From assembly GCA_023229505.1 (NCBI GenBank), contig JALNZD010000018.1:9089-73088 (forward strand): 64,000 nt of DNA, written 5' to 3'. The notes under the pieces are model-generated. The model was given only the letters and a program-made list of their open reading frames with translations, did not search any database and was not told the origin of the DNA. Every line of letters begins with the position of its first letter. Position 1 is the stretch's first letter. Source of the DNA: Bacteroidales bacterium. Its GTDB lineage: Bacteria; Bacteroidota; Bacteroidia; Bacteroidales; JAGOPY01. Made by a program: the position numbers and the translations under genes. Shown here piece after piece: positions 1 through 64,000 of the stretch.

Positions 1-973
1 AGTACTCTCTAGCAGAATCTTCAATTTTATTATCTTCAAGTAATAATTCTTTAATATATTTATCATCATGTGTAGTGCTATACACTTGCAACCCTTTTTT
101 ATAATTTGCAAGTTTTACCTCCTTTTCTTTAAGGGTTTCTGATATTTGGTTTAACTTCTCACCTAAATCTTCCCTTTCTGCCATTTCTAATTGGTTCATA
201 AGTTCTTTTATTGTTCTATTCAAGTTTTCGATAGAATTATTTGCTTCCTTCTCGGGATTGTTTTTTATTTCTTCTAACTGTTTATTTCTTCGTTCTAGAT
301 CAAGCAATTTATTATCACTTTCGTTCAATTTATTTTTAAAGCTTTCGATATTACTTTGTTCTTCATATAATTTTCTTTCAATAGTTTTTAATTCATTCTG
401 TCTTTCTTGTAGAAGCTCTTTTAACGCTAAAACCTTACCTTGACAATTTAACAATTCGTCATTTTTATCTTGTATTTTTTGTTCCAAATCACGTATCATT
501 TCATCTGGGTTAATATATTCATCGAATTGATTTTGCTCTAAATCTTCAATAGCTTTCTGCAAATCTCTTCTCAATGAAGGAAGGTCTTTTTCCGAATAGA
601 GGATATGAGATAAATTTCTTATATCAAAAGGTGCGTCATCAATCTTTTGAGTGATAATAATGGTATTTGAATTTCCAATTGCATGAGCAAAGCCAAGTTC
701 ATAAAAAACATTTGCATTCTTATTTGTAGTATCAACAATGCAGTATTTTGCTTTTTTAATGTTTTGACAAATCCGTTTACACCATATATCTCCTGTATCA
801 TATTTTGAATCTGCTCTTTCGCAAATAAAGTTCTTCGTGACGATAGCTCTTATTGTTTGATCAATTATGTCAAAAGTGTTTTTAAATCCATCAAATGGCA
901 TCATTACGAAAATAAAATTGTCAGTTTTTTTTACATTATAGGGACAATTTTTTGTAAATTTTGAACAGAACAT
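1..973 (-). CDS. Partial CDS (C-terminus lies beyond window start): N-terminal nucleoside 2-deoxyribosyltransferase/TIR-like domain fused to a long coiled-coil
   Basis: Absent from the ORF track because it is open at the window edge. Minus-strand ATG at 971-973; the frame stays open to base 1. Own translation: MFCSKFTKNCPYNVKKTDNFIFVMMPFDGFKNTFDIIDQTIRAIV...NVFYELGFAHAIGNSNTIIITQKIDDAPFDIRN, followed by about 200 aa of charged heptad-like sequence (EQKIQDKNDELLNCQGKVLALKELLQERQNELKTIERKLYEEQSNIESFKNKLNE...). The FxxMPF ... FYELGxAxxxG pattern recalls the NDT/TIR-like superfamily. Family call is from motif memory only. Confidence 0.6.
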   Translation of the reverse strand, partial: MFCSKFTKNCPYNVKKTDNFIFVMMPFDGFKNTFDIIDQTIRAIVTKNFICERADSKYDTGDIWCKRICQNIKKAKYCIVDTTNKNANVFYELGFAHAIGNSNTIIITQKIDDAPFDIRNLSHILYSEKDLPSLRRDLQKAIEDLEQNQFDEYINPDEMIRDLEQKIQDKNDELLNCQGKVLALKELLQERQNELKTIERKLYEEQSNIESFKNKLNESDNKLLDLERRNKQLEEIKNNPEKEANNSIENLNRTIKELMNQLEMAEREDLGEKLNQISETLKEKEVKLANYKKGLQVYSTTHDDKYIKELLLEDNKIEDSAREY

Positions 974-1256
974 AATATTAAAATTTAGAATCAATATTTT
1001 ACTAAAAACTTTTGAATATATTTTAAGTCACCGATAAGTTATTTTGTCCCTTGATTTTTCATTGCCCTTGCCCCTACCTTATACCCGCTATCCCTGCAAT
1101 CCTATATACATCCTATAAGCATGTGGATAGGCGATGAAGTGTAGCGTGTTAGTTTAGGGCACCTCGAAAAACTAGTTTATGCCCGTTTATTAACGACTTA
1201 AAATTACAACATGGTTATCTGAAAACCTAATTTTTACCTCCCTGCTTTTTATTTAT

Positions 1257-3608
1257 CTATATCAATATTTTGCAAAACAGATGGATCCGCCCAGTATGCA
1301 TATCTTTCAATTTAATCTGACAAATAAATAAACCTTTGGTAAAGAAGTTTGTATTTACTATCATTTTAATCTCATTATCATAATTATAAGAAAGAACGAC
1401 CCGGCCATCCGCAGATATAATTTTCACACCAATAATACGCCAGGTATCGGGGTCGGCCACACTTATATTAATTTGATCTGTTGCCGGCACCGGGTAAATA
1501 ATGACTTCAGGGATTGAAAGACTGTCTTCATCAAGTCCTGAAACAGGAGGAAAACCAGAACCGGCAAAGTATTCCAGCCCACCCGAAAAATTCCCGGCAA
1601 TTAATTCAGGGTACCCATTCTGGTCAAGGTCAAACAGGGCTGGAGCCGATCTGTACCCACGGTCTGCTTTGAATTCCTGCAAGCCAATCAGGCCAGCCAG
1701 GGTGTCGGATAAAGTAAATTCCCCTTCAAGGTTCCCATCAATCCCTGTAAAATATAAAACATCCCCTTTTTCAGAACCCACCAGCAGATGGGTCTGATCC
1801 TGCGCATCCCTGTAAAAAAAAGGTACACTAAAGCCATCCAGCGAAATGGAATAATCAATCACGTTCACCTTTCCCAGGCTGTCAGTCACAAGCGTAAAAC
1901 CGGGATTTTGCATTGTTCCTGTATTCTTGTAAAAATTGATATTTCCCCCCTTTTCTCCGATGATAAGGTCGCTCAGGTTATCGCGGTCGAGATCAAAAAG
2001 TTGAGGCGTGCTAAATGCGCCCACATCGATGTCCTGGAAATTTAACTGACTTAAGGCCAGACTCATAGGCTCTCCGGGGCTTGCTGTATTAAGATAATAA
2101 ATGATCGTTCCATCTTCACAACCCAGGAGCATATCAACATCATTGTCCCCATCGAGATCACCGAAAGCAGGGGCCAGTCCTTTCAGGTCTAAGGAAGAAA
2201 CGCCTGCAAAATCACGATCCATAAAGGTAAAGGCAGGTTGCTCCGTTGTCCCGGTATTCCTTAGCCAGGCAACCTGGCTTGTATGCTCCGTATGCAGTGT
2301 CATGAACTGATCATAATAAGAAGTGTCATAGTATCCATAATTCCCGATTAGCAGGTCCGTCAGGCCATCCTGGTCAATATCCCAGAATACCGGGTAAGCC
2401 CCGGCACCCACATCGATCATTTGGTCCTGCAAAAAAGACCTGGACTTCAAATTAAACTGGGGCTGGTCATTACTGCCATCATTATGATAAAACCAGGCAC
2501 TTTGAAAATTATTGCTTAGAAATGGATTGGGATCGAAGGGCGCTACAAGCAGGTCATTAATCCCATCATTGTCAAAATCATCATAGAAAGCCGCTGGCAT
2601 GGAAAACAGATTAATGGGGACTCCGTCTGTAGGATATTGCCAGTCAAACGACACCATCCGTGCCGTATCAGCATTCCCTCCATTATATAAGGCAACCAGG
2701 TTAGGATAATCCACATCCCCCAGCAACAGGTCTATCAAATTATCACCATTTAATTCCAGGAGACGGAAGGTTGAACCGGTATGGCGTTCTTCCCGGTTCG
2801 CAGTTCCCAGTTCCCAGTTCCCAGTTCGCAGTTCCCAGTTCGCAGTTCCCAGTTCCAGGCTTCCATGCTCCCATGCTTCCCCGCTTTCGCACCTCAGGCA
2901 AGTATCAAGCGTAATCAGGTTCGATTCATCGCTTTCGGCAAAATAGCCCCAGCAGAAGTCTGTCTTCATGAAATCCAGCGAATCGCGCTTACCGTATTTC
3001 TCCATCGACATATTCCGGTGCTTTTCCACGAAAGAGCCCAGTCCCCAGAAGGTAAGTATATCCAGGTCACCGTCGCCATCAAGGTCACAGATGGCAGGGT
3101 AATCAGCATAGGTAACGAGGATGTTGACGTATCCCCCACCCTGGAAAGAAGTGAGGAAGGGATATACTTCCAGCCTGAAATCAAGATGGGTCAGTGAGAT
3201 ATTCCGATAGACCTTTAACCCGGCATAACCGGGAGAATAAGTGAAGATATCCTCTTTTCCATCGCCGTCATAATCTGTAAAAATTGCCCAATGAGAGAGT
3301 TGGGGAAAATACTCCGCGTATTCCGGAGCATATTCATAATCAAATATTTCGCCAGATTGGACTGTCAGGAAAGGCATGATCCGGTCACCTGTCCGGTCGA
3401 AGACGATAAGGTCTTTCAGCCCATCGAGGTCAATATCCAGCTTATAAAACTGGCAGGAATTCATGCCACCGGCCCAGGGAAACTGAAAATTATGGCGATC
3501 GGAAGCAAATACCTTAACTGATGTTGGCTTGTCCTGACCTGAAATGGGATTTAAAACCAAAATAAAGGAAATAAAAATCAACATGGGATATCTGAGATCA
3601 CATGGCAT
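1257..3608 (-). CDS. FG-GAP/VCBS-repeat (integrin-alpha-like propeller) secreted protein with T9SS type A C-terminal sorting domain
   Basis: 801-aa ORF with repeated Ca-binding-like DxDxDG motifs (DLDGDGDLDILT, DIDQDGLTDLLIG, DLDGDNDVDMLLG, DLDRDNLSDLIIG, DLDQNGYPELIAG). C-terminal IYPVPATDQINISV... tail is typical of Por/T9SS cargo. The track start at 3662 is GTG. In-frame ATGs at 3608 (MPCDLRYPMLIFISFILVLNPISGQ) or 3584 give a signal peptide, so the start is uncertain. Confidence 0.8.
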   Translation of the reverse strand: MPCDLRYPMLIFISFILVLNPISGQDKPTSVKVFASDRHNFQFPWAGGMNSCQFYKLDIDLDGLKDLIVFDRTGDRIMPFLTVQSGEIFDYEYAPEYAEYFPQLSHWAIFTDYDGDGKEDIFTYSPGYAGLKVYRNISLTHLDFRLEVYPFLTSFQGGGYVNILVTYADYPAICDLDGDGDLDILTFWGLGSFVEKHRNMSMEKYGKRDSLDFMKTDFCWGYFAESDESNLITLDTCLRCESGEAWEHGSLELGTANWELRTGNWELGTANREERHTGSTFRLLELNGDNLIDLLLGDVDYPNLVALYNGGNADTARMVSFDWQYPTDGVPINLFSMPAAFYDDFDNDGINDLLVAPFDPNPFLSNNFQSAWFYHNDGSNDQPQFNLKSRSFLQDQMIDVGAGAYPVFWDIDQDGLTDLLIGNYGYYDTSYYDQFMTLHTEHTSQVAWLRNTGTTEQPAFTFMDRDFAGVSSLDLKGLAPAFGDLDGDNDVDMLLGCEDGTIIYYLNTASPGEPMSLALSQLNFQDIDVGAFSTPQLFDLDRDNLSDLIIGEKGGNINFYKNTGTMQNPGFTLVTDSLGKVNVIDYSISLDGFSVPFFYRDAQDQTHLLVGSEKGDVLYFTGIDGNLEGEFTLSDTLAGLIGLQEFKADRGYRSAPALFDLDQNGYPELIAGNFSGGLEYFAGSGFPPVSGLDEDSLSIPEVIIYPVPATDQINISVADPDTWRIIGVKIISADGRVVLSYNYDNEIKMIVNTNFFTKGLFICQIKLKDMHTGRIHLFCKILI
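2795..2881. repeat. Tandem micro-array inside the FG-GAP CDS: 9 x 7 nt (GTTCSCA) then 3 x 8 nt (GCTYCCMY)
   Basis: Direct reading gives gttcgca gttccca gttccca gttccca gttcgca gttccca gttcgca gttccca gttccag, then gcttccat gctcccat gcttcccc. The total is 87 nt, a multiple of 3. Confidence 0.9.
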
Positions 3609-3716
3609 GGTTAAGGTTTTTTCTTTCAAAGATAGGAAAGATAGGTCACAATAGAGAGACACATAGGGGGATTACCTTTTTTCCGTACTTTTACAACATA
3701 ATCAAAAATACAGATT

Positions 3717-4880
3717 ATGTCAAAGATCCTCGTCGTAGATGATGAAAAAAGCATACGCAACACCCTGAGGGATATCCTTGGGTATGAGAAATACGAGGTC
3801 AGTGATGCAGATTCCGGTATCACAGCATTGGAAATGCTTAAGCAGGCCGAGTTTGACGTCATCCTGCTCGATATCAAAATGCCGCAGATGGATGGCATGG
3901 AGGTACTGGACCATATTCTAAGCGAATACGACACGCCGGTAATCATGATCTCCGGTCACGGTACCATTGAAACAGCCGTTGAAGCAATCAAAAAAGGAGC
4001 CTTTGATTATATCGCCAAACCCCTCGACCTCAACCGCCTGCTCGTCACCATCCGCAATGCCCTTGATAAATCACGCCTGCTGTCGGAAACCAAGTTCCTG
4101 AAGAAAAAAGTCAGCAAAAAGTATGAGATGATAGGGGATTCAGAAGTAATGAAGGGTATCTTCGAAATGATCGACCGGGTAGCACCGACCCATGCCCGTG
4201 TACTCATCACCGGGGATAACGGCACCGGTAAGGAATTGGTGGCAAGGCAACTGCACGAGAAAAGTCAGCGTTCCAAAGGACCCTTTATCGAAGTGAACTG
4301 CGCGGCTATCCCTTCGGAACTGATCGAAAGCAACCTGTTCGGGCACGAAAAAGGATCTTTCACATCAGCCATCAAGCAACGCAAAGGTGATTTTGAACTG
4401 GCAAGCGGGGGCACTTTATTCCTCGATGAGATCGGTGACATGAGCCTTTCTGCGCAGGCTAAGGTGCTCAGGGCTTTGCAGGAGAACAAGATCATGCGGG
4501 TCGGTGGCGAAAAGGATATCCCGGTAGATGTCCGTGTGATAGCCGCCACCAATAAGAACCTCACGGAAGAGATCACCGCCGGCAGGTTCAGGGAAGACCT
4601 CTACCACCGCCTGAGCGTCATCATTATCCATGTTCCGCTTCTCCACGAAAGAAAGGATGATATTCCGCTGCTCGCCAATTATTTTATGGAAGAAATCTGC
4701 GCCGAGCAGGGCAAACCCATGATTTTCTTTACCGATGATGCCCTCCGGGAGCTCATGCAGATGAAATGGACGGGAAATATCCGTGAATTGCGAAATGTGG
4801 TGGAACGGTTGACTATCCTCTGCGATGGGCAGATCGAGGAGGCAGATGTGGTAAAATTTGCACAGCCTCTGGTTAAATAA
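3717..4880 (+). CDS. Sigma-54-dependent response regulator (REC + AAA+ enhancer-binding domain), no C-terminal HTH
   Basis: REC domain (ILVVDDE..., VILLDIKMPQMDG). Walker A GDNGTGKE, Walker B TLFLDEIGD, R-finger region NIRELRNVVERL. The GAFTGA loop is present as GSFTSA. The protein ends about 25 aa after the AAA+ module. Confidence 0.9.
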   Translation: MSKILVVDDEKSIRNTLRDILGYEKYEVSDADSGITALEMLKQAEFDVILLDIKMPQMDGMEVLDHILSEYDTPVIMISGHGTIETAVEAIKKGAFDYIAKPLDLNRLLVTIRNALDKSRLLSETKFLKKKVSKKYEMIGDSEVMKGIFEMIDRVAPTHARVLITGDNGTGKELVARQLHEKSQRSKGPFIEVNCAAIPSELIESNLFGHEKGSFTSAIKQRKGDFELASGGTLFLDEIGDMSLSAQAKVLRALQENKIMRVGGEKDIPVDVRVIAATNKNLTEEITAGRFREDLYHRLSVIIIHVPLLHERKDDIPLLANYFMEEICAEQGKPMIFFTDDALRELMQMKWTGNIRELRNVVERLTILCDGQIEEADVVKFAQPLVK

Positions 4881-4885
4881 GATTG

Positions 4886-6049
4886 CTATTCAATAACAAC
4901 AGTTTTCAGGGCTCCTGTTTCCATGTCAAATTCTACCCGTTTAAATTCGGGCGGCAATGATTGGATAGCACCGAGCTGTAATATTTCCAATCTCTTTGAA
5001 TCCAGTTCCTTCCCCTGAAAAGATAAAACTGCCGTGACTATTCGGGGAACCCGGTAAACAAACCCTGTAGCGGACTGTCCGGTTTCAAGCTCACCAGGCA
5101 TCATATTCACAGCATCTGACAACAAGCTGATATTGACATCATTCTGCCCATCCGGGGTGGCCATCCCGCTGCTCTTTAAAAATGCAGCCAGCCTATATTC
5201 TTGCTCTTCTTTCCCGGCATCAGGAAAAAACTGATATTTGAATTTTAATGTCTCTTTAACACTGACACCGGTGAATAACTTCAGGTATTCCACCCTTTGT
5301 TCTTCAAGCTTGTTATACATGAACTCCAGCGCTTCCCGGGAATAGGCAGTCTCCTGGTAACCAACCATCAGGTTGTATTTGTCCCGCTCAATCTGCCGGA
5401 TTTGGTCAGATGCCTCCTGTGCTTTCTCACGGTCTGTGAATTCAACCATTGAGCGCTTGAATATCTTTTCTTCCAAAATGAGGGTATCAATACTTACTTT
5501 TCTGATCACGGTATCAATGACTTCCCGGGTAGGAGATTCTGTGTATTTCTTATAAAGATTCACGGGATCATGTGCGATGAATAGATTTTCATTCCAGCTG
5601 GCAAAGCCTTGAGGAATTATTGCTTTATCAAATTTTTCCAGGGTAACCAACGGGGTTGATTTTCCGAAAGAAATCCAGATCTCTCCGGATGACTTCTCTT
5701 CTTTTTCGATCAGGTAAACTTGATTGGGATCCGTTTCCGTAGAAGTAAATATAGTAGCGTTTTCGAAAACATAATTCACCGAACTTTTCGTGATCACTTC
5801 ATCGAGGCCTAAATACTCCCCCGCAAATTCAGCAAGCGGACCAGGAAATTGCTGTGTTTTTGAGATCCACAAATCAACATGGATCTGGGTTCGCGGTAAT
5901 GTGTAAACAACACCTTGTTTTCCTGACAGCATTTCCGGACCTGTTACTTTCGATACCCTGACCTGAGCAATAATGCCATAAGGGCCATGGAGTATCAATA
6001 TGATCAAAATGGCTAAAAATTTCATGCGCTTAAACAATATATTTTTCAT
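4886..6049 (-). CDS. Hypothetical secreted protein (possibly DUF4831-like)
   Basis: 387-aa ORF with ATG start and signal peptide MKNILFKRMKFLAILIILILHGPYGIIAQ. Tightly spaced downstream of glnN on the same strand. Family assignment is weak. Confidence 0.6.
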   Translation of the reverse strand: MKNILFKRMKFLAILIILILHGPYGIIAQVRVSKVTGPEMLSGKQGVVYTLPRTQIHVDLWISKTQQFPGPLAEFAGEYLGLDEVITKSSVNYVFENATIFTSTETDPNQVYLIEKEEKSSGEIWISFGKSTPLVTLEKFDKAIIPQGFASWNENLFIAHDPVNLYKKYTESPTREVIDTVIRKVSIDTLILEEKIFKRSMVEFTDREKAQEASDQIRQIERDKYNLMVGYQETAYSREALEFMYNKLEEQRVEYLKLFTGVSVKETLKFKYQFFPDAGKEEQEYRLAAFLKSSGMATPDGQNDVNISLLSDAVNMMPGELETGQSATGFVYRVPRIVTAVLSFQGKELDSKRLEILQLGAIQSLPPEFKRVEFDMETGALKTVVIE

Positions 6050-6066
6050 CGTGGAGAATATAAGTC

Positions 6067-8259
6067 CTACTTCAGAAACATGATCTCACGGTATTTAGGT
6101 AGCGGCCACAGTTCATCATCCACCAGTAATTCCAGCTTATCAGTATGATACCGTATAATATCAAAGTAAGGCTTTACTTTTTCATCATAGGCTGTGGCCA
6201 TCTCTTCCATTGTTGCCATCCTGTTGGCTTTTTTCCGCTCCTGCAGCATTAATTCAACGTTTATTTTAACCTGGCTGATATGTTCCGATATCTCTTTAAT
6301 CGTATCAACCTGGTTTTTTGACAGTTTCACATAAGTTTTTGCATCCAGCACCTCTTTCAGCCCCATGGCATTTTCGATCAGGGTATTCTGATACCGGATC
6401 GCGGTAGGAATCAGATGGTTCTTTGCCAGGTCGCCGAACATACGGGATTCGATTTGTAACTTCCGTGCAAAGCTTTCAAGTTTGATCTCATACCTGGCAT
6501 GAAGCTCCCGTTCCGTAAAGACATTATGCTCTCCGAATAGTCTTATGGTTTTAGCGGAGATATACGTCTTAACGGCCTTCGGTGTTGAACGGATGTTGGA
6601 TAGCCCTCTCTGTGCAGCCTCTTTGATCCATTCTTCGCTGTAACTGTTTCCTTCGAAGCGGATATTCTTCGATTCAGTGATATATCGCTTTAGCACCTGG
6701 AATATAGCTTCATCTTTTCTTACTTTATCAGCGATCAGATTATCGACATCATTTTTGAACTTCCTGAGCTGATCCGCCATGATAGTATTCAGGATGATCA
6801 TAGCCCTGGCACAGGTATCAGATGAACCAACGGCCCTGAACTCGAACTTATTCCCGGTAAAGGCAAAGGGTGAAGTGCGGTTACGGTCGGTGTTATCCCG
6901 GAGAATTTCAGGGATTTTGGAGATGTTCACGTTCAGCTCTTCCTGCAAGGCCTGTGTAACCTTGCCTTTTTTAACCTTTTTCTCGATTTCATCCAGGATT
7001 TTAGTCAGATGTGAACCGATAAAAGCCGAAATGATTGCCGGCGGGGCTTCGTTGGCGCCAAGGCGCAGGTCATTCTCGGCCGAGGCGATGCCGGCCCGTA
7101 GTAAGTCAGCATGCTCGTAAACGGCGCGTAAGATATTAACGATAAAGACGATGAACTGGAGGTTTGACTTTGATGATTTACCGGGAGAAAGGAGGTTCAC
7201 TCCGGTATTGGTGCTCATCGACCAGTTATTATGTTTACCTGAACCGTTAACACTGGCGAAAGGTTTCTCGTGTAACAGTACGGTAAAATTATGATGGTTT
7301 GCCACCTTTTTCATCAGGTGCATCAAGAGCTGATTATGGTCAACAGCGAGATTGGCTTCTTCATAAATGGGAGCGCACTCATACTGGTTGGGCGCTACTT
7401 CGTTATGACGGGTTTTCAGCGGTATGCCGAGGCGGTGTGATTCATATTCGACATCGCGCATGTAATTGGCTACCCTTTCGTGTATGCTCCCAAAATAATG
7501 ATCGGAAAGCTGCTGGTCTTTTGCTGAAGGATGACCGAACAAGGTACGGCCGGTGAGCACCAGGTCGGGCCTGGCAGCAAAAAGGGCCGAATCGATCAGA
7601 AAGTACTCTTGCTCCCATCCCAATGTTGCGATTACTTTGGTCACATCCTTGTCGAAATACTGGCAAACATCCACAGCGGCATTATCGAGTGAGTGAAGCG
7701 CTTTTAGCAGCGGGGTTTTATAATCAAGAGCTTCACCGGTATATGAAACGAAAATCGTTGGGATACACAGTGTGCCATCAAGAATAAAAGCCGGTGAAGT
7801 TGGGTCCCATGCCGTATATCCTCTGGCTTCAAAGGTATTTCGTATCCCACCACTCGGAAAGCTTGAAGCATCGGGTTCCGCCTGGACAAGCTGGTCTCCG
7901 TTGAAATTTTCGACGGCTTTCCCATCGTCAACAGGTACGATGAAAGCATCGTGTTTTTCGGCGGTAGCCCCGGTCAACGGGTGAAACCAGTGGGTATAGT
8001 GTGTTGCCCCTTTACTGATCGCCCATGTTTTCATTGATGCTGCCACCTGGTCGGCAACCCGGCGATCGATCTTCTCCCCGCTTTCCATAGCATTCATTAC
8101 GCCTTTGAAGGCTTCCTTAGAAAGGAATTCCCGCATGACGCCTATGCCAAAGGTCATCTCACCAAAATATTCCGATATTTTTTTTCCGTTGGAAAGAGGT
8201 TTCTTATCGAATGACCTGGACAAAGAAATTTCCAGTGCTTTAAATCTAAAATTACTCAT
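6067..8259 (-). CDS. glnN: Glutamine synthetase type III
   Basis: 730 aa, near-collinear with remembered Bacteroides GSIII: HYTHWFHPLTGATAEKHD, EPDASSFPSGGIRNTFEARGYTAWD, KTRHNEVAPNQYE, GSGKHNNWS, RLGANEAPPAI, TDRNRTSPFAFTGNKFEFRA, WPLPKYREIMF. Confidence 0.95.
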   Translation of the reverse strand: MSNFRFKALEISLSRSFDKKPLSNGKKISEYFGEMTFGIGVMREFLSKEAFKGVMNAMESGEKIDRRVADQVAASMKTWAISKGATHYTHWFHPLTGATAEKHDAFIVPVDDGKAVENFNGDQLVQAEPDASSFPSGGIRNTFEARGYTAWDPTSPAFILDGTLCIPTIFVSYTGEALDYKTPLLKALHSLDNAAVDVCQYFDKDVTKVIATLGWEQEYFLIDSALFAARPDLVLTGRTLFGHPSAKDQQLSDHYFGSIHERVANYMRDVEYESHRLGIPLKTRHNEVAPNQYECAPIYEEANLAVDHNQLLMHLMKKVANHHNFTVLLHEKPFASVNGSGKHNNWSMSTNTGVNLLSPGKSSKSNLQFIVFIVNILRAVYEHADLLRAGIASAENDLRLGANEAPPAIISAFIGSHLTKILDEIEKKVKKGKVTQALQEELNVNISKIPEILRDNTDRNRTSPFAFTGNKFEFRAVGSSDTCARAMIILNTIMADQLRKFKNDVDNLIADKVRKDEAIFQVLKRYITESKNIRFEGNSYSEEWIKEAAQRGLSNIRSTPKAVKTYISAKTIRLFGEHNVFTERELHARYEIKLESFARKLQIESRMFGDLAKNHLIPTAIRYQNTLIENAMGLKEVLDAKTYVKLSKNQVDTIKEISEHISQVKINVELMLQERKKANRMATMEEMATAYDEKVKPYFDIIRYHTDKLELLVDDELWPLPKYREIMFLK

Positions 8260-8278
8260 AGAATTAAATATGAATTAG

Positions 8279-9733
8279 TTAGTTAAAGTTTTTTTTACGA
8301 ATTAAGACTAAGCCAATAAATATAAAAATACCGTTAATGATTAAAAGCTCAAATCCAAAGTTATAACCATTTAATAACACTTGATCATATATGCTTAAAA
8401 AGTAGCAAAGCACAGGTGATATAAAAGCGATCAGCGGCACCCACCTGTCTTTTACCTTCCAGCGGGTAAACAGACCGAAAGCATAAAGCCCGAGCAGAGG
8501 TCCGTAAGTATAACCGGCGATCGTGAAGAGTTTGTCGATTACTGCCCTGTCATTAATAGCCCGAAAAATCACGATAACTGAGAGTAATAAAAGGGCAAAA
8601 CCTGCATGGACCATATACCTGGTCATTTCTTTCTGTTTTTCAGAAAGTTTTTCATTCTTGTTTATCCCAAGAAAATCGATACTGAATGAAGTTGTCAGTG
8701 AAGTAAGGGCCCCGTCGGCACTTGGATAAGCAGCGGAAATAAGCCCGATGATGAAGATGAGGCCTGCCAGAGGCCCCAAATGGTTGATGGCAACCATGGG
8801 GAACAGATCATCTGACCTTCCGGGCAGGCTTATCCCTTTCAGTGTCGTAAACAAGTAAAGGGAAGCCCCCAGGAACAGAAAGAGGAAATTCACAAAGACG
8901 AGCACAAGGCTGAAAGAAAACATATTTTTTTGGGCATCCTTAAGGGTACGGCAGCTCAGGTTCTTTTGCATCATTTCCTGGTCAAGCCCGGTCATAACGA
9001 TGGCAATAAAAGCCCCGCTGAACAATTGTTTCAGGTAAAATCGCCTGTCGTGCCAATCCCCGAAAACCATCTTTGAATATTCACTTTCCCATACCGAATT
9101 GAACATCTGCCTGAAATCCAGCCCCAGGTTTTTTGTGATCAGGTATATCGTCAGCACCAAAGCGGTCAGCATGAAAGTAGTCTGAACTGTATCCGTCCAG
9201 ATGATCGTTTTAATCCCGCCCTTAAAAGTATAAAGGAGAATCAGTATGATGAAGATCATTGTGGTAACGGTGAAAGGGATGCCCCAGGCATCGAAAACAA
9301 AAACCTGTAAGACATTAACCACCAGGAACATCCGGAAAGATGCGCCGATCGTACGGGAAATGAGGAAAAAGAATGCGCCTGTCTTGTAGGACCAGAACCC
9401 GAACCTTCCTTCAAGGTATGAATAGATAGAAGTGAGGTTCAGGCGGTAAAAAAGCGGCATCAGGACGGTTGCTATAACGAAGTAGCCGAAAAGGTAGCCA
9501 ATCACTACCATCATGTAAGAAAACTGAGTATCCCCAACCCATCCGGGGACTGACATAAATGTAACCCCTGAGAGGGAAGCCCCGATCATCCCGTAAGCGA
9601 CAACCATCCAGGGTGATTGCTTATTACCAATGAAAAAAGCCCGGTTTGTCGCTTTCCGGGCCGTCAGCCATGTTATAAAAAATAATAATACTGTATAGAG
9701 AAGAAAGACGATCAGTATCAGGGAAGGTTTCAC
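8279..9733 (-). CDS. Sodium:solute symporter family (SSF) transporter
   Basis: 484-aa polytopic membrane protein with SSF-like N-terminus (ARKATNRAFFIGNKQSPWMVVAYGMIGASLSGVTFMSVPG). GTG start at 9731-9733. Lies 19 nt upstream of glnN. Confidence 0.8.
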   Translation of the reverse strand: MKPSLILIVFLLYTVLLFFITWLTARKATNRAFFIGNKQSPWMVVAYGMIGASLSGVTFMSVPGWVGDTQFSYMMVVIGYLFGYFVIATVLMPLFYRLNLTSIYSYLEGRFGFWSYKTGAFFFLISRTIGASFRMFLVVNVLQVFVFDAWGIPFTVTTMIFIILILLYTFKGGIKTIIWTDTVQTTFMLTALVLTIYLITKNLGLDFRQMFNSVWESEYSKMVFGDWHDRRFYLKQLFSGAFIAIVMTGLDQEMMQKNLSCRTLKDAQKNMFSFSLVLVFVNFLFLFLGASLYLFTTLKGISLPGRSDDLFPMVAINHLGPLAGLIFIIGLISAAYPSADGALTSLTTSFSIDFLGINKNEKLSEKQKEMTRYMVHAGFALLLLSVIVIFRAINDRAVIDKLFTIAGYTYGPLLGLYAFGLFTRWKVKDRWVPLIAFISPVLCYFLSIYDQVLLNGYNFGFELLIINGIFIFIGLVLIRKKNFN

Positions 9734-9787
9734 GGAAGGTTGGTTAGTGGTTATTGGTTATTCGGAAATCATGCATCGTGTATCGCT

Positions 9788-9837
9788 GTTCGATTGTTCG
9801 ATTGTTCAGGTGTTCCAAATTTCAAATTTCAAATTTC
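9788..9837. repeat. Two adjacent micro-arrays: GTTCGATT-type 8-mers x3.5 then AAATTTC 7-mers x3
   Basis: Reads gttcgatt gttcgatt gttcaggt gttcc, then aaatttc aaatttc aaatttc. Ends 3 nt before the gmhB stop codon (9841-9843) and lies upstream of the SSF gene. Confidence 0.9.
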
Positions 9838-9840
9838 TGA

Positions 9841-10392
9841 TTATAGCTTTCTGCTAAAATCCAACAGTGACCGGAAAGAGAAATCAGTCATATTTGCTAC
9901 CTGAGGATCTATTTCATCTGCAGCAATCAGTACCGTAATCATTCCCAGGTTTTTTCCGAAGATCATATCAGATACTGTATCACCAACCATCACCGACCTT
10001 GAAAAGTCAATTGCGGGAAAATCGGCCCTGGCTTTAAGGCCCATTCCGGTCCCGGGTTTCCTGTCAGGATGATTTTCTGATGCGATATAAGGACTGTAAT
10101 AGGAACCGTCGATGCGGCCACCGGCTTGTTTGATTTTCTGTTTCATTTTAAAATCAATCATGATCAGACTTTCCGGACTCATCATCCCTTTTCCGACACC
10201 CTGCTGGTTACTGACAATAATAATATGGCCAAAGATTTTGCTGAGCCTGGCCAATGCTTCCAAAACTCCTTCCAGGAAATGGAAATCTTCCCATCGGGTA
10301 ACATAGCCATCCGTAATACGGCTGCTGATCACGCCGTCGCGATCGAGGAAAAGCGTCCAATCATCAGTAAAAGATAAGTCTTTTAAATTCAT
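9841..10392 (-). CDS. gmhB: D-glycero-D-manno-heptose 1,7-bisphosphate phosphatase (HAD family)
   Basis: Internal ATG at 10390-10392 gives MNLKDLSFTDDWTLFLDRDGVI (DxDG HAD motif I), VSNQQGVGKG and RKPGTGM. The longer track ORF (to 10650) overlaps hddC and has no homology-like content. Confidence 0.85.
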   Translation of the reverse strand: MNLKDLSFTDDWTLFLDRDGVISSRITDGYVTRWEDFHFLEGVLEALARLSKIFGHIIIVSNQQGVGKGMMSPESLIMIDFKMKQKIKQAGGRIDGSYYSPYIASENHPDRKPGTGMGLKARADFPAIDFSRSVMVGDTVSDMIFGKNLGMITVLIAADEIDPQVANMTDFSFRSLLDFSRKL

Positions 10393-11074
10393 CGTTTGCT
10401 TTTTGATAATCCTTGGGGATGCCGATGTCCCTGAAATAGGAAAAACACCGCATGCCATAAAATTCTTCAGTCTGGTAATATTTCTGTAAGAAATTCTTTT
10501 CAAATGAAAACTTTTCCGGCAAACCGAAACGAAGCAGGTAATCCTTGCGTACCACATAAACACCCCCGTTAATATAGCCTTCGTCGGGCCCTGCCGACTT
10601 TTCATAGAAACGGGTGATGCGGTTGTTGTTATCAAACTCCAGCAGGCCAAAACGGGCCGGATCTATTTCAAATCGCATGGCGAGGCAAAGATCAGCTTCT
10701 TTGATCTTACGGAAATCGTCCAATCGCTGAAGGTTGACATCGAAGTAGGTATCCCCGTTAAAAATAAAGACGGCGTATCCCTGGGCATACTGCAGAGCAT
10801 TTAATATAGCCCCCCCGGTGCCAAGGGGTTCGTCTTCTTCAGCATAAATGAGCGCCAGCGATTTATATTGTTCACCGAAGTGCAGCCGGATGAGTTCTTT
10901 CTGGTAACCGACAGAAAGGATCACTCTTTTCAGGCCCCAGCGGTCAAGGAGGTCAAGCTGATATTCTAAAAATGGCCTCCCATTGATGGGGGCCATTGAT
11001 TTAGGGGCATCGTCAATCACATCTTTCAGCCGGGTACCCATTCCACCTGCGAGTATGATCGCCTCTCCGGTCAT
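10364..11074 (-). CDS. hddC: Sugar-phosphate nucleotidyltransferase, likely D-glycero-D-manno-heptose 1-phosphate guanylyltransferase
   Basis: N-terminal AIILAGGMGTRLKDV...PKSMAPINGRPFLEY, then EDEPLGTGGAI. Flanked by gmhA and gmhB. Its ATG overlaps the gmhA stop (ATGA). Confidence 0.8.
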   Translation of the reverse strand: MTGEAIILAGGMGTRLKDVIDDAPKSMAPINGRPFLEYQLDLLDRWGLKRVILSVGYQKELIRLHFGEQYKSLALIYAEEDEPLGTGGAILNALQYAQGYAVFIFNGDTYFDVNLQRLDDFRKIKEADLCLAMRFEIDPARFGLLEFDNNNRITRFYEKSAGPDEGYINGGVYVVRKDYLLRFGLPEKFSFEKNFLQKYYQTEEFYGMRCFSYFRDIGIPKDYQKANDEFKRLIFY

Positions 11075-11646
11075 CGGGGGAACAGTTTTTTTTCAATCAG
11101 TTCGCAGATTATATGCCCGATAAGGATATGTGATTCCTGTATTCGCGGGGTGTCAGAAGAAGGCACTCTGACTATGAAATCAGAGAGTTCTGCCAGTTTC
11201 CCGCCGGATTCACCGGTCAGGCCGACCGTAATGATCCCTTTCAGGCGTGCAGCCTGAAAAGCACGGATGACATTTTCAGAATTACCGGAAGTAGAAAGCC
11301 CTATCAGGACATCACCTTCAATACCGGAACCTTCTACCAGGCGGGCATAGACTTCATCAAAAGAGTAATCATTCGCTACGGCTGTGAGTAAGGAAGTATT
11401 TACCGTAAGGGCCTCTGCGGCAAGTGGTTTTCGATCGAAATAAAACCTTCCCGATAATTCCGCGGCCAGGTGCTGAGCATCGGCGGCACTGCCACCATTC
11501 CCGCAAAACAGGATTTTATGACCGTCACAAAGTGACAGGGAGCAGGTTTCTGCTATATCTCCAATCGTGCTAAGTATCTGGGCATTGGAGAGTATCTTTT
11601 GCTTGACTTCTATTGACTGTTGAATTGCTTCGGAAATGCGTTTCAT
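11071..11646 (-). CDS. gmhA: Phosphoheptose (sedoheptulose-7-P) isomerase, SIS domain
   Basis: 191 aa with FCGNGGSAADAQHLAAEL, GLSTSGNSENV and QESHILIGHIICE. Confidence 0.9.
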   Translation of the reverse strand: MKRISEAIQQSIEVKQKILSNAQILSTIGDIAETCSLSLCDGHKILFCGNGGSAADAQHLAAELSGRFYFDRKPLAAEALTVNTSLLTAVANDYSFDEVYARLVEGSGIEGDVLIGLSTSGNSENVIRAFQAARLKGIITVGLTGESGGKLAELSDFIVRVPSSDTPRIQESHILIGHIICELIEKKLFPR

Positions 11647-11690
11647 ATAACTTGCATACAGTTATTCGTGGATGCAAAGATATAAAGATG

Positions 11691-11738
11691 TAACGATTTA
11701 ACGAAGTAACGATATAACGAAGTAACGATTTAACGATG
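11691..11738. repeat. Micro-array 6 x 8 nt (TAACGANN)
   Basis: Reads taacgatt taacgaag taacgata taacgaag taacgatt taacgatg. Lies between the gmhA start (11646) and the stop of the 787-aa gene (11794). Confidence 0.9.
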
Positions 11739-11793
11739 TGATGTATCGATATTCGAAGTACATATTCCCAATAACCAGTAACCAATGACCACC

Positions 11794-14157
11794 TTACTTT
11801 TCTTTCACTACCTTCACAGTCTCCACCAGCCAGCCATCAATGGTCATTCTAAGAATATACGTGCCTGCGGACAGGGAATTTCCGTACTCGTCCCTTCCAT
11901 CCCAATAAAAACTTCCCTTATCGCCAACCATGCCTGTGTTGTTGACCAGAGTCCTGACTTTCATCCCGGACATGCTGTAAACGCTGATATTTAACCTGCC
12001 ATTCTCCTTCAATTCATAACTCACATAGGTTCCATACGAGAATGGGTTAGGAGAAACCTCCATCAACTTTGAACTTTGAACTTTGAACTTTGAACTTGGC
12101 GCCTCCGGCGTCCCAACCCACGGTCCATACTCATACGCTCCCATGTCCACGCTTTCGCCCCAGATGCGGGGATTGCCTGCTATATCATATTCAGGTAGCT
12201 TTATTCCACGTGGAAGATTCTGTGTACCGGCGTCGATGCAGGGGGAGCCGGCATCGATGGCATAAGGGAATTCCTCAGAGCCAAGAAACACCGGGTCATC
12301 GTCAAGGTTACCTTCGCCCCATTCCACGTAATTGAAAGGCCCATAACTGATGATGCTGTCTTTTCCATCCTCTACAAGAGAATAATTGACCCTGACTGTA
12401 TCGGCCTGATCCGCTAAATCGTAATTTAAATATATCTGGTAAGGTTCATTGCCATAAAGTATGCAGTTGTAAAAGTTGATATCAGAACCACCAGTGGCGC
12501 CTACAGCTCCACCCCATGGATTGGTGGTGATGTTGTTTGCAAAGGTGGAGTTAACAATGTCCAAATAAATATCGCCAATAGTCGCAATAGCAGTAGCGCC
12601 GGGATATGGCGACCAGGGAGGGAAGTCGAAATTATCATTAAAAAGGCAATTGACAATCTTTGCGTATATCAAATCTGGTATGGTTTCTGAGCTGACAAAA
12701 TATACTGTGATATGTCCCTGGCTTGTGTCGGAAGTCATGTCCGGGCCGTTTTGATCAAACTGAGTTGAATTGAATTCAATATATCGTGGAAGCTCGTAGA
12801 AATGGTTAAATGGAACAATAGTTTGTATCCCTTTACATTCTTTTATTAAAGAATTATTAATGATCAGGGTGTCGTCAGAATCGGAATAAATTCCATGGAT
12901 AAAATAATTACTGGTGGCATTGATCAGGGAAATACTATCCAGGACAATTTTTTTTGAATAACCAATCGTGATGCCTCCGGTAAAATAAGTAAATGTTCCA
13001 TTCCCATTTTGGAAAGATATATTCTTTACATAGGTATAATCCTGGCCGAAAGCAAATCGGGCGCATTCATATTTGTTTTCACAATCCAGGATAGTGTTTT
13101 CTCTGCTTTGGCCTACAAGGTTCACATTATTCTTGAATTGCAGCGGTGTATGTTCTCCGGTTAAAGAATTGGAATATACTCCATCAGCAACATGAACTGT
13201 TTTCAGATTAATGCTATCTGAAGCGATCTTTAATAAAGCAAAGGAGATGGTTTTAAGCGGAGTATCCGGAGTAAGCCCTGAATTCCCGTCATCTCCCGAA
13301 GGACTGACATAAAGATCGGAATTCACCTGCTCGATTTTTCCATGCAAAACTGATATAGGTGGTCGTTCCATGTGAACTCCCCAGTCGCTGAATTTCCCTA
13401 TATAATAACGATCGGGATTCATTACGGTACATGTATCCAGCCAAATTTTAGCAATGGTGTCATCATATCCGACCACAATATCTGAAACCATTGAGCTGTA
13501 ATTCAAATAGACATTATTCAGATTTACACTATCGAATGTGACAATTGATAAGGTAGTACCAATACCTCCGGCAACATAAGACCAATTATGTGCTATTGTA
13601 TTTCCAAATAGCATTAATGATGAAGAGACACTGTAAACACCTCCGCCACACCAGGCAAAATTATACTTAAGGTGACAATTGATAATTTTGAGCTCTGAAT
13701 TCTCAATATATACACCTCCACCACTTCCGTAAAGCCAAGGGTACAAATTTTCCAGATAATTTGTCCCTGTACCATGCTGTAAGGTAAACCCGAGGATACT
13801 GCTCCAGCAATTGTTTTCTAAGGAACGGATACAACTTCCGGATTGGTTTCCGTCGATTATCGTCTGGTCGATAATGGAATCCTGCTGTGAAAGTCTCCAG
13901 GTGCTTGTTAGTACGATACATTTGTCAGTAAGGTCTACATTTTCGAAATATGCCCCGGGATATACCAGGATCGTGTCACCATCAGAAGAGGCATTCACAG
14001 CATCCTGGATGACATCAAAATCACCCGTTCCATCCTGTTTTACAGTAATGACCTGGCCTTTAGCCACGGAGATATACATTAGCAACAGGAAAAAGGATGC
14101 CATCCTTTTTATAAAAGGACGGCATCCTGTTAATATAGTATAGACAGTATTTATCAT
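11794..14157 (-). CDS. Right-handed beta-helix (pectin-lyase-fold) secreted protein with T9SS type A sorting domain
   Basis: N-terminal VKQDGTGDFDVIQDAVNASSDGDTILVYPGAY, many beta-helix-like turns, DIAGNPRIWGESVDMGAYEY, and C-terminal VSPNPFSYGT...GTYILRM tail. The ATG at 14157 overlaps the upstream stop (ATGA). Alternative ATG at 14103. Confidence 0.8.
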   Translation of the reverse strand: MINTVYTILTGCRPFIKRMASFFLLLMYISVAKGQVITVKQDGTGDFDVIQDAVNASSDGDTILVYPGAYFENVDLTDKCIVLTSTWRLSQQDSIIDQTIIDGNQSGSCIRSLENNCWSSILGFTLQHGTGTNYLENLYPWLYGSGGGVYIENSELKIINCHLKYNFAWCGGGVYSVSSSLMLFGNTIAHNWSYVAGGIGTTLSIVTFDSVNLNNVYLNYSSMVSDIVVGYDDTIAKIWLDTCTVMNPDRYYIGKFSDWGVHMERPPISVLHGKIEQVNSDLYVSPSGDDGNSGLTPDTPLKTISFALLKIASDSINLKTVHVADGVYSNSLTGEHTPLQFKNNVNLVGQSRENTILDCENKYECARFAFGQDYTYVKNISFQNGNGTFTYFTGGITIGYSKKIVLDSISLINATSNYFIHGIYSDSDDTLIINNSLIKECKGIQTIVPFNHFYELPRYIEFNSTQFDQNGPDMTSDTSQGHITVYFVSSETIPDLIYAKIVNCLFNDNFDFPPWSPYPGATAIATIGDIYLDIVNSTFANNITTNPWGGAVGATGGSDINFYNCILYGNEPYQIYLNYDLADQADTVRVNYSLVEDGKDSIISYGPFNYVEWGEGNLDDDPVFLGSEEFPYAIDAGSPCIDAGTQNLPRGIKLPEYDIAGNPRIWGESVDMGAYEYGPWVGTPEAPSSKFKVQSSKLMEVSPNPFSYGTYVSYELKENGRLNISVYSMSGMKVRTLVNNTGMVGDKGSFYWDGRDEYGNSLSAGTYILRMTIDGWLVETVKVVKEK
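12064..12098. repeat. Micro-array 5 x 7 nt (GAACTTT) inside the CDS, just upstream of the T9SS sorting domain
   Basis: Reads caacttt gaacttt gaacttt gaacttt gaacttg. It encodes ...SSKFKVQSSKL... on the minus strand. Confidence 0.9.
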
Positions 14158-17100
14158 TTGGTGATAATGGCTTTTTTCGTTATGGCATTACCGCAGGCTG
14201 ACATGCGGATCAAATAAATCCCAGGCGTAGACCTATCAATAAACAATTTTCCCCACTGGATCGAATAATTGCCGGCCTGTTCATTCTCCGTTTGAAACGT
14301 ATTGAGTTTCCGGCCGTAAACATCGAATAACTCAAAAGTGACATCAGATTCGCAGGGAATGAAGTAATCGATGTTGCAGAAATCCGGGCAGGGATTCGGA
14401 TTAAAGTCAAGGATTAATGGATTGGCCCAGGAACTTGAATTGGCTTCCTTTTTAAAAGAGACCTGGTAATATTTTTTATTTTCACGAGAATTGATAGCCC
14501 TTTTTTCCTGCAAATTAGTCCTATTATTTAAAACATAATATTCATCGATTCGATCTGAGGAGCTCTTTTCATTTCCATAGTATTTTTCGAAAGTGATCAT
14601 ACCGCTGGAATCATTTGGCATGTAGCCCCTTATCATTGCCATCGAATCGAGTTCTTCAACCACGGTGGCGCCGATACAGGAGTCGGCAATAAATGCTCCG
14701 ATTTCCAGGGGATGGTCACCGGTATCAAGTTCAATGAAAATAGGGGTGTAATCCGGTTTTTCTGCATAGGTAAAGTTTTCTGATTTTGGCAGATCACGAA
14801 TAGCGCCGGAAGAAGTACCTCCCCATTGGAAAGTAACATCTTCAGAACATTCGAGGATCAACATATCGGCGTATTTCAACGGTTTTGTGATGGAGCACAT
14901 CCAGTACGGTTCAAGATTTCCTCTAGGAGGTATATATCCCCATACCTTGACACAGACCCAGTCGTGGTGCTTGATCAGGGTGAGTTCATCCAGCACATCG
15001 GCCAGAGCAGCAAATGGATCCTGCGGCCAGGTAGGGTAATATCCCACCCAATTCTGATAGCCCGCATAAATGGTCAGGGGGTATGCCGGATCAAGCTGTG
15101 TGCCTTCCATAGAAAGATAGGAAATATACGAATTATTCGTCTCGAGCTTGTATCCTCTGGTACTGTATATTGCGTTTAAATCTCCTGTCCAATGCGGCCA
15201 TGAAGTTGTGTACATAATATGCTCTTCCAAACCAACTAGTCTCTGGGGTGGCAGGTTGGTCATTTGCAGGTATGTTGGGAAAGGATCGATATTTACCAGG
15301 ACAGGCTGGGCAGGGACAGGGTCGTTACCTACCCGGTCGAGGCGCGGGAAGGAGAGCCAGTTCCAGACTCCGAGTCCGGGTTGGAGGGCAAGTTGATCAG
15401 GTGAACATTGAACAATGCTTATGTTTCCAAGTCCCTGATTAGGAATATACAAGTAATTACTACTTTCATCGAATACCATTTTCTCAGTTGGTGATATAGG
15501 AAAAAGATCCTTAACAAAATTTTCCTGAAGATAGATATCACTACTTAACTCAAAGTCATCACATCTGTAAGAATACAAGCGAATTTGATTTTTATAGTAA
15601 TTCATATCATAATGAAACATGTGTAAATAAACCATATCATTCGCCTGGTTATAATAAGTAGCAATGATGTGATCTTCCACTGGGAACTGTATTTCATGAA
15701 GAAATTCATATGTTGACGCATTATAAAATTGTATTATTGGTTCCAAAAACACAATAATGAGTCTATCATTTCTAGGCGAATATTGACATTCTCTAATTGT
15801 TTCAGATAGATAGATTGTTTCAACAACTGAGAAATTTGATGGATTAATAATAGTTACACTATTGTCTGACAATAAATAAATTTGATTCTTCACTTTATTG
15901 TAAAATAATGCATTACTATAATTTGAAGGTAATATCTGATAAGAATGAGATCCGATTATTTGGTTGGAGTTATGATCAATTTCTAACAATTTACAACCCC
16001 AGATGCCATCTTCATAGGCCAGTGCAATACAATTCCCATCTTTTAAGAGTGCGAAATCTCTTATTTCATAGGGTGAAGTCAAGCCATTGTTTTGGATCTG
16101 TCCAATAGTATAGTCCGACATATTCATAAACTCTAATACATTCCACCCACCTAAATATGTATAATTATTCTCACCTGGTTGAAATAAATTTACTTGATCT
16201 GTAGAAATTACTTGAAATTGGTCAGTATGGCCATCAACAACAGTTATTTGCGACTCCATATAATCATGATTTGAAACGACAAGTTTTTCAGAACCTGCAT
16301 GATAAGCAAGATCGTAAATAGCTCGACCTATTGCAATTGAAGTGAATGAGTTATCAAATAGGTTTTGGATTGAAAGGAAAGTCTCTGATTCTGGCGAAAA
16401 ATCTTGAATCCAGTAATTTTTTTGCCATGTAGGGTTTAGAACTCCTTTTAGGATATCGTCCCCTAAATGAACCTGGTGAATCAACTCCAGTGATAAAGAG
16501 TAGCTATCAATGGAATTCGCTTCGAGGTTGGAAAGAACTATTTGATCATCCCCTGCATGTATTAAATGATTGGATACTCCATTTACGGAGACAGAATTCT
16601 CAATATCAGAGCCGTAAATTTTGTATAAATTATAACCTGAACAATAAACACGATCATTCGAAGGACTACATAGGACCTGATCAACATGTGGTAAAATCAA
16701 TTCTGCAACAATTGGTGAGTTGGTATTCTGACGCGTATAATCAACTATCACCAATTTAAAGTCACCTGCAGTCGTCTTTCCAACAAAATAAGCATAATGA
16801 ATATTATTACCAATATAGCAAGATGATTCAGAGCCGAATACAGGAAAATCATTGATCGAGTAATTTGATATATAATTAAGTTGATTTGTATAAGGATTAA
16901 TTAAAAATGCATCGAGGCATGAATTAGAATTATTTTGGCTGATACAATAAAGTCTGTTTGCTTCGCCTATATATTGCAATTTGGTTGCAATTTTATCCGA
17001 TATATTATATGAGTCAAATTCGCTTAGATCTAATGGGTCTATTAAACATATCTGTCCACTTGGTGTTTGTGTTACACTACGTGTAATAGATAAAGCCAGA

Positions 17101-17687
17101 TAGTCATTTTGGTGACAAAAAGTGACATCAAATATTTTATATTCAAAAGGTATATCATAATGGCCAAAAGTACTCATAGATGATAGATTAATTCCTACAA
17201 GACGGGTATCCCCAATTATGTGCACACTATTTTGTACCCAATATAATCTATCTAAATCAGGATTGTAATATAGGAAAGAACCTAACAGGGGATCTAAGGA
17301 TGAAAATTCGTGAATAATTTGATTGTTATTACAATCAATAACCAGTAATTTATCATCCTCATTTGCACAATAAATATAGTTACGGCTATGATCAAAGGCA
17401 AGTTTATGAGTTTTTTCTATTGTACTATGAAAACCGATAAAATATCCTGTTTGTCCGACAGTGATTGCTCCTACGATTATGCCTGAAGTTTTATTGACGA
17501 GGATAATTTTTTGACCGGTATATACATAAAATAAATTGTTTATGTCATTATAAATGATACTATGTGGTGAAGCTTGAGAATTTTCATTTGGCACATATAT
17601 ATTTTCAAGGAAAACATCCTGGGCAGTTAAAAAATAAGAACTCGAAATAAAAATTAAAAGAAGTGTTATAAATAATTTTGCTTTCAT
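14154..17687 (-). CDS. Very large secreted protein, propeller-like N-terminal repeats, T9SS type A sorting domain
   Basis: 1177 aa with signal peptide MKAKLFITLLLIFISSSYFLTAQ. Recurrent ...RLYC/VYCS/IYLL... strand-like repeats. C-terminal DFNPNPCPD...GIYLIRM tail. Confidence 0.8.
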   Translation of the reverse strand: MKAKLFITLLLIFISSSYFLTAQDVFLENIYVPNENSQASPHSIIYNDINNLFYVYTGQKIILVNKTSGIIVGAITVGQTGYFIGFHSTIEKTHKLAFDHSRNYIYCANEDDKLLVIDCNNNQIIHEFSSLDPLLGSFLYYNPDLDRLYWVQNSVHIIGDTRLVGINLSSMSTFGHYDIPFEYKIFDVTFCHQNDYLALSITRSVTQTPSGQICLIDPLDLSEFDSYNISDKIATKLQYIGEANRLYCISQNNSNSCLDAFLINPYTNQLNYISNYSINDFPVFGSESSCYIGNNIHYAYFVGKTTAGDFKLVIVDYTRQNTNSPIVAELILPHVDQVLCSPSNDRVYCSGYNLYKIYGSDIENSVSVNGVSNHLIHAGDDQIVLSNLEANSIDSYSLSLELIHQVHLGDDILKGVLNPTWQKNYWIQDFSPESETFLSIQNLFDNSFTSIAIGRAIYDLAYHAGSEKLVVSNHDYMESQITVVDGHTDQFQVISTDQVNLFQPGENNYTYLGGWNVLEFMNMSDYTIGQIQNNGLTSPYEIRDFALLKDGNCIALAYEDGIWGCKLLEIDHNSNQIIGSHSYQILPSNYSNALFYNKVKNQIYLLSDNSVTIINPSNFSVVETIYLSETIRECQYSPRNDRLIIVFLEPIIQFYNASTYEFLHEIQFPVEDHIIATYYNQANDMVYLHMFHYDMNYYKNQIRLYSYRCDDFELSSDIYLQENFVKDLFPISPTEKMVFDESSNYLYIPNQGLGNISIVQCSPDQLALQPGLGVWNWLSFPRLDRVGNDPVPAQPVLVNIDPFPTYLQMTNLPPQRLVGLEEHIMYTTSWPHWTGDLNAIYSTRGYKLETNNSYISYLSMEGTQLDPAYPLTIYAGYQNWVGYYPTWPQDPFAALADVLDELTLIKHHDWVCVKVWGYIPPRGNLEPYWMCSITKPLKYADMLILECSEDVTFQWGGTSSGAIRDLPKSENFTYAEKPDYTPIFIELDTGDHPLEIGAFIADSCIGATVVEELDSMAMIRGYMPNDSSGMITFEKYYGNEKSSSDRIDEYYVLNNRTNLQEKRAINSRENKKYYQVSFKKEANSSSWANPLILDFNPNPCPDFCNIDYFIPCESDVTFELFDVYGRKLNTFQTENEQAGNYSIQWGKLFIDRSTPGIYLIRMSACGNAITKKAIITK

Positions 17688-17795
17688 GGCTTTATAAAAT
17701 TAAGGTTAATAATCGGATTAATTACTAATAGAGGTGGTATAATTAAAAGCTATGGAGGGAAAATTTTTTCAGGAAGAAAGAGAATCAGGGAATTA

Positions 17796-17823
17796 CTCTC
17801 TCTCTCTCTCTCTCTCTCTCTCT
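17796..17823. repeat. (CT)14 dinucleotide microsatellite
   Basis: 28 nt of uninterrupted ctct..., 109 nt upstream of the ATG (17687) of the 1177-aa gene. Confidence 0.95.
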
Positions 17824-17950
17824 ACGGAATTGTGGTATTTCAAACGCCATTTCATAAAGAGTTGAATATTACTCATTTCTCATTTCATGAATTGGGGGAT
17901 TTAAAAATACAACAATATTGAGGGAAAAGCAAGAAAAACTTAAAACAATA

Positions 17951-17990
17951 TTTAAAAAGAAAAACGTGTGAATTAAACTATTCACACGTT
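17951..17990 (-). terminator. Rho-independent terminator downstream of the 18134-18748 gene
   Basis: Perfect 11-bp stem aacgtgtgaat/attcacacgtt (17963-17973 / 17980-17990) with a 6-nt loop. On the minus strand it is followed by TTTCTTTTTAAA. Confidence 0.7.
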
Positions 17991-18100
17991 CAAATGTAAA
18001 AGAAGATGATCTAATATTTCCAGATGAATTTACAATGAAACCTGATCAGTTAACAATACGAAAATATTGGCAATCAGATAACTTCAACATTAAAAATCCC

Positions 18101-18130
18101 ATTTTCAAATTTTCAAATTTCCAAATCACC
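18101..18130. repeat. Micro-array 3.5 x 8 nt (ATTTTCAA)
   Basis: Reads attttcaa attttcaa atttccaa atcacc. Ends 3 nt from the stop codon at 18134-18136. Confidence 0.85.
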
Positions 18131-18133
18131 TCC

Positions 18134-18748
18134 TTACTTCTTCCCGTCTTTGGTATCCATCACAGGTTTCTTATCCGTCCCTGAATTTGCCGGGGTTCCA
18201 CTCTCCTTCGACGGCATAATTTTAACATTTGAGGGTGTGCCACCTTGCTGTACTTGTCCTTTGGCTTGTTGGGCTACCGGGCTCTTATCGGCATTCCAGG
18301 TTTCCGCCACAATCTTCCAGATCCCATCTTTATTTTTCTTCCAGACGTTAAGATACTTGCCATTATCTACTTTTGGCTCAGTAAGTCCGGGGAAAGTCAT
18401 CGTCAAAGAATAGGTTCCAATATCAACCATAATATCCTCTCCCATAATTAATTCCGTAGTAGTTTTCTGCCCATCGAGTATTTTATAGCCTCCTTTTTGT
18501 CGCCCTAAATTATTTGAAAGGATTAGCTTGTACCCTGTTTCCTTTGCCCGGTAATTTGGCAAAGAAATAGCATCACCATCATAATATTTTTCCATAGTTT
18601 CATAACTGCCTGTTTTGACAAGATCTATCATCTCCTTGTTCATTTTCATGATTAAAGATTTCATTTCATCCCTGGATTGAGCAAAAGATCCAAAAGAGAA
18701 AAGCATAAGCAACAAAACTGTAATAGCATTAATAATCAAGCGTTTCAT
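18134..18748 (-). CDS. Secreted SnoaL/NTF2-like (DUF4440-like) protein with low-complexity tail
   Basis: Signal peptide MKRLIINAITVLLLMLFSFGSFAQ, a ...GKYLNVWKKNKDGIWKIVAETWN motif, and a Q/G/P/K-rich C-terminus. Confidence 0.6.
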   Translation of the reverse strand: MKRLIINAITVLLLMLFSFGSFAQSRDEMKSLIMKMNKEMIDLVKTGSYETMEKYYDGDAISLPNYRAKETGYKLILSNNLGRQKGGYKILDGQKTTTELIMGEDIMVDIGTYSLTMTFPGLTEPKVDNGKYLNVWKKNKDGIWKIVAETWNADKSPVAQQAKGQVQQGGTPSNVKIMPSKESGTPANSGTDKKPVMDTKDGKK

Positions 18749-18826
18749 AATTTAATTTTATTAATTTAACCATTAATTATAACGGGTCCAAAGATAGGAA
18801 AAAATCAATTGTACAGACATTCATCT

Positions 18827-19687
18827 TCAGGATGAAAGAAGGAAAATCGCCACGATAGCAAGGGCTATGCCGAATGTCAGGGATAAACCGGGAATTACGC
18901 CGTAAATCAGTAATGAAATACCGACCGTGATGACGGGTGAAAGGCCGGTCATAGGTACCACGATCATTGCTTTTCCGCGGCGCAGAGCATAAACAATGGT
19001 AAGCGCACCGATAGAATTAAGGACATGTACCATCGCAGCCAGGTAAGGCCCTTTGAAACCCCAGTTAATCTCCTGGCTGAAATCGGTCATCCGGATGGCG
19101 ACCGGCACAAGTATCAAAGCAGTTATGGCCATATACATAAAGATACTCTCTGCCTTCATGGTTTCATTGGCAAATTTCATTACCCAGGCCTGGATACCCC
19201 ACATCAGGAACACAAGCACAGACATTAACAACCATGCATAACCGCTGATATTATCTCCGTCAGGTTTTTGATAGGATAAGAAAAAGATGGCTATGAGTGC
19301 AAGGATGATACCAGCCCATTGACGCAATCCTGCCCGCTCTTTGAGGAAGAGTATAGACAGAAAAATCGTAACTACCGGGAAAAGAGAGATAAAAGGAAAG
19401 ACGATATAGGCCGGCCCGGAGCGCAATGCCTCAAACAGGATCAACTGTCCGCCTGCACCCAATAAGCCGATTACTGATCCAAGGAAAATCGATTTACGGT
19501 CAGTCTCGGGTTTCCATTTTATAATGGCCAATGCGACCAGTGCACAGGGGATCATGGTCAGTGCCCACACCGAATAGCCAAGTGTTGCCGGAAATCCCGC
19601 TTTCTCAGGGATTTCAATGAATGCACCCCATATTCCCCAGAAAATGGTCGTCGTTAAAGCAAAAAATAGCCAGGTTCTCGATTTCAT
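18827..19687 (-). CDS. EamA/DMT-family transporter
   Basis: 286 aa, about 10 hydrophobic segments in two halves. Confidence 0.75.
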   Translation of the reverse strand: MKSRTWLFFALTTTIFWGIWGAFIEIPEKAGFPATLGYSVWALTMIPCALVALAIIKWKPETDRKSIFLGSVIGLLGAGGQLILFEALRSGPAYIVFPFISLFPVVTIFLSILFLKERAGLRQWAGIILALIAIFFLSYQKPDGDNISGYAWLLMSVLVFLMWGIQAWVMKFANETMKAESIFMYMAITALILVPVAIRMTDFSQEINWGFKGPYLAAMVHVLNSIGALTIVYALRRGKAMIVVPMTGLSPVITVGISLLIYGVIPGLSLTFGIALAIVAIFLLSS

Positions 19688-19853
19688 CCTGATATTAATT
19701 TTAACAAAAATATCAATTTTAACTTACGAAACCTTTCTTTTAGTTTTTTTATCGTTTAATATTTGTTTTTATCTATTTCTTTTCTTATTTTTGCTTATCA
19801 GATTCTTTCGAAAGGTTTATTTATTTTTCATGATGCAATAAATTTACACGAAG

Positions 19854-22844
19854 ATGCATAAAAAATTTCTTAAAACAGCCGGCCTGATGATCATTTTTAC
19901 ATTATGGCTTGGACAGGCATGGGCTCAAATATCCGTCACCGGCAAAGTGACCGGAGAAGATGACAACCAGGGATTGCCCGGGGTCAATATCACGGTTAAA
20001 GGTACAACTTTGGGTAGTGTTACTGATGCTGGTGGAAATTACCGCATCACGATAAATTCTCCTGATAATATAATGGTTTTCAGTTATATGGGCTATTTAA
20101 GCCAGGAAACCAAAGTTGGGAACCGTGCCGTGATAAATATTGTCATGAAACAGGACATCAGGGCCTTGGAAGAGGTGGTGGTTATGGGTTACAGTGAAAA
20201 GAAAAAGACTGAAATTTCAAGTGCTGTGACCGTAATGCCTGCTGAAAAACTCAGGGATGTTATCAGCCCCAACCTGACCACCATGCTGCAGGGTAAGGTT
20301 TCCGGCGTACAGATCATTAACAGCAGCGGCTTTCCCGGTTCCGGCGCCGAGATCAGGATCCGGGGGACCAGTACCCTGAATGGTAATTCGGAGCCTTTGT
20401 ATGTCGTAGACGGGATCATTTCAGGTTACGGGGATCCGGGTATCGACCCATCGATGGTTGAAAGTGTAACGATCCTGAAAGATGCCGGGGCCACCGGGCT
20501 ATATGGCGCAAGGGCCAATGGCGGGGTCATCATCATCAATACCAAGAAAGGATCTGGCGGTAAAACAAAATATGAGTTCTCCGCCACTGTAGGTATGAGA
20601 ACGCCTGATTTCGGAAAAGTAAAGATGATGACCGGATCTGAAGCTTATGAAGCGCATAAAGGCTTATTCGTTGATTCCAACGGCTATTTTGATAAAGTCC
20701 GGTTCAATAACAACTACGATAAGTCTTTGAAAGACCGTGATTTCGATTGGATCAATGAAATTTTTACTCCCGCCATGGTCAGTAACTATTTCCTTTCAGC
20801 TTCCGGTGGTAAAGACAAATACAATTATTTCGTGGGTGCCAGTTATTTCAATGAAAAAGGCACATTTATGAACACGGATTTTCAAAGGCTGAATTTCCGG
20901 TCAAATAACAGCTATCAATTCTCCGACAGGGTCAACTTCATAGGAAATATCGACCTGAATGTGACTTCCGGTCACAGTTACGATTACATGGACATGTACT
21001 ATGCTTTTCTGACCCTGCCATGGGACAACGCGTATGACGCTGCCGGGAGCCCCAAATATATTGACCAGAACACGGCCGGCTGGTATTCAAGGGATAAAAT
21101 CAACCCTATCCACAGCATACAGAATTCTGATTATGCTTACAGGGGCGCATCAGCGGGATTACAGCTTGGATTGAACATCAATATTCTGAAATGGCTGAGT
21201 TTTTCCTCTTCTGCCGGTCTAAGCTACTGGAACAGCCTGGCCACCAATTCGGTATACCCGGAGGTTGCCGGCCCGTTGCACGGAATCGGAAGCCTCTACC
21301 GTCAAAACGACTTTGGATACGGAATACTCAATACAAATCTTTTCAAGCTTTCTCATTCATTTGGCGACCACAACCTTAGCGGACTGCTGGGGTTTGAAGT
21401 CAGTTATGGTTATGGTGACAGTTGGGGAGCCTCCGCTGAAGGATTACTGCCTGGGTTTAATGTTTTTAATACGGCATCAAAGAATTATAAAGTATTCGGC
21501 TCTTATGAAGAATCGGCTGTGACATCTTTCATCAGCCAGGCTAACTACAACTACAAGGAAAAGTACTTCCTGACCGGATCATTCCGTGTCGATAACAACT
21601 CCAAGTTTGCCCCGGATCATAAGACAGCCTACTTCCCCACCCTGAGCGGTTCATGGTTAATGAGCAAGGAGGAATTCATGAAGAATTCCGAAGCGATCAG
21701 CAACCTGAAATTGCGCCTGAGCTGGGGATATACGGGCAATGAAGCTATCGACCCCGGAAAATACAACGCTTTGTATTCACTTACCAGCACCTACAACGCC
21801 CAGATCGGCGCCATTCCCTTCCAGCTTCCGAATTCTGAGCTGACCTGGGAGATGACACGCCAGCTTGACTTCGGCGTAGAGATTGAGATGCTGAAAAGGT
21901 TTGAAATTATTATGGATCTTTACCAGAACAAAACTAAAAACTTACTTTTCGTGGCTCAACAGGCGTACTCGATCGGGTACGAATACAGGTGGGAAAACGC
22001 CGGAGTTGTGACTAACACCGGCGCCGAACTCGGCCTCTCTGCTAAGATTATCGAAAAAACTGATTTCGGTTGGAATTTCGACTTCAACGTAAGTTACAAC
22101 CAAAATAAAGTCTCCGATATTGAAAATGCAAAGCCGAGGATCGTCGGCGGCATCGAGCAAAGGCTGGAGAACGGCAAGCCATTGTATGCATTTTACCTCC
22201 CCGTCTGGCTCGGTGTGAATCCCAGCAATGGTGAACCGCTCTGGGAACAGGTGATCAGGGATGAAAACGGGAATATTATTGACAGGGTCGCGACAAACCA
22301 GTACAGCAAAGCTGAAGCGCAATATGTCGGGTCGGCTATGCCCAAATATTATGGCGGTTTAACTACTGATTTAAGGTATAAGAACTGGTCATTGTCATTG
22401 AATTTCTCCTATACTGGCGGCAACAAAGTTTATAACAGGGACCGGACCCAATTCGATACGGATGGAGCCGAACCGCTTATGAACTGGATGGTTCCCATGG
22501 ATGACTGGACGCGTTGGGAAGAACCGGGCGACGAAGCCAGCCATCCCAGGATGGGCGCCAATTCCCTTTCTTATTATCCTTCCTCCCGCTTCCTTGAGGA
22601 CGGCAGTTATGTAAAATTCCGCTATGCCAGGATCACCTATCAATTACCGGGCAAATGGTTCAAGGATAAAATCGGCGGGTTATCCATCACCCTGAGCGGA
22701 GATAATCTATACACTTTCACCAAATATTCCGGTATTGATCCCGAAGCTACCCTGCGTATTACCGACTGGTCGATGGCCGGGGTAAATGACCTGAAATATC
22801 CCCTGAACCGCCAGTATAATATAACCGTCAAGCTGAATTTCTAA
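19854..22844 (+). CDS. susC: SusC/RagA-family TonB-dependent outer-membrane receptor
   Basis: 996 aa. Carboxypeptidase-regulatory-like N-domain (VTGKVTGEDDNQGLPGVNITVKGTTLGSVTDAGGNYRI), plug (LQGKVSGVQI...GGVIIINTKKG), and C-terminal ...YNITVKLNF. Followed by susD. Confidence 0.95.
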   Translation: MHKKFLKTAGLMIIFTLWLGQAWAQISVTGKVTGEDDNQGLPGVNITVKGTTLGSVTDAGGNYRITINSPDNIMVFSYMGYLSQETKVGNRAVINIVMKQDIRALEEVVVMGYSEKKKTEISSAVTVMPAEKLRDVISPNLTTMLQGKVSGVQIINSSGFPGSGAEIRIRGTSTLNGNSEPLYVVDGIISGYGDPGIDPSMVESVTILKDAGATGLYGARANGGVIIINTKKGSGGKTKYEFSATVGMRTPDFGKVKMMTGSEAYEAHKGLFVDSNGYFDKVRFNNNYDKSLKDRDFDWINEIFTPAMVSNYFLSASGGKDKYNYFVGASYFNEKGTFMNTDFQRLNFRSNNSYQFSDRVNFIGNIDLNVTSGHSYDYMDMYYAFLTLPWDNAYDAAGSPKYIDQNTAGWYSRDKINPIHSIQNSDYAYRGASAGLQLGLNINILKWLSFSSSAGLSYWNSLATNSVYPEVAGPLHGIGSLYRQNDFGYGILNTNLFKLSHSFGDHNLSGLLGFEVSYGYGDSWGASAEGLLPGFNVFNTASKNYKVFGSYEESAVTSFISQANYNYKEKYFLTGSFRVDNNSKFAPDHKTAYFPTLSGSWLMSKEEFMKNSEAISNLKLRLSWGYTGNEAIDPGKYNALYSLTSTYNAQIGAIPFQLPNSELTWEMTRQLDFGVEIEMLKRFEIIMDLYQNKTKNLLFVAQQAYSIGYEYRWENAGVVTNTGAELGLSAKIIEKTDFGWNFDFNVSYNQNKVSDIENAKPRIVGGIEQRLENGKPLYAFYLPVWLGVNPSNGEPLWEQVIRDENGNIIDRVATNQYSKAEAQYVGSAMPKYYGGLTTDLRYKNWSLSLNFSYTGGNKVYNRDRTQFDTDGAEPLMNWMVPMDDWTRWEEPGDEASHPRMGANSLSYYPSSRFLEDGSYVKFRYARITYQLPGKWFKDKIGGLSITLSGDNLYTFTKYSGIDPEATLRITDWSMAGVNDLKYPLNRQYNITVKLNF

Positions 22845-22862
22845 TTTATAATATCGAATGAC

Positions 22863-24386
22863 ATGAAAAGAAATTTCAAAATATTCCTGGTCCTGGGCAT
22901 TATTCCTTTCCTTCTAACTGATTGCACGAAAGAATATGACCCTTCCGATATGATAACGCCGGAAAAGCTCATCCAGATGCCTGACGGGCTGACCTATATT
23001 GCCAACGGGAATTATTCCATGTTCAAGGATGTGCTGTTCTTTAACGGCGTCCAGAACGGGAACTATTCCTACCTGCGTCAATATTTCTATCTTTCCGACT
23101 TTTCAGGTGATGATGTTGTCTGCGGCCAGGTTACTACCGACCCGCTCTTTTTGAGTTTCAACCTAAATCACGCCCCGGCGCAGGAAAACACTTCTTATTT
23201 CTGGTATGTGAGCTACAAAATGATTTCGGCCACCAACCTGGTGATCAGTTTATATGAGCGGGGTGAACTGTCAGACCCCTCTGCGAAAAATCTTCAGCTC
23301 GTCGGAGAGAATTACTTCATCAGGGCCTTTGCCCACTTCAGCATGCTGAATTTATTTGCAAAACCATATACGCACGACCCTAATGGCCCTGGAATCGTTA
23401 TTCGCAATTCGGATAATGAACCTGCTCAAAAACCAAGGGCTACCGTCAAAGAGGTTTACGAATTCATTCTCGATGATTTGCGTATAGCCTCCGGGCTCAT
23501 GCAACCAAATACCATCCGGGGAAAAGGTTATGCATCGGTCTATGCTGCTTACGCCCTGATGTCAAGAGCATTCCTTTACATGGAAGAACCCGATTCCGTC
23601 ATCAAATATTCCGACCTGGTGATAAATTCCGGCCGTTATAGTATTACTGACGATTATCCCAACTATTTCAGGGCCGCCCCTTCTTCAGATGAAACCATCT
23701 GGTGCATCATTTTTACGGAAGTGGATGACCTGAAAAAGTTTGGCTCCATCGGTTCCATGTATTATTCCGATGGCAATTCAGGATGGGGAGAAGAATATGC
23801 TTCTGATCTCTATCGTGATCTTTTAGCTGAAAACCCCGGAGATAACAGAAGTCAATATGTAGTACCTTTACTGGATGACCAGGGTAACATCATGACCAAG
23901 ACAGGTACCGGCATACGGATGTATTATATAACCAAATTTTCTTTCCAGGATGGCTCGCCGACACTCAGCTCCCCTGTCATGTTCCGCATATCCGAAATGT
24001 ACCTGAACCGGGCCGAAGCATACGCCAGGAAAGGAGACGATGCAGGCGCCTTGAATGACCTGGATGCCATCCGGCAGAACCGCAACATGGCAAATAATCT
24101 TTTTAACGGCACGGTGCCAGCCGGGAAAACAGCTTTGCAAACCGTCCTTGACGAAAGAAGGCTTGAACTGGCCTTCGAAGGGCACCGGACTTTCGATGTT
24201 TACCGCAATAAAATGGATTTGAACCGGACATATTGGGGTTACCATCTTACCGGGCTGAAAGAAAGCGATGTGAACTATGATCAGCCTGCCCCAGTGAATA
24301 TCATTTCATGGAACGACCCAAGAATAATTTACTATATCCCTGAAAATGAGATCAGAATAAACACACTCTGCACGCAGAATCCTTAA
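22863..24386 (+). CDS. susD: SusD/RagB-family lipoprotein
   Basis: Lipobox LLTDC, then RAEAYARKGDDAGALNDLDAIRQNR...ERRLELAFEGHRTFD, typical of SusD. Confidence 0.95.
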   Translation: MKRNFKIFLVLGIIPFLLTDCTKEYDPSDMITPEKLIQMPDGLTYIANGNYSMFKDVLFFNGVQNGNYSYLRQYFYLSDFSGDDVVCGQVTTDPLFLSFNLNHAPAQENTSYFWYVSYKMISATNLVISLYERGELSDPSAKNLQLVGENYFIRAFAHFSMLNLFAKPYTHDPNGPGIVIRNSDNEPAQKPRATVKEVYEFILDDLRIASGLMQPNTIRGKGYASVYAAYALMSRAFLYMEEPDSVIKYSDLVINSGRYSITDDYPNYFRAAPSSDETIWCIIFTEVDDLKKFGSIGSMYYSDGNSGWGEEYASDLYRDLLAENPGDNRSQYVVPLLDDQGNIMTKTGTGIRMYYITKFSFQDGSPTLSSPVMFRISEMYLNRAEAYARKGDDAGALNDLDAIRQNRNMANNLFNGTVPAGKTALQTVLDERRLELAFEGHRTFDVYRNKMDLNRTYWGYHLTGLKESDVNYDQPAPVNIISWNDPRIIYYIPENEIRINTLCTQNP

Positions 24387-24415
24387 AATTTATATTAATC
24401 TTTAACATTAAAACT

Positions 24416-25312
24416 ATGAAAAAAATGCGATTGATTGCTGGAATTTTTACTGTGCTGGCTCTCACAGCCGTTATCTTCACTGCCTGTAAAAAGGAGGAAA
24501 AGAAGCCTTTGCCCGATGCAAGTTTTTCCTTCGTGGCATCCGGTGACGGAAGAACCATCCAGTTTACTAACGAATCTACCGATGCTGCCACCTATGAATG
24601 GGCTTTCGGTGACGGCCAGACTTCAACAGAAGAAAGTCCTTCCCACACCTATCCTGATTATGGCCCTTTTACCGTAACCCTGACAGCAACCGGTGACGGC
24701 GGAACGGATGAATTCAGCTATACACTTACTGTAACAAAAGCCAGCCCTGTTAAACTGGATGACAACAGTTTTGATGACTGGAATGATATTGATTATGCTT
24801 TCCAGTCAGTGGATAACAGTGGCGGTTTGATTGAAAAAGTTAAAGTGGATTATGATGGCGAATTTATCTTCTTCTGGATGGAAGTGAAAGATAATATTAC
24901 TGATTCTCTGCCTACCGGAATCCATTTCGACCTGGATAACGATACCCTGACAGGTTTCCTCCCATGGACCAACCCCGGGATTGGAACCGAGTTCTATATT
25001 GAAGCAGGTATCACCAGCACTTCATGGTCTACGGCCTTTATGTTCGATAAGGATGCTGCATCTCAGAATGACTGGTCCTGGATCGAAAAGTCAGTGACTG
25101 ATTATATCCTCTATGGATATCATGTACAGGTCGGAGATAAAGTGCAGGTTGAATGGGCGATCAGGAAAAACAAGCTGGATGCCGTAACTACTAATGGTAA
25201 TGTGGTGATGGGCAACAAGGTTACGATAATCATCAATCATTACTATGAATGGGAACCAGCCGGTTTCTTCCCCGGTAATGGTGAAAATGCTTTTGTGCTG
25301 GAAATGCTGTAA
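24416..25312 (+). CDS. PKD-domain surface lipoprotein (SusE/F-position glycan-binding candidate)
   Basis: Lipobox FTAC. PKD motif FSFVASGDGRTIQFTNESTDAATYEWAFGDGQTSTEESPSHTYPDYGPFTVTLTATGDGG. Confidence 0.8.
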   Translation: MKKMRLIAGIFTVLALTAVIFTACKKEEKKPLPDASFSFVASGDGRTIQFTNESTDAATYEWAFGDGQTSTEESPSHTYPDYGPFTVTLTATGDGGTDEFSYTLTVTKASPVKLDDNSFDDWNDIDYAFQSVDNSGGLIEKVKVDYDGEFIFFWMEVKDNITDSLPTGIHFDLDNDTLTGFLPWTNPGIGTEFYIEAGITSTSWSTAFMFDKDAASQNDWSWIEKSVTDYILYGYHVQVGDKVQVEWAIRKNKLDAVTTNGNVVMGNKVTIIINHYYEWEPAGFFPGNGENAFVLEML

Positions 25313-25347
25313 ATTTTCTAATAATAGAGCAATTTTTGTATGAGTGA

Positions 25348-25373
25348 AAAGGCTGCCCTTCGCGGTAGCCTTT
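25348..25373 (+). terminator. Intercistronic hairpin (possible attenuator/terminator)
   Basis: aaaggctgcc-cttcgc-ggtagccttt: a 10-bp stem with one G-T pair and no clear U tract. Confidence 0.3.
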
Positions 25374-25419
25374 GCCTCTTTAACTGGTTTTCCTTAATTA
25401 TTCAAGACACTGCTGAAAA

Positions 25420-28400
25420 ATGATGAACTTAGAAAAATCCTTGACACTATTCCTGGCTTTAATCCTTGTTCAGATGAGCTATAGCCAGGCTTTTAACCAT
25501 GTGGATTACCAGGGTCATGATTCCCTCATTTGTAATCCTGAAAGGGGGTTTATGCATTTTTCAAAAGCATACTCTATCGGATCATACAACAATCTTGATC
25601 TGGCTGATCTTTTTAGTTACAGGGAAGAAGGCATCACATTGATGTTCCGATATTTTGATCTGGAAAATTTCACTGCTTCCGATATATCAGGCGATTACCT
25701 GATCGGGATGAAAAAAGATTTTGAAATCTTGCGGCAGGCCGGAATGAAGTTGGTCATGCGTTTTTCCTATTGCGAAAGCATGACTAAACCTTATGGTGAT
25801 GCCCCCATTGACATTGTGCTTCGTCACATTGAGCAGGTCAAACCCATTTTGCAGGAGAACAGCGATGTGATCCTCGTTGTCCAGGCCGGATTTATAGGGG
25901 CATGGGGAGAATGGTACTACACCGACCATTATGCTTTTTCCCCGGGAGTTATTTTCCCTGAACACTGGGCACTCCGGAGACAGATCGTCAATGCCCTGCT
26001 GGATGCAGTTCCTGCATACCGGATGATTGAAGTCAGGACCCCGGGTTACAAGCAGAAGCTGCTTGAGAATGACCAACCGGTTAGCGAACAGCAAGCATAC
26101 TCCGACCTCCCCATTGCACGCATCGCCCACCATAACGATTGTTTCGTATCCAGCCCGGACGACTACGGCACTTATGATGATACCCTCGTCGAAAAGCCTT
26201 ACCTGGAAGCAGATACACGATATACCATGATCGGCGGAGAAACCTGCAATCCTTACCCGCCTTATTCTGATTGCCCCAATTCGTTGCATGAAATGCGACG
26301 GTTCCATTGGACTTACCTCAATATGGATTACAATGTTCAACTGCTGAATGGATGGAGGACTCAGGGTTGTTTCCCGGGGGTTGAAAACAAACTTGGCTAT
26401 CGCTATCGCCTGGTTGAAGCTGATATCCAGGATAGCGCCCGAGTGGGGGGTGAATTCCAGGTTAACCTGAAACTTATCAACGAAGGATGGTCAAATCCTG
26501 TCAATCCCAGGAAGATTGAGCTGGTGATCAGGAACCAGGCAAACGGCAAGGAATATGTATATGATATCAATGAAGATATTCGCTTTTGGCCCCTGGTTGA
26601 AGAGGTGACACTAAGCATTAAGGCCGGCATTCCACAGGGATTGGAGCAGGGCGATTACCAGGTCTTTCTCAACATGCCTGATCCTGAAATATCCATACGT
26701 TTTCAACCAAAATATTCTATACGGACAGCTAATATCGGCACGTGGGAAGATGCAACGGGACTGAATTCTCTTCTTTCGGAGTTCATAGTGGCAGATAACG
26801 CGGCTCTGCCCGGTTATAACGGTTCGGGTTTTTTTTACCCAAGGAAAGCCGTAATCATTGAAGCCGCATATATCAAGGTCGACGGCCTGGCAAATGACTG
26901 GGAAAAAATTGGAATTGCCTGCGAAATTCCAGATCAGCCTGCAGGGATCTTCAAAGCTTATAACTCTGGAGATTCACTCTACTTCCTGATCCAGGGAAGT
27001 GACCTTCAACAGGACTACCAGTTTTTCATCGATGCCGATAATCTTGAAAGTACCGGTTATTTTGCCTGGCAATGGAAACCAAACGGCGCCGACTACCTGG
27101 TTGAAAACGGGCTGCTTTACAAACATACCGGCGGTTCCGGTGAATGGAGCTGGGAACTGATCACAGATATTGTATCAGCGCAAAATGCGTCAGCCATTGA
27201 AACCGGGCTGGCCATAGCCGATCTTAACGGCATTGCCCTGGGGTATCAATACAGCGCTGCTTTTGTAAACGATCCCCAAAATACGGTGCTCGCCAGCTAT
27301 CTTCCGGCAGAAAATTCCTACTTCATTCAGCTCAACCGGTTGTTGCCCCCCGCTCAGGGTATCAGATGCACGGGTTATGGCGACAAGGTTATTGCCTACT
27401 GGCCGGGATCTTCTGATGAAAATGTCTATCATGTTCTTGAAAGAAGCGCGAATAATGCCGACTATGAGCAAGTGGCGATTCTTAAAAATAATGGCATCAC
27501 CTTTACTGATGCCAACCTTGCCGAAAACACACCGTATCAATATCGTGTTTACCGTACCAATGGAATTTCGGTCTCCCCCGCCACACAACCTTTTTCCATC
27601 ACCACTTCTGAAGCTACGCCATATTTCATTGACATCGTTACCGATGGCGATGCAAGTGACTGGTATATCATCCCTCCGATTGCCACCGGTTATGATCAGC
27701 AACTTAATGCCCTTCGTCTGGTCAATTATGGGGATAGTATATTTTTCAGTTTGGAAGGCCCGGAAATTATCAGCAGTTATAAATTATACCTGAATACTGA
27801 CCGCAGCGTTGAAACGGGCTTGCCAAATTACCTGGGCAATGCTGAAGGTTTTGATTATAAGATCATTAATGATTCTCTTTTCAGTGCAGTGGCTGATACA
27901 TGGAATTTCTTGAAAAAGATATCATCCGTTACTTCAGGAAATTTTCTTGAAGGTGGCCTGAGGATGGCAGAAGTCGCAATGGTCAATGCAGGAAGCGCCT
28001 ATGTTTCTGCGCATGTTAACGATTCTGACCTGCCACAGACTGAGCCCCAGGCAGAGTTTATCAAATTACCCCAGCCTGGCGTCCCGCTGTACTTTAATGT
28101 GAAGAATTCCCAATCTAATCCCGATACGCGTATTGTTATCGAATGGAGCAGGCCGGGTAACTGCCAGGGTTTTATCATTGAAAGATCGGTTGGCGACAGC
28201 GTGCATTTCAAAACACTGGTTGATCTGCCATACAGCGAAACTTACTATCACGATAATACCGTTCACCCGGACACAATATATTTATACAGGATGTATTCCT
28301 ACTCCTCACTGAACCGGTCGGCGTACACGGTTATTTATGGCGGTTATCCCGGACAGATCTATGGAATCAGCGAATCATCTTTCAATGCCGCACAGGTAAA

Positions 28401-28638
28401 AGTCTATCCTAATCCTTTCAGGGGTTCAGCAAAAGTTGAAGTCTGGATGCGCTATCCTGCGCCGATAAATGCAGAGGTATTGAGCATTACGGGGGAAAAA
28501 ATCCTTGATCTATATAGCGGTAAAACTGAAAGATATAATTACTTCGACATCAGGGATGGGTTATTAAAGCCGGGGATTTATTTCATACGTATAACCGGTG
28601 AAAATCTCAACATCAGCGAAAAGATCATTGCATATTAG
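25420..28638 (+). CDS. Glycoside-hydrolase-like TIM-barrel protein (DUF4874/DUF4832-type by memory) with two Fn3 domains and T9SS type A sorting domain
   Basis: 1072 aa. NPERGFMHF, QAGFIGAWGEWYYTDHY, AHHNDCFVSS. Fn3-like segments (YQYRVYRTNG; IYLYRMYSY). C-terminal VKVYPNPFRGSA...GIYFIRI. Confidence 0.7.
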   Translation: MMNLEKSLTLFLALILVQMSYSQAFNHVDYQGHDSLICNPERGFMHFSKAYSIGSYNNLDLADLFSYREEGITLMFRYFDLENFTASDISGDYLIGMKKDFEILRQAGMKLVMRFSYCESMTKPYGDAPIDIVLRHIEQVKPILQENSDVILVVQAGFIGAWGEWYYTDHYAFSPGVIFPEHWALRRQIVNALLDAVPAYRMIEVRTPGYKQKLLENDQPVSEQQAYSDLPIARIAHHNDCFVSSPDDYGTYDDTLVEKPYLEADTRYTMIGGETCNPYPPYSDCPNSLHEMRRFHWTYLNMDYNVQLLNGWRTQGCFPGVENKLGYRYRLVEADIQDSARVGGEFQVNLKLINEGWSNPVNPRKIELVIRNQANGKEYVYDINEDIRFWPLVEEVTLSIKAGIPQGLEQGDYQVFLNMPDPEISIRFQPKYSIRTANIGTWEDATGLNSLLSEFIVADNAALPGYNGSGFFYPRKAVIIEAAYIKVDGLANDWEKIGIACEIPDQPAGIFKAYNSGDSLYFLIQGSDLQQDYQFFIDADNLESTGYFAWQWKPNGADYLVENGLLYKHTGGSGEWSWELITDIVSAQNASAIETGLAIADLNGIALGYQYSAAFVNDPQNTVLASYLPAENSYFIQLNRLLPPAQGIRCTGYGDKVIAYWPGSSDENVYHVLERSANNADYEQVAILKNNGITFTDANLAENTPYQYRVYRTNGISVSPATQPFSITTSEATPYFIDIVTDGDASDWYIIPPIATGYDQQLNALRLVNYGDSIFFSLEGPEIISSYKLYLNTDRSVETGLPNYLGNAEGFDYKIINDSLFSAVADTWNFLKKISSVTSGNFLEGGLRMAEVAMVNAGSAYVSAHVNDSDLPQTEPQAEFIKLPQPGVPLYFNVKNSQSNPDTRIVIEWSRPGNCQGFIIERSVGDSVHFKTLVDLPYSETYYHDNTVHPDTIYLYRMYSYSSLNRSAYTVIYGGYPGQIYGISESSFNAAQVKVYPNPFRGSAKVEVWMRYPAPINAEVLSITGEKILDLYSGKTERYNYFDIRDGLLKPGIYFIRITGENLNISEKIIAY

Positions 28639-28649
28639 CTTTTTCTCCG

Positions 28650-29432
28650 TCAGGCGATAAGCACTTTAACCCCTGAATCCTCCAATATACTTTTATCTTG
28701 TGCTGAAATACCTTCATCAGTCACTACCACATCGATCCGGCTGACAGGACAGATCAGGGCAAGGCTTTTCCGCAGGAACTTGGATGAATCGGCAACCAGG
28801 ATCACTTCCCGCGAGATTTCGATCATGATCTGGTTCAGGTAGGCCTCTTCCACATTCGGTGTGTAGATGCCCAGGCGTACGTCAAAACCGTCGACCCCTA
28901 TAAAAACCTTATCGACATAAAAATTTTTGAGGTTTTTTTCGGCAAGGGGCCCAATGAGGGAATGTGAATTCTGACGAAGGTATCCGCCCGGGATGATAAG
29001 TTTGACATTCGGTTTGCCGATCAGGTTATTGGCGATATTCAATGCATTGGTGATCACGGTGATCTCTTTCAGAGGGGGAAGGTTTTTAACAACTTCAGCT
29101 GTGGTAGTGCCGGAATCCACAATAATAGTATCCGATTCGTGGATAAGTGAAGCTGCTTTTTTACCGATCCGGACTTTTTCAAAAAAATGAAGCTTGGTTT
29201 TTTCGGAAAGCCCCGGGTCCATGCCCACAAAATGTTCGAACCTGATCGCCCCGCCTCGTGCACGTAAAAGAAGATTTTTCTCTTCTAATGATTTTAGGTC
29301 ATTCCTGACCGTAACCTCGCTTACATCAAATAATTTGCTTAGTTCCGGGATATAAATCTCGCCTTTCTCCGAAAGCATTTCCAGTATCCGCTTCCGGCGC
29401 TGGATCGTATTGTTATTATCGTCCTTGGACAT
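28650..29432 (-). CDS. DeoR-family transcriptional repressor (AgaR-like)
   Basis: HTH (IYIPELSKLFDVSEVTVRNDLKSLEE) plus DeoR C-terminal sugar-phosphate-binding domain. Divergent from agaS. Confidence 0.9.
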   Translation of the reverse strand: MSKDDNNNTIQRRKRILEMLSEKGEIYIPELSKLFDVSEVTVRNDLKSLEEKNLLLRARGGAIRFEHFVGMDPGLSEKTKLHFFEKVRIGKKAASLIHESDTIIVDSGTTTAEVVKNLPPLKEITVITNALNIANNLIGKPNVKLIIPGGYLRQNSHSLIGPLAEKNLKNFYVDKVFIGVDGFDVRLGIYTPNVEEAYLNQIMIEISREVILVADSSKFLRKSLALICPVSRIDVVVTDEGISAQDKSILEDSGVKVLIA

Positions 29433-29583
29433 GTAAGAGTATTTTAAGTTAATCCACTGTTAAATTAAAAAATATTATGTTACAAAACGTATTATTTTTT
29501 ATAAAAATATCTTTTCGCAACTATTTATAAGATTATTTCTTTCTTTTTCGTTTTTTTTTAATTTTATTTTCTTTTATTTTCAT

Positions 29584-29591
29584 TATATTTG
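29584..29591 (+). promoter_or_regulatory. Candidate Bacteroidota -7 promoter box TATATTTG (TAnnTTTG)
   Basis: Exact match to the TAnnTTTG consensus, 26 nt upstream of the agaS ATG in the divergent agaR/agaS region. Confidence 0.35.
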
Positions 29592-29616
29592 TTTTATTAA
29601 ATTGATCTGAAATTCA

Positions 29617-30774
29617 ATGGAACATCTTGGAATAGATGAAAGCGTATTGATCGGAAGAGGGGCAATCAATACCGCCAGGGAGATCGAGGGACAACCGGTA
29701 TTGTGGAAAAAGACCTGGCAGAAGATAGCCAATGAATCAGGGGACATCAGTTCATTTCTCGGAGAAACACTGCCTCAGGTGCAGCGTATTATTCTTACCG
29801 GGGCAGGTACCAGTGCATTTATCGGGTTGAGCCTCAAAGGTAAATTTCAGAAAGCATTTGGAAAGATTACCGAAGTAATTCCCACCACTGACCTGGTATC
29901 CAACCCCGAAGATTTCCTGATCAGGGACGTGCCAACCCTCATGGTTTCCTTTGCGCGTTCGGGTAACAGTCCGGAAAGCGTGGCTGCCGTCATGCTCGCT
30001 GATCAGCATGTCAGTAAATGCCATCATCTTTTCATCACCTGCGATCCCAGCGGGAAACTTGCCCGTCATGCAACCCGGCTGAAAAATCACCTCATCCTTA
30101 TGCCCGAAGAGGCTAATGATAAAAGTTTAGCCATGACAGGAAGCTATTCATCAATGCTCCTGACGGGCATATTAATAGCTGAAATTGATTTAATCCGGGA
30201 GAACGAACAAATTGTCAATACCTTATCAGAAATCAGCCGGCTTTTTATTACTTCAAAACTGGAAATAATTCGTAAAATAGCTGAAGCCGATTTCGACCGG
30301 GCCATTTTCCTTGGCTCCGGGCCTTTATATGGTGTGGCAACAGAGTCACATCTCAAACTTCAGGAACTTACTGATGGAAAAGTCATTTGCAAACACGAAT
30401 CCTTTCTTGGCTTCCGGCACGGACCAAAAGCCGTCACTAACAATAAAGCACTTATCATTTACCTGCTTTCAAACAATAGTTACGTCAGAAAATATGAAAT
30501 CGACCTGATACAGTCCATGGCCAAAGGGCAGCAGGCCCTTATGGAAGCCGGGGTCAGTGAAACACGTTTTAATGAGCTTCCTTTGGATCATTTCTTATAT
30601 TTTTCCGAAGATGAAGTTAAACTTACTGATGAGTATTTCTGCATGGCAAGTATATTACCGGCGCAGCTAATTGGTTTTTTTAAATCCTGGAACCTCGGTC
30701 TGAGCCCTGATGCCCCATCAACAAGCGGCGCTATTTCACGGGTTGTTGAAGGGGTGAAGATCTATGGCATATAG
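29617..30774 (+). CDS. agaS: Galactosamine-6-phosphate deaminase/isomerase (tagatose-6-P forming), double SIS domain
   Basis: Collinear with remembered E. coli AgaS: ILTGAGTSAFIG, PTTDLVSNPEDF, SFARSGNSPESVAAV, FRHGPKAV, SPDAPSTSGAISRVVEGV. Confidence 0.9.
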   Translation: MEHLGIDESVLIGRGAINTAREIEGQPVLWKKTWQKIANESGDISSFLGETLPQVQRIILTGAGTSAFIGLSLKGKFQKAFGKITEVIPTTDLVSNPEDFLIRDVPTLMVSFARSGNSPESVAAVMLADQHVSKCHHLFITCDPSGKLARHATRLKNHLILMPEEANDKSLAMTGSYSSMLLTGILIAEIDLIRENEQIVNTLSEISRLFITSKLEIIRKIAEADFDRAIFLGSGPLYGVATESHLKLQELTDGKVICKHESFLGFRHGPKAVTNNKALIIYLLSNNSYVRKYEIDLIQSMAKGQQALMEAGVSETRFNELPLDHFLYFSEDEVKLTDEYFCMASILPAQLIGFFKSWNLGLSPDAPSTSGAISRVVEGVKIYGI

Positions 30775-30836
30775 AATTAAAAATTGAAAATTGAAAATTG
30801 AAAATTGAAAATTGAAAACTCAGAACTCAGAACTCC
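30774..30836. repeat. Micro-array 9 x 7 nt (GAATTAA, AAATTGA x5, AAACTCA, GAACTCA, GAACTCC)
   Basis: Direct reading. It begins at the last base of the agaS stop codon and ends 13 nt before the agaZ ATG. Confidence 0.95.
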
Positions 30837-30849
30837 AAAGATTGAAAAC

Positions 30850-32103
30850 ATGAGTGCTGGCGAAATACATGGTGAAGTGCCGCTAATGGAGCAGATTCTG
30901 CTCAGGATAAAAGACCTGGAAAAAGAAACGGGTATTAAAAGAACGATTTTAGCTGCTTGTCCGAATTCCCGCGCTGTGATCAAAGCTGCACTGCGTTCAG
31001 CCAAGCGGTGCAACGCTCCCGTCAAATTTTCCGCAACCCTCAACCAGGTCGATCTGGATGGCGGATATACCGGGTTCACACAACAGGAATTTGTCAACTT
31101 CATCCGGCAGGAAGCCCTGGTCATCAACCTCACAGGTCCGGTGATCATAGCCATCGATCACGGCGGGCCCTGGCTGAAAGATAGCCAGCGTCAGGGAAGA
31201 TGGCCGTACGATGCAGCAATGGCAGCCATTAAAGAATCTTTCGAAGCCGCAATCGATGCGGGTTACCATCTTATACATGTCGATCCGACGATTGATATTA
31301 ACCTGCATGATAATGAAATAATCAGCATTGAGGTGGTCGCCCAAAGAACTGTCGAGCTGATCGCCCATGCAGAGAATTATCGCCGCAGGAGACATTTGCC
31401 CCGTATCTCCTATGAAGTAGGAACAGAGGAAGTCCATGGCGGCCTGGCTAACATGAAAACTTTTACACGTTTCCTCCGGCTCTTGAAAGAAGGTTTATAT
31501 GAGAAAGCGTTTAACGATACCTGGCCCTGCTTTATCGTCGGAAAAGTCGGGACAGACCTTCATACTACCTTATTCGATCATGAGGTGGCATGGACCCTGG
31601 CTAAGATCGCAGCCGATTATAACAGTTACATAAAAGGGCATTATACAGACAATGTCGAAAACCCGGAAGATTATCCGGAATCGGGAATGGGCGCGGCAAA
31701 CGTAGGTCCTGAATTCACCGAACGGGAATATGACGGGCTGATGGAGCTGGAAGCTTTAGAAGAAAATCTGATCAGGCAGGATAAAATAAAAGATGCAGGA
31801 CAAATAAAAAAAACTTTGCGGGAAGCAGTTATCGCATCCGGGAGATGGAAAAAATGGCTCCAGGCAGGTGAAAACCAGGAAGATTTTAACTCGCTTGATC
31901 CCGGAAGGCAGGAATGGCTTATCAAGACGGGTTGCCGGTATATCTGGGAAAACCCGGAAGTAGTATCTGCCAGGGAAAAATTATATCTGAACCTGAAAAA
32001 ATCCGGCATTGACGGTGAAGAAATTGTCCTTTCCCATATCGAACATGCAATGGAAAAGTATTTCTTTAAGTTTAACCTTTTCGACCTGAATAAGTACCTT
32101 TAA
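30850..32103 (+). CDS. agaZ: Tagatose-bisphosphate aldolase non-catalytic subunit, GatZ/KbaZ/AgaZ family
   Basis: ACPNSRAVIKAALRSAKRCNAPVKFSATLNQVDLDGGYTGFTQQEF, IDHGGPW, YEVGTEEVHGG. The track start 30805 is a TTG inside the tandem array. The first ATG is at 30850 (MSAGEIHG...). Confidence 0.85.
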   Translation: MSAGEIHGEVPLMEQILLRIKDLEKETGIKRTILAACPNSRAVIKAALRSAKRCNAPVKFSATLNQVDLDGGYTGFTQQEFVNFIRQEALVINLTGPVIIAIDHGGPWLKDSQRQGRWPYDAAMAAIKESFEAAIDAGYHLIHVDPTIDINLHDNEIISIEVVAQRTVELIAHAENYRRRRHLPRISYEVGTEEVHGGLANMKTFTRFLRLLKEGLYEKAFNDTWPCFIVGKVGTDLHTTLFDHEVAWTLAKIAADYNSYIKGHYTDNVENPEDYPESGMGAANVGPEFTEREYDGLMELEALEENLIRQDKIKDAGQIKKTLREAVIASGRWKKWLQAGENQEDFNSLDPGRQEWLIKTGCRYIWENPEVVSAREKLYLNLKKSGIDGEEIVLSHIEHAMEKYFFKFNLFDLNKYL

Positions 32104-32123
32104 GGTGCTTAATCCCAAAAAAT

Positions 32124-33089
32124 ATGAACCTTCTACAAGAATCAGCATGCGAATTTAACGTCCTTGTCGCAGGAGAGCTAAACATCGACCTGATTTTCAA
32201 TAATATCGAAATGTTCCCTGAAACAGGCAAAGAAGTCCTTGCCGGCCAGATGGTATTGACCCTCGGCAGCAGCTCAGCTATTTTCGCCAGCAACCTGAGT
32301 TCGATGGGTTCAAAGGTCGCTTTTGCAGGTATGATCGGACGGGATATTTTCGGTGAACTTGTTTTGAAGTCTTTGGAAGAAAAAAGAGTAAATACGCGTT
32401 TCCTGCTGAAGTGTTCTGAATTGAACACAGGAGCTACGGTGGTGATAAACCAGGAGGAAGACCGGGCCATGCTCACTTATCCCGGTGCGATGAATGATTT
32501 GTCGGCAGATGATATTTCTGATGAAATGCTCGCTTCCGCAGGCCATTTGCATGTCAGCTCGATATTTCTCCAGCCAGGTTTACGGAAAGGAATAATTGGG
32601 CTGATGCAAAGAGCAAAAAGATCAGGCCTCACAACTTCCCTCGACACCCAATGGGACCCGGAGGAAAAATGGGGGCTACCATTGGAAGAGCTGCTGCCAC
32701 TGGTTGACGTATTCCTGCCCAATATGCAGGAATTCCTGAATCTGAGTCGTTCGGCCGCCCTGACAGAAGGTATTGAAAAAATGGCTTCCCGTTTAAATAT
32801 CTTAGTGGTGAAAGATGGCAGTAACGGTGCCTATCTTTGGCATAAAGGCCATTTGGTGAACCGGCCCGCTTTCCTGAACCCGGATGTGGCAGATTGCATC
32901 GGTGCAGGGGATAGCTTCGATGCCGGTTTCATTCACTGTTTTATCCATGGGGACCCTTTGGAAGATTGTCTCCGGTATGCTACGCTTATGGGGGCTATTA
33001 ACACAACAAAACCGGGCGGGACAACTGCTTTTACAGATAAGCAGGCTATCCGGCAGATTGCCCGTGATCGCTTTAATATGGAGATATAG
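32124..33089 (+). CDS. PfkB-family carbohydrate kinase (tagatose-6-phosphate kinase candidate)
   Basis: 321 aa with a ribokinase/PfkB signature (DCIGAGDSFDAGFI near the C-terminus). Sits between agaZ and agaY. Confidence 0.8.
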   Translation: MNLLQESACEFNVLVAGELNIDLIFNNIEMFPETGKEVLAGQMVLTLGSSSAIFASNLSSMGSKVAFAGMIGRDIFGELVLKSLEEKRVNTRFLLKCSELNTGATVVINQEEDRAMLTYPGAMNDLSADDISDEMLASAGHLHVSSIFLQPGLRKGIIGLMQRAKRSGLTTSLDTQWDPEEKWGLPLEELLPLVDVFLPNMQEFLNLSRSAALTEGIEKMASRLNILVVKDGSNGAYLWHKGHLVNRPAFLNPDVADCIGAGDSFDAGFIHCFIHGDPLEDCLRYATLMGAINTTKPGGTTAFTDKQAIRQIARDRFNMEI

Positions 33090-33093
33090 ACTG

Positions 33094-33909
33094 ATGAAAT
33101 TACAGGACAAACTGCAATCTTTGAGCCAGGAAAGGAAAGCCATCCTGGCCGTAAACTTTTATAATTTTGAGACCCTCAGCGGCATTTTGCGGGCAGCTGC
33201 AAAAGTCAATCAACCCATTATCCTGCAGGTATCAGAGAGCACCATCCGTTACCTGGGTTTAAAAATAGCAAATTCGCTGGCCCGCACAGCCCTGGCCGAT
33301 TACGGGGTGACCGGCTGGTTGCACCTTGACCATGGCAGTTCGCCGGAAATCGCACGCAAATGTCTTGAAGCGGGCTTTGATTCGGTAATGATCGATGCCA
33401 GTGAAAAGCCATTTAATGAAAATGTCAGGATCACCCGGCAGGTCGTTGAGATGTCATCTCAATTTGATGCCAGCGTAGAAGCAGAATTAGGCTATGTTGC
33501 CAAGCTTGGCCAGTCGCAGGGAGATAGCAAATATACGCAACCCTCGGAAGCCAGCCGATTCGTTGAGCTGACCGGCGTAAACGCACTGGCGGTGGCTATT
33601 GGCACGGCTCACGGTTTCTACAAATCAGCGCCTGAGCTTCAGATCGCACTACTCAAACAGATCCGGCAGGCAACACCTGCTGCCCTGGTTCTGCATGGCA
33701 GCTCCGGGATACCGGACGAAATGCTCCGGGAGGCCATCCATGCCGGCATCTCCAAAGTGAACCTTGCTACGGAATCAAAAAATATCTTCATGAAAACTTT
33801 GAAAAATGAACTCAGGCAAACTGATGAGATAGACCTCCGTAAAGTATTCCCCGTGGCCATCGAGGCGGTGACAAACCTTATCGGTCAAAAAATTAAAGTT
33901 GTTTATTAA
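33094..33909 (+). CDS. agaY: Class II tagatose-1,6-bisphosphate aldolase catalytic subunit
   Basis: The ATG at 33094 gives MKLQDKLQSLSQERKAILAVNFYN... LHLDHG, VEAELG, LAVAIGTAHG and LVLHGSSG match KbaY/GatY. The upstream part of the track ORF overlaps pfkB. Confidence 0.9.
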   Translation: MKLQDKLQSLSQERKAILAVNFYNFETLSGILRAAAKVNQPIILQVSESTIRYLGLKIANSLARTALADYGVTGWLHLDHGSSPEIARKCLEAGFDSVMIDASEKPFNENVRITRQVVEMSSQFDASVEAELGYVAKLGQSQGDSKYTQPSEASRFVELTGVNALAVAIGTAHGFYKSAPELQIALLKQIRQATPAALVLHGSSGIPDEMLREAIHAGISKVNLATESKNIFMKTLKNELRQTDEIDLRKVFPVAIEAVTNLIGQKIKVVY

Positions 33910-33912
33910 TCA

Positions 33913-35013
33913 ATGTTTGAAATTATGAAATTTACATATTTTCCCACTCTCCTTGTATGCTTCATTACCCTGGCAGGATCGGCCCAGAACCCAGACACAT
34001 TGCGCCTGAAGAACTTCCGGCCTGTTTCGATCTATAATATTCCCATTACCAAAGTTGACCAGGCCCGCTTCCCGGTTATCGATATGCACTCCCACGATTA
34101 TGCAAAGACCGACCAGGACATTCAGACCTGGATCAATAACATGGATAAATTCGGTATTGAAAAGACCATCATCCTTTCCTGTCAAACCGGCCCGGCTTTC
34201 GATTCAGTTTTAGCCAAATATGCGGCTTATGGCGACAGGTTTGAAGTATGGTGCGGGTTTGATTATACCGGTTATAACAGCTCCGACTGGCCGGTCAATG
34301 CATTGAAAGAACTGGAGCGGTGTCATAAACTAGGGGCGAAAGGCATCGGTGAATTGGGTGACAAGGGATTGGGACTCGTATATTCCAAGCCTACCCCGGC
34401 TTATGGCATGCATATCGACGATCCAAGGATGAAACCCCTCCTGCAAAGATGCGGTGAATTGGGAATACCCATCAATATTCATATTGCCGAACCTTACTGG
34501 ATGTACCTCCCGGCTGATTCAACCAATGATGGATTAATGAACGCCTGGACCTGGAAAATAGACCTTACCAAAGAGGGTATCCTCGATCATGGTGAAATGA
34601 TCACGACACTGGAGAATGCTGTCAGGGATAATCCCAAAACGACATTCATCGCATGTCATTTTGCCAACTGCTGCTATAACCTTGAAATCCTTGGGAGATT
34701 GCTTGATCAATACCCAAATCTTTTTGCAGATATCTCTGCCCGTTATGCTGAAACTGCGACCATCCCCCGATATATGGCTGCTTTTTATGACAAATACCAG
34801 GATCGCCTGCTTTATGGAACCGATATGGGTTTTGAAGATGCGATGTATGAAACTACCTTCAGGGTCCTGCAAACCCCGGATGAACATTTTTACAGGACGG
34901 AGCAATTCAACTATCATTGGGCCCTTAACGGGTTTGACCTGGATGACGAAATCCTGCAGAAATTATATAAAACAAATGCCGTTATAGTCATGAAACAAGC
35001 GGCTAAGAAATAA
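33913..35013 (+). CDS. Secreted metal-dependent amidohydrolase (TIM-barrel, Amidohydro_2-like)
   Basis: Signal peptide, then FPVIDMHSHDY. Later NIHIAEP and ACHFAN motifs, and LYGTDMG. Confidence 0.7.
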   Translation: MFEIMKFTYFPTLLVCFITLAGSAQNPDTLRLKNFRPVSIYNIPITKVDQARFPVIDMHSHDYAKTDQDIQTWINNMDKFGIEKTIILSCQTGPAFDSVLAKYAAYGDRFEVWCGFDYTGYNSSDWPVNALKELERCHKLGAKGIGELGDKGLGLVYSKPTPAYGMHIDDPRMKPLLQRCGELGIPINIHIAEPYWMYLPADSTNDGLMNAWTWKIDLTKEGILDHGEMITTLENAVRDNPKTTFIACHFANCCYNLEILGRLLDQYPNLFADISARYAETATIPRYMAAFYDKYQDRLLYGTDMGFEDAMYETTFRVLQTPDEHFYRTEQFNYHWALNGFDLDDEILQKLYKTNAVIVMKQAAKK

Positions 35014-35032
35014 TTAAAGGAAAAATGAAAAG

Positions 35033-37096
35033 ATGAAAAAGACAGCTATTTTATTTTTTACTATCATTTCGGCAATCGCGCTTTTATTCCCGGGTTGCAA
35101 ACCGAAAGAAATAAAGATTGTTTCCGGGAATCTTGAAATAACCATCGACAATAAGATGAAAAGCGCTGTCAACAGCACCTTTCCCGGAGCCGAACCTTTC
35201 ATGGATCAGCCTCAGCCTTCGGAATATCTTGTGACAAAGCATTTAACGATGTTAGATTTTGCATTGACCTCCTTTAAAGAAGAGGAAAATTCAGACAGTA
35301 TCGGAAAGGGGAAAAAGTTCATTGTAACCGGAACGTTTGAAAAAGATGACTATTCACTGGAAAAACAGGTTATTATAAGGATTTATAATGGATTTCCAGG
35401 TATGGCTGTTTATAACGTCCGGTACCGGAATACCGGAAACAGGGAAATACAGGTAAGGCAATGGATTAATAACCATTATGAGATATTATCACCCAACGAC
35501 CAGCCGCGTTTCTGGTCATTCCAGGGAGGGACCACTAATGAGAGAAAAGACTGGGTCTTACCCATTGATAAAGGTTTTTACCAGCGGAATTACCTCGGCA
35601 TGACCAGCTCGGATTATGGCGGTGGCATACCTGTAACGGATATCTGGCGAAAAGACGCCGGTATCGCAATTGGCCATACTGAATTAGTTCCCAGGGAACT
35701 CTCCTTACCCGCAGATATGGATAAATACTCGGAATCCATTGAGATCGGCGTGGAATATGAATATCCTGGTGGATTAACCCTGGCAGAAAATGATATTCTG
35801 ACAACAGATGAGACCTTCGTCATGGTTCATCAGAAAGACTATTTTTCATCCCTCCAGCTTTTCACCAGGTTCATGAAGGCAAAAGGAATCCGGTTTGCAG
35901 AAACTGAAGAAGACGCGTACGGGTCGATGTGGTGTGCCTGGGGGTATGAAAGAAATTTTACCCTTGATGAGATAATCGGTACTTTGTCGAAAGTTAAAGA
36001 ATTGGGGATCAGATGGGTAGGTATTGATGATGGTTTTCAGATTGCAGAAGGGGACTGGAACCTTGACCCAAAAAAGTTTCCGAATGGAGACATTGACATG
36101 AGGCGACTGGTGGATCAGATCCATGCCCAGGGCCTGAAAGCCATGATCTGGTGGTCGCCGCTTGCTGCCGATCCGGGAAGCCGCATCCTCCGGGAAGATC
36201 CTGATGTATTGCTTTATAATGAAGACTGGTCACCGCGTTACATTACCTGGTGGGATGCCTGGCTGATGTCACCGGCGTATGAAGGGACCAGGAAACATAC
36301 CCGTGAGGTATTAGACATGTTCCTGAAAACCTGGGATTTCGATGGCATCAAGATCGATGGGCAGCATGTCAATGCCGTCCCTGCCGACTATCAACCGGAT
36401 CATGGACTGGAAAACCCGGAGCAGTGTATTGAAAAACTTCCGGAATTCTTCAGCATGGTACTTCATCATGCCCGTGAAATTAAGCCAAATGCTGTCATTG
36501 AGATTTGTCCATGCGGATGTTGCATGTCGTTCCACCTGATGCCATACCTGAACCAGGCAGTTTCTTCCGATCCGAAAAGCAGCTGGCAGGTCAGGCTAAA
36601 AGGCAAGACTTACAAGGCGATAATCGGCCAGACCGCTTATTACGGTGACCACGTTGAATTGATGGATAACGCGAATGATTTTGCAACGCAGATGGGGATT
36701 GGGGCCGTGATGGGCACAAAATTTACCTGGCCTGAGGATAATCCGAAAGCGAGCGCCAGCTATCTGCTTACAGCAGAAAAAGAAGAGATATGGAAGAAAT
36801 GGTTTGGCTTGTATAATCAGAAAATGCTACCGACGGGAAATTATCTTGGCGGGCTTTATGATATTGGATATGATAAGCCGGAAGGTCACGTGATCCAAAA
36901 AGGCGATACGATTTTCTATGCTTTCTATAGTCCGGATTGGAATGGGAGCATTGAACTGAGGGGACTGGATGCGGGCGGGCAGTACAGGGTGATTGACTAC
37001 GTCAATTCTATCGATCTTGGCATGGTTAAAGGGAGTAAACCAATTATAGATATTGGCTTTAAGCAATATTTATTATTGGAGGTTTATCCCGAATAA
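35033..37096 (+). CDS. Alpha-galactosidase-like glycoside hydrolase (clan GH-D, GH36/GH27-like); alpha-N-acetylgalactosaminidase is possible
   Basis: Lipoprotein-like N-terminus (LLFPGC). WVGIDDGFQIAEGDWNLDPKKFPNGDIDMRRLVDQIHAQGLKAMIWWSP and WDFDGIKIDGQH resemble melibiase-type catalytic motifs. Confidence 0.55.
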   Translation: MKKTAILFFTIISAIALLFPGCKPKEIKIVSGNLEITIDNKMKSAVNSTFPGAEPFMDQPQPSEYLVTKHLTMLDFALTSFKEEENSDSIGKGKKFIVTGTFEKDDYSLEKQVIIRIYNGFPGMAVYNVRYRNTGNREIQVRQWINNHYEILSPNDQPRFWSFQGGTTNERKDWVLPIDKGFYQRNYLGMTSSDYGGGIPVTDIWRKDAGIAIGHTELVPRELSLPADMDKYSESIEIGVEYEYPGGLTLAENDILTTDETFVMVHQKDYFSSLQLFTRFMKAKGIRFAETEEDAYGSMWCAWGYERNFTLDEIIGTLSKVKELGIRWVGIDDGFQIAEGDWNLDPKKFPNGDIDMRRLVDQIHAQGLKAMIWWSPLAADPGSRILREDPDVLLYNEDWSPRYITWWDAWLMSPAYEGTRKHTREVLDMFLKTWDFDGIKIDGQHVNAVPADYQPDHGLENPEQCIEKLPEFFSMVLHHAREIKPNAVIEICPCGCCMSFHLMPYLNQAVSSDPKSSWQVRLKGKTYKAIIGQTAYYGDHVELMDNANDFATQMGIGAVMGTKFTWPEDNPKASASYLLTAEKEEIWKKWFGLYNQKMLPTGNYLGGLYDIGYDKPEGHVIQKGDTIFYAFYSPDWNGSIELRGLDAGGQYRVIDYVNSIDLGMVKGSKPIIDIGFKQYLLLEVYPE

Positions 37097-37111
37097 TTTT
37101 AATTTTGAAGT

Positions 37112-38791
37112 ATGTATCTCAGTCACCTGGAAATAGATAATTTTCTTGGAATCAGGTCGGCCCGGATCGATTTCAATGAAACCACCGTATTGATCGGGGA
37201 GAATGATTCAGGAAAATCTGCCCTCCTTGAAGCCATTGATAAGGTGCTGGCTGTCAATAAGGAAGGAGGCAAGCTCCGGTTCTATCCACATGAGTTTCAT
37301 GTGGAAATGAGAGGCGGCACGTATGCTCCTACGGGCACCCTGCGCATTGCCCTCACTTTCAGGGAACGCCGGCCGGATGAGTGGTCTCTTCTCCAGGGCA
37401 ATGAAATGGGCGTTCTTATCCGGGATGACAAAAACGTCATCCAGGAGCTGACTGTTGAAGTCACAGCCCAGCCCGGTGAAAAAGCTTCTTTTCCGGAATG
37501 GGGTATCCGTATTCCGGGCACGGACACTTCAGGAATGAAGAATGATCAGACTATTCTCGACTGGATCCGGAGGATGAACCCGGTATTTCGCATCAGGAGC
37601 GGAATCCTGACAAGTATCCCTGAACAAAAAGCGCATGATACATCAACGACAGGTAGCGAACCTGAAAAAAAAGAGGAGTTTATCAACCGGATCAGCAAGC
37701 ACTTTGAAAACCTTTTACAAGGCACTGCCCCGGATGTCCATGCTGAACTTCGGGCCGGTTACCGCACTGCAATGAATTACCTCGAAGAAGCCTCCAGCCT
37801 TTTCCTGCCGGAAGGTTATTACGCACAAAGTATCATTGGCGATATTCTGGGAAAGCGTAGCTCTTCAGAGGGATTAATCGGAAGGGGTATTCATTATCAC
37901 CACGGGTCAGCAGCTGAAATGATCGGATTGCTACTGTTCACAAATGCCATGCTGCAATCAGGCACTTTGCTTGCTGATCCTGCCTCAGAACCTATTTTCA
38001 TCTTTGAAGATCCGGAAGCCAATCTCCATCCCATGACCCTTGAATCAGTCAGGTTGATGATCGAACGCCTCAAATGGCAAAAGATCATCACCACGCAATC
38101 AGGAGATTTCCTTTCAGGCTACTCCCTGCAGGATATCAGGCGCATTACGAGGCAGGCCGGTCATGTAAGGCAATGGAAGATTTCGCCCGGCAGCCTGGGT
38201 AACGAAGACTTGCGCCGGCTGAGCTATCACATCCGGATGCGGCGGGGTACGGCTACTTTCGCCCGTTGCTGGCTCCTGGTAGAAGGCGAATCGGAAGTGT
38301 GGCTCCTCCCCCATGTAGCACGCTTGTGCGGCTTCGAACTGGCGATGGAAGGCGTGGTGTGCATTGAATTTGCCCAGTGTGGTATCTCACCGCTTATTAA
38401 AGCGGCCAGGCAACTCGGGATAGAGTGGCACCTCCTGGCAGATGGCGACGCGGCAGGCAAAGCATATATCGATACGGCAAAACACTTTGCAAACCAGTCG
38501 AATGAGGATTATGCTAACAGCTTTACCGGGCTCAGGGATAAGGATATCGAGCATCATTTGTTTTTTAACGGTTACGCTGCCGTTTACCAGGAATACTCCG
38601 GTATTCCCATTAATTATGGGCAAAATATGCAGCCGCGCCGAATTATCGGGCGCGCCATCCACCGTAATTCAAAACCTTTCATGGCGATTGCCATCGTAGA
38701 AGCCATGGCACAGCCAGATTCCCCGGGGGTACCCCCTGTTCTCAGAAAATTAGTTGAAACCTGCGTTCGCCTGGCACAGGGAAGATCTTAA
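37112..38791 (+). CDS. OLD-family ATP-dependent endonuclease (ABC-type ATPase + TOPRIM), stand-alone, YbjD-like
   Basis: N-terminal MYLSHLEIDNFLGIRSARIDFNETTVLIGENDSGKSALLEAI (Walker A). FIFEDPEANLHP (Walker B/D-loop region). C-terminal TOPRIM with CWLLVEGESEVWLLP and LLADGDAAGKAY. Confidence 0.85.
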   Translation: MYLSHLEIDNFLGIRSARIDFNETTVLIGENDSGKSALLEAIDKVLAVNKEGGKLRFYPHEFHVEMRGGTYAPTGTLRIALTFRERRPDEWSLLQGNEMGVLIRDDKNVIQELTVEVTAQPGEKASFPEWGIRIPGTDTSGMKNDQTILDWIRRMNPVFRIRSGILTSIPEQKAHDTSTTGSEPEKKEEFINRISKHFENLLQGTAPDVHAELRAGYRTAMNYLEEASSLFLPEGYYAQSIIGDILGKRSSSEGLIGRGIHYHHGSAAEMIGLLLFTNAMLQSGTLLADPASEPIFIFEDPEANLHPMTLESVRLMIERLKWQKIITTQSGDFLSGYSLQDIRRITRQAGHVRQWKISPGSLGNEDLRRLSYHIRMRRGTATFARCWLLVEGESEVWLLPHVARLCGFELAMEGVVCIEFAQCGISPLIKAARQLGIEWHLLADGDAAGKAYIDTAKHFANQSNEDYANSFTGLRDKDIEHHLFFNGYAAVYQEYSGIPINYGQNMQPRRIIGRAIHRNSKPFMAIAIVEAMAQPDSPGVPPVLRKLVETCVRLAQGRS

Positions 38792-38889
38792 TAATTGCCA
38801 TTTCATTTTATTCCTTGGTTGCTGTCATTTTGTTTGTTATTTTTGAAACGCGTAAAGTTCTAACGAAGGAACCGGGTTATCAATAATCT

Positions 38890-40308
38890 ATGCTCACTGG
38901 CACAGCTAAAAGAACAATTCCATACCTCTTTCTGATATTGTTTTCCACTTTAGGATCCCGGGCTCAGGTCCTGAAGGCTGGAAAACTTATACCGGAGGTT
39001 CATTGCATGAATGACAGCAATCATCATTATGCCCTGTACCTCCCCAGCTACTTTTATGAATCCGATGTGGAAGAATGGCCTGTGATCTATGCTTTTGATG
39101 CAGCTGCCCGTGGGTCGCTTCCAGTGGAACTGTTCCGTGAGGCATCTGAAAAATACGGATATATCATTGCCGGAAGCAATGTATCCGAAAACGGCCCCTG
39201 GGAACCAATCCTGAAGGCCGCCGAGACCATGTTCAAGGATACAGAAGCACGTTTCAAAATCGACCCTAAACGCAGGTATACGACCGGGTTTTCAGGTGGT
39301 GCCCGTGTAGCAACTTCACTCGCGGTGCTATATGGCACATTTGAGGGTGTCATCGGCTGTGGGGCAGGTTTCTCAAACAATTATCCACCTCATTTTGACC
39401 TGGATTTCAGCTATATCGGCCTTATCGGGAACCGGGACTTCAATTACCAGGAGATGCAAAACCTTGATAACCGGCTTAATAAATATAATATTAGCCATTA
39501 TATCTATGAATTTCCGGGAGAGCATGACTGGCCATCCGCCCAGGTCATTACTGATGCCGTTACCTGGTTGGAATTCAGGGCTATGGAGAATGAATTGAAA
39601 TGGACTGATTATGGTTTGAGAGAAGATTTTTATGAAGCAAACCATCAATTGATCCTGGATTTTATCGGGGAAGGAAGAGAATATGATGCTTCCAAGCAGT
39701 GTGAAAAACTTATCTCTTACCTTCATGGGGTCAGGAATATCAGTGAAATAGAAAAAATATTCGAAAATTTGAATAAAACCGATGCCATTCTAAAAGAAAA
39801 GAAAAACCTGGCTAAGATTTTGGAAGAAGAACGGGATTATTACCTGCAATATTCAGATGCTTTTGTTTGCTATCGTATAAATTATGAAGATAGTATGACA
39901 CCTGTTAAGCCAAATTCATGGTGGAAGGAACAGCTTAAGATTGCCAATAGCAAGATTACAAAAGGTGATAACCCTACAGATACTTTACTTGGACGCAGGA
40001 TGATTGATTTTATCTGGAGGACAGCCCATATGCAATATGAAAGCGTCCAGGGTACAGAATATCAACCTACTTCAAGATATTTCCTGGAGATCTGGGCTAT
40101 GGCTCAGCCTGATGCAATAAGCCCATACTATTTTCTTGCTAAATTTTATACCAAGCAAGGCAGGTATGACAAAGCCCTGAAATCATTGGAGGCTGCCATC
40201 GACAGAGGGCTTTCCGATATCAACCTCATTGAAAATGACAGCATCCTTGTTAATCTTATCATGATTCCTGAATACCAGCAGGTTGTAGCTAAGATGGTGA
40301 CTAATTGA
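38890..40308 (+). CDS. Secreted alpha/beta-hydrolase (esterase-like) with C-terminal helical/TPR-like region
   Basis: Signal peptide. Nucleophile-elbow-like GFSGGAR. The helical C-terminal half ends ...AKFYTKQGRYDKALKSLEAAIDRG. Confidence 0.65.
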   Translation: MLTGTAKRTIPYLFLILFSTLGSRAQVLKAGKLIPEVHCMNDSNHHYALYLPSYFYESDVEEWPVIYAFDAAARGSLPVELFREASEKYGYIIAGSNVSENGPWEPILKAAETMFKDTEARFKIDPKRRYTTGFSGGARVATSLAVLYGTFEGVIGCGAGFSNNYPPHFDLDFSYIGLIGNRDFNYQEMQNLDNRLNKYNISHYIYEFPGEHDWPSAQVITDAVTWLEFRAMENELKWTDYGLREDFYEANHQLILDFIGEGREYDASKQCEKLISYLHGVRNISEIEKIFENLNKTDAILKEKKNLAKILEEERDYYLQYSDAFVCYRINYEDSMTPVKPNSWWKEQLKIANSKITKGDNPTDTLLGRRMIDFIWRTAHMQYESVQGTEYQPTSRYFLEIWAMAQPDAISPYYFLAKFYTKQGRYDKALKSLEAAIDRGLSDINLIENDSILVNLIMIPEYQQVVAKMVTN

Positions 40309-40330
40309 ATTGGCGGTTCAGGATTCAAGC

Positions 40331-42655
40331 CTACTGATCCTCCCCTTCCATTGACTTCTCCAGTTCCCTGGCCTCGCCCAGGAATTCCTCAACATCCATT
40401 TCACGGAAGAAAACAAGTCCATGGGCGGCCCGGATCCTGGGATGAGGGTTTTCATAGAAATAATCCTTTCCTAAAAGTAACTGTATAGATTTTAGCTGTT
40501 CGACCCATATCTTTCTGGACAGCTTGCTGAACGGCCCATCCATTTCATAGCTTGGAAAGGAAGCATCGACCTGGCTGAGGTAGCAGTTATGGAATGAACC
40601 CTCCAGCATGGAAAGTGAATTAAGCGAGCAAGGTACAAAAACATCTGCTTCAGCCGGGTGAAAGCGATACCATACATTACGGTAGCCCCATATTCTGAGT
40701 TTTTCAAGATCAGTTTCTGAAGACCACTTCCTGATTGCTTCGGCAATGGTCTGAAGCACTTTGTAATGAGTGTCAGGGCCACTGCCTTCCGGGTCCAGCG
40801 CGAGGCTGATGACAGTCGGTTTGATATCACGCATCATTTTCAATACCGGTTCCACATCGCGCGCTTTTTCCGGTGCCTGGGTGAAGATATCACCGGTATA
40901 AAAGCCCAGTCGTAAATGATGGATATTTTTTACCTGGACCCCATAATGAGCCCAAACCAGTTCCTCCTCAAATTCGCGGATCATCCCTTTGAGCTTTTGA
41001 ATGTCCGGGGGATTTTTCTCCCCATCGTAACTATGATCAATATAATGGATCATCGAATCAAGCCTGACCAGCAGGTCCTGAATATCTTTAACCCCGTAAA
41101 TCTCCACAAAGGCTCTGACGATACGATGACTGAGCCCTCGTTGTTTTTCAAAAGCATTACCGGACGCAACATTGTCAAGGTAATGATACACATCTTTATC
41201 CCATTTGAACCTATATCCTTTTTCAAAAAAGTCAGGATATTGAATCATCCGGATAAGGTCGTCATTAATCAACTGACGGGTATGATCAAGGGACGATCTG
41301 ACAAATTTATTGGTGACCGCAGTAAAACCCGAAGTCATTATGGCAAAATGGAGTTTGTTGGTATGTGACCTGACCTGGTGGGCTATATGAGGAAGGATGC
41401 CCAGCATGATATCGTCATGATGCGGCCCGGTGTGGAGAAACACCTGGTCGAGCTCGGGTTCGAGCCCTTTTTGTAATTTGTGTTTTATGGCATCTTCAAC
41501 CATTGGCACAATGCTTTCCGGAGCGCCGGGGATCATAGATGCAAAAATATCCGATCCGATATCATCAGTTGTCAGGTGATGACCGTATTTATCAAGTTTT
41601 TTAGTCAGGTCAATGATGGAACGTTCAGTTTTCTCATCCGTCCACGCTCCTTTATTATAATATCTCAACTGGCTGTCTTTCAGCCTGGAAGCAGCGCCAA
41701 TGGTCAGGAAAAAGCGGCTGTTGGGAAGCTTTTGAAAGGCTGTGGCCGGATAAGTATTTCCGGGAGGGTTTTCCAGGGCCTGCCTGACAACTTCCGCCTT
41801 TGCTTCGCCTGCAGCAATGATAATAGCAACAGCATCAGGATTATGGGTTATGGTATCCAGGCCGATTGTGATCACCATCCTGTTCCTGGAGATTTCGATC
41901 CCTCCCAGGTCTGTCGCTGCTACGGCCTGGGTCTCAAAATTTGTGGAAGTGAGCCTTGTTGTGCTGTAATGATCGGAACCCTTGATATTGAACGCAATAT
42001 GCCCGTCAGGACCGATTCCTCCTAAAAAAAATCCAATACCACCTTTATCCTGTATTTTTTTTTCGTAGCCTGTGCACCACTCATCAATCAGGAAAATAGA
42101 ATCCTGTTGCAGACGGTCGAGTTCATTTTTACATTCCCGGTAACGCAAAGAGAGGTCAACTTTATTGCCCGGAAACACTTCCCGGTAACTTTTCCCACCT
42201 GCCAGACGGATCTCATCACAATTTACCAGCAATGCCCTTTTTGCATCCAGACCAAATCCGTCTATATAAAAGTTTTGAATATAATAGTAAAAACTATTGT
42301 GTTGTTCAGGCGATATCGGGTAGAATTCATCGATCTGGACAAACTGCAGGCCTTTCAGGTCAGGTTTTTTGGCCAGGAAAAGCCCATGTTCTTCACGGAG
42401 TTTTCTTTCAGAAGGATCATGCCAATGTCGAAGGAAATGCATGGTCCATTTGATAAAATACTCCGGGGTCTTACCGGTAGGAAGACTGATCACGCCTTCA
42501 GGATTTTGAGAAACCCATTCCAGGAATCGAAGGGAAGTCAGCATTCCAAGCCTGGGAAAATTATCGACCAGAATATATGGAAGAAAGGTAGTGATTTCGT
42601 AGCGGCCGGCTTTTTCGTAGAAGGATGATTCTACGGATGATGAAAATTTTTGCAT
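40331..42655 (-). CDS. nagB: Long-form glucosamine-6-phosphate deaminase (NagB-like N-domain) fused to LmbE/PIG-L-like deacetylase-fold domain
   Basis: N-terminal SLPTGKTPE...FVQIDEFY...GGIGPDGHIAFN (NagB/6-PGL family). Central HTGPHHDDIMLG resembles the PIG-L AHPDDE motif. 774 aa. Confidence 0.75.
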   Translation of the reverse strand: MQKFSSSVESSFYEKAGRYEITTFLPYILVDNFPRLGMLTSLRFLEWVSQNPEGVISLPTGKTPEYFIKWTMHFLRHWHDPSERKLREEHGLFLAKKPDLKGLQFVQIDEFYPISPEQHNSFYYYIQNFYIDGFGLDAKRALLVNCDEIRLAGGKSYREVFPGNKVDLSLRYRECKNELDRLQQDSIFLIDEWCTGYEKKIQDKGGIGFFLGGIGPDGHIAFNIKGSDHYSTTRLTSTNFETQAVAATDLGGIEISRNRMVITIGLDTITHNPDAVAIIIAAGEAKAEVVRQALENPPGNTYPATAFQKLPNSRFFLTIGAASRLKDSQLRYYNKGAWTDEKTERSIIDLTKKLDKYGHHLTTDDIGSDIFASMIPGAPESIVPMVEDAIKHKLQKGLEPELDQVFLHTGPHHDDIMLGILPHIAHQVRSHTNKLHFAIMTSGFTAVTNKFVRSSLDHTRQLINDDLIRMIQYPDFFEKGYRFKWDKDVYHYLDNVASGNAFEKQRGLSHRIVRAFVEIYGVKDIQDLLVRLDSMIHYIDHSYDGEKNPPDIQKLKGMIREFEEELVWAHYGVQVKNIHHLRLGFYTGDIFTQAPEKARDVEPVLKMMRDIKPTVISLALDPEGSGPDTHYKVLQTIAEAIRKWSSETDLEKLRIWGYRNVWYRFHPAEADVFVPCSLNSLSMLEGSFHNCYLSQVDASFPSYEMDGPFSKLSRKIWVEQLKSIQLLLGKDYFYENPHPRIRAAHGLVFFREMDVEEFLGEARELEKSMEGEDQ

Positions 42656-42707
42656 CGGTTATTTATAGGTTCATGCAAAGTTCGTGAAAGTATTTGAAAG
42701 AAGAAAA

Positions 42708-42735
42708 CAGAAGTCAGAAGACAGAATGCAGAAGA
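42708..42735. repeat. Micro-array 4 x 7 nt (CAGAAGN)
   Basis: Reads cagaagt cagaaga cagaatg cagaaga, about 55 nt upstream of the nagB start. Confidence 0.85.
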
Positions 42736-42928
42736 TTTTGTTGAAAATTTTGATTCTTAGTCATCAATTAACCACAGTAGGCACATTAGAACACATAGAA
42801 AGCCACAATAGACCTAAGTGTTTTTCTAATGTGTCCTAATGTGTCTAATGTGGTAAAAAGGCGTAACGCAGATACTCCTGTCAACTGCCGACTCGATAAA
42901 AAATATTCCTATCTTTGCCGCCAGCCAC

Positions 42929-43001
42929 GGTCTCGTAGCTCAGTGGATAGAGCAACAGCCTTCTAAGCTGTGGGTCGCGCGTTCGAATCGCGCCGAGATC
43001 A
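42929..43001 (+). tRNA. tRNA-Arg (anticodon TCT)
   Basis: Hand-folded cloverleaf. Acceptor GGTCTCG/CGAGATC, D arm GCTC-AGTGGATA-GAGC, anticodon stem-loop ACAGC-CTTCTAA-GCTGT, T arm GCGCG-TTCGAAT-CGCGC, discriminator A. Confidence 0.9.
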
Positions 43002-43008
43002 CTAGGAA

Positions 43009-43036
43009 GTTGGCAGTTGACAGTTGGCAGTTGTCA
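43009..43036. repeat. Micro-array 4 x 7 nt (GTTGNCA) directly 3' of tRNA-Arg
   Basis: Reads gttggca gttgaca gttggca gttgtca. Confidence 0.9.
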
Positions 43037-43139
43037 GGATCACAAACCAGTGGTTAATTACCGGAAAGGGCTGGCCGGTGGCTGTGAGCCGTCTATAAAG
43101 CCAATAACTGAAAACCTGCCTTATAATATTTAAGATTTT

Positions 43140-43330
43140 ATGGCAAAAACACATAAATGTGCTGTTAGTGGCAAAGAATATCCCCTTGATGCACTTCGCC
43201 AGGGTCCAATTATCCATTTATCCTTCTTAATCTGATACTCTCCTGCCTGGCTGCAATCCAGGCTCCGATTATCATGATGAGCCAGAACCGGAAAGAAGCC
43301 CGTGACAGGCGAAACCAACGATCATTTTGA
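43140..43330 (+). pseudogene. Decayed DUF1003-family membrane protein gene (frameshifted, internally deleted, 3'-truncated)
   Basis: Frame 1 gives MAKTHKCAVSGKEYPLDALRQGPIIHLSFLI*. A shifted frame from 43220 gives ILLNLILSCLAAIQAPIIMMSQNRKEARDRRNQRSF*. I remember ILLNLxLSxxAAxQAPxIMMSQNR as the conserved DUF1003 core. The roughly 100 aa normally found between and after these pieces are missing. Confidence 0.6.
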
Positions 43331-43582
43331 GATACTTAGTATTATTGGATTTTAACCGGTAATTTTAATGGCATGAAAATAGCCAGGTTAAATAACATTC
43401 ACCGATGGAAAGTTTCAGATTTAGTTATCCACAATTATTGGATGTACAAATTACCATCAATCATGCCCATGGATGATATAACTTTACCTGGTTTGGTTAG
43501 CCAAACGTTAGCCCCAATAATTTTATTAAGAATATTAAGAGCAGTAATAATAGCCAACTCAAAACAAATAGCCTGTCTTGAA

Positions 43583-46500
43583 TTATTTCACCAGCGCCAC
43601 CGTCCCTACTCTTTCTTGGTTTCCAGGAATACCATCCACCGTGAAAATAATCTTATACACATAGACACCTCCCGGGCAGGGATTTCCGTTCTTTTTTCCA
43701 TCCCAGCCAACCAGGATGTCATTTGATTCAAAGATAAGTCCTCCCCAACGATCAAAAATGCTCATTGTGAAATGTTCTAGGCTCAATGAAAAATGAGATA
43801 CACTGAAAGTATCATTGATTCCATTTCCATCTGGCGTAAAGGCATTAGGGATGAACAAATTGGTTTCTGGTATTTCTTCAGAAGTAAGTTTGATATAAAC
43901 GGAATCTGATCCAGTACACCCTACCGAAGACTCCATCTCAACCTTGAACTTTCCTTCTGAATTGATGACGATGCTTTCCGTGGTATCACCAGTGTTCCAG
44001 AGGTAGGAAGAAAGACCGGAACCGGCATCCAGGACTTCGCCGGGATTCATTTCCAGTGTATCGGTGCCATGAAAGGTTGCAACCGGGTTTTCGCTTACAA
44101 TCAGTTGTATACTTTTCTGGTCAGTGCAGCCGACAATGTCAGTAGCCAGAAGGGTGTAAAAGCCGGCATCCGAAGAGGTTACATTGAAAATGAACGGATC
44201 GATGTCGGAGGTGTCACCCGATGGATAAGTCCAGCGGTAACTTATTGGGGGTTGATTGCCGGACGCAATGCTCATGAGGCTGAACATCTGTCCTTCGCAG
44301 ACTGTTTTAGAGGCTGATAAAATGATTTCGGGCGGCTCGTAAACTATCACTTCCCCGGTGCTGAACTCGGCCGGGATAGGATTGCCGCTTGCATTGGTAA
44401 AATAGCTGACAGACGGCTCAATATACCATGACAAATCACCCTGGCCGGGATTCTTGGTTGTAAACACTAAGTCCAGGATGGTTTCCGGCAGGGCAAAGGT
44501 AACCGGAGAAAGAGAATTCCACGCCAGGTTGATCTCCCCGGCTGCCTGGTCAACCCAGCCAGTGAGGCTGTCGACGAGTTGGGGATGTACATTAGTAAAG
44601 CCTTCGCATTGCAGGTTATCGGCGTTGTAGCCAAGCTTCAGGTGAAAATCGGCTACCGAGGTGAAATTATCCACATTCACCGCCACCAGCGCTGTATTGT
44701 CCAAACAATGCCCTCCCTCGCCGGTTACAGCATGAAGGTAGGTAAGGATGATGTTCTGAATTTCGATCACGAAGGTTGTATCGCAGTCGTTTTCGTCTTT
44801 GACAACACAAATGTAGCTTCCGGCTTGAAGATTATTAAATGTCCCGTTGTTGGTTTGCCAGTTGCTTCCGTTGTTGATTGAATAAAATATTTGCGTGGTG
44901 GAACCAGTTACAACTATCTCAATCGAACCGTTTCCTAAAAAATCCGTCTCGTCTGTTACAACTGGCGGCTGAACCTGCGGGCCAGGAATATCTGACAGGA
45001 TTACCGGATTACCGATATAAAATCCATCACAGCCGTTAATATCACGGATGCGAACGATATAGGTTCCTGCCGGTAAATCAGTAAAAATGCTGTCAGATGC
45101 ATAGCTTGCCCCATCATCAACCGAATATTCCAAACTTGAACCGGAAGGTGAAAATGCAGAAATAATCAGTTGTCCATCAGGCCTGAAACAATGAGGTGAA
45201 ATGGTTTGAACCTGCGTAACCTGTAAGTTTCCGGCATCTTCGATGGTATAAACTGAAGAAGCCGTTTCACAGCCGTTGGCATCTGTGACTGTAAGGACAT
45301 ATTGCCCCGCGGAAAGGTTGAATACATCAATGTCTGTTCCGAAATTGTTGCCAGAAAGGTCTTCCCATTGGTATTGCATTGGTTCCGTCCCTTCAATGGC
45401 AAGCCCGGTGATCGAACCAGTTGCTCCATTGCAGGTAGTTGGAGTCACTACAAGTGCTGATTCATTGATCTGGATTGGAGGATAAAAACCGACATGAACC
45501 GTATCGCTATCACTGCAGCCAGTTTCGTTGAAAGAAGCCCTGACCCAATAGGTGCCTGAATCTGAAACCGTAATTGTTGGGCTTCCGAACTGGCCGGTGG
45601 ACCAGGAATAGAGATCTGCCTCGCAATTCGCATTAAGTGTAACGGTATTGCCCTCACATATCGTCAGGTCAGGCCCTAAATCCGGATGAGGAACAGGATA
45701 AATTTCTATCTCTCTCGAAGTATGTTCATATCTACCTGTAGGATACCAGATATCGACTTTTACCTCGTGAGTTCCCGGAAATTGGAATGTATAGGTTGGC
45801 GAAAGCTCATAGGAGATATTTCCCGGGCCAAATTCATCGAAATTCCATTCTATGCTGTCGGGAGTCGGGACAAAATTAGGAAGGAATTGAACCGGTGTAC
45901 CCTGGCAGTAATTGTCAGCTTCCCATTCGAAACGGTAGAGGTAATCGAGAAGGATATTTGGCAAACCCCACTCACAAACTCGTCCCAATAAATATATTCC
46001 ATTTGGATCGAAATCGCAATTCAGACCTCTTTCCCACGGTTTGTTAATTACACCAATATAATATTGATAATTGGGGAAATTATGCGTTGGGAGAGAAGTA
46101 TAAATTTTCCCATCGTTTGAAAGTTGAATATTTACTCCACTCTGGTTTGAAATCTCAATTGCAGAATTTACGAAAGCGGTTGAATCTTGAATGTATTGCA
46201 TATCATATTGATATAAATAACCCGAATCGGATTCTTCAAAGGTGAGATACAAATATTTAGAGTCAGGTGAAAATTCACAACAATAAGCTGGTTCATAAGA
46301 CCCCCAGATATTTTTCCTGTTGATCATGTACAGATATTCAATTTCCCCTGTTTCATCATTAAAGGTACATACTTCAAATGATTTTAAGTATTTTTCTTCG
46401 ATACCAATGGTTCCTGCTCTGTGACCATTAACTAAATACTTTTTATCTGGTGATATTTTGATATTACCGCCATCGTCATATAAGAATTCCCGGTAAATAC

Positions 46501-47116
46501 CGGTTGAACTAATGACAGGATCAGTATGAACTCCTTGTTCATCAACCAGGAAACTTGCATATCTGTCATCATGATAAAGGCGTGTGACAACCCAATATGC
46601 ATCACCCGATCGGCTTTTCGTGACATTTTGATGGTCATGTGCCCAGAATGCCGCTTCCAATTCAATATTTTTAACATTAGTCACTGCTCCAAGTCCTCCG
46701 TTCAATGACATATCAATAATTGAATAATAAAATCCTTTAGGAGATATCCAATCGGAAACGGTAAACAAATAATACTGATCGGCAGAACCAGGCCTGGGAA
46801 AACTAATGGCAGATTGATCCCAACTCCCACCTGGAAGGATGTTTTCGCCATTGTCCATAATTTCTCCATTCTTGTTCCAAACTCTGTCGCCATCGGAATA
46901 GAACAATAAATTTCCAAGCGAATCACTCATAATTGTCCCATTACTAAAGCCAGCTCCAGTACCTACAGGTAACCAAGGCACAGGTTGGCCTGAGTTAAAT
47001 TTTAAACCGGCCCATTGTCCAAAAATCCAGTTATCTGCCTGATGCTGGGAATATAAACTTTGAACTATTATTAATTGTAAGAAAATAATAAGGGTATATT
47101 TTGGATAACTAAACAT
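43583..47116 (-). CDS. Large adhesin-like protein with T9SS type B (gliding-motility CHU_C) C-terminal domain
   Basis: 1177 aa with signal peptide. SprB/Ig-like repeats (CNGATGSITGLAIEG, DANGCE, DINGCD, DENDCD) and a cohesin-like segment. C-terminal FIPNAFTPDGNGINDTF...FDRWGGLIFES...GWDGKKNG...GVYVYKI. Confidence 0.85.
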   Translation of the reverse strand: MFSYPKYTLIIFLQLIIVQSLYSQHQADNWIFGQWAGLKFNSGQPVPWLPVGTGAGFSNGTIMSDSLGNLLFYSDGDRVWNKNGEIMDNGENILPGGSWDQSAISFPRPGSADQYYLFTVSDWISPKGFYYSIIDMSLNGGLGAVTNVKNIELEAAFWAHDHQNVTKSRSGDAYWVVTRLYHDDRYASFLVDEQGVHTDPVISSTGIYREFLYDDGGNIKISPDKKYLVNGHRAGTIGIEEKYLKSFEVCTFNDETGEIEYLYMINRKNIWGSYEPAYCCEFSPDSKYLYLTFEESDSGYLYQYDMQYIQDSTAFVNSAIEISNQSGVNIQLSNDGKIYTSLPTHNFPNYQYYIGVINKPWERGLNCDFDPNGIYLLGRVCEWGLPNILLDYLYRFEWEADNYCQGTPVQFLPNFVPTPDSIEWNFDEFGPGNISYELSPTYTFQFPGTHEVKVDIWYPTGRYEHTSREIEIYPVPHPDLGPDLTICEGNTVTLNANCEADLYSWSTGQFGSPTITVSDSGTYWVRASFNETGCSDSDTVHVGFYPPIQINESALVVTPTTCNGATGSITGLAIEGTEPMQYQWEDLSGNNFGTDIDVFNLSAGQYVLTVTDANGCETASSVYTIEDAGNLQVTQVQTISPHCFRPDGQLIISAFSPSGSSLEYSVDDGASYASDSIFTDLPAGTYIVRIRDINGCDGFYIGNPVILSDIPGPQVQPPVVTDETDFLGNGSIEIVVTGSTTQIFYSINNGSNWQTNNGTFNNLQAGSYICVVKDENDCDTTFVIEIQNIILTYLHAVTGEGGHCLDNTALVAVNVDNFTSVADFHLKLGYNADNLQCEGFTNVHPQLVDSLTGWVDQAAGEINLAWNSLSPVTFALPETILDLVFTTKNPGQGDLSWYIEPSVSYFTNASGNPIPAEFSTGEVIVYEPPEIILSASKTVCEGQMFSLMSIASGNQPPISYRWTYPSGDTSDIDPFIFNVTSSDAGFYTLLATDIVGCTDQKSIQLIVSENPVATFHGTDTLEMNPGEVLDAGSGLSSYLWNTGDTTESIVINSEGKFKVEMESSVGCTGSDSVYIKLTSEEIPETNLFIPNAFTPDGNGINDTFSVSHFSLSLEHFTMSIFDRWGGLIFESNDILVGWDGKKNGNPCPGGVYVYKIIFTVDGIPGNQERVGTVALVK

Positions 47117-47134
47117 AGTTCATTGAGTTTAAAT

Positions 47135-47167
47135 ACGCTATATCAGGCAATTTGCCTGATATAGCGT
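47135..47167 (-). terminator. 33-nt near-perfect palindrome (hairpin) between the small Cys-rich gene and the adhesin gene
   Basis: acgctatatcaggcaa-t-ttgcctgatatagcgt: 16-nt arms, no clear U tract. Confidence 0.45.
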
Positions 47168-47178
47168 AAAGTTATTAA

Positions 47179-47580
47179 CTATTCCCAAACGACATGGACA
47201 TCCCCACCAGTTCCATTTTCTAAATCAGAACAAGTTCTGGTTTCCCCAGGATTTTTACCATGACAGCATAATGGTCCTCCGTCACAACCAGCCCAAACAG
47301 CGGCATATACTGTGAAATCCCAATTAGATGAGCATTGAGGCATAGTAAATGAAAATTCGTAGTGATCAGTATTACTTACAACAACACACGAATCGTCTAC
47401 AATCACATAATTGTCAAAATCTCTTACAACTGTTATGCAGGGACCGTATTGCATACCAAGGCAACATGCTTCACATGATGGTATATCCCAGGTTACAGTG
47501 ACATAACCAGTCGTGGTTTGACTTAATAATGATGAAGAGCCCAGAAGAACAATAAACAATATGGATACTAATTTTTTCAT
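47179..47580 (-). CDS. Small secreted cysteine-rich protein
   Basis: 133 aa with signal peptide MKKLVSILFIVLLGSSSLLSQ and 12 Cys in the mature part (CEACC, CC, etc.). No family recognised. Confidence 0.65.
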   Translation of the reverse strand: MKKLVSILFIVLLGSSSLLSQTTTGYVTVTWDIPSCEACCLGMQYGPCITVVRDFDNYVIVDDSCVVVSNTDHYEFSFTMPQCSSNWDFTVYAAVWAGCDGGPLCCHGKNPGETRTCSDLENGTGGDVHVVWE

Positions 47581-47625
47581 AAAACTCAGATTATAAAGTT
47601 AAGACTAAATTTTTGGATGTGGATT

Positions 47626-47687
47626 TTTTGGCTAAAATATTTTCATGCGGGGACGGGATGTCCCCCAGGGAGGGTGTTTAGCCAAAA
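47626..47687 (-). promoter_or_regulatory. Nested stem-loop element in the putative 5' leader of the Cys-rich protein gene
   Basis: Outer perfect 11-bp stem ttttggctaaa/tttagccaaaa (47626-47636 / 47677-47687). It encloses a GGGGAC-GGGAT-GTCCCC hairpin (47649-47665) and a G-rich run. Confidence 0.4.
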
Positions 47688-47960
47688 TGTTGAAAAGGGA
47701 TCGAAATATTATTTTACAAAAGGGTAACTTTATTGTCACATGAAGAAATTTAATTTTGTGACAATAATAGAAGGCGAAAATATTTTGTGTATAGGCAGGC
47801 ATGACCTAGTTAATTCATTCATTAATCCAAATTTAATTAAATATGTAATACAAAATCCGCTGCATCAGGTTTAACTATCGGTAGCAGTTATTTCTCAAGT
47901 TATTATGGTATTTATTCAAACGCAAGTTCTTTTGGAGGTTTCTCTGATTCGTATAAAGAA

Positions 47961-48353
47961 ATGAGGATAATTTGCATACCACCCCATGCGAGTAAGGTTA
48001 TTAATGGATTTAAGTTATATTCCGAAATATATAGAGATTGTGACCTTTATTTGTACCCCAGCGGTGGTAAAATGAAAACTAAGCAATTTGAAGAGGACAA
48101 TTCACCCGTGCAAATAAAAAACATTATTGCATATAGGTTCAGTGAAAACGAAATAGATACTTTAAACACTGTCGAAGACAATTTTTGGGTTTCAAAAATA
48201 TCAAATTATTCTACAAATGGGTTCATTGGAAGCAGATATCCAGAAAATTGCGGTAAAAAATCAATGTATTCAGAAAAATACTATTTGTATAGTAGTCCTG
48301 GAAACTTCTATATCAAGTATATTAAAGATTTAGGTACAGAAGTTCAACACTAA
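47961..48353 (+). CDS. Hypothetical protein (AT-rich orphan ORF)
   Basis: 130-aa ORF in an AT-rich region with no recognisable motifs. An internal start at MKTKQFEE is possible. Confidence 0.3.
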   Translation: MRIICIPPHASKVINGFKLYSEIYRDCDLYLYPSGGKMKTKQFEEDNSPVQIKNIIAYRFSENEIDTLNTVEDNFWVSKISNYSTNGFIGSRYPENCGKKSMYSEKYYLYSSPGNFYIKYIKDLGTEVQH

Positions 48354-48380
48354 ATAACACATAAAATCACATAATAAGTT

Positions 48381-48401
48381 CTGACTGCTGACTGCTGATC
48401 C
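48381..48401. repeat. Micro-array 3 x 7 nt (CTGACTG)
   Basis: Reads ctgactg ctgactg ctgatcc, 28 nt after the stop of the 47961-48353 ORF. Confidence 0.8.
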
Positions 48402-48550
48402 CGAAATGTCCAAAATTGCGTTGAAATTTTATTGACTTTTCGAGGATCCTCGAAAAACTACCAAATCGAAGATTTGTTGTTTTTCGGGACTGCTAACTCC
48501 TCAACTTAAACATTCCTCCTTCTTAAATGTTAAATCACAAACTAAAATTT

Positions 48551-48652
48551 ATGGAACCAAAACATAACGTTGTCGGTTGGTTTGAAGTACCGGTTGAAAA
48601 CATGGAAAGAGCCATTCGTTTTTATGAGGCAGCCTTGCATTCAAGAAAATAA
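48551..48652 (+). pseudogene. N-terminal fragment (33 codons) of a VOC/glyoxalase-family gene
   Basis: MEPKHNVVGWFEVPVENMERAIRFYEAALHSRK* . The VGWFEIPV.D..RA..FY motif is the usual VOC N-terminus, and full-length proteins are about 120-130 aa. The stop is followed at once by the hairpin repeat. Confidence 0.6.
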
Positions 48653-48663
48653 AGATATAATTT

Positions 48664-48747
48664 AACCTGACAGGCCTGACGACGCTGTCAGGTTTTTACT
48701 TCACCACAACCTGTCAGCGTCCTACAATAGGAGGACCTGACAGGTTG
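48664..48747. repeat. Double hairpin repeat built on CCTGACAGG/CCTGTCAGG; the first hairpin has a second copy at 56963-56993
   Basis: Hairpin 1: aacctgacag(11 nt)ctgtcaggtt + TTT. Hairpin 2: caacctgtcag...ctgacaggttg (11 bp) with an inner gtcct/aggac stem. About 38 nt (aatttaacctgacRggYctgRcgacgc..tcaggttt) recur at 56955-56995 with 5 differences. Confidence 0.8.
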
Positions 48748-48868
48748 ATAGCGAAATAGACATGTATATTGTCGAGATGGAAATTGAACCCCACCATTTA
48801 TAATCTTTCTTTCATTTCTATTTATTAGTTTTCTGAAAATTTAGTAAATTGCATTCAAAAGTTCTGAG

Positions 48869-48908
48869 TTTTTAATTTTTAATTATTAATTTTTAATTTT
48901 TAATTATC
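48869..48908. repeat. Micro-array 5.7 x 7 nt (TTTTTAA) ending at the phzF-like ATG
   Basis: Reads tttttaa tttttaa ttattaa tttttaa tttttaa ttatc, then ATG (48909). Confidence 0.9.
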
Positions 48909-49691
48909 ATGTTCCTTCCTTTCTACCAGGTTGATGCCTTTACTGACCGGCTATTTGGTGGCAATCCGGCCGGGGTTTGTCCGTTGGACCAATGGCTCGC
49001 GGATGAGGTAATGCAGAAAATAGCCATAGAAAACAATCTCTCGGAAACCGCCTTTTTCGTCAAAGAAGACGATGGTTTCCATATCCGGTGGTTCACCCCG
49101 AAAGTTGAAGTGAACCTGTGCGGGCATGCTACACTGGCATCGGCACATGTGATTTTCCATCATCTTGGATACAGTGATGAGATGATTTCTTTTCAGTCGA
49201 GGAGCGGGATACTCAATGTAACCAAAGAAAGCGACCTGCTCATCCTCGATTTCCCTGCCAATAAACCCCAACGTACAGCCCTGCCAAATGATTTCGTGCA
49301 ATCGCTTAATATTACGCCCATTCAGTGCTACCGCGGAAAGGAAGACTATCTTCTTCTCTATAAATCACAACAGGAAATCGAAGCTCTGGTACCTGATTTC
49401 CGACGGCTGGAAAAGATTGATGTGCGGGCTGTGATTGTCACTGCACCTGGTGACAAAGTAGATTTCGTTTCCCGCTTTTTTGCCCCGCGGGTCGGGGTAG
49501 ATGAAGATCCTGTGACTGGCTCGGCCCATACCGTTTTGATCCCATTCTGGGCCGAGAAACTCGGAAAAACCGAGATGAAGGCTTTACAACTTTCACGCCG
49601 CGGCGGAAGCCTGTTTTGCCGCCTTCGTGGCGACCGGGTGGATATAGGCGGGAATGCGGTGACGTTTCTGAAGGGGGAAATCTTTCTTTAG
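48909..49691 (+). CDS. PhzF-family isomerase
   Basis: MFLPFYQVDAFTDRLFGGNPAGV..., NLSETAFF, CGHATLAS, VTGSAHT. 260 aa. Confidence 0.9.
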   Translation: MFLPFYQVDAFTDRLFGGNPAGVCPLDQWLADEVMQKIAIENNLSETAFFVKEDDGFHIRWFTPKVEVNLCGHATLASAHVIFHHLGYSDEMISFQSRSGILNVTKESDLLILDFPANKPQRTALPNDFVQSLNITPIQCYRGKEDYLLLYKSQQEIEALVPDFRRLEKIDVRAVIVTAPGDKVDFVSRFFAPRVGVDEDPVTGSAHTVLIPFWAEKLGKTEMKALQLSRRGGSLFCRLRGDRVDIGGNAVTFLKGEIFL

Positions 49692-49703
49692 TCAATCAAT
49701 ACT

Positions 49704-50492
49704 TTAGTATGCCCGGCAAATCTCAAACAATCGCTCCACATCTCGTAGGTTTCTGCTGAAAGTGCAGCTATGTTGCTTCCTGTGCTCAAAGTACTGACCG
49801 CTGACCCGTTCAATATCCGGGCTCGTGGCAAGCCAGACGGGGGTATCTGCTCCCTGATCGGGTGTCTCATGGCCGCCAAAGCCCATCGAATTGCTCAGGG
49901 CTGAGTTCACATCTCCGGGATGGCATACATTAACAGATATATTAAAGGAGTTAAGCCTGCCTGCAAAAGCTACGGTCAACATCCGGTTTGCCTGCTTCGA
50001 CTGGCGATAGGCTTCATCATTGTCATATTGCCGGCGTTTGAATTCAAGGTCAGTCATATCCAACCCGCCTGCCCAATAGCTGGCCACATTCACCACCCTC
50101 GACGGGGCGCCGGATTTTAACTGAGGCGTGAAAGCTTCAATCATCCAATAATAGCCCAGCACATTAGTCGCAAACTGTACCTCAATGCCTTCAGGGGTTT
50201 CCGTCCGTTTCCGGGGAGTAGCAGCAGCGTTGTTGACCAGGACATGGACCGGCTCCTGAATCCTTGAAGCCAGTTCTAAGATTTCCACCTTACGTGATAA
50301 ATCGGTAATGACATACCGGATATCATCCGAACCGGTTTGCCGACGGATTTCTTCCATCACCTTCAATGCTTTTTCTTCATCTTTCACGACCATGATAACC
50401 CTGAAATCTCCCGTCTCAACAAGCTGACGGGCAATGGCCTTTCCGATGGCACCAGTGGCACCTGTAACCAGGGCAAGTTTCCTTCTATTCAT
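49704..50492 (-). CDS. Short-chain dehydrogenase/reductase (SDR)
   Basis: ALVTGATGAIGKAIA (TGxxxGxG), NNAA, and a YxxxK region (YRQSKQAN). Confidence 0.9.
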   Translation of the reverse strand: MNRRKLALVTGATGAIGKAIARQLVETGDFRVIMVVKDEEKALKVMEEIRRQTGSDDIRYVITDLSRKVEILELASRIQEPVHVLVNNAAATPRKRTETPEGIEVQFATNVLGYYWMIEAFTPQLKSGAPSRVVNVASYWAGGLDMTDLEFKRRQYDNDEAYRQSKQANRMLTVAFAGRLNSFNISVNVCHPGDVNSALSNSMGFGGHETPDQGADTPVWLATSPDIERVSGQYFEHRKQHSCTFSRNLRDVERLFEICRAY

Positions 50493-50562
50493 AACTTATA
50501 TTGTCAATCGTTCAAATATAATTATTTTCGTCGTGATAATTCTAACTTTACAATAATCACGA

Positions 50563-50730
50563 ATGATCATCATCCTTTTTATATACAGCCTGATTTTTAT
50601 CGCCCTAGGATTGTTTTTTATCTTGAAAAAGAAAAAAATCCTCGGTGGCATGTTTATCCTGCTGGCAATTATGTTAACCATCGTTGGAATAGTAGCAATA
50701 GCAATTTATCCTAACATCTGGCCCTTTTGA
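50563..50730 (+). CDS. Candidate small two-TM membrane protein (55 aa, below ORF-track cutoff)
   Basis: ATG at 50563. MIIILFIYSLIFIALGLFFILKKKKILGGMFILLAIMLTIVGIVAIAIYPNIWPF*. Two hydrophobic helices joined by a KKKK loop. The stop lies 2 nt before the next ATG. Confidence 0.4.
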   Translation: MIIILFIYSLIFIALGLFFILKKKKILGGMFILLAIMLTIVGIVAIAIYPNIWPF

Positions 50731-50732
50731 AC

Positions 50733-51419
50733 ATGAAAAGATCCTTTATTACAGCATGCTTAATCTCGATAACCCTTGCCCTTTCGGCCCAGCAAAAGCC
50801 ATCTTTTATCGGTTTACAGGCAGGGCCTTCATTCCCTGTGGGGAAATTCCAGGAGAAAAAGCTCCCGGATGGCAGTTTCACCCTGATTGGCTTCAGCACA
50901 TCGCTGGAAGGCGCCTGGTTCTTCACGTCCTGGATGGGGGTTGGCGGATCGGCCGGCATGCACTTCCACCCGGTCGACGTCAGAACTCTCGGCTATGAAA
51001 AGGTTGTCGCTGATCCTTTCATGAACGATGTTTATATCAGGTCTGATCCTTACCGCTCATACACCGTCTATGCCGGTCTATTTTTCCAGTTTCCACTTGT
51101 ACAAAGACTTTCTCTGACTGCCAAAGCATTAAGGGGCATTATGTTTACCCAATCGCCATACCAGTTGTATAAAGCAGATTATGAAATGATTGGCGAAAAG
51201 TGGTTTGAGATAACTTCTGCGGGTGATTTTGAAGGGAGTTTCCTGGCCGGAGCAGGCCTTAAATACGAATTGAAAAACTGCATCGGGTTCTCGCTAAATA
51301 CAGAATTCACCTATAATGAAATGAATTTTGATTTCGAACTTTCAGATGGCAGCGTCCGGACAGATAAAAAGGTGGTGGCGTTTGTGAATGTTTTATTGGG
51401 AATCTTTATAAAAATTTAA
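50733..51419 (+). CDS. Outer-membrane beta-barrel protein
   Basis: Signal peptide MKRSFITACLISITLALSAQQ, alternating beta-strand pattern, aromatic C-terminus. The track start 50727 is TTG; the ATG is at 50733. Confidence 0.7.
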   Translation: MKRSFITACLISITLALSAQQKPSFIGLQAGPSFPVGKFQEKKLPDGSFTLIGFSTSLEGAWFFTSWMGVGGSAGMHFHPVDVRTLGYEKVVADPFMNDVYIRSDPYRSYTVYAGLFFQFPLVQRLSLTAKALRGIMFTQSPYQLYKADYEMIGEKWFEITSAGDFEGSFLAGAGLKYELKNCIGFSLNTEFTYNEMNFDFELSDGSVRTDKKVVAFVNVLLGIFIKI

Positions 51420-51425
51420 CGATGT

Positions 51426-51478
51426 AGCGATATAGCGATATTACGATTTGATGTTTATCAAAAATTCGCTATATCGCT
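51426..51478. terminator. Bidirectional hairpin between convergent genes
   Basis: Perfect 13-bp arms agcgatatagcga/tcgctatatcgct with a 27-nt loop. The loop contains an inner ttgat/atcaa stem. Confidence 0.5.
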
Positions 51479-51494
51479 TTATTTACAAATTCCC

Positions 51495-51522
51495 CAACTC
51501 AAAACTCAAAACTTAAAACTTT
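51495..51522. repeat. Micro-array 4 x 7 nt (AAACTCA-type) overlapping the pepE stop codon
   Basis: Reads caactca aaactca aaactta aaacttt. The pepE stop is at 51506-51508. Confidence 0.85.
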
Positions 51523-52216
51523 CGATAGGTTCTTGTCCATACCGGAATATCCGCATCGGGCGGGAACCTTTCAACTCGATCTGCTCTCCTTCGACCTGTA
51601 AAAGGGTAGCTTCCCTCAACCCAACTACGGTAACGCTTCTATTCACTGCCAGGAACTCTTCGATCCGCTGCTGCCGGGTTTCTCCGCCATGGCCCTCGGG
51701 ATTGGCATCCAGGTAATGCGGGTTGATCTGAAAAGGTACCAGGTTGAAAGTATCAAAACTTGCAGGCTGGATAATTGGCATATCATTGGTAGTGCATAAA
51801 GTGGGGCATGCGACGTTAGCACCCGCACTCCAGCCCATAAAATGCATCCCTTCCAGCACACGTTCCCTTATGACTTTAACAAGATTGAGCAGGTGCAACA
51901 TATAGACCAGGTGAAAGGTATTTCCACCACCTACAGCAATAACCCGGGCCTTCCTGACCGCTTCAACGGGGTCTTTTTCCCGGTGGATGGAATAGATTCC
52001 ATAACCAAGTTCTTTAAAAACGGCCTGTACCCGTTGCTCATAAAGATCATATGACCGCTCTACACTTTCAGAAGCCAGGTTTACCCCGGCATATGGAATG
52101 AATAAAATATCGCTCACACCTGTACCATCAAGGAATGCGCTGATATATGGCCTTGGCCACCCTAAATAGGGTTCGCCTGCGTTGGTGGAATTGCTGATCA
52201 GCAGGAGTCGTTTCAT
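51506..52216 (-). CDS. pepE: Dipeptidase E (peptidase S51)
   Basis: Collinear with E. coli PepE: LLLISNST, VGGGNTFHL, GWSAGANVACPT, TTNDMPI, FQINPHY, EGHGGETRQQRIEEFL. Confidence 0.9.
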   Translation of the reverse strand: MKRLLLISNSTNAGEPYLGWPRPYISAFLDGTGVSDILFIPYAGVNLASESVERSYDLYEQRVQAVFKELGYGIYSIHREKDPVEAVRKARVIAVGGGNTFHLVYMLHLLNLVKVIRERVLEGMHFMGWSAGANVACPTLCTTNDMPIIQPASFDTFNLVPFQINPHYLDANPEGHGGETRQQRIEEFLAVNRSVTVVGLREATLLQVEGEQIELKGSRPMRIFRYGQEPIESFKF

Positions 52217-52254
52217 AATTTCGGTATTATAACTGTTTTATACAAAGTAAAGAA

Positions 52255-54930
52255 TTATTTCTCCCAAATGAAAGGCCAATAGTTCAATTTCCAATTTGTC
52301 GCCTCAAGCCAGGTAAGCTTATAACTCCACCTGAATACCCGGTACCATTTGTGCTGGCCTGTATAAGAGTCAAGCTTTTTCCAGGGTTCAACGATACCGG
52401 AATTCATCGCATCACGCCTGGCAAGTGATTCAGCTACCGATCTCTGCTGATCGGCCAGCAGACTTGCGGAATATCCAATTTCACGTAAACGTTCAAGAAT
52501 CCGCAAAGCAATTTCAAAATCTTTCAATGTTATAAAATGATCAAGCATTCCTGTAAGGAAAAACGGATCCTTCGCCCGGATCACGCGGTCAAAAAGTGGA
52601 ATGAACACGACACCCTGCTCAAGCAATTTGTTGCGGTAATAATAATTTTTCAGGGTCTGAAAAGCTTTGAGGTAATCTGAAAAGGATCCATCCATAAGGT
52701 CTTCAAGTTCTTTTTCTTTTTGTTGAAAATTTGCCGGTGCTTCCAGGAGCACTTTCTGATACCACGCCTCATCATCCCGGACCCTGCAACTGAGATGATC
52801 CATAGAAAGGTTCACAGCATCTTCGGTTATTTTCAGGGCAAGGATGAATTCGCTCTTATTCCTGGCCTCCTTTGCCTGGACCATCAGCTCATTATATTCC
52901 CTGAATACCATTTCACATTCATTTTGATGTATAGATTCCCCTAAGGCAAAATACTGGTCCGAAAGGGTATCATTCTCCGCAAACTCGTATTCCGACAACA
53001 TCAATTTAACCTGATTTAGCGCAAATCCTGCTCCTACAAAATCATAAGCCCACGCCTTTACCCGTCCATCCGATAAAATTTCCTCCATAACCCGCCTTGC
53101 AGCTGCCTGGCGATATCTGAAAAGCTCAGGATGAGGACGGAAAACATAACCTCTCTCCTGGAAATAAGCTTTATTGAAATAATAGAGCGCATTGCTGAAT
53201 TCTTCCTTATCAAAATCCCTGAGCCCCTCTTCCATAAGTTCATCATAATGATATTGCCGGAAACTGCTTTCAAGTTCCTCTTCTATCACATCTTTCCCGA
53301 TCCGGTACCCTGCCCTCATCCTTGTTTCTGCTGCCTGCCTGTAAACCTGCTCCGCTTCCGGCAATTCGTCTTTTGCAATTAATGTCCGGGCTTTATTCAG
53401 AAGATCATAATAAATGCCATTCCTGGCAATTCTCATCCACTCATGAAACTGTCCGGGACATGGGTAGTAAGGAGCAACCAGGCAATGTTTTTGTATCTCA
53501 TTCAGGTAAACCAGGGCTTTATTACTTTCTTTCAGGTCGATTAGTTTAATAACCTGGCTTTCAAAATTAAGGAAAAGCCATTTTTCAAACTCCTGAAGCG
53601 TATCAGGTTCAAAGCAAATAAAATCTTTATCGGAAAACAAATCCCGGGCATTTATTAAATATTGGGCAGCCATCACGGGGTTTTCTTTCAAGGCAGATTT
53701 CCCTGATATCTCAAGGTAAGAAGTCGCGATACTATTCTTCATCAGTCCAACCAGCTGGTACGCAGCTGCCTGATATTCATGCAGATTCATAAGCTGAGAA
53801 AGATCATAGGCCGATTGGTAATAGGTCAGAGCCCTGAGCTGGTTGCCGGATGATCTGTAACTGTTGCCACGCTCAATAAGGCACTGCACAAAAACCTGGC
53901 ACCACAAACGTAATCCGTTGGTATCTATCCCCGGCTGCCGGTTCAGCCTCTTGTGAAGAACCTGCAAACCGGCATTGTTGAAATCAGGCCTGGCTAAACC
54001 TTCAATGAAATTGACATAGCGGAAATCAGTTTTATAAGCCAACTCATGATAATAGTCGAGCCTGTCCATATATTTTATCAGCAGATCTTTCTTAAGAGTA
54101 ATCAATCCTGATGAAGCGGGTTCAAAATAGTTGTAATGAATAATTGCTTTAAACCTGTTATTAAGCCTTACCAGTTCCTGAAATTTAGCATCAAGACCGG
54201 CAAGATCAGGTTGACCTGGTATCAGCACCGAATTAAATATATCAGGCCGGATATACTCAATAATCCTTTCCAGTTCAACCTGTCTGAGTATCATTTCAGC
54301 CTTTATGCCGGATTCGGAAAGAAACCCATTGGCCGCCCAGGCTCTGGCACTGTCAGCTATGAGCGAAGCAGCATAAAACTGGTCAATTTGCAGGATACGG
54401 TCACGGAATTCTTCATAGGAAGATTTAGTGTAATGAAAGACAGCCCTGGAAAAAACAACAGAAAGGTTGCTATCGGAAGTGTTCCTGGCAAATGTCAGGG
54501 AAGTATACAGACTGGAGTCACTTTCAAGGGGAATATCAATAAAGATCAGGCTGTCTGAAACAAACCCATCAAAATTGACTAGCTGAAAAATCAGGTCTGC
54601 TTTTTCAGGCTTAACGGAAGCAGATACATTATAGCCACGGTATATAAGGGGAAAACACACCACACTAAGCGGCAGTACCCTGATTTCAAGTTGTTCCGGC
54701 CTGCACTGATCAGTCACATAATGGATCTTATAATCAAACCGCAGGGATATTTCACGGAAAGATTGTTGCCCGGCTAGCGCAATATCCTGAATAATAAGAT
54801 TCTGGTAATAATTGTCATTGCTATTGGTAATACCTTCAAGGGTAACAGACTGGTTCAGAATGAAGTGTTCCTTGCATTGAGGAAGGATAGCCTTAGGGAA
54901 TATAAAAATAAGAATAATGACCGCAGCCAT
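52255..54930 (-). CDS. Large hypothetical protein, N-terminal membrane anchor/signal, helical (TPR-like) body
   Basis: The ATG at 54930 gives MAAVIILIFIFPKAILPQ. The 32 extra codons of the track ORF overlap a hairpin and tRNA-Leu. No family recognised. Confidence 0.65.
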   Translation of the reverse strand: MAAVIILIFIFPKAILPQCKEHFILNQSVTLEGITNSNDNYYQNLIIQDIALAGQQSFREISLRFDYKIHYVTDQCRPEQLEIRVLPLSVVCFPLIYRGYNVSASVKPEKADLIFQLVNFDGFVSDSLIFIDIPLESDSSLYTSLTFARNTSDSNLSVVFSRAVFHYTKSSYEEFRDRILQIDQFYAASLIADSARAWAANGFLSESGIKAEMILRQVELERIIEYIRPDIFNSVLIPGQPDLAGLDAKFQELVRLNNRFKAIIHYNYFEPASSGLITLKKDLLIKYMDRLDYYHELAYKTDFRYVNFIEGLARPDFNNAGLQVLHKRLNRQPGIDTNGLRLWCQVFVQCLIERGNSYRSSGNQLRALTYYQSAYDLSQLMNLHEYQAAAYQLVGLMKNSIATSYLEISGKSALKENPVMAAQYLINARDLFSDKDFICFEPDTLQEFEKWLFLNFESQVIKLIDLKESNKALVYLNEIQKHCLVAPYYPCPGQFHEWMRIARNGIYYDLLNKARTLIAKDELPEAEQVYRQAAETRMRAGYRIGKDVIEEELESSFRQYHYDELMEEGLRDFDKEEFSNALYYFNKAYFQERGYVFRPHPELFRYRQAAARRVMEEILSDGRVKAWAYDFVGAGFALNQVKLMLSEYEFAENDTLSDQYFALGESIHQNECEMVFREYNELMVQAKEARNKSEFILALKITEDAVNLSMDHLSCRVRDDEAWYQKVLLEAPANFQQKEKELEDLMDGSFSDYLKAFQTLKNYYYRNKLLEQGVVFIPLFDRVIRAKDPFFLTGMLDHFITLKDFEIALRILERLREIGYSASLLADQQRSVAESLARRDAMNSGIVEPWKKLDSYTGQHKWYRVFRWSYKLTWLEATNWKLNYWPFIWEK

Positions 54931-54984
54931 TATTCTTCTTATTCCTCTTTTAACCTTAGGTGCCAATGTTTTTGATATTAAATT

Positions 54985-55012
54985 AAGATGCCGGCTTTTC
55001 AACCGGCATCTT
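54985..55012 (-). terminator. Hairpin downstream of the tRNA-Leu pair
   Basis: Perfect 10-bp stem aagatgccgg/ccggcatctt with an 8-nt loop. Confidence 0.5.
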
Positions 55013-55019
55013 TCCCGAG

Positions 55020-55103
55020 TGCCCAAGACAAGACTCGAACTTGCACGAGCGTGCGCTCACTACACCCTGAATGTAGCGCGTCTACCAGTTCCGCCACTTG
55101 GGC
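55020..55103 (-). tRNA. tRNA-Leu (anticodon CAG)
   Basis: The reverse complement GCCCAAGTGGCGGAACTGGTAGACGCGCTACATTCAGGGTGTAG...GCAAGTTCGAGTCTTGTCTTGGGCA folds as a class II tRNA. It has a long variable arm and anticodon loop TTCAGGG. Confidence 0.9.
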
Positions 55104-55114
55104 CTTTTGGTAAT

Positions 55115-55135
55115 ATTTTTAATTTTTAATTTATA
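55115..55135. repeat. Micro-array 3 x 7 nt (ATTTTTA) between the two tRNA-Leu genes
   Basis: Reads attttta attttta atttata. Same unit as the 48869 array. Confidence 0.75.
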
Positions 55136-55138
55136 TTG

Positions 55139-55222
55139 TGCCCAGAACAAGACTCGAACTTGCACAACCAAGAGGTTACATGGCCCTCAACCATGCGCGT
55201 CTACCAATTCCGCCATCTGGGC
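55139..55222 (-). tRNA. tRNA-Leu (anticodon GAG)
   Basis: The reverse complement GCCCAGATGGCGGAATTGGTAGACGCGCATGGTTGAGGGCCATG...GCAAGTTCGAGTCTTGTTCTGGGCA has anticodon loop TTGAGGG and a long variable arm. Confidence 0.9.
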
Positions 55223-55372
55223 TTTTTAGCGGGGGCAAAAGTAAGAATAATTTTAAATTATTTATAATAAACAAAATACATTTTTCTTTGACAGTTCTCT
55301 AAGGATCATTAATTTTACAGTCTTAATAGGTGTTTTCAACCTGAAAACTCATTATGATCAAACCAAATTACT

Positions 55373-56920
55373 ATGTTTAGCAATAAAGATTTGAAGCAGA
55401 TCGCAGCACGGGGTATTTTCATGAAAACCATTGAACAGCAGGTCAATGATTTTAAACATGGCTTTCCTTTTATCAGGCTCCAGGCTCCGGCAACAAAAGA
55501 AAATGGCATCCGTACCTTTAATGAAAAGGAAATTCATGAACTCATCACTAATTTCGATCGTACCGCAAAAGATATGAAACTGGTCAAGTTCGTTCCTGCT
55601 TCCGGTGCGGCAACCAGGATGTTTAAACATCTTTTTGAGTTCCAGGAGCAGGTTGATAAGCATAAAGCTGATGACAGCGTGTTGGCAGATACGGATTTCA
55701 ACAGCGCCGGATATTTCTTCAGGAATCTGAATAAATTCGCTTTTTATGATGACCTGAAAAGGATCATGTCGCGGGCTGGTGTCAGCATTGACGATTGTTT
55801 TAAGAAGAAAGATTTTAATACCATCCTTGATTTTGTCATGACCGAAAAAGGGCTCATTTACGGCAACCTGCCGAAAGGCCTCATTAAATTTCATCATTAC
55901 GGGACATTTTCGCGCACGGCAACGGGAGAACACCTGGTTGAAGGGGCGCATTACTGTGCCAACCGGTCCAAGCATATCACAGTCCACTTTACGGTATCGC
56001 CGGAACACCTTTCTAATTTCAGGGACATGATTGCTTACGTGCAGCCTTATTATGAAAGCATGTTCGGCGTTTTATACGAAATCAGTTTTTCAGTACAAAA
56101 ACCTTCCACAGATACGCTGGCGGTTGATTTGAACAATGAGCCATTCCGCGAGAAGGACGGATCGCTGGTATTTCGTCCGGGTGGTCATGGCGCCCTAATC
56201 GAAAACCTGAATGACCTGGATTTTGATATCGTCTTCATAAAGAATATAGATAACGTGGTACCTGACCGTTTGAAAGCAGAGACTCACCGTTATAAGAAAC
56301 TGCTTGGCGGCCTGCTCATCCAGTTGCAGAGCAAATCCTTTAATTTACTCCGGGCCCTCGATAAAAAACCTCCATCAGAAGAGAACATAAAAGAAGCCAC
56401 CCAATTCTGCGAACAACAGATAAACATCTCATTTCCTTCCGATTTCAATCGTTGGGAAGAGAGCAGGAGAGTGAAATTCCTGCAAAATATCCTCAACAAG
56501 CCGATCAGGATATGCGGAATGGTTAAAAATGAAGGTGAACCCGGCGGGGGTCCGTTCTGGGTGAAAAACAAACAGGGAGAAATATCTTTACAGATTGTAG
56601 AATCTTCGCAGATCGATCTGAAAAATGCAGAGCAAAAAAAGATTTTCGGGTCATCTACCCATTTTAACCCGGTAGACCTGGTCTGTAGCCTTAAAAATTA
56701 CAAAGGCGAAAAGTTTGATCTTCACCAGTTTATCGATCACAACACGGGTTTTATCTCCATTAAATCGAAAGATGGAAAGCAATTAAAGGCCCTTGAATTA
56801 CCCGGGCTCTGGAACGGTGCCATGGCCGACTGGATCACTGTATTTATCGAAGTGCCTATCATCACGTTTAATCCTGTTAAAACAGTTAACGACCTTTTGA
56901 GGGAGCAACACCAGAATTAG
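55373..56920 (+). CDS. DUF4301-like protein with UDP-sugar pyrophosphorylase-like motifs
   Basis: 515 aa. KFVPASGAATRMF and FRPGGHGAL resemble the UDPGP nucleotide-binding and PxGHG motifs. The family name is from memory. Confidence 0.6.
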   Translation: MFSNKDLKQIAARGIFMKTIEQQVNDFKHGFPFIRLQAPATKENGIRTFNEKEIHELITNFDRTAKDMKLVKFVPASGAATRMFKHLFEFQEQVDKHKADDSVLADTDFNSAGYFFRNLNKFAFYDDLKRIMSRAGVSIDDCFKKKDFNTILDFVMTEKGLIYGNLPKGLIKFHHYGTFSRTATGEHLVEGAHYCANRSKHITVHFTVSPEHLSNFRDMIAYVQPYYESMFGVLYEISFSVQKPSTDTLAVDLNNEPFREKDGSLVFRPGGHGALIENLNDLDFDIVFIKNIDNVVPDRLKAETHRYKKLLGGLLIQLQSKSFNLLRALDKKPPSEENIKEATQFCEQQINISFPSDFNRWEESRRVKFLQNILNKPIRICGMVKNEGEPGGGPFWVKNKQGEISLQIVESSQIDLKNAEQKKIFGSSTHFNPVDLVCSLKNYKGEKFDLHQFIDHNTGFISIKSKDGKQLKALELPGLWNGAMADWITVFIEVPIITFNPVKTVNDLLREQHQN

Positions 56921-56922
56921 GA

Positions 56923-56943
56923 CAAAGTTCAAAGGGCAAAGTT
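56923..56943. repeat. Micro-array 3 x 7 nt (CAAAGTT), reverse complement of the unit at 12064-12098
   Basis: Reads caaagtt caaaggg caaagtt. Starts 3 nt after the stop codon at 56918-56920. Confidence 0.8.
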
Positions 56944-56962
56944 GTCATTGTTTATTCAATTT

Positions 56963-57001
56963 AACCTGACGGGTCTGGCGACGCCATCAGGTTTGGTTTT
57001 T
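56963..57001 (+). terminator. Intrinsic terminator; second copy of the CCTGAC hairpin element
   Basis: aacctgacgg(11 nt)ccatcaggtt: a 10-bp stem with one mismatch, followed by TGGTTTTTTCTTG. Confidence 0.65.
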
Positions 57002-57121
57002 CTTGAACAGTGGAAAACTAATTCGAATCAGCACCAATTTTTCCGAAAATTTTCCATTAATTTTAGAAAATCATATTTGCCAGTTTGCTGGTTGTATTAA
57101 GATTACCTTCACTTACATCCG

Positions 57122-57916
57122 ATGCGGCTTAGATTACATATTGAGCTTGAACACAACGACCGCGGAATCATCCCGGTGAATTACCAGTATGCGGTTTCGT
57201 CGTGGATTTATTCAAGGTTGGCGGTTGCCGATCCTGAATTTTCGTCATGGCTGCATGAGCAGGGATACAGGGATGGGTTCAGGAGTTTCAAGCTCTTTAC
57301 TTTTTCAAATATTCAGATCCAAGGGAAATTATTTGATGATGACAGGTTAATATTAGCAGAAAAGAATGGTTTCCTGGAGATCAGTTTCCTGGTTGAAGAA
57401 GCGATGGGTATTTTTATCAGCGGGCTATTCAATGATGCCGCTTTCAGGATCGGAGACGCCAAGAGCAGTGCGTGCTTTGTGGTACGATCAGTGGAATGTC
57501 TCAAAAACCCTGATTTCTTAGAGATGATGAATTACAAGACGCTATCCCCGATCGTGGTAAGCCGTTTTGATGAGGCCAGGGGACAACCGGCTTATCTTTC
57601 ACCCGATCAGCCTGGCTATGGAGAGTTGTTTTTTAATAATCTTATCCATAAGTTCTCGGTTGCCAAGGGTGCCCAAAACACTATTGACGATGATTTAATG
57701 CCCCAAATGGGTAACTTCCGGTTATTATCGGAACCCCATTCAAGGCTGATCACCATCAAGGCCGGGCAAGCCAAAGAATCCAAAATCCGTGGATTTATGT
57801 TTGATTTCTCTCTGACAGCGCCTGTTTCTCTTCACCGTACCGGTTATTTTGCCGGATTCGGCGAAAAGAACAGCATGGGGTTTGGGTGCGTGGGGGAGAA
57901 AAATAATATATCTTAA
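57122..57916 (+). CDS. cas6: CRISPR endoribonuclease Cas6
   Basis: MRLRLHIELEHNDRGIIPVNYQYAVSSWIY (typical Cas6 N-terminus) and the C-terminal glycine-rich loop GFGEKNSMGFGCV. Confidence 0.85.
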   Translation: MRLRLHIELEHNDRGIIPVNYQYAVSSWIYSRLAVADPEFSSWLHEQGYRDGFRSFKLFTFSNIQIQGKLFDDDRLILAEKNGFLEISFLVEEAMGIFISGLFNDAAFRIGDAKSSACFVVRSVECLKNPDFLEMMNYKTLSPIVVSRFDEARGQPAYLSPDQPGYGELFFNNLIHKFSVAKGAQNTIDDDLMPQMGNFRLLSEPHSRLITIKAGQAKESKIRGFMFDFSLTAPVSLHRTGYFAGFGEKNSMGFGCVGEKNNIS

Positions 57917-57926
57917 TTTATATTGT

Positions 57927-59882
57927 ATGAGTTTAGACACAGTACTTCAAATTGGTAAAGTTCTCCGCGGTTCGGAGAATAGCCTTAAATATTTCAAATA
58001 TGTGGAGCCTTGCCCGAAAGATTATAAAACAGGAGAGTGGCCAATTTGTATTTCAATCCCAATCAATTCTGATTTTTCTTTTGATTGGAATGGGACCAAA
58101 ATTACACCAGAGAATGAGCGTAGTAAACTTTACTATTTGAAGTTTAAGACCTCTGATAGTGATGGCTTAGTGAAATACGTTTTTGGTGACATTTATTTTA
58201 ACAAAAAAGCCACAATTAAGAAAGATGGTTCTATTGAATCAGCCGAAGGAGGGTATTACAGGTTAGATAATCCTAATCATACAAATGCCTCATTCAGATC
58301 AAGTTCTTTTAATCGCGGAATAAATGATTATAAAGACATTATAAATTCACAAAAGAATAATTCGACATGTATGATGCAAAAATTCCATGAGGAAATGGAA
58401 AAAAACATTACATATATTGAAAGGATTCTAAAATATATACCAGCTATTTATAATCATTTTGAAAACAAGAATGATCTAACCATTAAAGATTTTCTTGAAA
58501 ATGAAGAAAATCTGTATTCAATTACAATAGAACAAAACTTTCAAAAAATTTCTAATCCTAATTTAAAGAAAGTGGGAATTACGGCAGAATTGTTGGATTG
58601 CGATGAAACTCAAAAAAAATTACTTTTTGATCTTACTAATTTGGCTATATTCATCCACTTCGAGTTTCCAGAAAAACTACATTGGTATCAATTCACAGAG
58701 GACATGAGCTTTTTGAATGCCAAAGTACTTTCAGAATTCGTAGACAATACACAAGATGGTTTGGTTTTGAAAAAAACTCTATACAAAACTCTATGTTCTG
58801 GAGATAAGAAGAATGATATTCAATTTCCATCGTTCAGAGACACAAACAAGCACAAATCAAAGAATTTTGATATTGATAGTTTGCAAGATTTGTTTTATGC
58901 GATTGACTATACAGGAAAGGGAAATGTTATTTCTGGAACTGACATCAAATTAATAGTTTTACCACGAGGTGAAAAACTCACTGTAAAAGACTATGATGAC
59001 TTTATTGAGAAAAGAGATGAAGCAAAAGTTCTTGCAAAAAACAAAAACAGCATTCAAAATTCAACAGATCCGCTTTTTGATTTCTTTTCCGATGATGAAA
59101 AGAATATTACTTCTTTTGATCTGATATTTTGTAAAAAGGGAGGGCTATCGTCCCCTGATTCTGATTTAATTGAACTCTCAGGCATAGAAAAAAGCAAATT
59201 ACGCCTAATCAGGGAAAGAGTTCGCCAAATATCTCAAGAGATAAATCTGGAAAGGAAAAGCTTTCTGAGAACAGAAAAGGATCTCTATCCAATGACTATT
59301 GATTATTCGTTTCGGAGCATTTTGGGAAATCCACAGACAGATCCTAAAACCGGGAAAATATCTTACAAACCTAATCCGAAGTATCAATCACACCTATTAA
59401 AAGTAGTACCACTTATTTATTCCGATAATTACTGCCATGATGAGGTACTTTTATCCGCTTTCATTCAGAATGTGGAATTTAGTATCCGATTAGGCGATGA
59501 AAAATTCAACTTCTTAAAATTTGATTTAAAATTTCTTTATAAAATACGAAATACTAAAACCGATAAATTTATGGAAATCACATCATCCGAAAGTTACCAA
59601 GTTGGGCTCATGCTTGGAGTATTGGCAAAGAACCTAAGCCAGGAGATTAATTCATTTGAAAAAAACTACGTGGGTAACCTTACCCGAAGAATTGGGAACA
59701 TGGCCGATTTTATTAAACTAAAAAATGAAATCGAACAAAAATTAATTATGCACGATAAAACCAAGTATACCTATCAAACCTCGTATGATCTTGCACAAAA
59801 AGTCAAGGAATTTAAATCGAGGTACGATAAAGAAGAATGTGCATTTGGCTTTATGGAAAGCTACTTTAAGCCAATTTCTTAA
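57927..59882 (+). CDS. cas8b: Type I large subunit (Cas8b-like), assigned mainly by position
   Basis: 651 aa from the ATG at 57927 (MSLDTVLQIGKVL...). Lies between cas6 and cas7. AT-rich and poorly conserved, as large subunits usually are. The upstream part of the track ORF overlaps cas6. Confidence 0.65.
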   Translation: MSLDTVLQIGKVLRGSENSLKYFKYVEPCPKDYKTGEWPICISIPINSDFSFDWNGTKITPENERSKLYYLKFKTSDSDGLVKYVFGDIYFNKKATIKKDGSIESAEGGYYRLDNPNHTNASFRSSSFNRGINDYKDIINSQKNNSTCMMQKFHEEMEKNITYIERILKYIPAIYNHFENKNDLTIKDFLENEENLYSITIEQNFQKISNPNLKKVGITAELLDCDETQKKLLFDLTNLAIFIHFEFPEKLHWYQFTEDMSFLNAKVLSEFVDNTQDGLVLKKTLYKTLCSGDKKNDIQFPSFRDTNKHKSKNFDIDSLQDLFYAIDYTGKGNVISGTDIKLIVLPRGEKLTVKDYDDFIEKRDEAKVLAKNKNSIQNSTDPLFDFFSDDEKNITSFDLIFCKKGGLSSPDSDLIELSGIEKSKLRLIRERVRQISQEINLERKSFLRTEKDLYPMTIDYSFRSILGNPQTDPKTGKISYKPNPKYQSHLLKVVPLIYSDNYCHDEVLLSAFIQNVEFSIRLGDEKFNFLKFDLKFLYKIRNTKTDKFMEITSSESYQVGLMLGVLAKNLSQEINSFEKNYVGNLTRRIGNMADFIKLKNEIEQKLIMHDKTKYTYQTSYDLAQKVKEFKSRYDKEECAFGFMESYFKPIS

Positions 59883-59947
59883 GCTGCAACAAAAGCGACT
59901 GAAAATACAGAAAAATATAACCAAAAACCCTAAAAAATATATATAAA

Positions 59948-60898
59948 ATGGAAAACGAATTAAAAAAATCAGAAATTTTGTTTTTGTACGAAACTTCGTA
60001 TAACATTCCTAATGGCGACCCTTTCACCGGAGAACAGCGTTACGATGAAGAAACCAAGAAAATATTGGTTAGTGATGTTCGCATGAAAAGATATGTTCGA
60101 ACTTATTTTGAAGAAATCAAAGGATTACCTATATATGTAAGTGAAAAAACAGGTGCAGGTAAAAGTGATTCAAAAGGGGTCTTAAGATGGATTGCTGAAA
60201 ACAGAAATGAGAAGAAACTCACCAATATTGGTGAAATATTAAAAGAACAAATCGATGTAAGGTTATTTGGAGGTATTTCGACATTGAAAGATGAAGAAAC
60301 AAAAGCCATTAAAGTGGATAATAAAGAATGTACTAATGGTCATGTTCAGTTTACAGGTCCAGTTCAGTTTGCTCTCTTAAATCCTTCTCTCAACGAAATA
60401 AATTTAAGGATGCATCAAAATACGACACATTTCATGTCTAAAGACACAAATACACAAGGGTCTATTGGTACGACAACCTTAGTCCCTTATTCATTAATGC
60501 AAATTCACGGTTGGGTAAATCCTAAAGTTGCAGAAAAAACTGGAATGACTGAGAATGATTTGAAATTAATGTATGAAGGACTTTGGTACGGAACCAGTGG
60601 TGATGGCAGCTCCCATTCGCGCAGTAAGGTCGGACAAAACTCGGTTCTCTTGCTTGAAATTGAATATTCAAAAAATAATTTTAAAGTATATGAAGTAGAC
60701 AGATTAATAAAAATAGAATCGAAAGACGACAAAAAAGGGGAACAACTGCGTAGTATGGACGATTACAAACTTGATTTCTCAAAATTGTTTGAAGCAGCTA
60801 AATCAGATAAAGTGCAAAAAATTAAATTTTACACTGAGATTGAATCAATCAAATCAGAATTAACTGGGAAAACAAAATTTGAAGCAATTGTGTTATGA
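59948..60898 (+). CDS. cas7: Cas7 (Csh2/Csd2-type backbone subunit)
   Basis: EILFLYETSYNIPNGDPFTGEQRYDEETKKILVSDVRMKRYVRTYF matches the NPNGDP...D...KR.IR signature of the Cas7/Csh2/Csd2 family. Confidence 0.85.
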   Translation: MENELKKSEILFLYETSYNIPNGDPFTGEQRYDEETKKILVSDVRMKRYVRTYFEEIKGLPIYVSEKTGAGKSDSKGVLRWIAENRNEKKLTNIGEILKEQIDVRLFGGISTLKDEETKAIKVDNKECTNGHVQFTGPVQFALLNPSLNEINLRMHQNTTHFMSKDTNTQGSIGTTTLVPYSLMQIHGWVNPKVAEKTGMTENDLKLMYEGLWYGTSGDGSSHSRSKVGQNSVLLLEIEYSKNNFKVYEVDRLIKIESKDDKKGEQLRSMDDYKLDFSKLFEAAKSDKVQKIKFYTEIESIKSELTGKTKFEAIVL

Positions 60899-61605
60899 AA
60901 GGTTTCCAACTAATCATAGGAGGTAATTGGGGGCATTTCAAAAAACCGGAAACGAATAATAATCCACTGTCTCACGATTTAATTACTAAAACCGCTCTGA
61001 TTGGACTAATAGGGGCCGTGCTGGGAATTGAGCGTGAGGATATGAGAAGTAAATTTCCGCAATTGTCGGAAGATTTACTTTATGGGGTTCTGTTACTTAA
61101 TCCGGTAAAGAAGATTTCATGGGGCTTTACCAGTAGAACGGCAATTAGCCCGACTGCGGAAGGAACACCAAAGTATTTTGAGTTTTTGAAAGACCCCAAA
61201 TTTTTGGTTTCAATAGCATTGAAGAACGTGCAATCAAGTTCTATTTTTGAAGAATTCAAGCTTGCCATTAAAGAGCAACAAGCTGTTTATCCGCCTGTAT
61301 TAGGTTGGCATAATTGTCCTGCCAACCTCCATTGGGAATCGGAAGGTGATTTCTCGGAAATCAAAAATGGAACATTTGAAACCAAAGGATTTGTGCTTAC
61401 AGGAGAACACACTCCCAAGGATATTTCGGGCGGTTTTCGAATTGGTTTTGACAAAATGCCCACTTTTCAGAATGAAGATTTCTGGAATTTACCGGATAAA
61501 TACAAGAATGTAATTTATCCCGATTGTCCTCATTCAATTACGGTCAAAGGGGACTACTACGAATATCAATCATCAAAAGAATTAGAAAGATGGTGCCTGA
61601 TATAA
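60895..61605 (+). CDS. cas5: Cas5 (type I-B-like)
   Basis: GNWGHFKKPETNNNPLSHDLITKTALIGLIGAVLGIER is the Cas5 N-terminal RAMP motif. ATGA overlap with cas7. Confidence 0.85.
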   Translation: MKGFQLIIGGNWGHFKKPETNNNPLSHDLITKTALIGLIGAVLGIEREDMRSKFPQLSEDLLYGVLLLNPVKKISWGFTSRTAISPTAEGTPKYFEFLKDPKFLVSIALKNVQSSSIFEEFKLAIKEQQAVYPPVLGWHNCPANLHWESEGDFSEIKNGTFETKGFVLTGEHTPKDISGGFRIGFDKMPTFQNEDFWNLPDKYKNVIYPDCPHSITVKGDYYEYQSSKELERWCLI

Positions 61606-64000
61606 ACACACTTCGGTCTCATCCTGCTAAATTGTTATTAGAACATATTCAGGGTGTCCGAAACAATACGAGGAAGCTAACCAACTCCAAAATTGCGGAT
61701 TTGGTGGCGATTTTCCATGATTTAGGAAAGATAAATCCAAATTTTCAAAACAAGCTTGATTCTGACAAAACAATGAATGGTTATGCAAATCATTCCTATT
61801 TGTCAGCTTATACTTTTTTCTGTGCCTTCTGTTGTTCAAAACAAAACATGGAAGCATTAAAGCAGTTTTTGGTAGTTGATACTTTCGGCCAGAATAATTT
61901 TATTGCATTAACAGTGTCAATTGCCAAACATCATGGTAATTTGCCTGACTTTTCTCCAAAATGCGGAGAAAACGAATCCTTCGCAAGTATTTTATCAAAA
62001 GATGAAAATTCTGCACTATTTAAGTTTCTTGATCAGGAGAAAAACATACCTGTTTCTGAATTCGTAAATCATTTTATAAGCGTTGATGATTTCCGACAAT
62101 TTCTGACAACACCTAAATTACAACAAGGCTACTCTGAACAATTGGTCTTCAATGGAGAAAAAAACAAATCAGCTTTAGACTTCTTTTTAGATTACCAACT
62201 TGCATTTGCTAGTGTGATACAGGCAGATAAAGCCGATGCCGCAAAATTTGACAATTTCATTGACCAACAAGTGAAAGAAGTTGAAACATTTGCAGAAGGT
62301 TTCAGCAGTCAACTTGACTCTTATTTGGAAAGGTTGAACCAGGATTCAGCATTGAACCAATTGAGAACAAACATTCGTAATCATGCCGTTCAAAATATCC
62401 GTACTGGTTTGAAAGAAAACGTAAGAGTATATGAACTCACTGCTCCGACAGGTTCTGGCAAAACATTAATGATGCTTTCTTTAGCTTCAGAAATCATCAA
62501 CGCAAAAGGAGCAAAAAGAATCATCTATGGCTTACCGTTCTTGTCCATCACAGAACAGGTTGAAGCGGAAGTGTTGAAAATATTTCCAGAAACGACAGAT
62601 TACATTCAGCGGATTGATTCCAAATCAGAAAACAACCGATTCGAAGACATTCAAAAAGAATTGGAGAATAACCCAACTGAAGAAAAGATACTCGAAGCAA
62701 ATTTGCTGGAGTTTCAGGAAAACACTTTCGCTTATCCTTTTGTAATTACCACCTTTGTTCGCTTTTTCGAAACACTTTTAAGCAACCGAAATGCCGAATT
62801 ATTGAAATTGCCAAACTTTTCCAAATGTATTTTCCTTTTGGACGAGATTCAGGCATTGCCTCCACGTTTATATGGTTTCTTTGTAGCTTACCTGAGTAAA
62901 TTCTGCGAAAAGTTTGACAGCTATGCGATCATTTCAACAGCAACTCAACCCAAATTTAGTTTACCGGAAAATAATACAAAGGCGAGAAACTTCTTCTATG
63001 ACTACAAAAATCCAATGCCATTATTGCCTTTGACCTATTTTGAGAATGATTTGTTCAACCGCTATCAAATAGAATTTGACAAGGAACCTATAGAACTTGA
63101 AATTCTGAAAGAACAAATACTTTCCGAAAACCAATCGATATTGATCATCCTTAATACAATTGATGACACCAAAGAATTATTCAAATTACTACAGGACGAA
63201 TTGGATAAAGATGAAATATTATTACTGAATACGCATTTCACCCCAGAACATCGGAAGCAAAAAATCGCTTTAACCAAAGAAAGATTAAATCAAAAACGAA
63301 GAATCATCGTTATTTCAACCCAACTAATTGAAGCTGGCGTTGACATTGATTTCCCGGCATTGTATAGGGATTTTGCCACTGTTGCCAGCATTGTTCAATC
63401 AGCTGGTCGTTGTAACCGTAATGGTAAGCTTGATTCATTGGGAAGAGTGAAACTTTTTAAATTACGGAATAAAGGTAAAATCCGGTCTGATATTATCTAT
63501 CAAGGTAAAGACAAAGAAATATTGCGATTCACAAAAGAGTCATTCTCTGAAAACCAGTATCAGGAGAAAGAATTACTCAATGTTCAACGGGAATTTTTCC
63601 ATCGAATTCAGTCTGAACTAAACTTTGCAATGCATTCTCAAAATAGCCCAAGAATTGAATTTGATTTTTTGAAAGATATTCAAGAATGTCAGTTTGATAA
63701 AATCGGGAAGTTTCAATTAATTGACAAACAGCTTTTTGGGGAAGAATTTCAGTATTATGTTCCTAAGGACAACAACGATAAAAAATTTGAATCCCTTTTA
63801 ACTATTCAGGATGAAATTAAAAATTTGTTTGAAAAGGATAACTTTAATAGAAACGTCTTTTTTGCTAAGAAAAACATCCTTAAAAACCATTTAAAATCAA
63901 TGACAGATCAGATTATTTCGGTGCGCATCAGTAGCAAACATGTAAAACCAAAGTTAGCTAATGCAAGGCATTTTAATGGTATTTATAAGATTGCCTCTGA
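61590..64000 (+). CDS. cas3: Cas3 HD nuclease-helicase, partial (runs off the right edge)
   Basis: Not in the track because it is open-ended. I translated 61590-63998 without meeting a stop. HD motifs (AIFHDLGKINP, AKHHGNLP, QADKADA). Helicase motifs I APTGSGKT, II LLDEIQ and VI QSAGRCNRNG. 16-nt overlap with cas5. Confidence 0.9.
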   Translation, partial: MVPDINTLRSHPAKLLLEHIQGVRNNTRKLTNSKIADLVAIFHDLGKINPNFQNKLDSDKTMNGYANHSYLSAYTFFCAFCCSKQNMEALKQFLVVDTFGQNNFIALTVSIAKHHGNLPDFSPKCGENESFASILSKDENSALFKFLDQEKNIPVSEFVNHFISVDDFRQFLTTPKLQQGYSEQLVFNGEKNKSALDFFLDYQLAFASVIQADKADAAKFDNFIDQQVKEVETFAEGFSSQLDSYLERLNQDSALNQLRTNIRNHAVQNIRTGLKENVRVYELTAPTGSGKTLMMLSLASEIINAKGAKRIIYGLPFLSITEQVEAEVLKIFPETTDYIQRIDSKSENNRFEDIQKELENNPTEEKILEANLLEFQENTFAYPFVITTFVRFFETLLSNRNAELLKLPNFSKCIFLLDEIQALPPRLYGFFVAYLSKFCEKFDSYAIISTATQPKFSLPENNTKARNFFYDYKNPMPLLPLTYFENDLFNRYQIEFDKEPIELEILKEQILSENQSILIILNTIDDTKELFKLLQDELDKDEILLLNTHFTPEHRKQKIALTKERLNQKRRIIVISTQLIEAGVDIDFPALYRDFATVASIVQSAGRCNRNGKLDSLGRVKLFKLRNKGKIRSDIIYQGKDKEILRFTKESFSENQYQEKELLNVQREFFHRIQSELNFAMHSQNSPRIEFDFLKDIQECQFDKIGKFQLIDKQLFGEEFQYYVPKDNNDKKFESLLTIQDEIKNLFEKDNFNRNVFFAKKNILKNHLKSMTDQIISVRISSKHVKPKLANARHFNGIYKIAS

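Follow-up and report, generated by a model that had tools for sequence, protein, structure and literature searches.

Heptamers are the dominant class of long SSRs in the survey of Mrazek, Guo & Shah (2007) as later papers summarize it (PMC4679880, PMC4692102), and polymerase slippage has been proposed in that literature to account for their over-representation. In these summaries the class consists of tandem units of 5-11 nt, most often 7 nt, that are patchily distributed across the phylogeny and mostly non-coding. The heptamers of Xanthomonas and Nostoc (Rehm et al., 2015; PMC4692102), with units of the type GGGNATC/GGGGAYT, are ~90% intergenic and lie mostly 0-50 bp from ORF ends, where the G-rich strand is the non-coding one ahead of starts and the coding one beyond stops; the same genes flank them in related genomes, and they vary extensively in length and sequence. 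TAACTGA repeats, present in 2 to tens of copies in Beggiatoaceae, Cyanobacteria and five Bacteroidetes (MacGregor, 2015; PMC4679880), are intergenic, in many cases just a few nt ahead of a start and in one orientation, and sometimes overlap stop codons or occupy peripheral parts of ORFs. Other heptamers accompany them in Bacteroidetes spacers, relatives may lack them at the same spacer, and contigs break at the repeats. Cyanobacterial STRRs (Mazel et al., 1990; described in PMC2670836) are 7-bp tandem units dispersed in spacers, for which a part in stabilizing transcripts or coupling translation has been suggested.

We considered how a population of short tandem arrays in a 64,000-nt stretch of Bacteroidales DNA (the window) compares with these systems. 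The arrays show the features of prokaryotic long SSRs, namely an excess of tandem 5-11 nt units with a mode of 7 nt, an intergenic position near ORF ends, and variability, and we consider it likely that they are 7- and 8-nt long SSRs, driven by slippage and filtered by selection, of the heptameric SSR/STRR kind found in Cyanobacteria, Xanthomonas, Beggiatoaceae and some Bacteroidetes. An earlier note on this DNA had stated that no described element class fits; because heptameric and octameric long SSRs/STRRs had already been described, the claim of novelty fails by the note's own reckoning.

The resemblance extends to detail. Like the Xanthomonas and Nostoc heptamers, the arrays are intergenic and close to ORF ends, and they keep their locus while varying in length and sequence; with the TAACTGA system they share heptamer direct repeats, intergenic, near-start and stop-overlapping placement, and contig breaks; and with the STRRs they share dispersed 7-bp tandem spacer units. 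The differences lie mainly in the units. In place of the one dominant, G-rich and G-quadruplex-capable unit of Xanthomonas and Nostoc, the units here are diverse, A/T-rich and devoid of G-runs: no heptamer in the unit list contains GGG, the nearest case being the CCC of GTTCCCA, in a coding array. The TAACTGA system is defined by one unit, for which horizontal transfer was proposed, whereas we see turnover in situ, and a TAACTGA doublet is absent on both strands from the window and all fetched loci. STRRs are a few defined, high-copy units of heterocystous cyanobacteria; here there are many units in a Bacteroidales host. The STRR units CCCCAGT, TTGGTCA and CAACAGT are each one mismatch from the window units TTCCCAG, TTGGTTA and GTCAACT. 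A cyanobacterial source for the DNA, which STRR-like units had suggested, was set aside, since the nearest genomes and annotations belong to Bacteroidota/Bacteroidales.

Tandem Repeats Finder (TRF) and direct reading revealed head-to-tail arrays in 12 of the 13 intervals listed in the earlier note, with 2.6-8.7 copies and a lag-identity of 0.76-1.00 (Table 1). The remaining interval, 56923-56943 (CAAAGTT CAAAGGG CAAAGTT), is weak (lag-identity 0.71) and was missed by both TRF and the lag-p scan. Arrays at 9741-9762, 11768-11791, 17868-17886 and 51420-51441 had been overlooked.

Table 1. Arrays of 7- and 8-nt units in the 64,000-nt window.
Position	Strand	Unit and copies	Context	Evidence
2796-2877	minus	(GTTCSCA)x8.7, then (TTCCATGC)x3.1	coding, composite	TRF, lag-p scan
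9741-9762		(TGGTTAT)x3.1	7 nt upstream of SSF transporter start codon (9733, minus strand)	TRF, lag-p scan
9787-9807		octamer (TGTTCGAT)x2.6	107-nt HAD-to-SSF spacer, shared with 9741 array	TRF, lag-p scan
9816-9837		(CAAATTT)x3.1	3 nt from HAD-gene stop codon (9841)	TRF, lag-p scan
11676-11737		octamer (TAACGANN)x7.8	upstream of SIS_2 gene start (11646, minus strand)	TRF, lag-p scan
11768-11791		(CCAATAA)x3.4, weak	adjoins stop codon of 787-aa gene	TRF score 34
12065-12097	minus	sense (AGTTCAA)x4.7, perfect	coding	TRF, lag-p scan
17868-17886		(ATTTCTC)x2.7, weak	446-nt spacer upstream of 1177-aa T9SS gene	TRF, lag-p scan (score 9)
18101-18126		octamer (ATTTTCAA)x3.2	7 nt past stop of DUF4440 gene (18134-18748, minus strand)	TRF, lag-p scan
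30775-30835	plus	(AATTGAA)x6.3 + (AACTCAG)x2.7	SIS (agaS-like)-to-gatZ spacer	TRF, lag-p scan, direct reading
42708-42735		(CAGAAGN)x4	52 nt upstream of 774-aa gene start (42655, minus strand)	TRF, lag-p scan
43008-43037		(AGTTGRC)x4.3	5 nt past 3' end of tRNA-Arg (42929-43002)	TRF, lag-p scan
48381-48398		(CTGACTG)x2.6	27 nt past stop of 130-aa ORF	TRF, lag-p scan
48869-48905	plus	(TTTTTAA)x5.3	upstream of phzF-family ATG (48909)	TRF, lag-p scan
51420-51441		octamer (CGATATAG)x2.8	begins directly after stop of 230-aa ORF (50727-51419)	TRF, lag-p scan
51496-51521		(AACTCAA)x3.7	overlaps 3' end of pepE (51506-52216, minus strand)	TRF, lag-p scan
55115-55132		(ATTTTTA)x2.6	half of 34-nt spacer between two co-oriented tRNA-Leu genes	TRF, lag-p scan
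56923-56943		CAAAGTT, 3 copies, weak	between DUF4301 stop (56920) and predicted hairpin terminator (56970-56995)	direct reading

When the lag-p scan (thresholds 9-11) was applied to the whole window and to 40 dinucleotide-preserving shuffles of it, 10-12 arrays of period 7 were observed where 0.03-0.30 were expected, and 5-6 of period 8 where 0-0.5 were expected; periods 4-6 and 9-16 fell within the range of the shuffles or close to it. Arrays of periods 7 and 8 are thus far more frequent than composition alone provides. The closest relatives (295 kb) gave 40 arrays of period 7, 25 of period 8, 8 of period 9, 12 of period 10 and at most 5 of any other period, against 1-4 per period in the single shuffle that served as control. 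In both samples the modal unit is 7 nt, period 7 exceeds period 8, other periods fall far behind, and periods 5 and 6 are almost absent. Octamers are thus almost as enriched as heptamers in this clade, a departure from the long SSRs of Mrazek et al. as summarized by citing papers, whose highlighted genomes do not include this Bacteroidales lineage. A few arrays in the list reach just 2.6 copies and the one at 56923 is sub-threshold, as chance or compositional artefacts might be, but arrays outnumber those of the shuffles 30- to 300-fold, at periods 7-8 alone, and dozens of related contigs show the same phenomenon. Nor are the arrays an artefact of assembly, because they are identical in the independent assemblies L004 and L095, the latter being the window's own strain (100% over 7.6 kb) and carrying no polymorphism information. 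An origin in chance or assembly error is therefore extremely improbable.

The DNA outside ORFs, 10.8% of the total in the window and its closest relatives (364 kb), holds at least 69 of the 94 arrays (P ~1e-46), and ~7% of intergenic bases belong to arrays. The earlier statement that almost all arrays lie 0-60 nt from a start or stop codon holds for 11 of the 13 loci; the other two, 2796-2877 and 12065-12097, are deep inside genuine coding sequences. Close contacts with gene ends were read correctly: the array at 48869-48905 reaches to within 3 nt of the phzF ATG, and the one at 51496-51521 supplies the final two codons of pepE together with its TAA stop. As a description of the whole population, 'gene boundary' stands insofar as relative positions are bimodal, with arrays hugging gene ends, even in long spacers, but the placement is largely due to the shortness of the spacers, 25-80% of which, when short, is formed by the arrays themselves. 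Edge proximity from masked ORF maps is biased for start codons, and the measurement was repeated with stop codons only. Starts are not preferred to stops (25 arrays nearer a start, 19 nearer a stop), co-directional, divergent and convergent spacers differ little in array density (2.0-2.2 and 1.4 per kb), and further arrays occupy tRNA spacers, tRNA trailers and a promoter region. There is thus no single positional role. A scan for sigma-70 promoters and terminators gave no meaningful enrichment at the arrays, which are not hairpins. The 11676-11737 array has a 16-nt higher-order period and merges at its proximal end into a -7-like box, TATCTTTG.

The array at 30775-30835 adjoins the stop codon (TAG, 30772-30774) of the SIS gene and takes up 61 of the 75 nt of intercistronic spacer before the gatZ ATG (30850). 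As proposed in the earlier note, it creates a false ORF extension, from a TTG at 30805, which has misled annotators, since the JGI/Logan call for gatZ is 432 aa and that of NCBI 417 aa. One Logan contig ends within this array. In strains L086 and L087 (~99% identity) the array is reduced to x3.3 + x1.7 units, with three copies of AATTGAA in place of six, and the sole gap between the window and L086 over 7.3 kb (98.9% identity) is the 28 nt that this array has lost or gained. Strains L085 and L088-91 carry (AGTTGRC)x4 at the same site, in register with the AATTGAA units of the window. Outside a patch of ~110 nt around the array, L085 matches the window at 100% identity over 6.4 kb; the patch may reflect ordinary recombination or a chimeric assembly.

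Unit number is polymorphic between near-identical strains, which differ by exact unit multiples. Compared with L092 (94.2% identity over 12.4 kb), five of seven arrays are so altered: L092 has 21 nt fewer at 2796, one more unit (+7 nt) at 9741-9762, one fewer (-8 nt) at 9787-9807, one more (+7 nt, giving x4) at 9816-9837 and two fewer (-16 nt) at 11676-11737. The array at 11768-11791 differs by a single substitution, and just ~6 indels are found in the remaining 12.1 kb. At the same sites in more distant relatives other unit sequences occur; the HAD-to-SSF spacer carries arrays of different units in at least nine relatives (L006, L010, L011, L014, L017, L018, L021, L026 and L032). Array density is ~0.22-0.25 per kb in the window and close clade and ~0.03 per kb in more distant relatives, except for a separate rich lineage (L044), in keeping with the distribution that the literature calls 'sporadic'. 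These strain comparisons are between metagenome assemblies, and the gene maps are ORF-based approximations.

Because the indels are exact multiples of the unit, we infer that the arrays arise and stay homogeneous through slippage of strands while DNA is replicated or repaired, or through an unequal exchange of equivalent effect. Gain and loss of whole units would far outpace background indels, and unit variants would spread within an array by concerted evolution. Selection may then act as a filter, such that arrays survive in spacers and in tolerant protein loops and linkers, with only frame-keeping changes seen within genes.

The unit sequences bear on the question of whether the arrays form a family. 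The 11 strong heptamer arrays of the window fall into 10 unit classes, among which only TTTTTAA/ATTTTTA recurs. The sharing of units between distant loci that the earlier note emphasized is marginal within the window (P 0.05-0.12) and becomes significant across the wider clade, where 14 identical unit pairs are found against 2.7 expected; the tendency of units to start with GTTC is weak. The dispersed population of 7/8-nt micro-arrays is genuine, but a single family with a shared unit has little support in the window. AGTT/AACT, tried as a universal core, is prominent in the window and is not the top motif clade-wide. TCG-containing cores are over-represented 5-10 times, and identical units occur at non-homologous sites. 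The unit AGTTGRC is common to the 43008 array and the SIS-to-gatZ allele of L088, with 26 identical nt (AGTTGGC-AGTTGAC-AGTTGGC-AGTTG) at two unrelated sites in different strains.

This string, the recurrence of TCGY-type cores, the clade-wide excess of shared units and the L085 patch are what might be expected of iteron- or operator-like arrays of DNA binding sites, or of footprints left by a mobile, copy-paste seeding of units. We regard either origin as very unlikely: nearly every array in the window has its own unit, orthology inflates the sharing, and strain differences consist of whole-unit gain and loss inside existing arrays, with neither terminal inverted repeats, target duplications nor associated genes, and the L085 patch has the more ordinary readings given above. 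The units abut directly, without spacers or palindromes, in agreement with the earlier judgment that they are neither CRISPR nor REP. CRISPR, REP/MITE, iterons and structured RNA were all rejected as candidates; the arrays are nearly fold-free (mean MFE -0.9 to -2.6 kcal), and a search of Rfam returned tRNAs only and no other structured RNA.

Both coding arrays lie in genes for T9SS-secreted proteins, in a loop or a linker. The sense strand of 2796-2877 codes for the loop ...SLELGTANWELRTGNWELGTANREE... of a 783/801-aa FG-GAP T9SS cargo protein (1257-3662, minus strand). Across the clade this loop is hypervariable with a 7-aa period: a 93% relative is shorter by exactly 7 aa (21 nt, 3 units), and the array-coded residues are absent from the L006 orthologue (a 20-residue gap plus a 2-residue gap). 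The array at 12065-12097 lies in the gene for a 787-aa DUF1565/beta-helix protein (11794-14157, minus strand) and encodes SSKFKVQSSKL, the linker directly preceding the T9SS C-terminal domain. The position and length of this linker are kept, as checked on DNA, in homologues of 62% identity (AATTCAA x4.6) and 41% identity (GATTCCA x4.6), and the units AGTTCAA, AATTCAA and GATTCCA occupy identical codon positions.

These tracts resemble the contingency loci of Haemophilus, Neisseria and Campylobacter surface genes, where slippage-prone tracts also lie in surface or secreted genes and near promoters, and where unit number is likewise polymorphic between strains. Because 7 is not a multiple of 3, one-unit slippage in a coding tract would shift the frame, and second-order selection for switchability might maintain the tracts as ON/OFF switches of T9SS cargo, with in-frame changes varying surface loops and with promoter or leader arrays acting as rheostats. 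The T9SS membership of both genes and the three-unit difference in a hypervariable loop are consistent with this, as is a homogeneous linker tract whose place and length survive to 41% identity despite a change of unit, which would be hard without frequent slippage; work on Haemophilus phase variation also takes up heptanucleotide SSRs (PMC2651432). We nevertheless find such switching rather improbable, since no frameshifted (OFF) alleles occur among truncated homologues, none of which is broken at an array, the 12065-12097 tract is identical in L092 (94% strain), and most arrays lie at sites where the reading frame is irrelevant. The strain differences in coding arrays are in-frame only (-21 nt), as seen in consensus assemblies, which hide minority alleles. 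Phase variation in Bacteroidota is classically a matter of DNA inversion.

Upstream of genes, the arrays show a strand bias. In arrays at most 40 nt upstream of a start, the sense strand contains 9.9% G and 19.8% C, and it is the G-poor strand in 23 arrays versus 6 (p=8e-4); counted over 17 independent spacer groups, the bias is 11 versus 2 (p ~0.02). The MFE of these arrays folded alone is -0.87 kcal for the sense and -2.39 kcal for the antisense strand (p=0.011). The fold comparison rests on array-alone values only; an apparent in-context effect of flipping the arrays (7.5 kcal) was rejected as an artefact in which flipped arrays pair with residual flanking copies. Downstream of stops there is a trend (18 versus 9, p=0.06). 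Thus, the rule described by Rehm et al. (PMC4692102) is followed upstream of starts and appears as a trend downstream of stops.

In Bacteroidetes, initiation depends on a lack of structure in the initiation region, and bS1 may bind adenines upstream. We suggest that arrays within ~40 nt of a start survive mainly in the orientation that gives a G-poor, unstructured mRNA, as a ribosome independent of Shine-Dalgarno sequences would need. A stronger proposal, compatible with an origin by slippage, is that the arrays are RNA-level cis-elements, G-poor and unstructured landing pads (possibly bound by bS1) for Shine-Dalgarno-independent initiation, with the number of copies adjusting how strongly the following gene is expressed. 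A sense strand depleted in G and lacking structure is peculiar to upstream arrays, and arrays of the HAD-to-SSF leader persist in many relatives through full turnover of the unit, always G-poor in the sense strand (ATAACCA, free of G, for 9741-9762); binding by S1, Csp or CsrA was proposed by MacGregor for the TAACTGA repeats (PMC4679880). Yet about equally many arrays lie after stops, between convergent genes, beside tRNAs and within genes, relatives with abutting genes and no spacer do without arrays, background leaders are already G-poor (15.5% G), and selection that merely purges harmful orientations would explain the bias equally well. We therefore hold a cis-acting role to be possible but unlikely.

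The broadest functional reading would make the tracts a selected, genome-wide tuning system, with frameshift switches and loop variation in T9SS cargo and with copy-number rheostats for translation in Shine-Dalgarno-less leaders and intercistronic spacers. It would explain why homogeneous tracts persist at the same sites and lengths to 41% identity despite turnover of the unit; as a whole we think it unlikely. Slippage filtered by selection remains the reading we prefer, and several observations sit uneasily with its simplest forms. Slippage alone explains neither the optimum at 7-8 nt, with the near-absence of periods 5-6, nor the non-random units, with their TCG cores and identical units at non-homologous sites. 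For a neutral tract, the retained length of the linker would demand strong length selection together with continuing homogenisation, and the hugging of gene ends in long spacers is not directly predicted by a neutral model.

The present finding extends the heptameric SSR class to an uncultured Bacteroidales clade, at high density and with octamers included, and the coding heptamer tracts provide clean natural examples of concerted evolution. In practical terms, the arrays break metagenome assemblies and mislead the calling of start codons, as at gatZ, and they could serve as markers for strain typing. The positional and strand rules of Xanthomonas and Nostoc recur here in a third phylum, which argues for a general constraint, that of unstructured initiation regions, and not for a lineage-specific function.

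A lag-p scan of the window against 40 dinucleotide-preserving shuffles recovered 10-12 arrays of period 7, where 0.03-0.3 were expected, and 5-6 of period 8, where 0-0.5 were expected; periods 4-6 and 9-16 showed no excess over about chance level. Besides the flagged array, Tandem Repeats Finder returned period 7 or 8, with 2.6-9.6 copies, at all but one of the other loci that had been listed from the sequence alone. The 7/8-nt arrays are therefore a real population, as the earlier note proposed, and most of its locus list holds, but 56923 is sub-threshold and four window arrays had been overlooked. Independent assemblies carry identical arrays. The sole long period-2 tract in the window lies at 17796-17823. 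The window genes include SusC/SusD, T9SS-tail and CHU_C types, the nearest reference genomes are Flavobacteriaceae at ~50% identity, and the exact proteins carry a Bacteroidales annotation; this excludes a cyanobacterial source, which the STRR-like look of the units had suggested.

We retrieved a wider sample of 80 related metagenome loci (0.83 Mb) via the SSF transporter (8279-9733). In 295 kb from the closest relatives (protein identity 70-85%) there are 40 arrays of period 7, 25 of period 8, 8 of period 9 and 12 of period 10, with at most 5 at any other period and 1-4 per period in the shuffle control; more distant relatives (537 kb) have few, except for a separate, very rich contig, L044. 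Thus, the trait is lineage-restricted, with a sharp peak at 7-8 nt. On another related contig (L013:9264-9638), TTTTCGC heptamers and TCGCTACC octamers form a ~350-nt composite block with a 59-nt higher-order repeat, long enough for a spurious 124-aa ORF call.

Repeats of this kind have been described. Two later papers credit Mrazek et al. (2007) with identifying heptanucleotides as the commonest long-SSR unit class and with proposing that ~7 nt mirrors a polymerase-DNA contact favouring slippage (PMC4679880, PMC4692102). Heptamer repeats in Xanthomonas and Nostoc are ~90% intergenic, mostly 0-50 bp from ORF ends, and differ in length and sequence among close relatives; their G-rich strand is the non-coding one ahead of starts and the coding one past stops (Rehm et al., 2015; PMC4692102). 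Heptamer direct repeats, TAACTGA among them, are known from Beggiatoaceae, Cyanobacteria and five Bacteroidetes; they often lie immediately 5' of a start codon, in some cases overlap a stop codon or sit at the periphery of an ORF, and break contigs (MacGregor, 2015; PMC4679880). '7 bp repeats' have also been described in cyanobacteria as STRRs, whose function is unknown (PMC2670836). The earlier suggestion that the arrays fit no described class is therefore incorrect.

The window and close clade together (364 kb) contain 94 arrays, of which at least 69 lie outside long ORFs, a fraction that makes up 10.8% of the DNA (P about 1e-46), and arrays account for ~7% of intergenic bases; the apparent in-ORF arrays are mostly ORF extensions or spurious ORFs composed of array sequence. 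The arrays are thus boundary-associated, as had been claimed, but 'gene boundary' mostly means short spacer: host spacers are mostly 34-250 nt long and 25-80% covered by arrays, so that codon proximity there is automatic. Where a spacer leaves at least 100 nt free, array positions measured from an unambiguous stop codon fall bimodally at one end or the other, which agrees with the ORF-end proximity reported by Rehm et al. Spacer types have similar densities: co-directional and divergent spacers hold 2.0-2.2 arrays per kb and convergent spacers 1.4, and 25 arrays in co-directional spacers are closer to the start, 19 to the stop. Window arrays also occur between two tRNA-Leu genes, 5 nt past tRNA-Arg and against a -7-like promoter box; no one positional function fits all these contexts.

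Other repeats were noted in the window. About two copies of the 9-mer CACATTAGA lie at 42782-42800 and three of its reverse complement TCTAATGTG at 42825-42852, in an inverted layout ~80-150 nt ahead of tRNA-Arg and the associated -7-like box TATCTTTG (42910); the arrangement at 42782-42852 could be an operator or hairpin. A T-rich, TTTCATTTTA-like low-complexity repeat at 29536-29598 (periods 5/10/11/16) lies in the divergent DeoR-SIS promoter region and adjoins a -7-like box at 29584.

The arrays differ between strains in unit number. Between the window and a related contig, L092 (94.2% identity, 12.4 kb), five of seven arrays differ by exact unit multiples (-21 nt in a coding array, then +7, -8, +7 and -16), and only ~6 indels fall outside arrays, a roughly 35-fold per-base enrichment at arrays. 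At least nine relatives have arrays of other units, even other periods, in the HAD-to-SSF spacer; in other relatives the two genes abut. As far as these alignments indicate, the dynamics are those of slippage-prone SSRs in concerted evolution. At window ~3650, L092 carries 85 additional nt ahead of the FG-GAP gene, starting with an octamer doublet, TGGGTGAT TGGGCGAT, that the window lacks; an array may have been born or lost here between strains. Beyond the FG-GAP gene, L092:12617-21584, a cluster of IS21 (IstB/rve), IS91-type Y2 transposase and phage-integrase genes, does not align with window 1-1074, and synteny therefore ends there.

The flagged array occupies 61 of the 75 nt between the SIS-domain (agaS-like) stop and the gatZ ATG. 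Read directly, 30774-30836 runs from TAG through AATTAAA(AATTGAA)5 AA(AACTCAG)2.7 CCAAAGATTGAAAAC to ATG, and it was the break point of one k-mer assembly. Two strains (L086/L087; 98.9% identity, 7.3 kb) have (AATTGAA)x3.3 and (AACTCAG)x1.7 where the window has x6.3 and x2.7, the sole gap in the alignment. In a ~92% lineage (L088-91), the spacer holds (AGTTGRC)x4, in register with the AATTGAA units of the window, and then a homologous tail, CAGAAYT-CAGAACT. Because the array reads open in the gatZ frame (30805-30849; proteins P0003, P0008, P0009), JGI and Logan call the start at TTG 30805 (432 aa), versus ATG 30850 (417 aa) at NCBI; the array is thus the direct cause of the inconsistent annotation, and the suspected false N-terminal extension is confirmed. 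A further relative (L085:2049-2320 against window 30690-30960) is 100.0% identical over ~6.4 kb except for a ~110-nt patch that takes in the final codons of SIS, the spacer with the array and ~14 codons at the start of gatZ. Its allele resembles the one in the 92% lineage without matching it exactly, and the patch reflects either recombination over a very short tract with the array at its centre or a chimeric assembly.

Sharing of units between distant loci, also claimed earlier, is marginal inside the window (P 0.05-0.12) but evident clade-wide, with 14 identical pairs versus 2.7 expected. The CpG cores TCGT, CGTA, TCGC and CGCT occur 5-10 times more often than in the intergenic background, an excess due in part to orthology, and an identical 26-nt string (AGTTGGC-AGTTGAC-AGTTGGC-AGTTG) occurs at two unrelated sites in different strains. 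These recurrences go beyond what slippage alone predicts. The classical cyanobacterial STRR units are CCCCAGT, TTGGTCA and CAACAGT. Window units TTCCCAG (2790), TTGGTTA (9740) and GTCAACT (43008; AGTTGAC on the other strand) each differ from one of these by a single mismatch, with about 0.7 such near-matches expected by chance on a rough estimate.

Orientation is also biased. In arrays at most 40 nt upstream of a start codon, the mRNA strand has 9.9% G versus 19.8% C (background leaders, 15.5% and 18%); G<C holds in 23 arrays and G>C in 6 (p=8e-4), or 11 versus 2 after collapse to 17 putatively independent spacer groups (p about 0.02). As RNA, the sense strand is almost structureless (mean MFE -0.87 kcal/mol versus -2.39 antisense, p=0.011). 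Arrays past stop codons lean the opposite way (18 versus 9, p=0.06). The upstream strand rule of Rehm et al. thus recurs in another phylum. Bacteroidetes ribosomes ignore Shine-Dalgarno sequences and require an unstructured initiation region, and on the simplest view arrays oriented so as to structure the leader are lost to selection; possibly, upstream arrays have a positive role as landing pads.

Two arrays are truly coding, both in T9SS cargo proteins.

Coding arrays in the window
Feature	Positions	Repeat	Protein context
Coding array	2796-2877		FG-GAP protein loop (…ELGTANWELRTGNWELGTAN…) between conserved TLDTCLRC and RHTGSTF
Coding array	12065-12097	sense-strand (AGTTCAA)x4.7	SSKFKVQSSKL directly before T9SS C-terminal domain

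The FG-GAP loop is plain and 8-10 residues long in distant homologues, and 21-46 residues, mostly with 7-residue periodic peptides, in those of at least 60% identity; such peptides are the pattern expected when a heptamer is translated through all three frames. A 63% relative (L006) lacks the array-coded residues (gaps of 20 + 2), and a 93% relative is exactly 7 residues shorter. In two homologues of 1257-3662 (P0015 and P0023), an insert in this loop encodes '...VILSEAKD(P/L)...' with no heptamer-periodic peptide, which suggests that a second kind of small element landed there.

The linker encoded at 12065-12097 keeps its length in homologues down to 41% identity, and its DNA there is internally homogeneous but built of other units: the 62% homologue has AATTCAA x4.6 and the 41% homologue GATTCCA x4.6. 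It is a clear case of concerted evolution at constant length. The tract hinted at phase variation, but a search of truncated homologues found no frameshifted alleles. Two T9SS-tail genes, 14154-17687 and 11794-14157, overlap at the stop of the former and the start of the latter; at this junction a 22-nt direct repeat occurs twice at 82% identity (14091-14135).

The arrays thus belong to a described repeat class, and the earlier interpretation is partly supported. We consider it highly probable that they are 7/8-nt SSRs that slippage would generate and render hypermutable in unit number, and that selection on reading frame and leader structure would filter. They stand out, to a modest degree, for their density, for octamers being enriched alongside heptamers, for a strand rule shared across phyla and for the conserved coding tract.
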